Assembly: GCA_004296145.1 (NCBI GenBank)
Contig: SEBM01000001.1
Location: 1-37,961, forward strand
Origin: Flavobacterium sp.
GTDB taxonomy: Bacteria > Bacteroidota > Bacteroidia > Flavobacteriales > Flavobacteriaceae
Direction: 5' to 3'
Length of the DNA: 37,961 nt
Position numbers and translations under genes: made by a program. The notes beneath the pieces were generated by a model. It saw only the letters and a program-made list of their open reading frames with translations. It did no database searches and had not been told where the DNA came from. Below are positions 1-37,961 of the stretch, piece by piece (position 1 is the first letter of the stretch; the number at the start of each line of letters is the position of its first letter).

Positions 1-322
1 GCTGATAACATATAAGATTTTTTGCATTTCAAGGTACAATTTTCTATAGCAGCACACTAATTTATTGTAAATAAAATTGTATGCCATCAATGCCTGCCCG
101 CCAAGGGTTTGCTTAAGTCCTTAACCTTAAAAAAAGGCGAAGGCAGCACATAAACCGCTATCGATCCTACAAAAACCCTCATCATTGTACTTAATGAGGT
201 AAAAATGCGCTTAGCCAAATAGGCCAGCTGTGTTAAGTTGGCAAATAATGAGAATCAATGATAATCCGTGGCCTAAAGCTGAATTAACAAATGATCCATA
301 AGGCAATGGCTTCTACCACCTT

Positions 323-353
323 AAAAAAAGGCACCTGAATTTCTTCAGGTACC
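323..353 (-). terminator. Intrinsic terminator on the minus strand
   Basis: Minus strand reads GGTACCTGAA-GAAA-TTCAGGTGCC-TTTTTTT: 10-bp stem (one G-U pair), GAAA loop, 7-T tail. Confidence 0.75.
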
Positions 354-744
354 TATCTTCATCATCACAACAGGGTAGATTCTTTTTGCTGCCGAATCTC
401 AGTTTTTTTAATACGCAAAGCCTCCACCTAGAGACCGACTATTAACCCTAATATCTACCTTCTAAAGGCCTAGCTTAGCGAAAGTCTAAGCGCAACAACT
501 ACTGTTGGGCAACCTAAACCGCTATTGTTTAGTGAAATATAGTGCCAAACCCAAAAGATGCTTAATTTTGGTTAAATGGCATAGTGCTCAGTAGCTGTAC
601 GGCAAGAAAATGCCGTTTATGTAGAACTACCTACACGCTTTATTGAGCAATAGTTAAGGGCAATTTATTATTTAAAGTTTAAGGCTTTTGTAAGGCTAGT
701 TGCCTTGAAAAATATCATCAACGAAATTCGCAAATCCAACACCC

Positions 745-1164
745 TCAATTGTTATGCGGCAAGCAGGTCCAGGTAACGGCACCAACAATGTCTATTTCCT
801 TGCCAGTTATATTCAGGCAAGCTTCAAAATTATTATTTAAGCATAAAAGGGTTTGGCTGCCGCGGATACAGAGCTTGCGGGTTAACCATTCTCCATCAAC
901 ACAACAGACAATGATGCTGCCAGAGCGCACAACTGCGGTTTTATCAACTACGATGATGGAACCCTTGTAAATCCCGAAAAAGCGCATTTGGTCATCATCC
1001 GCTTCGAAATAGAAGGTATTAACAGGATCTTTAACGATTCGCTGCGCAATGTGCAAACGTTTTTGCGCATAGTCTTCGGCAGGACTTACAAAGCCCGAGA
1101 CCTTGCCAGGGTCTGCTAGGGTGTCGATAAATTCATTTCTGGGGATTTCTATCTCGCGTATCAT
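745..1164 (-). CDS. umuD: UmuD/LexA-type S24 family protein (UmuD-like, catalytic residues apparently substituted)
   Basis: SGFVSPAEDY resembles the UmuD cleavage region CGFPSPAADY; later TFYF..., GSIIVVDK and IVGAVTW segments fit the S24 fold. ATG at 1164 is preferred over TTG at 1170. Confidence 0.8.
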   Translation of the reverse strand: MIREIEIPRNEFIDTLADPGKVSGFVSPAEDYAQKRLHIAQRIVKDPVNTFYFEADDDQMRFFGIYKGSIIVVDKTAVVRSGSIIVCCVDGEWLTRKLCIRGSQTLLCLNNNFEACLNITGKEIDIVGAVTWTCLPHNN

Positions 1165-1186
1165 AACCAAATATTTTTTACAATAA

Positions 1187-1203
1187 TACTAAAAATATTA
1201 GTA
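1187..1203. promoter_or_regulatory. Palindrome TACTAA-N5-TTAGTA, candidate Bacteroidota SOS box
   Basis: Perfect 6-bp inverted repeat with a 5-bp spacer, 23-39 bp upstream of the umuD-like ATG; contains the CTAA-N5-TTAG motif described for Bacteroidetes SOS regulons. Confidence 0.7.
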
Positions 1204-1377
1204 AAATATTTGTGATTACTTAGTCACAAAATGTTGATTACTCTGTTAAAGTACAAGTACAGTCAAACCAGTTTTGAGCTTTCGAAATCGCGATTTATCT
1301 GGAAATCACCAAATACGGTTTCCCGTAATGAATTTTAGAATCTTACTGTTAACTTGGAAAATCTAATTATCATTAAA

Positions 1378-1467
1378 ATGAAAACTAAATATGCTTCTCT
1401 GTTTTTCATTGTTTTATTTGCAATGATGTCAGTCGGTAATTGGCAATACAGTAATCTATCAACTTAA
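1378..1467 (+). CDS. Small hydrophobic ORF (29 aa, MKTKYASLFFIVLFAMMSVGNWQYSNLST); signal-peptide-like peptide or gene remnant
   Basis: Translated by hand. AT-rich leader before the ATG; basic N-terminus followed by a hydrophobic core. Confidence 0.3.
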   Translation: MKTKYASLFFIVLFAMMSVGNWQYSNLST

Positions 1468-1694
1468 CAAGTAGTCGATGCCATGTCTTAAATCTTTTAT
1501 TAAGTGTTAAAAAATAAAACTGCCAGCGTTTTGCAGTAAATAATAATTTATTTTTTTGGTTATCTTACGGCTTTAAGAATCAATTATCTTGATAAATCTA
1601 GTTGTTTAAATGTCAGTTGCTTACGAAAATATATAAACAGGTTAAACTAGATTTTTAGCAATAATCGTCGTAAAAAGTAAATATTACCCTATTA

Positions 1695-3170
1695 ATGAAA
1701 TTAACAATAGCTCAATTAGAACAATACTTATCAAAAGCCGCATGGATCCTTAAAGGTCCAGTAGATGCTTCTGATTTTAAGGTTTACATATTTCCATTGC
1801 TCTTTTTTAAACGTCTTTCTGATGTTTACGATGAAGAATACCAGCAAGCACTTGCAGAATCGAATGGGGATTTAGAATATGCTTTATTACCAGAGTTTCA
1901 TCGTTTTGAAATACCTGAAGGATGCCACTGGAATAATATAAGGGAAACGACAACAAATGTCGGTCTAGCGATAGAACAAGCCTTTCGTGGGATTGAGCAG
2001 GCTAACCAAGAATTACTTTATGGTATCTTCGGAGATGCTCAATGGAGTAATAAAAACAAGCTGTCTGATAGGTTATTGATTGATTTAATTGAACATTTCT
2101 CTCAATACAATTTATCTAATTCTTTAGTAGATGCGGACATCTTAGGGCAGGCTTACGAATATTTAATTAAGCACTTTGCAGATTTAACGAATAAAAAAGC
2201 TGGTGAATTTTATACACCCCGATCTGTTGTTCACTTATTAGGGCTGATACTCGACCCACATGAAGGCGAAAGTGTTTATGATCCTGCCTGCGGCACAGGT
2301 GGTATGCTTTTAGAATGTGTTAATCATTTACAGGAAAGTAATGAAGATTATAGAACATTAACTTTATATGGACAAGAAAAGAACTTGACATCTAGCTCTA
2401 TTGCAAGGATGAATATGTTTCTGCATGGTATCGAAGATTTTAATATTGTACGTGGAGATACACTTCGTAATCCCGCATTTTTTGTAGCAGATGGCTTAAA
2501 AACGTTTGATTGTGTGATTGCGAATCCTCCTTTCTCTTTAGATGACTGGGGAAGTGAGAATTGGGTTAATGACCCTTATGGAAGAAATATAGCTGGCGTA
2601 CCACCCAAAGGTAATGGTGATATGGCTTGGGTGCAACACATGATTAAATCCATGAATAGTACTGGACGTATGACAGTTGTTTTGCCACATGGTGCACTAT
2701 TTAGAAAAGGAGCCGAAGGAAAAATCCGTGAAGAATTATTGAAACAAGACTTATTGGAAGCAGTAATTGGACTAGGCCCAAATATTTTCTATGGAACACA
2801 GTTAGCAGCTTGTGTTATGGTTTTTAAACAAAACAAATCTGCTGAGAAAAAAGGAAAAGTATTATTCATAGACGGCTCTCAACAAGTAAGAGTTGGAAGA
2901 GCTCAAAATTTTCTAGAACCACACCACGTAAATCAATTATTTGACTGGTATACTAATTTTAATGAGGTAGAAAACTATACCAAAATAGCCTCATTAGAAG
3001 ATATTGCAGAAAATGACTATAACCTAAATATTCCACTTTACGTAGAAAAAATAATAGAAGACAATTTACCATCTGTTGAAGTTGCTTTAGCAGATTTAAA
3101 AACCGCTTGGAATGAAAGTTTAGAAGCAGAAGAAAAGTTTAAAAAAATATTAAATCAATTTATAAATTAA
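1695..3170 (+). CDS. hsdM: Type I R-M methyltransferase subunit M1 (NPPF, predicted m6A)
   Basis: GEFYTP, motif I DPACGTGG, motif IV NPPF, VLPHGALFR, LEAVIGL and YNLNIPLY motifs. Confidence 0.95.
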   Translation: MKLTIAQLEQYLSKAAWILKGPVDASDFKVYIFPLLFFKRLSDVYDEEYQQALAESNGDLEYALLPEFHRFEIPEGCHWNNIRETTTNVGLAIEQAFRGIEQANQELLYGIFGDAQWSNKNKLSDRLLIDLIEHFSQYNLSNSLVDADILGQAYEYLIKHFADLTNKKAGEFYTPRSVVHLLGLILDPHEGESVYDPACGTGGMLLECVNHLQESNEDYRTLTLYGQEKNLTSSSIARMNMFLHGIEDFNIVRGDTLRNPAFFVADGLKTFDCVIANPPFSLDDWGSENWVNDPYGRNIAGVPPKGNGDMAWVQHMIKSMNSTGRMTVVLPHGALFRKGAEGKIREELLKQDLLEAVIGLGPNIFYGTQLAACVMVFKQNKSAEKKGKVLFIDGSQQVRVGRAQNFLEPHHVNQLFDWYTNFNEVENYTKIASLEDIAENDYNLNIPLYVEKIIEDNLPSVEVALADLKTAWNESLEAEEKFKKILNQFIN

Positions 3171-3176
3171 CGCAAC

Positions 3177-5000
3177 ATGGCTTACGAAAAACCAATCTCA
3201 ATTAAAGATGCAATAAAATCTATACAAGAGCAAGAATTTATCCTACCTGCAATACAAAGAGAGTTTGTTTGGAATACTACTCAAATTGAGATACTTTTTG
3301 ACTCTATTTTAAGAGACTACCCAATTAGTACTTTCTTGTTTTGGAAAGTTAAGGCTGAAAATGTACAGAAATTTAAGTTCTACAGATTTTTACCGTATTA
3401 CCATCAAAGAGACAAAAAACATAATGAGTTAGCAGAATTATCAGGGGATAAAGATAGATTAGCAGTTCTCGACGGTCAGCAAAGATTGACTTCTTTATAT
3501 CTTGGTCTTAAAGGTAGTTATGCTTATAAGCTTAACAAGTATGGGTGGAAAAGTGATCATGCATTCCCGAAACGTCAGTTATATATTAATTTACTGGAAG
3601 AGGCTGATGGAAATGAAAAACTTTATGATTTCAGGTTCCTCTCAAAAGAAGAATTGGACCATTTATCACAAAAATTTCCAGAGAGATATCATTGGTTTAA
3701 AGTCGGTGATATTTTAGATTTTAATGATTTTCCAGACATATTCTCCTATATAAGCAATAATGGTTTGATGGATACTTCAAAGTTTTCACAATTGCAGGCA
3801 AAATTCGCTTCCGATACACTGGCAAAACTTTTTCAGTGTTTTACTCAAAAAGAATTAATCAACTTTTACTTAGAGAAATCAGAAGAGCTAGATAAGGTGC
3901 TACACATTTTTATTCGAGTAAACAGTGGTGGTACAAAATTGAGCTACTCCGATTTATTACTTTCTATCGCTACTGCGCAATGGAAAGATAAGGATGCAAG
4001 AGAGATCATTCATGGATTTGTAGATAATATAAATAAAATCAACCCTGGATTTAATGTTCATAAAGATTTAGTACTTAAAGCTTGCTTAGTATTGTCAGAT
4101 ATAAATGATATTAAATTCAAAGTTGATAATTTCTCAACTGAAAATATGGCTTTGATAGAACGAGAGTGGGATAACATTTCTGCTGCCTTATATAACACGG
4201 TTCATCTAATTGCATCTTTTGGTTTCAATGACAAAACATTAACAGCTTACAATGCAATTATACCTATTGCTTATTTTTTAAATAAGAATAAAATAGGTGA
4301 TGAAATTTTAAGTAGTTCATCACAAAGTGAAAACAGGAAACTTATCAAAGAGTGGCTATTACGTGCATTGCTTAAGAAGGTATTCGGGGGTTCTCCTGAT
4401 AATCTATATCCAACTTATAGGGATATCATTTCCCAAAATTTAGGACTATTTCCGTTAAGCCAGCTTCGAGAAAAATACAGAAATTCTAATAAATCTTTAA
4501 GTTTTAACGAAGAGGCAATTGACAATTTATTGAATACCCAGTATGGAAGTGCATTTGCATTTATGGTTTTGAGCTTGATTTACCCTTTAAATCATCATTA
4601 CATTTTCCATCAAGATCATATCCACCCTAAAAAGCTATTCACCGATAAAGAGCTTACTTTATTAGGCATGACTGATGAAAACGTGAGAAAAGATTACAAA
4701 AACTCCTTTAATAGCATTGGCAATCTTCAATTAATACAAGAGACTGAAAATTTAGAAAAAAATGCCACGCCATTTAAAACTTGGGTAGAAGGTAGCTATA
4801 AAGATGATGCTCTAGCCAATTACAAAAATCTTCACCTTATACCCATCGATAATGATTTAACGATGGATACTTATTTAGATTTTTATCAAAAAAGAAGAAA
4901 TATATTGAAAGCAAAACTGATGAATTTGGTAGATGTGAAAAATAGTGTCGCCGAAGAATTTTCAGTGGAAGATGAAGTAGAGATAGAAACAATAGACTAA
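3177..5000 (+). CDS. GmrSD-like DUF262 + C-terminal HNH (DUF1524-like) protein, putative Type IV restriction enzyme
   Basis: DUF262 motifs PAIQREFVW, DGQQRLTS and FIRVNSGGTKL; C-terminal DHIHP...GNL...EN HNH-type motif. Confidence 0.85.
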   Translation: MAYEKPISIKDAIKSIQEQEFILPAIQREFVWNTTQIEILFDSILRDYPISTFLFWKVKAENVQKFKFYRFLPYYHQRDKKHNELAELSGDKDRLAVLDGQQRLTSLYLGLKGSYAYKLNKYGWKSDHAFPKRQLYINLLEEADGNEKLYDFRFLSKEELDHLSQKFPERYHWFKVGDILDFNDFPDIFSYISNNGLMDTSKFSQLQAKFASDTLAKLFQCFTQKELINFYLEKSEELDKVLHIFIRVNSGGTKLSYSDLLLSIATAQWKDKDAREIIHGFVDNINKINPGFNVHKDLVLKACLVLSDINDIKFKVDNFSTENMALIEREWDNISAALYNTVHLIASFGFNDKTLTAYNAIIPIAYFLNKNKIGDEILSSSSQSENRKLIKEWLLRALLKKVFGGSPDNLYPTYRDIISQNLGLFPLSQLREKYRNSNKSLSFNEEAIDNLLNTQYGSAFAFMVLSLIYPLNHHYIFHQDHIHPKKLFTDKELTLLGMTDENVRKDYKNSFNSIGNLQLIQETENLEKNATPFKTWVEGSYKDDALANYKNLHLIPIDNDLTMDTYLDFYQKRRNILKAKLMNLVDVKNSVAEEFSVEDEVEIETID

Positions 5001-5001
5001 A

Positions 5002-6459
5002 ATGACCCAACAACAATTAGAAAAATATCTCTGGGGTGCTGCAAAAGTATTACGTGGTACCATTGATGCCGGAGATTATAAACAATACATTTTCCCACTT
5101 TTGTTTTTTAAACGAATATGCGACGTGTATGATGAAGAGTTTGTAAAAGCATTACATGAAAGTAATGGTGATTTGGAATATGCAGCTTTTGCTGAACACC
5201 ATCATTTTATAGTTCCAAAAGAAGCCCATTGGGACACGGCAAGAGAAACCACCACCAATGTGGGTATTGCCATACAAAACTCGATGCGTGAAATTGAAAA
5301 GGCCAACCCTGACACGCTTTATGGTATTTTTGGTGATGCTAGCTGGACAAATAAAGACCGACTTTCTGATGCTACACTCATTAATTTGATTGAACACTTC
5401 TCACAGCATAAACTTAATCTAAGTACAGTTGCCGATGATAAATTGGGCAATGCTTATGAGTATTTGATCAAAGAATTTGCAGATGATAGCGGGCACACTG
5501 CTGCAGAGTTCTATACCAACCGTACAGTGGTAAAATTGATGACTATGATCATGGATCCACAGCCCGGAGAAAGCGTGTATGACCCTACCTGCGGCTCAGG
5601 CGGATTACTATTAAACTGTGCCTTGCATCTGAGAGATGAAGGCAAGGAATACCGCACTTTGAAATTATACGGACAAGAAATAAATTTGATTACCTCTGCC
5701 ATTGCCCGTATGAATATGTTTATGCATGGCATTGAAGAGTTTAGCATTGTACGTGGAGACACTTTAGCACAACCAGCTTTTTTAGAAAACGATACACTCA
5801 AAAAGTTCAATGTAATTTTAGCCAATCCACCTTATTCTATCAAAGCTTGGGACCGTAAAGGATTTGAAAATGACCCTTACGGCAGAAATATTTGGGGTAC
5901 ACCGCCACAAGGTTGTGCAGATTATGCGTTTCAGCAACACATCCACAAAAGCTTAGATAATAAAAATGGCCGCTACGCAATACTTTGGCCTCATGGGATT
6001 TTATTTCGAGACATGGAAGCAGAAATGAGAAGAAAGATGATTTCCGAAGACCAGATTGAAGCTGTAATCGGTCTAGGTGCAAATCTTTTTTACAACTCTC
6101 CAATGGAAGCTATGATTTTGGTTGGAAACACAAATAAGCCTAAAGATAGAAAAGGAAAGGTCCTGTTTGTTAACGGTAAGCATGATGTTATTGATAATAA
6201 AGGCTTAGCATACCTAACTAAAGAGCATATCAATAAACTTTATTCTACATTTAAAGGATTCAAAGACATACCTCACTATGCAAATGTTGCTACCCTTGAA
6301 GAAATTTTAGAATTTGATGGAAATATGAATATCAACTTTTATGTAAAAGTTGATAAAGGAGAAGAAGCAATCTCTTTTGAAGAAGCATATAACAATTGGA
6401 ATACTTCAAGTGAAAAATTGAAACATTCGATGACTAATCTGTTTGAAGTATTAAAATAA
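5002..6459 (+). CDS. hsdM: Type I R-M methyltransferase subunit M2 (NPPY, predicted m4C)
   Basis: Paralog of 1695-3170 (YIFPLLFFKR, RETTTNVG, IARMNMF shared); DPTCGSGG and NPPY motifs. Confidence 0.95.
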   Translation: MTQQQLEKYLWGAAKVLRGTIDAGDYKQYIFPLLFFKRICDVYDEEFVKALHESNGDLEYAAFAEHHHFIVPKEAHWDTARETTTNVGIAIQNSMREIEKANPDTLYGIFGDASWTNKDRLSDATLINLIEHFSQHKLNLSTVADDKLGNAYEYLIKEFADDSGHTAAEFYTNRTVVKLMTMIMDPQPGESVYDPTCGSGGLLLNCALHLRDEGKEYRTLKLYGQEINLITSAIARMNMFMHGIEEFSIVRGDTLAQPAFLENDTLKKFNVILANPPYSIKAWDRKGFENDPYGRNIWGTPPQGCADYAFQQHIHKSLDNKNGRYAILWPHGILFRDMEAEMRRKMISEDQIEAVIGLGANLFYNSPMEAMILVGNTNKPKDRKGKVLFVNGKHDVIDNKGLAYLTKEHINKLYSTFKGFKDIPHYANVATLEEILEFDGNMNINFYVKVDKGEEAISFEEAYNNWNTSSEKLKHSMTNLFEVLK

Positions 6460-7730
6460 TGGAAGATATATTAGAAAGTACTATTCAGTCATTTAAACTT
6501 GACAAAAGTAATTGGACTAAAGTTAAATTTGGATCAGTTGCTATACAACAAAAAAAATCAGTTGATAGAGAAAAAACGGATTTGACTTTCTATGTTAAAG
6601 GAGAACATATGGGTTCTCAAGATTTACATCTGCGTGAATGGGGAGAATTGAAAGATGAGTACCTAGGGCCAGCATTTATAAGATATTTTGAAAAAGACGA
6701 TATACTTTATGGTTCAAGAAGAACTTATTTAAGAAAAGTTGTTATAGCCCCATTTGAAGGTATTACATCAAATACAACATTAGTAATAAAGGCAAATGAA
6801 AAAATTATTGATAAGCTTTTTTTACCTTTTGTAATGATGTCAGAAGGTTTTACAGACCATTCAATAAAGAACTCAAAAGGTTCTGTTAATCCATACATAA
6901 ATTGGAAAGACCTTGCAAACTATGAATTCCTCCTGCCGCCCAAGGAAGAACAACGCCGTTTAGCAGAATTACTTTGGACATTAGATGAAGTAATTGAAAA
7001 GGAGAAATTCTTGAAAAGACAGGCTAATATGCAGTATGAAGTTGCAAAAAGTAGATTAGTATTAGAAGGTTTTAAAAATGAAACCACATTCAATAACTTA
7101 ATTAAAAGTGAAGTAGCGAATGGATGGAAGGTTACTACAGTTGGCAAGTTATTGTCTGAAAAGTACATTATGAAAATTCAAGATGGCAACCATGGCGAGC
7201 TTCATCCAAAATCGTCAGATTATGTTCCTATTGGAATACCATTTATAATGGCCAATACTTTAGTAGATGGAATCATTGATTTAGAGAAATCTATGAAGCT
7301 TCCAGAAGATATTACAAATAAATTGAGAATTGGATTTTCTTATTCAGGAGATGTATTGTTAAGCCATAAGGGAACAGTAGGTCAAGTTGCACTGGTCCCT
7401 GATAAAATTGAATATCCATATTTGATGCTCACTCCTCAAGTAACTTTCTATAGAACAAACCCTGAAAAACTATTAAACAAGTTTTTATATTACGTCTTTA
7501 ATGCTAAATATTTCCAAAATCAAATTACAAGATTAAGCTCACAATCAACAAGAGCCTATGTTGGCATCACCTCCCAAAGAGATTTTAAATTAGCAATTCC
7601 CAATTCAATTGCCGAACAGATTGAAATTGTAAACATTTTGAGCTTAATAGAAAATAATCGAAAAGATATAGATCAAAAAATCTTCACTTCCCAATCCCTT
7701 CAAAAAAGTCTCATCAACCAAATATTTTAA
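6459..7730 (+). CDS. hsdS: Type I R-M specificity subunit
   Basis: Two TRDs, each followed by a conserved P...EQ..I/L helix (PPKEEQRRLAELL; PNSIAEQIEIVNIL); 1-bp overlap with hsdM2. Confidence 0.92.
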   Translation: MEDILESTIQSFKLDKSNWTKVKFGSVAIQQKKSVDREKTDLTFYVKGEHMGSQDLHLREWGELKDEYLGPAFIRYFEKDDILYGSRRTYLRKVVIAPFEGITSNTTLVIKANEKIIDKLFLPFVMMSEGFTDHSIKNSKGSVNPYINWKDLANYEFLLPPKEEQRRLAELLWTLDEVIEKEKFLKRQANMQYEVAKSRLVLEGFKNETTFNNLIKSEVANGWKVTTVGKLLSEKYIMKIQDGNHGELHPKSSDYVPIGIPFIMANTLVDGIIDLEKSMKLPEDITNKLRIGFSYSGDVLLSHKGTVGQVALVPDKIEYPYLMLTPQVTFYRTNPEKLLNKFLYYVFNAKYFQNQITRLSSQSTRAYVGITSQRDFKLAIPNSIAEQIEIVNILSLIENNRKDIDQKIFTSQSLQKSLINQIF

Positions 7731-7740
7731 TTAATAAATC

Positions 7741-9780
7741 ATGGCCTCAAAAGTATCAACCGAAAGAATTGGCATAGACCTTAAAGGAAGGGTAAGCCGT
7801 TTGAAATTGGCAGAGCGTAACATGTTACTACCAGTTTTTGAGGCTATAATTAATTCAATTCACGCTATTGAAGATACCAAAGTACCGAATGGTGAGATTG
7901 AAATTATAGTTCATCGAAGTCCTCAAACAACTTTCGAAACCGAAAATGATGGTAGAAAGGTATTAGCAGAGATTATTGGTTTTACAATAATTGATAATGG
8001 CATAGGATTTACAAATGACAACTATGAGTCATTTAAAAGAGAGTATTCAACTTACAAAGCTGAGCGAGGTGGTTTAGGATTAGGACGTTTTATGTGGTTG
8101 AAAGCTTTTAACGATGTTAAAATCGAAAGTGAGTTTTATAATGATAAAATACCATCAAAACGGACCTTCGCTTTTAATCTTCACGCTACCGAGGGAATTG
8201 CAAAGCATCAGCTTATTACTTTAGAAGAAATTAAAGGACGGAAAACAGTTGTTCAATTGATTGGTTATAAAGAGCCTTACAAATCTAAATGCCCAAAGAA
8301 ATTAAGCACTATTGCAGATCGAATAGTAGAACATTGTTTAATTTACTTCTTAAGTGCGAATTGCCCTAAAATCATTTTAAAAGACGAAGAAGAAGCCATA
8401 ACGTTAAATGAGTACTTTAGCAAGTTAACGTTAGGAAATACTTTTAAAGATACCTTTAATGTCGAGCCATTTTCGTTTAAAATTACACTTCTGAAATGGT
8501 TTGAGCACGAGCAATTTACCAATCACAAAATCTCTTTGTGTGCAAATAATCGTGAAGTCGATTATTTTAATGTTAGTAAGGTTTTTCCAGATATACATTC
8601 AAAAATTGAGGATGAAGAAACAGGTAAACAATACTTAATTGTATGTTATGTAGAAGGAACCTATTTTGATGCAAATATTAATGATGAGAGAACAGAGATT
8701 AGGTTTAGCAAAAATGGAATTTTCGATGGTGAACTAATTGCAGAAAGTGATTTGTTTTTGGCATTACAACCCATTGTTAAAAAATACTTTGAAGCAGAAA
8801 TAGAAGAATTTAAAGCAAGAAAAAATGGTCGGATTTCCAATTTTATAGCAGAAACTGCTCCCCAATATCGAATTCTAAATAAATACATTCCCTCATTTGA
8901 CGATATTGTGGTGACGGAACATACCTCAGATCAAGAGTTAGATTTGAAATTATACAAGAAGCTTCAGGAGCTTGAATATGATTTTAGAAAAGACACAGTT
9001 GACCTGCTCACAGATATTGAGGGTGAAGATGCTGATATGTTGAAGGAAAAGTATTCTAAGTTATTTGAAGAACTTTCTGATATTAATAAATCAAAGTTGG
9101 CTCAGTATGTTGTGCACCGTAAATACATATTAGAGCTTTTCGAAAAATCTTTAGCACTTAATTTGCAAGGAAAATACGAATTAGAAGATACTGTTCATAG
9201 TATTATTTATCCAACTAGAACAACTTCTAATGAAATAGACTTTAATAATCAAAATCTATGGATAATTGACGAACGCTTAAGTTTCCATAATTTTCTATCT
9301 TCAGATAAGCCTCTAAAAAGTATCCAAGGTTTTGAAAACGATTGTTCAGATCGTCCTGACTTGATGATATTCAATAATCCCATTTCTTATATTGAGGGAG
9401 ATGAAGCACCATTTAATTCTGTCGTTCTAGTTGAGTTTAAAAGGCCAATGCGTAAGGGGTACGATGAAAACGAGGATAATCCGATTGTTCAACTCTATGA
9501 CTATGTTAGAGAAATCCGTAAAGGTAAAAGGTTGACTAATGACGGCAGGACTTATGACATTGGAGAGCATACAAGATTTTACTGTTATTTAGTTTGCGAC
9601 CGAAACGAAAAAATAGACCAATATGCCGAGAATGCTCAGCTCGAAAAATCTTTTGATGGACTTGGCTGGTTCGGTTATAATAAAAGCTTAAAATGTACCA
9701 TAGATATCATGCCTTTTAACCAAGTGCTATCAAATGCTAAAAAAAGGAATAAGGTGTTATTTCATAAACTTGGAATATAA
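7741..9780 (+). CDS. GHKL (HATPase_c/MORC-like) ATPase fused to a C-terminal PD-(D/E)XK nuclease
   Basis: GHKL motifs EAIINSIHA, DNGIGF and GGLGLGR; C-terminal RPDL...VEFKRP...QLYDY nuclease motifs. Confidence 0.8.
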   Translation: MASKVSTERIGIDLKGRVSRLKLAERNMLLPVFEAIINSIHAIEDTKVPNGEIEIIVHRSPQTTFETENDGRKVLAEIIGFTIIDNGIGFTNDNYESFKREYSTYKAERGGLGLGRFMWLKAFNDVKIESEFYNDKIPSKRTFAFNLHATEGIAKHQLITLEEIKGRKTVVQLIGYKEPYKSKCPKKLSTIADRIVEHCLIYFLSANCPKIILKDEEEAITLNEYFSKLTLGNTFKDTFNVEPFSFKITLLKWFEHEQFTNHKISLCANNREVDYFNVSKVFPDIHSKIEDEETGKQYLIVCYVEGTYFDANINDERTEIRFSKNGIFDGELIAESDLFLALQPIVKKYFEAEIEEFKARKNGRISNFIAETAPQYRILNKYIPSFDDIVVTEHTSDQELDLKLYKKLQELEYDFRKDTVDLLTDIEGEDADMLKEKYSKLFEELSDINKSKLAQYVVHRKYILELFEKSLALNLQGKYELEDTVHSIIYPTRTTSNEIDFNNQNLWIIDERLSFHNFLSSDKPLKSIQGFENDCSDRPDLMIFNNPISYIEGDEAPFNSVVLVEFKRPMRKGYDENEDNPIVQLYDYVREIRKGKRLTNDGRTYDIGEHTRFYCYLVCDRNEKIDQYAENAQLEKSFDGLGWFGYNKSLKCTIDIMPFNQVLSNAKKRNKVLFHKLGI

Positions 9781-9808
9781 TAATTATTAAAATCTCTATA
9801 TTAAAATT

Positions 9809-12800
9809 ATGCTCTCACAACAAGAAGCCTTAAACAGGCTTAAAAAATCATGGCAAATCGAAGAAATGCAATTTTTGGGAGTCTTAGACAGACCTAAAAA
9901 TGATGACGGCACTCTCAGAAAAATTGGTTTTTTTAAATTAAAACTAAACGATAGAGCCTTACAATACCCTATTATTGACGGTTATAAATACCACACTTCG
10001 GTAAGTGTATTTGTTCCAGACGCCAGGACACTCGTGAACGGCAAAACATATTACATAAAAGTTGGTATAGCAGAAGATAATGATAGAGCTAAATATGACA
10101 ACCCATTTCTATTGGCATTCGAAGAGATATTTGAAATAGAGCAAACTACCGATGTCGTGAGTCCCAAAGACTTTATAGCTAATTGGTTCGGGAAAAAAGG
10201 TGAAAATCCAGGAGACGCGGCTTCAATTGCGGCTCAGTTGCGATTAAATCAGTTAGAACTCTATACGCAAACCAAAAGATTTGTATTTGAGTTGATTCAA
10301 AATGCAGATGATATGCCAGTGAGTAATAGAGGAGTTGAGATAGATATCCGGTTATTAGAAAATTACTTTTTGTTTCAGCATACAGGTCAGTATTTCACTA
10401 GAGAAAATGTTAAGGCCATTTGCGACGCTGCACAAAGTACTAAGCGTAACGATGAAACCAAAACTGGATATAAAGGAATAGGTTTTAAATCGGTTTTTTC
10501 TGATAGTGAAAAGGTATTTATCTATTCTCAAGATTACAGCTTTAAATTCGACAAAGGTGCTGATGTGTATGGAGATTTCCGAGGGCTGTACAAGCCATAC
10601 TGGAATAAACTAAATACAAATGCTCAAAGAAATTTCTTTTTGGATTTTGATGGTCAAGAAAGTAAGTATACAAATATTGATAATATTCCTTGGCAGATAA
10701 AGCCAATTTGGGTAGATATTGCCGAATATCCGCGAGAAATACTTCCGTTCATAAATAAGAAAAAAAACGTAAATATTTCTCTTGCAGTTGGGCAAGCAAA
10801 GATTCAAGAAAAAAATTATAATGCAATGATAGGAAGCTTAGTAGATGATCCTACGTTTCTATTATTCCTTCGTAATACCAAAAGCATACGCTATACCGAT
10901 CCAAGTCAAAAAGAAATATCAATAAGGGTTGTAAAAGAAGATGATCAAACTAAAGTGTACACAAATGACGAATTACAGTCTGTGTATGCATCGTTTCAAG
11001 ATGATATTGAAATAAACAATGGTGCGTTTGCCGAAGCAGGTTTTGATTTGGAACACCTAGAAATTGAAGAAAATAAATTTGTTTTCAAGAATAAAAAAGG
11101 AAAAATATTAGAAAATATCCCTGAAAAACTTGGTAAACTTAATGAAACTGTTGTATCCTTTGCAGTTAAGATAGAAAAGGAGAAAATCATTCCTATCAGC
11201 GAATCTGAATCAATTTTATATAACTATTTGCCAACATCAGATGATAAGTACAGATTCCCATTTATTGTAAATGCAGACTTTGTTTCAAAAACTGATAGGG
11301 AGGGAATACTTGCTGAGAATATATGGAATCATTATTTGTTCTATCACATTGGCTATTCACTTATACGGTGGGTAAATAAATTATCGGAAAAAGGTCTATG
11401 GTCTACTTATCTAAAAATCCTACCGAAATCCTACCTCGATGAGGATAATCAAGAACGAAGTGTTATTAATTCCGCATTTAATAGTGGATTATTGAAGGGT
11501 ATAAATGAGATCAAATTTTTGATTGATACTAGTGGCAAAAAACAGTTGGCTAGTGAAGTCATCTACGATAAGTCTGGATTAGCAAATATTATAGGCTCGA
11601 TTACTTATCTTGAATTTATAAATAGCGATAAGCATCTTGCACACACTTCAATTGAGGAAATTGATATAAAAATTCCTTACTTGGAGATTGAAGTCATAGG
11701 TAAGAAGAAGATAAAACCTTTTTTTAGTGATAGTAACGCTATATTGGTTTTAAACTCTAAAATAGCTTCTTTTAAAAAGGATAAATATCAGGAATTTTTA
11801 GGTTGGCTTAATTCATCTGAATTAAGTTATGATGAAATTAGCAATGTAAAATTTATTGCTTTTGGTAGTGAGTACTTTTCTTTAGAAGATGTCTACGGAA
11901 ATAATAGTTTATTCCTATTTGATGATACGCTAAAGTCTATAAATCATCTAATAAATAATAACGGCGGTGAAATTTCGGCAATTGATCTTTCTCCATTTAA
12001 AGAGCTTTATGAGATAGTAGTTGGAGATGAAGCCTCATATTATCATCAAAAAAATGGTTTATATCTTAAAATAGTTTCTTTTTTCGAATCAAAAATATCT
12101 ACTGTTGATGCACAAGACAAATATTTGATTTTAGAAGTTTTAAGATCATTGGATGGAATAGATATTAAAACAGTTGCGAAACTATCTTGGTACAAAAATA
12201 CTTTAGGTGAATTGAAGTCATTATACGACTTGTATAATAACGAAGATTTTGTTTATTCTTCAAAATACAATGATTTCTTTTTACACCCTATAGAAATCAA
12301 AAACCTTTCTAAAACTTACCTTAATGAATTAAATTCACTAGTTGACCTTCTAGATGATAAGAGTTTTTATTTAGGATACACCGACCGTGTAGTTTATGAC
12401 TCTCAAAATGAAGATATCAGACTTCTAGAAATTTTTGTAAGACTAGCAGAAGAAGACACCAATATATATAAATCTTTAGCCAAGAAAATTACTTGGAATG
12501 ATACTATAATAGATGGCGATCTATACTTAGATGAAGTAATTGTCAAGTTCACAAATACTGAGAATGAGCAAATAGAAGAAAAGTTTCGTTTGTTAGACCT
12601 CGTTTCTAATTTAACCACAAACAATAAATCTCTAGATGAATTATTATCTAATTTGAATGGTTTAAGTGTCAAGAGTAAGGAGTTATTAAGAAGTGATGTT
12701 TTTAAACTTAAAGAATTTAAAAAAGAAGATATAATAAAATCTATCCAATCAAAAAAAGACATTTCTGTTAGCTACAGGCAATTTTTCTATTTAGCAGTAG

Positions 12801-14425
12801 ATGCTTGGTTTTGTAATAATACTACACTCAATCTTGGAAGTGCCCATTTTGGTTTTATTGACCACTTTACTATTGCGTTATTAGATTATATATATATTAA
12901 TAAAGTTGATTGCGATAAATTCAATTATATCCAAAATGGAAAAAATCATTCTTTTTTTCCGCAAAATAAATTTATAGTATTTGATAGTGATTTATTGCAC
13001 AATGATGAGGAGGTAGCTGATGTTTATAAAAATTGGATTGGGAATGAAGTTCAAAAAAAGCAACTTTTCTTAGAAATGGGTTGTTTTGATGAAAATCATT
13101 TACATTTTCAATTCAGGACAGCTTTAAGTAGATGTGATGTGTCTAAGTGCTTAAATTTATTGTTCAAACTTGAACAAAATGAAGCATTATTAGAGCATAC
13201 TTCATTTTTTGTGCAGAAATTTGGAGAGAAAATTTATGATAATTGCAGCCAGACGGAATTGGTAATTAAGTTTTATAGTTTGCTTTCGACGTTAAACAAT
13301 ATTGTTTTATCTGCTTTAAACTACCCTTTTTTAAATCCGAAAGGCAAAAATATTAACTTCCATTCTTTGGATAATATGGAATCTTGTTATAAATATAATA
13401 AAGATGAATGGATGGGATATGAAGAAGAGATAGTAAGCTTTATTGAAAAGGAGCAATCTAATATAATTCACAAAGAATTATTACTTCCTCCTAAGTATCA
13501 TAATCAAGTCCATGATGTAAAAATATCTTCGACAGTAAACCAAGATTTATTAAATCAACACAGTGAATTATTTTCAGCTCCATATTACGAAAACTGGAGT
13601 CAAAAGGTGCAATTTCCAATTTATATCTATTCCGGCGGCTATATTCCTCATAAACTATCCTTTGATGAGTTGATACTTGAACATAATTTTGATGAAGGTA
13701 AATTGATTCATAAGGAAGGTAATTGTTTTTTCGTTAGTAAGAGTTTAGAATCGGAATTGCCTTTTTGTATACATGATATGGATACGCAAGCCTGGCGTAG
13801 TCTTACTGAAGCCAAATATTACTATCAACCTGAAAGCTCGCCTAAGAAAGAAAAATCTGAATTAACTGATAAAGAAATTGAGGATTTCAAGCGTCTTTTC
13901 GGTAAACAATATTCTAAATCGGACAAGGAGGCAGCTTGGCTATTGGTTGCGTTTAAGTCTTTGTCATATTACGAATCAAATGGCTATGACATTTCTGGAT
14001 ATAGTGAAACTCTATATAAAAAATTCTTTGAGTTCACTAAAGATGGCCAGAAACTAACTGTTTATCCTAGGTCCGCTAAAGGAGACCTATTATATATAAC
14101 TATTCAGGTTTGGGAGCAACTAGATGACGATTGTGTACAACTATTTGCGTTGATGAAGAATAATATCCATCGAATAATCCATGCAAAAGAAGAATTAATA
14201 AATGATGGTGATAAACTTCTATTTAGCATGAATATTTCAGACTCGAGCAAAAAAATATCAGTGGTAAACAACCTATTTAATAAAGCATCTATTAACGATT
14301 TAAAGTATGATATTAATTCTGAGACAATATTAATTGTTCGTATGAATAATACACTAGAATTTAAATCTCTATTTGAAGGTTTTGGTAACGAACATAAAGA
14401 TTTATATAGCTTTGGAAATGTATGA
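9809..14425 (+). CDS. Large sacsin/NO VEIN-like GHKL ATPase protein (1538 aa)
   Basis: ELIQNADD, HTGQYF...NVKAIC...STK, TGYKGIGFKSVF, YNYLPT and FPFIVNADF...DRE motifs typical of sacsin-like N-terminal ATPase regions. Confidence 0.8.
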   Translation: MLSQQEALNRLKKSWQIEEMQFLGVLDRPKNDDGTLRKIGFFKLKLNDRALQYPIIDGYKYHTSVSVFVPDARTLVNGKTYYIKVGIAEDNDRAKYDNPFLLAFEEIFEIEQTTDVVSPKDFIANWFGKKGENPGDAASIAAQLRLNQLELYTQTKRFVFELIQNADDMPVSNRGVEIDIRLLENYFLFQHTGQYFTRENVKAICDAAQSTKRNDETKTGYKGIGFKSVFSDSEKVFIYSQDYSFKFDKGADVYGDFRGLYKPYWNKLNTNAQRNFFLDFDGQESKYTNIDNIPWQIKPIWVDIAEYPREILPFINKKKNVNISLAVGQAKIQEKNYNAMIGSLVDDPTFLLFLRNTKSIRYTDPSQKEISIRVVKEDDQTKVYTNDELQSVYASFQDDIEINNGAFAEAGFDLEHLEIEENKFVFKNKKGKILENIPEKLGKLNETVVSFAVKIEKEKIIPISESESILYNYLPTSDDKYRFPFIVNADFVSKTDREGILAENIWNHYLFYHIGYSLIRWVNKLSEKGLWSTYLKILPKSYLDEDNQERSVINSAFNSGLLKGINEIKFLIDTSGKKQLASEVIYDKSGLANIIGSITYLEFINSDKHLAHTSIEEIDIKIPYLEIEVIGKKKIKPFFSDSNAILVLNSKIASFKKDKYQEFLGWLNSSELSYDEISNVKFIAFGSEYFSLEDVYGNNSLFLFDDTLKSINHLINNNGGEISAIDLSPFKELYEIVVGDEASYYHQKNGLYLKIVSFFESKISTVDAQDKYLILEVLRSLDGIDIKTVAKLSWYKNTLGELKSLYDLYNNEDFVYSSKYNDFFLHPIEIKNLSKTYLNELNSLVDLLDDKSFYLGYTDRVVYDSQNEDIRLLEIFVRLAEEDTNIYKSLAKKITWNDTIIDGDLYLDEVIVKFTNTENEQIEEKFRLLDLVSNLTTNNKSLDELLSNLNGLSVKSKELLRSDVFKLKEFKKEDIIKSIQSKKDISVSYRQFFYLAVDAWFCNNTTLNLGSAHFGFIDHFTIALLDYIYINKVDCDKFNYIQNGKNHSFFPQNKFIVFDSDLLHNDEEVADVYKNWIGNEVQKKQLFLEMGCFDENHLHFQFRTALSRCDVSKCLNLLFKLEQNEALLEHTSFFVQKFGEKIYDNCSQTELVIKFYSLLSTLNNIVLSALNYPFLNPKGKNINFHSLDNMESCYKYNKDEWMGYEEEIVSFIEKEQSNIIHKELLLPPKYHNQVHDVKISSTVNQDLLNQHSELFSAPYYENWSQKVQFPIYIYSGGYIPHKLSFDELILEHNFDEGKLIHKEGNCFFVSKSLESELPFCIHDMDTQAWRSLTEAKYYYQPESSPKKEKSELTDKEIEDFKRLFGKQYSKSDKEAAWLLVAFKSLSYYESNGYDISGYSETLYKKFFEFTKDGQKLTVYPRSAKGDLLYITIQVWEQLDDDCVQLFALMKNNIHRIIHAKEELINDGDKLLFSMNISDSSKKISVVNNLFNKASINDLKYDINSETILIVRMNNTLEFKSLFEGFGNEHKDLYSFGNV

Positions 14426-16110
14426 TTACTAAAACTGATCAATTAAAATTCTACGAATGGCAACTTGAAGAACTAAGTTTACAATGGGAACGATATTTAA
14501 GTTCAAAAATGATTGTTCTATTTGAAGAAAGAAAGTGTTTTCTTGGGAAACTTTATGCAGTGGATAAAGTTAGAGGAAATATTATTGTTAGATTCCCGAA
14601 GAACAAAGGTCCAAGATTAGATATGCAGTATTGCCTTTATCTACCAAAGGATTTAAATAGCTTGAATAAAACTTTTTCTGAATTTGCGAAAGAGGCTTAC
14701 GGCACTAATGATCATAATGTGTCAGCTCTTTACTACATTAACAATGAGGATGAAGGTGTTTATGTAGGTATCGGAAATATTCCTCTGACTATTTTTGATT
14801 TTTTTGTCAGTAAGGCTTCCGCTAAGCTTGAAATTACGATTGTATTGGGTGAACCAGAACCTCCATACGCATACCTTCAAAATCTTCAGGGTTTTACTAA
14901 AAATAATGGTGATAGAATTAACCCTAGTAATAACAGATCTTTTAAATTTTCTTCCTTCGATGAAAACAAAGTTGAGGGCATCATTTCAGGGTTAGAAAAT
15001 CAAAAAACCGTAATAATCAAAGGTCCACCAGGAACAGGAAAATCGACAATCACCGCAGATTTTATAAGTAAATATGGTAAGAATAAAAAGGTTTGTGTAG
15101 CTGCACTTGCAAATAAGGCATTAATAGAAATAGCGCAAAAAGAGGGTTTAAAGAACCCTACCTTAAATGTTTTCAAAACTAATTTAACTGTTTCTGAGAA
15201 AAAGGAATTGAACTATTTAGAGGCTTATGATGATTCTAGGATAACCAACGATTTTGTTTTGTTAACAACTTATTTTAAGCTTTCCCACAAAGTAAAGGAT
15301 CTGACAAAACCTATCTATTATTTTGACTTACTTATAATCGAAGAAGCTTCTCAAGCATTTTACACAACTATTTTCGCTTTGAAATACCTTGCCAGACAAG
15401 TAGTTATTATAGGAGATCCAAAACAATTAAGCCCTATAGTTTTAAATTCAAATAATGCCGAGAAAATAAATATAAACATAAATCTTCTTGTTAACGGCAT
15501 GGAAAGTATAATGGGGGAAGCAAATGTTGTGAATTACCTCTTAAAGGAAAGTTTTAGACTTAATACTTACAATACAACTCTTACAAATTTTTTTTATGAA
15601 GGTAATTTAGTTTCAAGAAATCAAACTCAATCGTCTATTAAGATCGGCTCAGTATTTCAGCGCTATTTTAACAAAGAAAAAACAACTCAAATTTTACTTG
15701 AGGACTCACTATCTACATTAGATGATTTGCTTAAGTTCTCCTCTAAACTTAATAATTTCCTTCATGATATTCATCAAAATAATACTGGTCTTAAAATATG
15801 TGTGCTAGCTCCATTTCGTAAAGATGTTGTTGTACTTCAAGAATCACTATCCACTGTTGCGAAAAATGTTCCTAACCAAGTTACTGTAGAGACAATAGAT
15901 AGAGTTCAAGGATTAACAGTTGACATTTGTTTCTTGATCTTGCGACTAGATGGTTCTCCTAATTTCATATTTGATAGTAATCGGTTCAATGTTGCAACAA
16001 GTCGAAGTAGGCATTATAATTTAATTGTTACCGATAAAAAATTCAAAGTTTTTAATTCTTTGCTTCCAACAGAAGTAAAAAGTTACCTCAATCACTTAAC
16101 CATAGTTTAA
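14422..16110 (+). CDS. Superfamily 1 helicase, UPF1/DNA2/NAM7-like (AAA_11/AAA_12 type)
   Basis: KGPPGTGKS, IIEEASQ, IGDPKQL, SFRL, APFR, TIDRVQG and RFNVATSR motifs; ATGA overlap with the upstream gene. Confidence 0.88.
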   Translation: MITKTDQLKFYEWQLEELSLQWERYLSSKMIVLFEERKCFLGKLYAVDKVRGNIIVRFPKNKGPRLDMQYCLYLPKDLNSLNKTFSEFAKEAYGTNDHNVSALYYINNEDEGVYVGIGNIPLTIFDFFVSKASAKLEITIVLGEPEPPYAYLQNLQGFTKNNGDRINPSNNRSFKFSSFDENKVEGIISGLENQKTVIIKGPPGTGKSTITADFISKYGKNKKVCVAALANKALIEIAQKEGLKNPTLNVFKTNLTVSEKKELNYLEAYDDSRITNDFVLLTTYFKLSHKVKDLTKPIYYFDLLIIEEASQAFYTTIFALKYLARQVVIIGDPKQLSPIVLNSNNAEKINININLLVNGMESIMGEANVVNYLLKESFRLNTYNTTLTNFFYEGNLVSRNQTQSSIKIGSVFQRYFNKEKTTQILLEDSLSTLDDLLKFSSKLNNFLHDIHQNNTGLKICVLAPFRKDVVVLQESLSTVAKNVPNQVTVETIDRVQGLTVDICFLILRLDGSPNFIFDSNRFNVATSRSRHYNLIVTDKKFKVFNSLLPTEVKSYLNHLTIV

Positions 16111-16112
16111 TA

Positions 16113-19079
16113 ATGGCTTTCAACGAACTAAATAGTGTAGAACATTACATCATCAACCAACTTTCAGGAGTCAACTTGAATACAAATAAATTTCATGAAC
16201 CAAAAGTAGGCTATGGAATTCAATGGCAGTATAAATCTGCAGCCGATTTAAATCGCTCAGTAAATGAGGTTTTGTTAGAGCAAGAATTAAAGGATGCATT
16301 AATTCGACTAAATCCAGAAATTACTGCCAAGCCTGAGCTCGCCGATGAAGTAATCTATAAACTAAGGGCCATTTTAATTTCTGTAAATCATACAGGTTTG
16401 GTAAAAGCCAATGAAGAGTTTTTTAAATGGCTAGGTGGAGATAAAACTATGCCATTTGGCGAAAATAACCGACATGTGCCCATTAGAATTTTCGACTTCG
16501 AAAACTTAAATCAAAATACCTATATCGTTACCAACCAGTTTAGAATTCATCACCGCGAAACTAAAATACCTGATATCGTACTATTTATCAATGGAATTCC
16601 AGTTGTGGTGGGTGAGGCAAAAACCCCCATACGTCCAAGCGTTAGTTGGCTAGATGGTGCTTACGAAATTCACGAGGTGTACGAAAACTCAGTTCCCCAA
16701 CTGTTTGTGCCGAACATACTATCTTTTGCAACAGAAGGTAAAGCGTTGTATTACGGGGGTATCCGCTGCCCTTTAGATTTTTGGGCACCTTGGCGCTTAG
16801 AAGATGAAGATGATGTTTTGGCTCGTAGGTTAGGATTGGGAGAAATAGGTAAAGAGATGGGTGATTTGTTACATCCAGCTCGTTTGTTAGATATTTTACA
16901 AAATTTTTCTTTGTTTACAACTAACAAAAAGAAACAACGTAGCAAGGTAATCCCTCGCTTTCAACAATACGAAGGTGCTAACAAAATTGTTGCCCGCGTA
17001 AAAGAAGGTCGTGTAAAAAAGGGTTTAATCTGGCATTTTCAAGGTTCTGGAAAGTCCTTACTGATGGTTTTTGCCGCACAAAAGTTAAGACGAGCTGCCG
17101 AATTAAAAAGTCCAACAGTTATTGTACTGGTGGATCGGACAGATTTAGATACCCAGATTTCAGGCACCTTTAATGCCTCAGACATTCCGAATGTTGAGGC
17201 AACAGAAAGTATTAAGGATTTACAAAGAATGTTGGAGCAAGATACTCGAAAAATTATCATCTCGATGATACATAAGTTTCGAGATGCCAAGCCTAATATG
17301 AATACCAGAGATAATATTATTGTGTTGGTTGATGAAGCCCACCGTACGCAAGAAGGAGATTTAGGTAGGCAAATGCGAGCTGCTCTACCGAATGCATTTT
17401 TGTTTGGATTAACGGGTACGCCCGTGAATAAAGCAGATAAAAATACTTTTTGGGCTTTTGGTTCTGATGAAGATGAAGGCGGTTATCTATCCCGTTATAC
17501 CTTTCAAGATTCTATTCGTGACGGTGCTACGCTTCCACTTCATTTTGAACCTCGTTTAATTGATGTTCATGTGGATAAGGAAACCATAGATCAGCTTTTT
17601 GCGGCGTTTAAAGAAGAGGCAGCATTAACTGATGAAGAAGCAGATGCATTGAACAAAAAATCTGCAAAGATGGCGGCGTTTCTTAAATCACCTGAAAGGG
17701 TAGCCAAAATAGTAAAGGATATTGCTACTCATTTTAAGGATAAGGTATTACCACACGGCTTTAAAGCGATGATTGTTACGCCTGATCGTTTTGCATGTAC
17801 ATTATATAAAGAAGAATTAGATAACTATTTTCCTAAAGAAGCAAGTAGAGTAGTAATCTCAACGATTCCCAATGATACTGCTGAATTTAAGGAAAAGTGG
17901 GGCATAGATAAATCACAACAAGAAAGGATAGTGGATGAGTATAATGACCCACTTTCTGATTTGCAATTTTTAATCGTTACTGCTAAACTATTAACAGGTT
18001 TTGATGCACCAATTTTGCAAACGATGTACTTAGATAAGTCGATCAAAGACCATACACTATTGCAGGCAATTTGTAGAACCAATCGTTTATTTCCTAACAA
18101 AACCTATGGTAGGATTGTAGACTATTTTGGAGTATTTGATGATGCTGCTAAAGCGTTGGAGTTTGACGAGACATCAGTTAAGCAAATTATCACAAATTTA
18201 TCTGAACTAAGGGCACAGTTGCCACAAGCAGTAAAAGATACGTTAGTACACTTTGATGGCGTAGATAGAACAAAGCAAGGCTTTGAAGGATTGGAAGATG
18301 CACAAAACGCTATTAAAACAGTCGAGAAAAAAGACGCTTTTGCTGCAGATTATAAATTCTTAAGTAAACTATGGGAATCGCTTTCTCCGGATAATATATT
18401 AGGACTATACCAAACAGATTACAAATGGTTGTCTCAAGTATATGAGTCAGTACGTCCAGCTTCAGATAATATTGGGAAGTTATTGTGGATGACCTTAGGG
18501 GCACAAACGACTAAATTGATTCATGATAATATACACGTAGGTGATATCCACAATTTGGATGAGTTTATTTTGGATGCCGATGTGATTGAGGACATTTTCA
18601 ATAACCCAGATCCTAAGAACGCTAAGAAACTAGAAAAGTTACTGGTTAACAGATTTAAGAAACATGAGGAAAATCCAAAGTTTAGAAAACTTAGTGAGCT
18701 ATTAGAAGAACTTAGAGATAGAGCAGAAAAGGGTTTGATAACTTCGATAGAATTTGTTAAAGAACTTTGTAAAATAGCCAAAGAAACTGTTCAAGCGGAA
18801 AAAGATTTAGCAGCCGCTTACCAAGAAAAATCGCCAAAGGCCGCATTAACAGAATTGTTTATAGAATTAAAAACTGAACAAACTCCTGCTGTAGTAGAAC
18901 GAATTGTAGCAGATATTGATGCTATTGTTCGGGTCGTTAGTTTTCCAGGATGGCAAAAAACCACATCGGGAGAAAGAGAGGTTCAAAAATCACTACGTCA
19001 AGCGTTACTAAAATATCAGCTTCACAAAGACCAGATTTTATTTGATAGGGCATATAGTTATATTAAGGAATATTATTAA
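16113..19079 (+). CDS. hsdR: Type I R-M restriction subunit
   Basis: Nuclease motif PDIV...EAK; helicase motifs WHFQGSGKS, DEAHR, TGTP, LLTGFDAP and QAICRTNR. Confidence 0.95.
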   Translation: MAFNELNSVEHYIINQLSGVNLNTNKFHEPKVGYGIQWQYKSAADLNRSVNEVLLEQELKDALIRLNPEITAKPELADEVIYKLRAILISVNHTGLVKANEEFFKWLGGDKTMPFGENNRHVPIRIFDFENLNQNTYIVTNQFRIHHRETKIPDIVLFINGIPVVVGEAKTPIRPSVSWLDGAYEIHEVYENSVPQLFVPNILSFATEGKALYYGGIRCPLDFWAPWRLEDEDDVLARRLGLGEIGKEMGDLLHPARLLDILQNFSLFTTNKKKQRSKVIPRFQQYEGANKIVARVKEGRVKKGLIWHFQGSGKSLLMVFAAQKLRRAAELKSPTVIVLVDRTDLDTQISGTFNASDIPNVEATESIKDLQRMLEQDTRKIIISMIHKFRDAKPNMNTRDNIIVLVDEAHRTQEGDLGRQMRAALPNAFLFGLTGTPVNKADKNTFWAFGSDEDEGGYLSRYTFQDSIRDGATLPLHFEPRLIDVHVDKETIDQLFAAFKEEAALTDEEADALNKKSAKMAAFLKSPERVAKIVKDIATHFKDKVLPHGFKAMIVTPDRFACTLYKEELDNYFPKEASRVVISTIPNDTAEFKEKWGIDKSQQERIVDEYNDPLSDLQFLIVTAKLLTGFDAPILQTMYLDKSIKDHTLLQAICRTNRLFPNKTYGRIVDYFGVFDDAAKALEFDETSVKQIITNLSELRAQLPQAVKDTLVHFDGVDRTKQGFEGLEDAQNAIKTVEKKDAFAADYKFLSKLWESLSPDNILGLYQTDYKWLSQVYESVRPASDNIGKLLWMTLGAQTTKLIHDNIHVGDIHNLDEFILDADVIEDIFNNPDPKNAKKLEKLLVNRFKKHEENPKFRKLSELLEELRDRAEKGLITSIEFVKELCKIAKETVQAEKDLAAAYQEKSPKAALTELFIELKTEQTPAVVERIVADIDAIVRVVSFPGWQKTTSGEREVQKSLRQALLKYQLHKDQILFDRAYSYIKEYY

Positions 19080-19197
19080 GATACTATAAGTATCAAGAAT
19101 ATATAATGCCTCAATAAAATGACTGATAGATTCTGCAAATTGAGACGAGACTAAGGTTTTGAGCATGCATTACTACCCCTTCGCTTTTTTGTTTTTA

Positions 19198-19220
19198 GGT
19201 ATAAGGTAAAAGCTTGTGCC
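19198..19220. repeat. Degenerate REP-like hairpin, copy 1
   Basis: GGTATAAG...CTTGTGCC; 26/35 identical by hand alignment (19193-19227 vs 19949-19983) to the copy at 19954. Confidence 0.5.
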
Positions 19221-19247
19221 AGAGAAGGGAATTTAGGAATTTACATT

Positions 19248-19823
19248 ATGAATAATAAAAAAGAAATGAAATCTAGTAGTACTGTAATCAAATTTATGGA
19301 ACGTAACCTAACGCCCATTTCTCTGTATGTGGGAATAATCACTTGTTGTGTAATTCTTATACCACTCCTGTGGTCGGGGGAAACGTTAGTACTTCAATTG
19401 GGCGGTATGACACTTTCCACAACAATTTTTCTTGGATTCCTAAATTATCAGCATGCGCAAGATCGGTTGTTCAAAGATTTGTTTAAGGAGTTTAATGAAC
19501 GTTATGACAAATTTAACGATCACTACCAGCGAATAGCTGATGATTATTCAGACAATGTAAATATAGAAGATATAAATACCAAGGATAAAAAACTTATAGT
19601 TGATTACCTGAATCTTTGTACAGAGGAACATTTCTGGTTCGAAAAAGGAAGGATTGAACAAAATGCCTGGAAAAGTTGGGAAGCGGGTATGGAGACTTGG
19701 GCAAGCTTGCCTGTCGTCAGAAGGGTATTTGATTATGAAGTAGCCACATGGACTTCTTCGTATTATACAGGCTTTCAGGAGTTCTTTAAGGCTTTAATTG
19801 AAAAAGCTAAGGTTGATATTTAA
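19248..19823 (+). CDS. Hypothetical membrane protein (two N-terminal TM helices plus a helical soluble domain; DUF4760-like)
   Basis: 191-aa ORF with hydrophobic segments ISLYVGIITCCVILIPLLW and LQLGGMTLSTTIFLGFL, then LFKEFNERYD and YLNLCTEEHFW. Exact start uncertain. Confidence 0.7.
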   Translation: MNNKKEMKSSSTVIKFMERNLTPISLYVGIITCCVILIPLLWSGETLVLQLGGMTLSTTIFLGFLNYQHAQDRLFKDLFKEFNERYDKFNDHYQRIADDYSDNVNIEDINTKDKKLIVDYLNLCTEEHFWFEKGRIEQNAWKSWEAGMETWASLPVVRRVFDYEVATWTSSYYTGFQEFFKALIEKAKVDI

Positions 19824-19953
19824 TTTAGCATTAGTGAAAGTTGCCTATTGTATTACACTTAACCTGTGAGACGCAAGGTGCCTAAGACTATGGTAAAGGT
19901 TGCTAACGTTTGTGGTAAATAGTTGATGAGTTGTGTTTTGATTTTTTATTTTA

Positions 19954-19976
19954 GGCACAAGCGATACGCTTGCGCC
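19954..19976. repeat. REP-like hairpin, copy 2
   Basis: GGCACAAGCG-ATA-CGCTTGCGCC, 10-bp GC-rich stem with one mismatch, in an AT-rich intergenic region, followed by AGCGAGG. Confidence 0.65.
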
Positions 19977-19996
19977 AGCGAGGAGAAGAATGGACA

Positions 19997-20152
19997 ATGG
20001 ATTTAGAAAAAGTTTTAACTGCGTATAAAGAACTTATTGACTTTAGAACAGAAAACTTTAGATCTTATGTGCCTCGAACTCACTCGCCAGCCTTAGGATT
20101 GCTGTTACCTAGGATTGTTGAAGAAGAATTAATTGATATAATCGAGTATTAA
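19997..20152 (+). pseudogene. Short ORF or gene remnant (51 aa, MDLEKVLTAY...)
   Basis: ATG 21 bp after the hairpin; protein-like composition; stop overlaps the start of the HNH gene by 1 bp. Confidence 0.3.
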
Positions 20153-21114
20153 TGCGCTCTCCAACGCTCCAAAAATATATTAATGCCTTTACTCGCCTTA
20201 AGCGAGGAGGGACGGTATATGGTTTAGCCCCACATAAACCTGTATTGCTCATCAGCTTAATAGAACTGATAGAAAAAGGATTGGTAACAGAAAACAAAAT
20301 CTTTGTAAATGCCGACCTTGTTGGCACCTTTAAAGAAAACTGGCAACTGTTAGTGCCCACCTTACATCAGCCAGATTTTACCCAGCCATTTTACTATTTA
20401 CAGAATGAAAAAATAGCAGATACGGCTTACTGGTTTTTACAGCCAAATACAGGTTGCCAAATCGATGCGCACATTAAATCTGTAAATACATTGCAGGCTG
20501 TTTGCGCCTATGGTTATTTTGCAACAGAACTTTACCTCTTGCTTGCCGCTGCACAACAAAGAAGCGTTTTATTGCAAATCTTGTTACAGACTTATTTCCC
20601 GGCGCAAAAAGCAGTTTTTTTACAAGCTAAAAACAGGGGAGAAGGTTATCTGCATGAGCAAGTAAACTACATATTAAACGAACCCGAAGTAAAATACAAA
20701 CACATAACTACCCATACCGAGGAAGATGTTTTTGTACGTAATGGCCTCTTTAAAAAGCTGGTGCCTAAAATTTACCATAACCAATGTAGTTTTACTGGTA
20801 TGGCCATTAGCAGTACCTTTAACTATAATTTTATAGATGCCTGCCACATTGTGCCCTTTAGCTTAACGCATGATGATAAGGTAACCAATGGCATAGCCTT
20901 ATGCCCCAACTTACACAGGGCATTTGACAGAGGTTTGGTAAGTATTGACACTGATTATCGAATACTAGTTTCAAAACATTTAACTGAAGATGAAAAACAT
21001 CCTTATGGCTTAAGACAGCTAGTCGGTAAAAAGATGCTGTTGCCACAACAAAAAATTCACTACCCTGAAATGGAAGCATTAAATTGGCACAGGGAAGAAA
21101 TATTTAAAAAATAG
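20152..21114 (+). CDS. HNH endonuclease with N-terminal SBD-like domain (putative modification-dependent, possibly phosphorothioate-dependent, restriction enzyme)
   Basis: APHKPVLL...QPFYYL N-terminal motif; C-terminal DACHIVP...NGIALCPNLHRAFDRG...LNWHR HNH domain. Confidence 0.8.
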   Translation: MRSPTLQKYINAFTRLKRGGTVYGLAPHKPVLLISLIELIEKGLVTENKIFVNADLVGTFKENWQLLVPTLHQPDFTQPFYYLQNEKIADTAYWFLQPNTGCQIDAHIKSVNTLQAVCAYGYFATELYLLLAAAQQRSVLLQILLQTYFPAQKAVFLQAKNRGEGYLHEQVNYILNEPEVKYKHITTHTEEDVFVRNGLFKKLVPKIYHNQCSFTGMAISSTFNYNFIDACHIVPFSLTHDDKVTNGIALCPNLHRAFDRGLVSIDTDYRILVSKHLTEDEKHPYGLRQLVGKKMLLPQQKIHYPEMEALNWHREEIFKK

Positions 21115-21131
21115 CCTATTTAACAGTATCT

Positions 21132-21908
21132 CTAAATATTAACTAACCTATTGAGTTCTGAAACTTTATTATAGAAATAAACAGATGAGTCCTTTAATGG
21201 AGATATCATTTTTAGTAAAAGTTTTGGTTCAAATATCATTTTTACTTTTTCTATTTCTGATTCTAGTTGATAGTCTTTTAAAGGAGATTCTAGAACTATA
21301 GGAGTTATGTTCGGGATTTGGCAAACTAATGAACTATAAGCGAGTATAGAATCAAACGTAATTGAGTGGTGTGCACTATCTGAATTTACCTCACTCATAT
21401 GCACCTGAACTAGCCTCTCCTTGAAAAGTTCAATCATTCTTGCTCCTTCATTAAGCGTAGGGTCTACTTGTTTTGCATGTGCAATATCGAAACAAAAGCT
21501 TGCATCAGGTAATTTTTGAAACAACGTTTCCATATCCTTAGAGGTACGACCAATATGCTTACGTTTATCCATGTTTTCTAGGCATAAATATTTACCTAGA
21601 CGTTGCCATAATATAAAGTCTGTAATAATATCTGGGTGTACTACGATGTGCATACCTCTACGTGCAACACGCTCTAAATGACTAACGAACTGCACCTCAG
21701 AAAAGCTACCTAACTTACTAGGTGCATGGAATGATTTATATTTATATTTTGATAAATCAAGATCATCTAATACCTTCAATAAAGGTAAAAATTCGTCTTC
21801 ACGAAGCGCACTTAATTCTATTACGTTGGCACTTGTTTTTTTTAATAAATCCAAGGCCAATCTGAAATTACCTTTGGCAATACTGCCTGTAGAAAATCCT
21901 ATATTCAT
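21132..21908 (-). CDS. Xylose isomerase-like / AP endonuclease 2 TIM-barrel metalloprotein
   Basis: Ordered metal-ligand motifs HAP, HPD, ENMD, FDIAHA, HMSE, HH and LESP. Confidence 0.75.
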   Translation of the reverse strand: MNIGFSTGSIAKGNFRLALDLLKKTSANVIELSALREDEFLPLLKVLDDLDLSKYKYKSFHAPSKLGSFSEVQFVSHLERVARRGMHIVVHPDIITDFILWQRLGKYLCLENMDKRKHIGRTSKDMETLFQKLPDASFCFDIAHAKQVDPTLNEGARMIELFKERLVQVHMSEVNSDSAHHSITFDSILAYSSLVCQIPNITPIVLESPLKDYQLESEIEKVKMIFEPKLLLKMISPLKDSSVYFYNKVSELNRLVNI

Positions 21909-22964
21909 CTAAAAAAGTACATATTTTTGAGTAAATGCTTTTAATTCTTTATCGTCTTCAAATAGGTTATTCATAGCTTCTTGAAACTCATTTGCTATTT
22001 TACGAGCTGCTAAAAACTCCACATCATCGTATGCTGTATTTGTTGTTAAGCTTGCCAGATGTTCCCTTTTATTATCATCATTAATTATGCCTAAAAAAGC
22101 ATCATAGCGATCGATTATCTGTAACAACAACTCGTCTACATCCCGATTACTCATTACCTTTATTAGAATTTCTAGAGGACTAAGTCTAATTACTTCAAGA
22201 AGATGATCGCGTACTGGATCCTTCCCTTGTTTATCATTTAGATAACAACTGAAACACATCAGCAGTCCCTTAACGTAGATTAATTTACGCGAAAGGCGTA
22301 GCTTGATATTTCGTAATCCCCATTTTCCTTCAGGCTGCCCTTTTTGTTTATAAGCAAAATCAACACATATTGTTCTCCAAAATCTGATAATGTCATTTAA
22401 AAGAAATCGAGGTACAGTTGAAGTTTTATCAATATTGCACACCAGTGAAGAATCATGGCTAACATATTCTTCAATTATTTGACGAACTACTCTCTCAAAC
22501 GCTGTGCCTGTGTCATCTTCTTCATCATTTATTAACATCTTTTCGGCTTCAAGTAAAAGAAGTACCCGCCTTGAAATATTGTGATTGGTGTCGTCTTGGC
22601 CACCTATATAGTGTACCAGTTCGTGACTAAAGGTAATATTGCCAAACATACCACTTGTTCCAGGTTCTTCTAACTTTGCTACTGTTAAGGCGGTTTTAAT
22701 AGTGTCCGCTACTCTGTAATGTGGTCCAGCTTGTCCATCTATTAATAAGGTCCAATCAACATCACTTTTAGAAGTGCATTCATTTCTGGCTATGGAACCA
22801 AACACAACCATATCAATATCTGATGTAGTCAAAGGCCTGTAAAGCTCAAGACTCTCAATTATCTTACCCCTAATGTTTTTTGTGTGTTCAATAGCCGCAA
22901 AAATATTCTCCCATTTTTTATTATGGGCCTCTTTGAAATCAACTATGATACTTGTTTGAGACAT
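21909..22964 (-). CDS. Pol-beta superfamily nucleotidyltransferase with a helical C-terminal domain
   Basis: VVFGSIARNECTSKSDVD matches hG[GS]-x(n)-DxD; later RRVLLLLE, FLLNDIIRFWRT and WGLRNIKLRLSRK helical motifs; ends in KYVLF. Confidence 0.85.
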   Translation of the reverse strand: MSQTSIIVDFKEAHNKKWENIFAAIEHTKNIRGKIIESLELYRPLTTSDIDMVVFGSIARNECTSKSDVDWTLLIDGQAGPHYRVADTIKTALTVAKLEEPGTSGMFGNITFSHELVHYIGGQDDTNHNISRRVLLLLEAEKMLINDEEDDTGTAFERVVRQIIEEYVSHDSSLVCNIDKTSTVPRFLLNDIIRFWRTICVDFAYKQKGQPEGKWGLRNIKLRLSRKLIYVKGLLMCFSCYLNDKQGKDPVRDHLLEVIRLSPLEILIKVMSNRDVDELLLQIIDRYDAFLGIINDDNKREHLASLTTNTAYDDVEFLAARKIANEFQEAMNNLFEDDKELKAFTQKYVLF

Positions 22965-23304
22965 ATTTACTAAAGAACATGCTAAAGTACTAATAATTAT
23001 AGTTAAGTTCTATTTAAAGCAGCGCAAGTTATTCACAGATTGTCTTTCCTTTTTCAATTCGTTGTTTTCTATCAAAACTAGGATGCCTTAATGGAGCTTG
23101 TTCATTTTTATAATGCTTAGGGTTAACTATAGTTTTAAAGAAAGACAGTTTCAAATTGATTTGAAGCCACTGCCCTTTGGTTTTGTATAATGAGAAACCG
23201 CAGATAGTTTTGATAGAGGCTAACAACGGAAGTTTGCTGGTGATGAAAGATGAAACTCAAACCAAACAATCTTAGGTAGTAACGCACTAAAAATCCTGAG
23301 TTAT

Positions 23305-24432
23305 TTATATGATTTTATTTGATAATAAAAATTCTTTTACTGCTTCTGCTACTGCTTTTGCTAGCGGAACAGGAACCCCATTTCCAATCATTTTAAATTT
23401 CTTACTTAATGAAACTTCACTAGGAAGAATATATTCATCGGGCACCCCTTGTATTCTTAATGCTTCTCTTGCAGATAAACGTCTGTGCAAATATGGGTGC
23501 AAATGAACTTCATTGTTGCCATAACAAGCTGTAGGGCTGTATTTGAAACGGTGAAGTCGTTTAAATGAAGGCCTATTTGTTTCGCCTTCATTTATAGTTT
23601 TCAATTCGTTTATTGGTTTATATAAAGTAAATATTTCGTTTGCGTTTGGAATTAAGTCCACCTCGTTATTTGATACCAAACAGCTCTCAACACACAATTC
23701 AAATGGAACATCTTCAGGTTTTTTTAATGATTTTCCAAACGAAACTTGCTTACCCCAATTATATTTTATTGCAGCATTGTGGTATTTTTCGTTTACAGGA
23801 AACGGAAACCATTTGCCAAACGGTGTTTGTTCAATATTTTTTTTGCTAATGCAACCTTTTCGTATACCAATAAAAAACACACGTTCTCTATGTTGTGGCA
23901 CCCCATAATTCAATGAATTTAGTTTTTCGTGGTCAACGTAATACTCTTTTTCAACTCGCTTCAAAAGCGTTTGTAAGTACTCTTTGCTTTCTTTTCGCTT
24001 TGTCAAACCGGTTACATTTTCCATAACGAAAAACGTTGGTTTCAATTCTAAAATTTTGTCAAAGTAAACAACTGTAAGTTTTCCTCTTTCACCGTCAAAG
24101 CCTTTTAACGAACCGTTCATACTAAAATCCTGACAAGGCGGACCGCCAATTATTCCAAAATGTTCAGGTTTTCCATTTGGAAAGGCTTCTGAGATAATTT
24201 CTTTTGATTTTATTTCATTAATGGATTTTGTATTGAAAATTTCTGCTTTAACTCCGTTGCCTCTTGATTTTCGCCAAGACGTCATACCAGCAGCGTGAAG
24301 TTGGGCGAAAATTTTATCAAATTCATTTGTCCAAATAGTTTCAAAACCTGCTTGTTCAAAACCCATATCTAAAAAGCCACCACCGGAGTAGAAGGAAAGA
24401 ATTGGAATTTTATGTTCATGGTGGTTATTCAT
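23305..24432 (-). CDS. C5 cytosine DNA methyltransferase (DruM-like position)
   Basis: Motif I YSGGG, IV GPPCQDFS, VI ENV, VIII QHRERVF, IX REALRIQG and X IGNGVP. Confidence 0.95.
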   Translation of the reverse strand: MNNHHEHKIPILSFYSGGGFLDMGFEQAGFETIWTNEFDKIFAQLHAAGMTSWRKSRGNGVKAEIFNTKSINEIKSKEIISEAFPNGKPEHFGIIGGPPCQDFSMNGSLKGFDGERGKLTVVYFDKILELKPTFFVMENVTGLTKRKESKEYLQTLLKRVEKEYYVDHEKLNSLNYGVPQHRERVFFIGIRKGCISKKNIEQTPFGKWFPFPVNEKYHNAAIKYNWGKQVSFGKSLKKPEDVPFELCVESCLVSNNEVDLIPNANEIFTLYKPINELKTINEGETNRPSFKRLHRFKYSPTACYGNNEVHLHPYLHRRLSAREALRIQGVPDEYILPSEVSLSKKFKMIGNGVPVPLAKAVAEAVKEFLLSNKII

Positions 24433-25495
24433 AAATGATTGTTGTCTTTATTGCAGCGTAAAAAAAATCTCTTGGTTCTCTTTTTAGATTGAACACATTT
24501 ATCTTTTTGTTTTTGCTGTTATTTAATTCATCAAACTTTTCAGAGGGCAAATTTGAAATTGTAAACATTTTGTCTCCTGATTTCAAATATAAGCCCACAT
24601 TTCCATTTTGAAACTTCACAACATTTTGAACTGAACCAGAAACATCATTGTATGAATTGTCTGTTTCAATATGTTTCAAATAGAAGGAACAAGCCGGTCT
24701 GTATAAACAATACTTACAATTTGCTTTTGTTGGGTTTGCTGTGAATGTTCCATTGTCAATACAATCATTTGTTGAATTCAGTAACGATTTTGCTTCTTCA
24801 AAGATAGCATTGCATTCATTCACTGAGAAGTCAACTGTAAACTTTTGATTAGTTAAATCAACTAAACTTAATTGTGTTGGAAACTTGCCGGTGTTTTCAA
24901 AATACAAATAAGCATAAAGTTTTAGTTGGTCCTTGTATTCTGCTTTCAATTCTGAATTTATTTCTCCATCATCGTCCAAAACATCTTGTGTTATTGCTCC
25001 GGTTTTGAAATCGAGTATTTCAGTTTCATATTCAGCTTCAATTACTAAATCAATTTTGCCACCAATCAATTTATCTTTTGATTCATACCATTTTTCTGAA
25101 TGGAACTTTGTATTGTTTGCTCTTGCTGGTCTTTCAGAAACATTTTGTAAATGGTCTTTGAGCAAAATCTTTTTCATGGTAAAATCTTTTACCTTCTTTT
25201 GAAGTGGAACGAAAAAATCATAACCATCAGCAACCAACTTTTCTTCCATTAATTTTATTTGCTCTTGAAAAGCAGTATTGAAATCATCTTCATTTCTTAT
25301 TTGTCCTTTTGAAATCAACTCAAGCATGTTGTGCAATACTGTTCCGTAATAAGCATTAACAGAAACAGGAAGCAATGCTTTTTTATTCATTGCTTCTGCC
25401 AATAAAGATTTATAACCACAATTTTTCATAGAATAAAATTGGCTTGGAGAAATCCTTTGGATTTTCTTGAAATTTATTTTGCCAACTTGATTCAT
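24425..25495 (-). CDS. RecB/AddB/Cas4-like PD-(D/E)XK nuclease with predicted Fe-S cysteines
   Basis: ISPS...C, GTVLH, GKIDLV...DFKTG, QLKLYA and CKYCLYRPAC motifs. Confidence 0.88.
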   Translation of the reverse strand: MNQVGKINFKKIQRISPSQFYSMKNCGYKSLLAEAMNKKALLPVSVNAYYGTVLHNMLELISKGQIRNEDDFNTAFQEQIKLMEEKLVADGYDFFVPLQKKVKDFTMKKILLKDHLQNVSERPARANNTKFHSEKWYESKDKLIGGKIDLVIEAEYETEILDFKTGAITQDVLDDDGEINSELKAEYKDQLKLYAYLYFENTGKFPTQLSLVDLTNQKFTVDFSVNECNAIFEEAKSLLNSTNDCIDNGTFTANPTKANCKYCLYRPACSFYLKHIETDNSYNDVSGSVQNVVKFQNGNVGLYLKSGDKMFTISNLPSEKFDELNNSKNKKINVFNLKREPRDFFYAAIKTTIIYE

Positions 25496-28400
25496 TATCT
25501 GATAACTAACTTTTCATAACACCAACCTGGTCTTCTGTGTAAATTGAAAGTGTCAATGATGCTTAATGAACCACCGGAAGCATCTTTGTATTTCCTTAAT
25601 GCTGTAATGGTCTTTGCCAACCAATTTTCATCGTAATTCAAATTAGCAACATTCCAAAACGGGTGAACAATTGCAATGATATTTTTCTTGTCTGCACCCC
25701 ATTTAATTATTGGTAGTCCGTTCACTTCTTCTTTGTGATTGTAGCCGAAACTTTGAGCAAAAGAATCCCTTAAGCTGAGTGCGTTGCTAAGCCAACCTCT
25801 TAATTCAACAAAGTCGAAATTTTTATCTGCACCACAGACAAATTTTTCATCTTGTATTATTCGCATCATTGAAAGTGCTAATCTCCAATCAAGCAAACTG
25901 TGATAATTCATGTTCCTGTAAACTTTCAAACATTCGTAGCAAGAGTCAAAACATGAACCAGAATGAGAATCGGAATGAATTTTTTTTAGGTAAACTTTTT
26001 CATCGGGCGGAGAAATTGCATCTGAAAGAATCGTGTCAAAGTTTTTATATAAGTGTCTTACGAAACCTGAACCATTTGGCAATTCGTCTGTCAAAATAAT
26101 TTCAGCGACAAATCTTTCTGTATCATCATTCAATGCCTTTCTTGAAATATCTGCAATCTCAATTTCAGTTGGGTCAACATCAAGTTTGTCTGCAATAATT
26201 CTTTGAAGTAAAAATGCTGCTGAATAATAACCTGAACGCACACCATATGATTGTGCTCGTATATGAGGTGAATCATTTTCATTTGAAACCATATTCAGAT
26301 TCAGTTCTGATGGAACAGATGCCGGTGATAATCTTAGAATTTCTGTTTTCTTGTTACTTGCTAAAGCAATTGCTTCTTCTTGTGAATCTGCTATTGGAAA
26401 TGGTTCCATTGAATAACCATTGTCATCAATGTAACGACTCGATAAATCGTTCAACAACCATTGCTCTTTGAATCTATATCCTATTCGCTGTTCAAAAGGA
26501 TATTTGTTTACAATGTTGTATCGCTTGCCTACGAAAAAATTATCTGAATTTGTATTAACTCTCCAAGTGACATCACGGTCAGTAATTGAGATGTTAGCAT
26601 TTCTAATTTTATCCGTTTCAGTTTTGTTATCATCTTCGTTATTAGACTCTGCAAAAATTGGTGGTCTGGATAAAAGAATAAGTGAGTCTTCCTTTGAATC
26701 ATTCCCCTGTGCAAGATTTGTTCTGTATGCTTTCGGTGCTTTTAATAAAACTGGTTTTTGATAATTGGATTCATCTTCACCACAATCCAGACAAACGGTT
26801 TCTCTGCCTTGAAAATCTTCTTCCTTTTCATAAGTCCTAAATGTACCGCAAGTTTTGCATCTCGTCATCCACTTATTTATGTAGAAGGGGCTTCCATTGA
26901 AATTTGGACTTCCGTATTGCGATAACTTATCTGAAAATTCAGAAGTGAAACCGATTACTGTATGAATTGCTTTGTCTTTCGTTTTCTGTGCACCTGGAGC
27001 AAATTCATAAATTGCCATTGCTTGGTCTCTGTCAATCAAAAGTGGTTCAAATTGTTCATTGATTCCGTGATATAAATTTTTTACAGTCGTTGGCATTCCA
27101 AACATTGGAAGAATTCCACCCTCTGCTAATTTTTGAGAAATATCATCGGAAGAAATTTCTCTATTATCAATTACACTTTGAGATATATTTATTAATCCGC
27201 TTTTTGTATCTACATCACAAACCCAATTGATAAATTCCTCTCGTTGCTCTTTTAGCTCTGGTGTAATCAAGGCATCAACTGTTTTTTCAACTTCATTTTT
27301 GTAGTTGGTTATCCAACTAATTATTTGGGGTTTGTAAATCAACCAATTTGTTTGTAGTTCTCCACCGATTGTTCCAAACTCTCCATGAATACTTGATTTG
27401 CCATCATTGGAAATATTGATTGTATTTTGTATGTATGCTTTCCTAAAAATTTCTTTTGCAAGTAGTCGTTTAAAAATTCGGTCTTGATCCATTGTAAGAA
27501 ATGGAGTAGGCGGTGAATCGTTTGTAATCTTGTGAGGATTTGCAAAATAAAATTCGTCATGGCTTCTACCTCTACAAAAAGTAAGTATCACAGAATATGC
27601 TTGTCCTCTTCGTCCAGCTCTGCCAACTCTTTGTTGATAGTTGAATCTTTGAGGTGGCATATTGCCTAACATAACTGCTTGCAATGCGCCAATATCAACA
27701 CCAACCTCAAGCGTAGTTGTTACACTTAACAAGTCAATCGTTTTGACATCTTTGCTTCCTTCACTTGGCAAAATGATATTTCTGAAATGTCTTTGCCTTT
27801 CAAACTGGTCATCTGTTTGTCCTGTCAGTTCTTCGCAATGCAAACGAATTGGCTTACGTTGCTTGGTGATTGCATTGAACGCCAAATAATTTTTCTCCCA
27901 AAGAGTTTTGCAATTCTCATTTGACAGTGTCAATGCAGTTGAAACAATATCGTCTCTCGTAGTTCCCGCAAATGTGCAAATGCCACCTGATGTGTGTAGG
28001 TGTGGTCGGTTCACGAGTGTACCCTTCCAAATTTGATTTTCTTCCTCTGAAACTTTGATAAACAAACTCTCAATCATTAAACCTCTTTGAGAATCTAAAA
28101 CTCCTGAACCATGAAGCGTTTCAAAAATTGCACTACCCAAATCATCGGTGTTAAGAATGTTTTTTGCAGCAACATTTTTTATCCATCTCTTAAGTGCTGG
28201 CGGTAATGAATCAAAACTTGTGAAAGGATTTCTATTTGGAAAATCTGAATAATTGTGTTTGTATTTATCTCCTAAAATTCTGATTGAACTATTGACAATG
28301 TCAAGGAACAAGGCCGGACGCATGTTTAATACTCCAGCAAAATGATTTATTTGAGAACTGTTTGGATTGATTGAGAGATAACCAAAACCGGAAGATTCAA

Positions 28401-31400
28401 ATGAGTAAAACAGTTGTCCGAAAAACATTTGAGATAATTCTTCAAATGAATTATTTCTGATTTCCTGAATGAATGAATTCAAGTTTGCTTGTGCTTTCCA
28501 AAGAGGCTCTTGTAAGAAGTCAATCAAGTTATACCAGTCAACCCAAACACCATTTGCAATTTCTTTTTTTCTGATAGAAATATTTAAACCCCCTGGGTTC
28601 ACGCCAAGTTTCGCAAGATTTTTTACAATGGGAGCAAGATTAAAAGAAGGAGAGAGGTCGACAAGTTCACGAACATTTATCGATTTACTCATAAACTGAT
28701 TTATTTTATCTAATGCTTTGTCCTTGTCTTGTTTGTTTGGAGAATTAGCATTGTAGAAAAGTGTATTTACTTCATCAAAAATAATTGGTTGCTCTCTTTC
28801 AAAGTTTTGTTTCGTGTTTTCATCAGATTTGGCAAAGGCAATTACAAGTTCATTCTTCTTCAAAATATTTCTGTGAAGTTCGTAGAGCAAAGTTTCTCTA
28901 AGCAAATCGGTAAAATGGTTTCTCTCAATTCCGTTTGCAACTTGTGCAGCATCTTCACGGCTGTCAGAAAACACAACCAACTTTCTTTCATCAACTTTGT
29001 CCGGTAGTTGTAACATTAATTCCTTTGCGAAAATTTGACTGGTCTTGGCGAAACCTGTTCTGAATGCTCTTAAAGTTGTTTTCCTACTTTTCTTTTCAGA
29101 GTAATCAGTTCCGCAACAAGGACAAACACAAGGAAGTGCGTAATGTGTTTCCTGTGTTAAGTTTTGCGTTTGCCATAATTCCCTAGCAACATCATTACCG
29201 TTATGGAATATGTAAAACATTCTTCCAATAATCCAATCTTTTGGTATCTCCTTATCGTTTTTATTTCCTGTGTCGACATCACCTGACTTTACATTAAGTA
29301 TTGCCGGAATCCATTGAGCAATGTAATCTCGGGTGTCGCTTGTGTTGACTAAAGTTTGATCGCTCCAATTGTCGGCTTCTTGGCCAGCATTTCTTCCGTA
29401 ACGCTGTGTGTGTTTTGTAAATTTTTGTTTGCCTTGTGCCCAAAAAACTCCAAACTCCTGATAAGTTCTTTTATCAACTAATTTCCCGGGTGTCTTTTCC
29501 GGTATCCCTTCAATCTTTGGACTTAAAGGGAGAAGTTCCCAAGTTCCTTTCTTTCCAATTGACCTGCTTCCACCAAAAAAAGTTGTTCCGCAATTATCGC
29601 AGTAAAGAAGTTCCAAAATTCTATTTCCGTTTTCGGAACTTATTTTGGTGGTTGAATAAAGTTTTCCGGCTGTCCTTTCTCCATCGTTGTAGCCATCTTT
29701 GCTTTCAATATCATCAGGGTTTATCGATGCCCAAACTCCTTCAATGTTTCTAAAGAAATAATGAAACCTGAATCGTGGTAATTTTCTTTCATCGGGTATT
29801 TTGATTTTTTCCGCAAATTCTTTTTCGTCAAGCAATGCTCTTGCAATAAGTAATCCTCTCAAAGCATTTTGTAAATCGTCTTGCGTTTTAGCTTGCTCAA
29901 AAATTGTTTCAGCAAAATATATTTCATCTGAATCATCACCGTCTGCTTTCAATGAACAAACTGCTTGATAGTTTTTGCAAGGTGAAAACAATCTTTCTTT
30001 CAAAAGGAAAATCGGATTGGTAATTACGGTGAGAAATTTTTCTATACCATATCCTTGTTGTGGAATTTTAAAGGCAGTTGCAATTTCCATTGCTGCTTTA
30101 TCGCAAGCAGAAATAAAATCAAGATTTGAAATATCTTCTTTCGCTGCTGAATATTTCAATGCAACTTCTTTGAATGGATTGATTGGAAGTTTCTTTTCGC
30201 TTGTTGGAACTTCTGAGACTGGATTATTTTTTCCCTCAATTATTTTAAATGGCTTTTCATTCCAATCAACTCCAAAAAAATCTTCAAGAAACTCTTTGCT
30301 CTTTTTTCCCTCTTTGGAATCATCCGCAACTATGGATGCACTTGATGCAAGTATTCGCAACTGTGGGTGCTGCGGATGCAGTCCTAAGCGGTCAAGTACA
30401 AGTTTGAGTAAATATGCTACCTCTGTGCCTTGTGTGCCTCTATACAAGTGTAACTCGTCAATGATTAAATGAAAGATTCTGTTAGGTCGTTCTGCTACTT
30501 TTTCTTTCTCTGATAAATCTTCGCACTCTAACCAACTTCTTGTTTCTTCAAATATTCCTGAATCAACTGCTCTCATTAACATGATGCTCAACATTGAAAA
30601 GTTGGTAATGAGAATGTCAGGCGGTGCAAGTTGCATATCAAATCTGCAACGCATTTCTGCACTGTTGTCAAGCCGTTGAAAAAATGATTTCAATTCTTTT
30701 ATTTTTTCAGTTTTCTTTTCATCAGAAAGTTTTTTGAATTCTTCTTCCTTTGGTAATTCTGTTCGGATGTATTCTGAAACTTTGTTGAATGCCTCGTCTA
30801 AATTTCTTAACTCGTCTTTGAGTTTGTTTATTTTGTTATCGTTTCTCTTTCCGTCTACTTTGAAAAGGCCTCCGGCAATTGGAGATGTGCCGTTGTATCT
30901 TCCAAAATAAATTGCATTGCCGTTTCCATTTTTGCTAAACCAATTTCTTGTGTCGTCTGAATCAAGTGCCTTTCTCAATCTGCTCATTTGGTCTTCTACC
31001 AAAGCATTCATCGGATAAAGAATCAATGCTCTTACTCCGGCTTTTCTAACATCGTGATTTCTTTGGCCTGCTGCCGGACTTAAACACTGGCTGGCTGTAT
31101 CAACAATATTTTTTGGTGTCAAACCATTTCCATCTTTCCACCATGAATCAACCGCTAATGATTTATGGTTTGTGTTTTTCCAGTGAGAAAATTCTTTTGA
31201 AAGTTGTGCAAATAATGGAAGTAAAAATGATTCTGTTTTACCTGAACCTGTTCCTGATGTGATGATGCAATTATTGCCTTCCAATGCTTCTTTTAACATT
31301 TTCGTTTGATGCAAATGCATTCGTACATTTGTAGGAAACAAACCTTGCTTTACAAGTTCTCTGAAAACTTTTGCTTCATCTTCGTTCAAAGCATTCCCTA

Positions 31401-31611
31401 AATCCTCCGGCTTTAAGTCGTCAATTAACTTTCCGCTTGTGATGTAATCCGGCAAAGGTTCAATCCATGGTTTGCGGTAAAGAACTTTGTCGTAGTTGAG
31501 TAAATCATTTCGTTCTTTTTCAAGTCCAGGAAACTTTGTTCCGAAAGCGGTTTCAACATACCGAATGAAATTGTCTTTGATGGTTTCAAATGAACCGATA
31601 GGGTCTTTCAT
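25495..31611 (-). CDS. druE: Large SF2 (DExH) helicase with C-terminal DUF1998/MrfA-type Zn domain, DruE-like
   Basis: TSGTGSGKTE, YPMNALVEDQ, DELH, SAS, TTTLEVGVDIG and QRVGRAGRR motifs; CxxC pairs; C-terminal CFDSCYECL..YRN...H..LDWRLA. 2038 aa matches Druantia DruE size. Confidence 0.8.
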   Translation of the reverse strand: MKDPIGSFETIKDNFIRYVETAFGTKFPGLEKERNDLLNYDKVLYRKPWIEPLPDYITSGKLIDDLKPEDLGNALNEDEAKVFRELVKQGLFPTNVRMHLHQTKMLKEALEGNNCIITSGTGSGKTESFLLPLFAQLSKEFSHWKNTNHKSLAVDSWWKDGNGLTPKNIVDTASQCLSPAAGQRNHDVRKAGVRALILYPMNALVEDQMSRLRKALDSDDTRNWFSKNGNGNAIYFGRYNGTSPIAGGLFKVDGKRNDNKINKLKDELRNLDEAFNKVSEYIRTELPKEEEFKKLSDEKKTEKIKELKSFFQRLDNSAEMRCRFDMQLAPPDILITNFSMLSIMLMRAVDSGIFEETRSWLECEDLSEKEKVAERPNRIFHLIIDELHLYRGTQGTEVAYLLKLVLDRLGLHPQHPQLRILASSASIVADDSKEGKKSKEFLEDFFGVDWNEKPFKIIEGKNNPVSEVPTSEKKLPINPFKEVALKYSAAKEDISNLDFISACDKAAMEIATAFKIPQQGYGIEKFLTVITNPIFLLKERLFSPCKNYQAVCSLKADGDDSDEIYFAETIFEQAKTQDDLQNALRGLLIARALLDEKEFAEKIKIPDERKLPRFRFHYFFRNIEGVWASINPDDIESKDGYNDGERTAGKLYSTTKISSENGNRILELLYCDNCGTTFFGGSRSIGKKGTWELLPLSPKIEGIPEKTPGKLVDKRTYQEFGVFWAQGKQKFTKHTQRYGRNAGQEADNWSDQTLVNTSDTRDYIAQWIPAILNVKSGDVDTGNKNDKEIPKDWIIGRMFYIFHNGNDVARELWQTQNLTQETHYALPCVCPCCGTDYSEKKSRKTTLRAFRTGFAKTSQIFAKELMLQLPDKVDERKLVVFSDSREDAAQVANGIERNHFTDLLRETLLYELHRNILKKNELVIAFAKSDENTKQNFEREQPIIFDEVNTLFYNANSPNKQDKDKALDKINQFMSKSINVRELVDLSPSFNLAPIVKNLAKLGVNPGGLNISIRKKEIANGVWVDWYNLIDFLQEPLWKAQANLNSFIQEIRNNSFEELSQMFFGQLFYSFESSGFGYLSINPNSSQINHFAGVLNMRPALFLDIVNSSIRILGDKYKHNYSDFPNRNPFTSFDSLPPALKRWIKNVAAKNILNTDDLGSAIFETLHGSGVLDSQRGLMIESLFIKVSEEENQIWKGTLVNRPHLHTSGGICTFAGTTRDDIVSTALTLSNENCKTLWEKNYLAFNAITKQRKPIRLHCEELTGQTDDQFERQRHFRNIILPSEGSKDVKTIDLLSVTTTLEVGVDIGALQAVMLGNMPPQRFNYQQRVGRAGRRGQAYSVILTFCRGRSHDEFYFANPHKITNDSPPTPFLTMDQDRIFKRLLAKEIFRKAYIQNTINISNDGKSSIHGEFGTIGGELQTNWLIYKPQIISWITNYKNEVEKTVDALITPELKEQREEFINWVCDVDTKSGLINISQSVIDNREISSDDISQKLAEGGILPMFGMPTTVKNLYHGINEQFEPLLIDRDQAMAIYEFAPGAQKTKDKAIHTVIGFTSEFSDKLSQYGSPNFNGSPFYINKWMTRCKTCGTFRTYEKEEDFQGRETVCLDCGEDESNYQKPVLLKAPKAYRTNLAQGNDSKEDSLILLSRPPIFAESNNEDDNKTETDKIRNANISITDRDVTWRVNTNSDNFFVGKRYNIVNKYPFEQRIGYRFKEQWLLNDLSSRYIDDNGYSMEPFPIADSQEEAIALASNKKTEILRLSPASVPSELNLNMVSNENDSPHIRAQSYGVRSGYYSAAFLLQRIIADKLDVDPTEIEIADISRKALNDDTERFVAEIILTDELPNGSGFVRHLYKNFDTILSDAISPPDEKVYLKKIHSDSHSGSCFDSCYECLKVYRNMNYHSLLDWRLALSMMRIIQDEKFVCGADKNFDFVELRGWLSNALSLRDSFAQSFGYNHKEEVNGLPIIKWGADKKNIIAIVHPFWNVANLNYDENWLAKTITALRKYKDASGGSLSIIDTFNLHRRPGWCYEKLVIR

Positions 31612-34427
31612 ATTGCTTGCATTGTTGTTTCAATTTTCATATCTAAAATTGCTTGAAAAAAATTGTGAGTGAATAACGATGGAATATTACGATAAACATT
31701 ATACGATACACTTTTTCCTTTCAAATTTATCTGCTTGAATTCCGGTGCTTCTCCACTAAGCTGTAAAATTAGTCGTGAGATGAATTTAGGTAATGGGATT
31801 GAAACCGGAATTGCAAGGTTTTTTGAATTACAAAATATTTCATTGGGTTTTGAAAAATAAATTCCATAACCGTAACCTCTAACTTTCTCAGAACAATTAT
31901 TGATGAACAAATACTTCCCCCAATTTTTATCTATTGGATAATATGATTGTTTAATCCACAAAGCAAATTCAGGGATGTAACTTGGTCTGCATTCAGTAAG
32001 AGAATATTCTTTGTCATAGCCATTAACTAATTCAAACTTTAAACTTTCTTTTCTGAATATCTTTTTCTCCAAGCCAAATTTTTCCCATGATTCAGAACTG
32101 CCTTTGCCAATTGTGTATTGCTCATATTGGCTCAATGTCGGTAGAAAGTTTTTCAATTTCAAAATATACCAATCATCAAACTCAATCTGAAAATGATTTG
32201 CAAGGTTTTCAAATTCTCTTTTGTTGTTGGTTTCAAAAATGATAGAATCAGGAATGAGCATTTGAAGGTTTTTTTCACTCTGTTTCTTAAAAGAAATGGT
32301 AATTCTGTTGTTGCTCTTTGAGCAATACGCAATCATTTCATTTACCATTTCTTCATCTCTCCCTCCAATCAAAAGCGCTTTTATTCCTCTGTCGCTTGGT
32401 ATTGAGATTAGTTTTGGGGGAAGTGTAAATATTTTATCGTCTGAATAATTGAAGTCTACATAACCTAAGTAATCTAAAATATTTAATGAAGATTTTCTTC
32501 TCTCTTGAAGCCTCAACTGCTCTCCTTCAAAAGTTTTATGTAAGATGGTTTCAAATGCCTCATTGTATTTTTTTATATCACATTCTTTAACACCTATCAG
32601 CCATTTCAAAAGCGTATTGTCCTTAAAATTCAATGCTGGTCCCTGTAGGATTGTCGCTTTCTGATTATTGATGAAAGTTTGAGTAAAAGCAACTTCATTT
32701 AGAAAGGAACAAACTATTCTATTTCCTTGAATGAATGTTGTTTCATCATCAACCTTTGCGTTGAACTTGTTTCTCTTGTGCAAGTTTTCATTGCTCAAAT
32801 CAAAGTGCGATGCTTCACCAATTTTATATGTTCTTCTAGCACCTTCAATAAATCCGTTTTCAATTTGTATGTAGAAACTTTTATTGACTGTAATGTTTTG
32901 AGGTAATAACCAAATGCCGCCAGTTCTTGAATGCTTGTCCAAAAAGAATTTTTCATTTTCATTCTCATATTGAATGTAAACCTTTTCGTTACCATCGGCA
33001 TTTGAAATTTCTACTTCAGGTAACATTTCATTCAGATAACTCAAATAACTAATTTTTAAACCTGTTCCTGCTCTTAGCGAAATCGTTTTGTTTTCATAAA
33101 CTTTTAGTTGAGGAAATTCAGTATGACTTTGATGTGGATTCTTGAACCAAAATAGCGAATGGTCTGGAGGCACATTTATCAATGTGGTTTCATTTCTGAA
33201 TTGGCTGCAACAGTTCTCACACCAATTTTGAATTGATTGACTGATGTTGTTTTTGCATAGCAAATACATTTCTTCAACTCGTGATAATTTTTCTGTTTCG
33301 ATAAAAAAATCATTTCCAAGTTGAAAGTAACCACCACGAATCAACAAGCGAATATTTTTGAAATCAAATACTGCTTTCCATTTGTTATGCGTGTCTTTCA
33401 GTTCAAACGAATCTTTGTAATTTCTCTTGAGTGTTCTTGACCAATGCTTGTTTTCATAAATGTCTTCAAACTCGTCAAACTTCAATTCGGGTGGTGGCTC
33501 GGAAGAATATTTTACTCTATATGAGAAAACAATTTCTCCATCCTCATTTACTTTGAATTGCAGTTTGAGTGGAACAACTGTGTTCTTTCTAATCTTCTTT
33601 TCAATTCCATCTTTTAAGACAATTTCGTGTTCTTCTCCTGTCCATTGAATGAATTCGGATTTTACAGTTTCAATAATTGATTGTCCAATTTCGTCAGCTG
33701 GTTTTTTTATGATTTCAACAACGCTCGTTTTCAATTCAAGAATTGCAATTCCGTTTCTGCTGCATAATTGTTGTTTGAAAAATTCGTCTTGATAAAAAGT
33801 TTTCGGAACAAAACCTGTTGCATAAAAAAAGTCTGACAATTTTCTGATTGCCTTTGGTGTCAAAACACATTGAGAAAATGGTTTGTAAACAAACTTCCTC
33901 GTCTCATGTGTAAACAGTAGTTCTTTGAAGCAACCCAACTCACCATTTTTTGTATTGATTGACCAATTTGAAAGGTCTGCCCATAACTCGTCAATATCAC
34001 GAAGTTTGTTTCTAAGATTTTGCTGAATGTTATTCTCATTCAAAAAATCTTTTAGTCGGTCATAATAATTTGTTGCGTAATAGTCGCCTTGAATTTCAAT
34101 GAGAGGCAATACCGCAAAAACTAAATGAGAAATATATGGCGGATATTTTACCTCAACTCCATCTATTTTTCTTATTCCTTTTTTCCATTGTTGAAAAGAG
34201 TGAATTGCCTTGTCAAAAATGTCAGGGTATCCGCTTGAACCCGGAAGCCCGTTTCTCAACTTGCGTAAATAATCTTCCCAAATTTCTTGATCGGTTTCTT
34301 CTTCAAAATTTTCTTTAGCAAGGTTTATAATTTCCTGTTTGGTAATGAACAAATGAATGTCCCTCCCCGCTTGGTTAGGGTTGAAAAAGTGTTTTGCGAT
34401 ATGATTGTTCCATTCAAGAAAGTTCAT
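31608..34427 (-). CDS. Large hypothetical protein (939 aa), probable Druantia accessory subunit (DruF/DruH-like position)
   Basis: Long uninterrupted ORF with a 4-bp overlap to the helicase; no catalytic motif recognised. Family inferred from context only. Confidence 0.7.
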   Translation of the reverse strand: MNFLEWNNHIAKHFFNPNQAGRDIHLFITKQEIINLAKENFEEETDQEIWEDYLRKLRNGLPGSSGYPDIFDKAIHSFQQWKKGIRKIDGVEVKYPPYISHLVFAVLPLIEIQGDYYATNYYDRLKDFLNENNIQQNLRNKLRDIDELWADLSNWSINTKNGELGCFKELLFTHETRKFVYKPFSQCVLTPKAIRKLSDFFYATGFVPKTFYQDEFFKQQLCSRNGIAILELKTSVVEIIKKPADEIGQSIIETVKSEFIQWTGEEHEIVLKDGIEKKIRKNTVVPLKLQFKVNEDGEIVFSYRVKYSSEPPPELKFDEFEDIYENKHWSRTLKRNYKDSFELKDTHNKWKAVFDFKNIRLLIRGGYFQLGNDFFIETEKLSRVEEMYLLCKNNISQSIQNWCENCCSQFRNETTLINVPPDHSLFWFKNPHQSHTEFPQLKVYENKTISLRAGTGLKISYLSYLNEMLPEVEISNADGNEKVYIQYENENEKFFLDKHSRTGGIWLLPQNITVNKSFYIQIENGFIEGARRTYKIGEASHFDLSNENLHKRNKFNAKVDDETTFIQGNRIVCSFLNEVAFTQTFINNQKATILQGPALNFKDNTLLKWLIGVKECDIKKYNEAFETILHKTFEGEQLRLQERRKSSLNILDYLGYVDFNYSDDKIFTLPPKLISIPSDRGIKALLIGGRDEEMVNEMIAYCSKSNNRITISFKKQSEKNLQMLIPDSIIFETNNKREFENLANHFQIEFDDWYILKLKNFLPTLSQYEQYTIGKGSSESWEKFGLEKKIFRKESLKFELVNGYDKEYSLTECRPSYIPEFALWIKQSYYPIDKNWGKYLFINNCSEKVRGYGYGIYFSKPNEIFCNSKNLAIPVSIPLPKFISRLILQLSGEAPEFKQINLKGKSVSYNVYRNIPSLFTHNFFQAILDMKIETTMQAI

Positions 34428-34429
34428 CT

Positions 34430-34457
34430 ACCTAACATAATGTGCGTTACAGATTTG
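34430..34457 (-). other. dif-like (XerC/XerD-type) recombination site candidate
   Basis: Minus strand CAAATCTGTAA-CGCACA-TTATGTTAGGT has the 11-6-11 layout with inner TAA/TTA; right arm matches the XerD arm TTATGTTAAAT at 9/11. Confidence 0.5.
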
Positions 34458-34739
34458 GTTCTAGGACAATTGGAAACGCAATTCCAAGCTTTTTTCTGGA
34501 GTCTTGCTAAGCTATCAGTTAGTGGGAGTTCTTGTTGGGATAAAGCAAAGTATATTACGGTATATCTAATTATTTTAACTAAGTCTTTACGGCGATAGAC
34601 TCCGCTTTCATAATTCAGATGATAGGAACCTTTTAAAAATTTGTTGTGTAAAGTGTAAAGAATTACTGAACAAAAAAGATGCATAGCTTCAGATTTAATT
34701 TCTTTCATAATTAATTATAGCTAGTGAACTATTTGGTCG

Positions 34740-35231
34740 TTAATGTAATTGATCAATTGATTCAATTAGTATCGTATAAACTCTCTTAAATACCATTAAA
34801 AGCGTTACCAATAATTCAAATAATAGAAAATACAGGGTCACATACACATAGCAAGATATTATACTTATATCCCTTACTAAAATTAAAAGTATTATGGCTA
34901 GCGCTATTATCGCAGTTACAACGATGTTTGAAATGGTTTCCTTTAGTACATCTAACACATTTGTCCGTTTAAATTTTTCTTTTGTGCTTAATTCAAAAAT
35001 AATTCCTATAAAATTTAGCGATAAACCAATATAAATAGACAAGCCAGCAATTATAGTATTTGCGTAGTCATTGTCAATTTTTATTGATTTATAAACTAAT
35101 AATACGCTTAAGCCAATAGGTAGCAAAACAAATGTAAATAAATCCCAAAACGAGACTTGATTTGACCTATTTGCAAATACTGATTTGATGTGCTGACTGA
35201 CGATTTTACTTATGTCTATTTTCGAGCTCAT
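34740..35231 (-). CDS. Four-TM membrane protein
   Basis: 163 aa with four hydrophobic stretches (FTFVLLPIGLSVLLV; IIAGLSIYIGLSLNFIGII; IVVTAIIALAIILLILV; YVYVTLYFLLFELLVTLLMV). Confidence 0.8.
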   Translation of the reverse strand: MSSKIDISKIVSQHIKSVFANRSNQVSFWDLFTFVLLPIGLSVLLVYKSIKIDNDYANTIIAGLSIYIGLSLNFIGIIFELSTKEKFKRTNVLDVLKETISNIVVTAIIALAIILLILVRDISIISCYVYVTLYFLLFELLVTLLMVFKRVYTILIESIDQLH

Positions 35232-35238
35232 GTTAATT

Positions 35239-36201
35239 TTATAAACCTATTTCTTTAATCATGTCTTCTGTGAATTTTACTAAAAACTCTTGCATTTCCT
35301 TTTCTTTAGGATGGTTTCTCTCGTCTAATTCTACATTATCAACATAATATACAGGAGACAACTTAATGTTGTTTTCTAACTTAGAAGAAGCAGTCTTGCC
35401 TTTATGTTCAAACCTTGCAATTACTTCGGTTTCTTTGTCCAGCCCTAATTCTTCAAAACTTTCCAGTTCTATAATATCTGTATGATTTCCAAATATTTTT
35501 TCTGACAAAAATTCCTTTACACGACCACTAAAACCAGTTATATTTACTTCAATTGTTAACTCTTCGCCGGCTTTGAATTCTTTTTTAAAGAGTGAATCTG
35601 CTTTATCAGAAGGCAAATGGGAACGTCTAAGCGTTATCTTTTGTAACACACCTTTTTTCATCTTCTTTTCTGCTGCTTTTGTGATGTGTTCATTATAGTC
35701 TATAGCATATTTTTCGTCGATTGATTTGATAAACTTAGAAAAATGAAGCTTCAATGGACCATCCATATTTAAGTCACCTAACGACTGCACGATCAACAAT
35801 GCTTTATTTGTATTATCTGGTGTGTAAAAAATAAAGTGAAAAGGCAAACTTTGAATCTTATCCGCGGTTACTTTATATTCAGTATTTTCTGTATTGTTAA
35901 TATCCTTAACGTCATAAAATAAGTTAGTAGTTCCACCATCTAACACGCCATAAACAAAATATTTACCTGAATTAAACTTTATTTTATTTTCAGGTATAGT
36001 AAAACCTTTAGGCCAATTTTTATATACAATAAATTTTTTATCAAATGATTGGATATATTTTGTAAAAAGGTTGATGAATTTTTCGGAATCATTATTGCCT
36101 TCCATTCTTGAATAAATTTCAGACCAGAATAGGGATTCCTTAGGCTTATTAATTTCCCTTAAATTTAATGTGTAAACTTTTAGTTTTATATCGTGAGGCA
36201 T
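35239..36201 (-). CDS. Hypothetical soluble protein (320 aa), operon partner of the 4-TM protein
   Basis: Long ORF ending 7 bp before the TM gene; beta-rich pattern (FVYGVLDGG, PFHFIFYTP, ALLIVQSLG). Confidence 0.75.
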   Translation of the reverse strand: MPHDIKLKVYTLNLREINKPKESLFWSEIYSRMEGNNDSEKFINLFTKYIQSFDKKFIVYKNWPKGFTIPENKIKFNSGKYFVYGVLDGGTTNLFYDVKDINNTENTEYKVTADKIQSLPFHFIFYTPDNTNKALLIVQSLGDLNMDGPLKLHFSKFIKSIDEKYAIDYNEHITKAAEKKMKKGVLQKITLRRSHLPSDKADSLFKKEFKAGEELTIEVNITGFSGRVKEFLSEKIFGNHTDIIELESFEELGLDKETEVIARFEHKGKTASSKLENNIKLSPVYYVDNVELDERNHPKEKEMQEFLVKFTEDMIKEIGL

Positions 36202-36225
36202 AATTATTTTAAATAATGATAAAAT

Positions 36226-36609
36226 TTATTGAGGCATATCAAATCTATAAGATACTTGATTGCTGAAATGGTTATGAGAGCCTGCACGCCCCCAACCGTT
36301 TGCACCAATCTCCTTAGCTTTCTTCTTTATTTCTTCTTCAATAAAGTTATCGCTTAAATGTTTTGCATTGAAAGTAACTAAGCCGCCTGGTGTGACTTTT
36401 TCAAGAGCTTTAAAAAAGTCTACTTTTTCCTGCTCACTTTCTGGATGAGATATTGTTGTAATACCATTCTCTATTTTATACAAAAAACCATCTTGAGTAT
36501 AGATAGCTTTAATACTGAGATCACTTTGGTCTTCTAAATTTTCAAATTCTATTTTGGCAATAGTTTTTCCAATCAATTCGTTTTCTACTACTTTTTGAGA
36601 TCGTTCCAT
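36226..36609 (-). CDS. Hypothetical protein (127 aa)
   Basis: ATG-started ORF with protein-like composition, co-oriented with its neighbours; no motif recognised. Confidence 0.65.
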   Translation of the reverse strand: MERSQKVVENELIGKTIAKIEFENLEDQSDLSIKAIYTQDGFLYKIENGITTISHPESEQEKVDFFKALEKVTPGGLVTFNAKHLSDNFIEEEIKKKAKEIGANGWGRAGSHNHFSNQVSYRFDMPQ

Positions 36610-36617
36610 TTATTTAC

Positions 36618-36695
36618 TTAAATTTTATCTTTATTCTTATACCCCTCAGCAAACTCCCTCAACCTCTTTGTCAACTCTGGGTTATTCACTGCCAT
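36618..36695 (-). CDS. Small ORF (25 aa, MAVNNPELTKRLREFAEGYKNKDKI)
   Basis: Translated by hand. Fills the gap between the XRE gene and the 127-aa gene, 8 bp from the next ATG; amphipathic-helix-like. Confidence 0.3.
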   Translation of the reverse strand: MAVNNPELTKRLREFAEGYKNKDKI

Positions 36696-36718
36696 TTACA
36701 CCTTTTCTCATATATCTA

Positions 36719-36955
36719 CTATTCTTCAATCCAATTTTCAGGCATAAAATCTTTCAAGCTACAGTTTAAATATTTTGCTATTTCATTTAGTTGATCATAG
36801 GAATACATACTTGCTGAACTTTCCATTTCAATCTGCCCAATAAATCCAGCCGAAACTTTCAAAAGATCTGCTAAATCCCTCTGTGTTTTCTTTTCTCTAT
36901 TCCGAATTAAGAGAACTAGTTTAACAATCTCGTTTTCAGTAATAGACTTAGGCAT
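36719..36955 (-). CDS. XRE-family helix-turn-helix transcriptional regulator
   Basis: IRNREKKTQRDLADLLKVSAGFIGQIE...LNEIAKYLNCSLKDF, a Cro/C1-type HTH pattern. Confidence 0.9.
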   Translation of the reverse strand: MPKSITENEIVKLVLLIRNREKKTQRDLADLLKVSAGFIGQIEMESSASMYSYDQLNEIAKYLNCSLKDFMPENWIEE

Positions 36956-36970
36956 AATTATTTAATTTTA

Positions 36971-37002
36971 TTTGCTTAGTAATAACTAAGTTTGTATATT
37001 TG
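36971..37002 (+). promoter_or_regulatory. Bacteroidota housekeeping-sigma promoter (-33/-7)
   Basis: TTTG at 36971-36974, 20-bp spacer, TATATTTG (TAnnTTTG) at 36995-37002. Confidence 0.7.
36975..36990. promoter_or_regulatory. Palindromic operator candidate CTTAGT-N4-ACTAAG
   Basis: Perfect 6-bp inverted repeat inside the promoter spacer, 20-35 bp upstream of the XRE start codon. Confidence 0.6.
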
Positions 37003-37064
37003 TTATCAGTTATTTATAGCGACAAATAGAGTAGGGGTAACCTTGCTTTTTACGATGTCACTCA

Positions 37065-37249
37065 TGAAACGAAACCGTCAATTTCCTCCATGAGCTATCG
37101 TGAGTTCGCCATTACTATTGAGTTTTGCTATCTTCGTGATACCTTATTCAATAGGGCGAATTTCGCGTCAGTCTTTTGGGGGGCTCAGATTTAATCTGAG
37201 TAGGTTCTTGACGGTACCAGTTTCAAAAGCAGCGGAGTTCGCCCTATTG
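37065..37249 (+). ncRNA. Structured leader / ncRNA candidate with alternative pairings
   Basis: ACCGTCAA(37074)/TTGACGGT(37208), CAATAGGGCGAA(37149)/TTCGCCCTATTG(37238), hairpin CTCAGAT/ATCTGAG (37184-37200), GAGTTCGCC repeated at 37102 and 37235; lies downstream of the predicted promoter. Confidence 0.5.
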
Positions 37250-37672
37250 GTCTTTAACCAATTCGGTTTCCTTCTTTTGCCCTGGGTACACATCGTTTTA
37301 CATAACCAAATACCTAACCTAATGAAAACGAAAAAACCAAATGTTTCCCATTGCCAGCAGCCAGTTCGGTTGTTGCGTAATTATTCCCTTTTCCTCTTGT
37401 TAAAGAACGTCATCTGTTCTCCATCATAGCAAAGCTTGATATTCAAAAATTAAAATAGGCCAATAAAAAAGAGGAGCTGTGGGTGAGAGCGCACATCAAT
37501 TCTTTAGATCGGTTTACATTTAGTTTTTGTACCAGCCCTTTAGTTTTTAAGCTAAAGGTGTAATACGATGGTTTGTTGCTATCGGTGTTTTTTTCACTAC
37601 CTTACCTTCTCTCAATCACCCCAAAACAATTGTTTGCACTCATTATTGGCAAACCAGTATAGATAAAAGTAT

Positions 37673-37751
37673 AAAGCGGGAACCGAATAGGTTTTTTGTA
37701 AATAATCAGTTAGCCCGGTATCATAAGCACTGGGTGGTTCCCGCTTTTTTT
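37673..37751 (+). terminator. Stem-loop with T-tract (terminator/attenuator-like)
   Basis: 12-bp stem AAAGCGGGAACC(37673-84)/GGTTCCCGCTTT(37736-47) enclosing an inner GCCCGGT/ACTGGGT hairpin, followed by a T run. Confidence 0.45.
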
Positions 37752-37785
37752 ATTTCTTTTTCTTAAACACTTACCATCTATTCTA

Positions 37786-37961
37786 ATGAAAAAAATAACG
37801 ATTTTACTCGTACTGGCATTGTTATGCCTAAATATTTGCGGCAAGGCGCAAGAGATACAACCCTTAAAATTAGGCGATAAGTTGCCTGATGCATTCTGGC
37901 AACAGGAGTATACCATTTACAAAGACGGCAAAACAACAAGCCAAAACCTGGCTGCTTACAA
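37786..37961 (+). CDS. Secreted protein, probably TlpA/redoxin family, truncated by the window end
   Basis: Translated by hand: MKKITILLVLALLCLNICGKAQEIQPLKLGDKLPDAFWQQ...NLAAY; signal peptide ending A-Q, then the PLKxGDKLP start typical of TlpA-like proteins. The CxxC motif lies outside the window. Confidence 0.7.
   Translation, partial: MKKITILLVLALLCLNICGKAQEIQPLKLGDKLPDAFWQQEYTIYKDGKTTSQNLAAY

Follow-up and report, generated by a model that had tools for sequence, protein, structure and literature searches.

A nucleotidyltransferase (NTase) gene that directly abuts the gene of a TIM-barrel protein (hereafter TIM), within a defence island of a Flavobacterium sp., raises the question of what the two proteins do together. 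A sequence-only reading of the window –the whole stretch of 37,961 nucleotides analysed here, from contig SEBM01000001.1– had proposed an undescribed nucleotide-signalling defence system. We followed up this proposal with profile searches, structure predictions and surveys of related loci in genomes and metagenomes.

The locus and its place in the defence catalogue

The layout described from the sequence was confirmed. Both genes lie on the minus strand, the NTase gene ending with TAG at 21909 and the TIM gene beginning with ATG at 21908, and Pfam and PADLOC place an HNH gene on one side and a Druantia operon on the other (Table 1). The same annotation shows a dense defence island around the pair. 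The Druantia operon lies 340 bp upstream on the same strand. On the plus strand, HEC-05, a TmtA-like gene and a helicase lie between Type I restriction-modification (RM) genes, followed by the HNH gene, which also matched NF045808 (E 1.2e-27, under the cut-off of that model).

Table 1. Features of the NTase-TIM locus and its flanks, in window positions
Feature	Position	Strand	Remarks
NTase gene (PDC-M70A)	22964..21909	minus	351 aa ORF
TIM gene (PDC-M70B)	21908..21132	minus	258 aa ORF
HNH endonuclease, phosphorothioate-restriction-like	20152..21114	+	Convergent; outside the unit; PF13391, E 4e-12
Druantia operon (DruF-DruL fusion, DruE, DruK, DruM)	23305..34427	minus	Outside the unit; PADLOC
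Sigma-70-like promoter candidate	23126..23154	minus	10/12 matches, 160 bp upstream of the NTase start
Mobile cassette extent	21040..23163	minus	Both genes and ~200 bp upstream; stretch in common with metagenome locus L090

The promoter candidate comes from a scan at chance level (8 sites vs. 10.9 +/- 4.4 in shuffles). Metatranscriptome run X1 contains the window stretch, but as 4-12 kb identical pieces that cover genes and intergenic DNA alike, so it gives no sign of expression.

The statement that no named system combines these proteins was not borne out, since a PADLOC run matched both to PDC-M70. The NTase matched PDC-M70A over residues 3-351 (E 9.8e-115, model positions 4-355 of 355) and the TIM matched PDC-M70B over residues 2-227 (E 1e-91, model positions 3-228 of 238). 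Judged by these profile matches, the pair is a member of this catalogued PADLOC candidate. PDC-M70 is a phage defence candidate (PDC) of PADLOC-DB 2.0 (Payne et al., bioRxiv 10.1101/2024.01.29.577857); the 145 PDCs come from within BREX, DISARM and Type I RM loci and are described there as untested. The main text of this preprint does not mention PDC-M70, and neither does the main text of any other paper searched. No paper dealing with the two proteins together emerged from literature searches for an NTase combined with a TIM barrel, AP endonuclease, endonuclease IV, GlnE, GlnD or DUF294.

Folds and active sites of the two proteins

The NTase belongs to the Pol-beta superfamily, and its predicted structure (AF2 model, pLDDT 94.9) consists of an NTase domain and a C-terminal helical bundle. 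The GS...DxD site held up as intact: G56, S57 and D70 are invariant in 95/95 aligned homologues and D68 is kept in 94/95, and D125 is invariant as well (95/95). The conservation alignments of the two proteins comprised the query and the best 120 hits, out of 1311 and 1767 hits, thinned at 75% identity. The family is not small: clustered at 50% identity, the NTase profile hits numbered 2445, with 675 at E 1e-30. No relatives were found in the phage records and viral contigs searched.

In fold searches, the NTase model matched DrrA (Z 15.1, rmsd 4.0, 254 aligned residues) and the N- and C-domains of GlnE (Z 13.6, rmsd 5.1, 269 aligned; Z 13.4, rmsd 4.6, 266 aligned). The next row reached only Z 7.0, and the CCA enzyme Z 4.7. 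Foldseek with the same model returned the identical top four chains, and the nearest named Atlas structures were GlnD clusters. Thus, GlnE, GlnD and DrrA have the NTase domain and helical-bundle fold in common with our NTase (Z 13.4-15.1; TM 0.56-0.61). This is in line with a previous classification, where the C-terminal bundles of GlnD, GlnE and DUF294_C were grouped with DrrA (PMC3710099). The NTase thus has a predicted fold of the GlnE/GlnD/DrrA type and is not of the CBASS, AbiE or MenT type. It differs from GlnE, GlnD and DrrA in being a stand-alone protein of 351 aa with 11-13% identity to them, rare and mobile. It lacks the HD and ACT domains or the second NTase domain of GlnD and GlnE, and its candidate eraser is encoded by a separate gene, that of the TIM.

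Sequence comparisons with single proteins were less informative. An hhalign comparison with E. coli GlnE and GlnD aligned the N-terminal motif only, at low probability; probabilities against single GlnE, GlnD and Nfo sequences were 0.6-4.3%, and these alignments were used for residue mapping only. PDB sequence searches gave no useful match for either protein. No SMODS or cyclase model of Pfam, PADLOC or NCBIfam hit the NTase at E 0.01, and phmmer reached CdnD only at E 1.5; CD-NTases were also absent from the top rows of the fold searches, an absence that we do not count as evidence. Pfam, NCBIfam and PADLOC gave no hit of AbiEii/DUF1814 or MenT type either. Compared with Type VII MNT-HEPN systems (an NTase of ~100 aa and a HEPN RNase), the NTase is much longer, its partner is not HEPN, and the match to MntA is a weak one of 27 residues.

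The TIM is a barrel of the xylose-isomerase/endonuclease-IV superfamily (AF2 pLDDT 97.7), and its predicted structure is a single barrel without an extra sensor domain. Sugar epimerases and endonuclease IV were nearly tied in the fold search (Z 19.8 to 18.0), which does not separate the two. The TIM had no NCBIfam match, including the nfo model TIGR00587, which had none elsewhere in the genome either.

With endonuclease IV (Nfo) and PF01261, the TIM has in common the fold (Z 18-20) and apparently eight of nine ligand positions. The endonuclease IV ligand set read as full from the sequence is therefore to be corrected to eight of nine, with a Ser at the D229 position. Residues H61, H91, E111, H144, H170, H180 and E207 are invariant in 83/83 homologues and D141 in 82/83. 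A weak hhalign comparison with E. coli Nfo (probability 2.6%) mapped E111, D141 and H144 to E145, D179 and H182, and H170, H180 and E207 to H216, H231 and E261. By strand position in the model only, H61 and H91 appear to stand at the strand ends expected for Nfo H69 and H109 (hhalign itself pairs H61 with H109). Together, these eight residues form a predicted multi-metal site. Judged by the ligand sets of such enzymes, H61, H91 and H180 would point to a multi-metal hydrolase rather than to an epimerase with one metal. Apart from the Ser, the TIM differs from Nfo by its low identity (~15%) and by invariant ENMDKR and HxxQxD motifs of its own.

Linkage, mobility and direction of gene loss

A genome scan retrieved 421 NTase relatives, and the best 80 of them, spanning at least seven phyla, were analysed. 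Two of these loci were cut by contig ends. Linkage of the two genes proved to be far beyond chance: the TIM directly follows the NTase on the same strand in 77/78 assessable loci, and the remaining one (L055) has no TIM. No third gene was conserved in the 80 loci, where the largest other neighbour family comprised ~10 related loci. No longer, fused NTase-TIM form was found in the search, which is weak evidence. One protein of 633 aa with both domains (P0340) was not counted as a fusion, because its junction resembles an assembly frameshift.

The pair is rare. Among 401 genomes of the window's phylum, a close copy was present only in the window's own genome, and 0/15 same-genus genomes had one. 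Metagenome locus L090 shares with the window only the cassette in Table 1 (89% identity over 2164 bp), and its flanks differ. The cassette ends upstream in the 3′ remnant of a gene that L090 carries in full. In run X2, one contig follows the window over positions 21028-23164 and diverges there. These observations support a tightly linked, mobile two-gene unit.

At the level of genomic context, the 5 kb flanks on both sides of 20 diverse pair loci were set against control stretches of 10 kb from the same contigs, ~50 kb distant, with genes called heuristically and scanned with PADLOC at E 1e-15. The enrichment near defence genes that the sequence-only reading expected of homologues was found for neighbour proteins (28/175 with a PADLOC hit vs. 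7/153 in controls, p 0.001) and was borderline for whole regions (13/20 vs. 6/20 with any hit, p 0.056). After dropping generic domains by a post hoc rule (kinase, UvrD, sigma-54 AAA, protease, DprA-like and generic methyltransferase), 11/20 regions and 1/20 controls kept a hit. The neighbours include Shedu, Iet, AbiL, Bil, BREX and RM genes; one copy adjoins Type I RM genes (L017) and another BREX (L012). No PADLOC hit lay within 5 kb in 7/20 pair loci. Altogether, the pair is moderately enriched near defence genes.

When one of the two genes is lost, it is almost always the NTase. Anchoring on the NTase (the best 80 of 421), the TIM was intact in 77 of the 78 assessable loci, absent in one and broken in none. 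Anchoring on the TIM, we took the best 80 of 453 metagenome relatives, of which 18 were cut by contig edges. In the 62 assessable loci, the NTase was intact in 46, split in eight and missing or only a fragment in eight. An intact TIM without a working NTase was thus seen in 16/62 loci, and the reverse in 1/78 (Fisher p 7e-6; 0.011 when only the 8/62 absent cases are set against 1/78), both p values being overstated because the collections differ and kin are non-independent. The eight split NTases could include sequencing errors. Two of the split loci (L113 and L114) have identical TIMs and break at the same model position; we take this break as real and counted it once.

The orphan TIMs look intact, and their NTases were lost rather than never present. 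Among the full-length orphan TIMs, 9/10 keep all 14 invariant residues checked. The loss is evident from locus L119, with an internal NTase deletion of ~850 bp relative to L130 (TIM 92.5% identical, NTase intact), and from NTase remnants of 31-46 bits adjoining the TIM in three further loci (L198, L155 and L163), a range in which 0/460 control windows reach 30 bits. Upstream remnant matches in L105 and L129 (28.5 and 25.8 bits) were not above controls and were not counted.

The pattern recurred when both profiles were run on one set of 582 genomes (301 from the L036 phylum and 281 from the L012 phylum, centre genomes included). A close-clade NTase was found in six genomes, all with a TIM (6/6), and a TIM in 11, five of them without an NTase; these five TIMs are two full-length and three partial or split genes. 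The one exception to TIM retention, L055, is a genome bin (MAG) with a catalytically intact close-clade NTase and no TIM; it also encodes a distant NTase-DEDDh pair.

These counts imply that an intact TIM without its NTase is tolerated by cells and that an NTase without its TIM is hardly ever kept. Such one-directional decay points to the NTase as the likely toxin and to the TIM as the likely eraser or antitoxin, and the intact orphan TIMs argue against a toxic effector restrained by the NTase, the guard logic of Hailong and Clover.

A possible writer/eraser module and its alternatives

We see about an even chance that PDC-M70 is a toxin-antitoxin module of defence with writer/eraser logic, in which the NTase would be the toxin and the TIM would erase its mark. 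This proposal builds on computed features: family membership, predicted folds, intact sites, two-gene linkage, mobility and the direction of decay. From these, we infer that the NTase would be toxic: it would link one nucleotide, or a short chain, to a target in the host, and the cell would be arrested. The TIM would act as a phosphodiesterase on this product, hydrolysing the bond and keeping the uninfected cell alive. Phage infection would then tip the balance, perhaps through host shut-off or the break-up of an NTase-TIM complex, and lead to abortive infection.

GlnD, GlnE and DrrA nucleotidylate protein tyrosines, and enzymes of this type work with erasers. By analogy with this chemistry, and given the writer/eraser model, a protein tyrosine would be the most likely acceptor, a choice that we consider about equally probable to be right or wrong. 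Alternatively, the acceptor could be the 3′ end of a nucleic acid or a free oligonucleotide, as the DEDDh and 2H partners of distant NTase relatives suggest. Direct binding of NTase and TIM finds weak support in a predicted complex, which scored 0.58, whereas none of three controls exceeded 0.00. Of solved pairs, 116/157 reached the mark used, and of mismatches 2/215; among those that reached it, only 18 solved pairs and both mismatches scored 0.60 or under. The runs agreed in at least 75% of contacts, with partner pLDDT of at least 89.

The proposed logic resembles that of DarTG, a writer/eraser toxin-antitoxin in phage defence whose eraser may also bind the toxin: a toxic modifier plus an enzymatic eraser. 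The transfer proposed here is of a nucleotide, not of ADP-ribose, and the folds are unrelated. Hailong combines the HalA channel with HalB, an NTase that makes ODA. Clover consists of the dGTPase CloA and of CloB, an NTase that makes p3diT (PMC12265719), and in both systems a dead NTase is described as unleashing the partner (PMC12265719, PMC13434031). PDC-M70 has the same two-gene layout of an NTase and a partner. However, its partner is a soluble TIM barrel, not a transmembrane channel as HalA or an HD dGTPase as CloA (HD partners occur beside distant NTase relatives only), and HalB, a distant member of the same superfamily, is only weakly similar to the NTase (Z 5.3, against 15.1 for DrrA; profile E 0.36). 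Whereas the NTase of these recent systems restrains a toxic partner, the decay pattern of PDC-M70 says the reverse, which gives a sharp prediction for this PADLOC candidate.

The sequence-only reading had the NTase either make an oligonucleotide or nucleotidylate a target, with the TIM as effector or eraser. The branch in which the NTase nucleotidylates and the TIM erases gained from the decay pattern. Signalling in the style of CBASS or Hailong lost ground, because the NTase is of the GlnE/GlnD/DrrA type and no receptor or third gene is conserved; unlike the Cap effectors of CBASS, with their signal-sensing or membrane domain, the partner is a single TIM barrel. The version with a toxic effector held in check was weakened by the intact orphan TIM genes. 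If the writer/eraser model is true, GlnE/DrrA-type nucleotidylation would extend to bacterial immunity, the endonuclease-IV-like barrel would gain a de-nucleotidylation role, and several unannotated NTase-hydrolase pairs would be explained.

Beyond the close clade, plasmid and genome searches retrieved 16 distant NTase relatives (E 1e-13 to 1e-47) that keep the catalytic residues of the close ones. Beside 14 of the 16 lies a small nucleotide hydrolase of one of five other folds: SAMHD1-like HD in four (L084, on a 4.5-kb E. coli plasmid, L087, L176 and L177), 2H phosphoesterase in five (L179, L180, L192, L193 and L194), HIT in two (L082, convergent, and L191), DEDDh exonuclease in two (L178 and L200) and histidine phosphatase in one (L083). 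No partner was visible in the other two (L171 and L195), and none of the 16 had a pore, TIR, patatin or NADase partner. We built a tree of 34 sequences (17 TIM-paired NTases, L055 and all 16 distant relatives). The TIM-paired NTases and L055 form one branch (support 99/97), which joins the HIT-paired pair (support 97/94, long branches), and partner labels cluster on the tree (8 changes vs. 16.4 when shuffled).

The swapped partners are all small phospho-hydrolases, which fits interchangeable erasers. We tentatively suggest, at somewhat less than even probability, that PDC-M70 is the largest branch of an undescribed family of stand-alone GlnE/GlnD-type NTase toxins in anti-phage defence. Their erasers would be exchangeable and belong to six or more unrelated hydrolase folds (endonuclease-IV-like TIM, HD, HIT, 2H, DEDDh and histidine phosphatase). 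If true, this would be a toxin-antitoxin class based on reversible nucleotidylation, and the endonuclease IV fold would gain a new activity. Similar to SAMHD1-type dNTPases, the HD partners may act as effectors, like CloA in Clover, instead of erasing, and the surroundings of L083 are a glycosyltransferase/MFS cluster, so the branches need not share one role. In the papers searched, we came across neither the GlnE-type chemistry nor the inverted logic nor the exchange of partners among six folds.

Several observations count against the writer/eraser reading: the intact NTase of L055, the two distant NTases without a visible partner, the three partial or split genes among the five orphan TIMs of the 582 genomes, the possible effector role of the HD partners, the near tie of endonuclease IV and sugar epimerases in the fold search, the borderline enrichment of whole regions and the 7/20 loci without a nearby PADLOC hit.

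Four other explanations were weighed. In an activating-signal scheme of CBASS-like logic, which we consider unlikely, a messenger made by the NTase on infection would switch on the TIM as a nuclease or nucleotide hydrolase. The endonuclease IV-type site and the defence context suit it, and an orphan TIM would be harmless without the signal, in keeping with the intact orphans. However, it leaves unexplained why the TIM almost never goes first (1/78 vs. 16/62). Against it are also the lack of an extra sensor domain in the TIM, the profile searches, by which the NTase is no CD-NTase, and the lack of pore, TIR or patatin partners among the 16 distant relatives.

Improbable, in our view, is an end-healing role in which the TIM cleans blocked 3′ ends of conflict-damaged tRNA or DNA and the NTase re-adds nucleotides. 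The blocked ends meant here are 2′,3′-cyclic or 3′-phosphate ends. The 2H, HD, HIT, histidine phosphatase, DEDDh and endonuclease-IV-like folds all serve in end processing, and a healing enzyme could be useful alone, which would account for orphan TIMs. Yet the NTase is GlnE/GlnD-like and not similar to CCA-adding enzymes or poly(A) polymerases (Z 4.7 for CCA vs. 15.1), it has no extra RNA-binding domain, and strict TIM retention would be unexpected if neither loss were lethal.

To a similarly low degree, the pair could be a non-defence switch, with reversible nucleotidylation of a metabolite, antibiotic or regulator and the TIM as a sugar-type isomerase or hydrolase. Sugar epimerases are among the top TIM matches, the distant NTase L083 has its glycosyltransferase/MFS surroundings, 7/20 loci are without nearby defence genes, and GlnD and GlnE are regulatory enzymes. 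However, the distribution is very patchy (0/15 same-genus genomes) without a conserved metabolic neighbour, defence neighbours are enriched, and the cassette is mobile between defence islands.

Finally, a guard of Hailong, Clover or MNT-HEPN logic, with a constitutively toxic TIM restrained by the NTase product or by direct nucleotidylation, is very improbable despite the precedent of NTases as restraints in two-gene systems (PMC12265719, PMC13434031), the Clover-like look of the distant HD-NTase pairs and the weakly predicted NTase-TIM complex, because TIMs commonly persist as intact orphans after deletion of the NTase, an event that guard logic makes lethal, and orphan NTases, which it allows, are rare.

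Distant nucleotidyltransferases and their partners

Distant relatives of the nucleotidyltransferase (NTase) have partners other than a TIM barrel at loci that include the following four (Table). On the 4.5 kb E. coli plasmid NZ_CP092257.1 (L084), the NTase and an unannotated SAMHD1-like HD gene spanning the plasmid origin are the apparent sole cargo, and this plasmid offers a ready-made test system in E. coli. At L178 and L200 the partner is a DEDDh exonuclease, which in L178 matches the PADLOC model "Effector, exonuclease" (E 1.6e-37). At L180, the NTase is directly followed by a 2H-like phosphoesterase region fused to an Eco57I-type methyltransferase; the 2H-like assignment comes from motifs recognised by eye.

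Protein P0340 (633 aa) holds NTase and TIM within a single chain. This form may be an artefact, since the NTase/TIM junction appears frameshifted.

Upstream edge of the cassette

In L090, a metagenome locus sharing the cassette, the pair is preceded upstream by a 346-aa gene. A small ORF of the window contains the 3' end of this gene and marks the recombination edge of the cassette near window 23163.

Other genes of the window

The Type I RM locus includes two HsdM genes and four embedded genes; one of the latter, encoding the 679-aa HATPase-like protein, had no match in PADLOC. The 191-aa orphan ORF displayed two hydrophobic segments at its N-terminus and no convincing family match in Pfam, PADLOC, or NCBIfam.

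The Druantia operon mixes components of types II and IV: it contains a DruF-DruL fusion (DruF, residues 1-571; DruL, residues 605-906) together with both DruK and DruM (PADLOC). The match of the 94-aa ORF is confined to the HamA N-terminus, and this fragment is probably a decayed Hachiman remnant. The unannotated pair, without matches in Pfam, PADLOC, or NCBIfam, encodes two proteins, one soluble (320 aa) and the other (163 aa) containing several hydrophobic segments, an arrangement that we take to be reminiscent of Kiwa-type pairs.

Table. Location of the features in the window and at the loci of distant NTases
Feature	Location	Strand	Source or context
Type I RM locus	window 1695-19079	+	PADLOC
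HsdM, first	window 1695-3170	+	PADLOC
HEC-05/GmrSD, embedded in Type I RM locus	window 3177-5000	+	PADLOC
HsdM, second	window 5002-6459	+	PADLOC
HATPase-like protein, 679 aa, embedded	window 7741-9780	+	
TmtA/sacsin-like protein, 1538 aa, embedded	within window 1695-19079	+	PADLOC
SF1 helicase, embedded	within window 1695-19079	+	PADLOC
Orphan ORF, 191 aa	window 19248-19823	+	between HsdR and HNH gene
Small ORF with 3' end of a truncated gene	window 23029-23226	-	comparison with L090
DruF-DruL fusion gene	window 31608-34427	-	PADLOC
HamA N-terminal fragment, 94 aa	window 34424-34708	-	PADLOC, E 9e-14
Unannotated gene pair	window 34740-36201	-	upstream of Druantia
SAMHD1-like HD gene	L084 4131-4499 joined to 1-684		
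Distant NTase	L084 711-1706		
Distant NTase + DEDDh exonuclease	L178:825-2451		
Distant NTase + DEDDh exonuclease	L200:648-2440		
2H-like region fused to methyltransferase	L180:2454-3779
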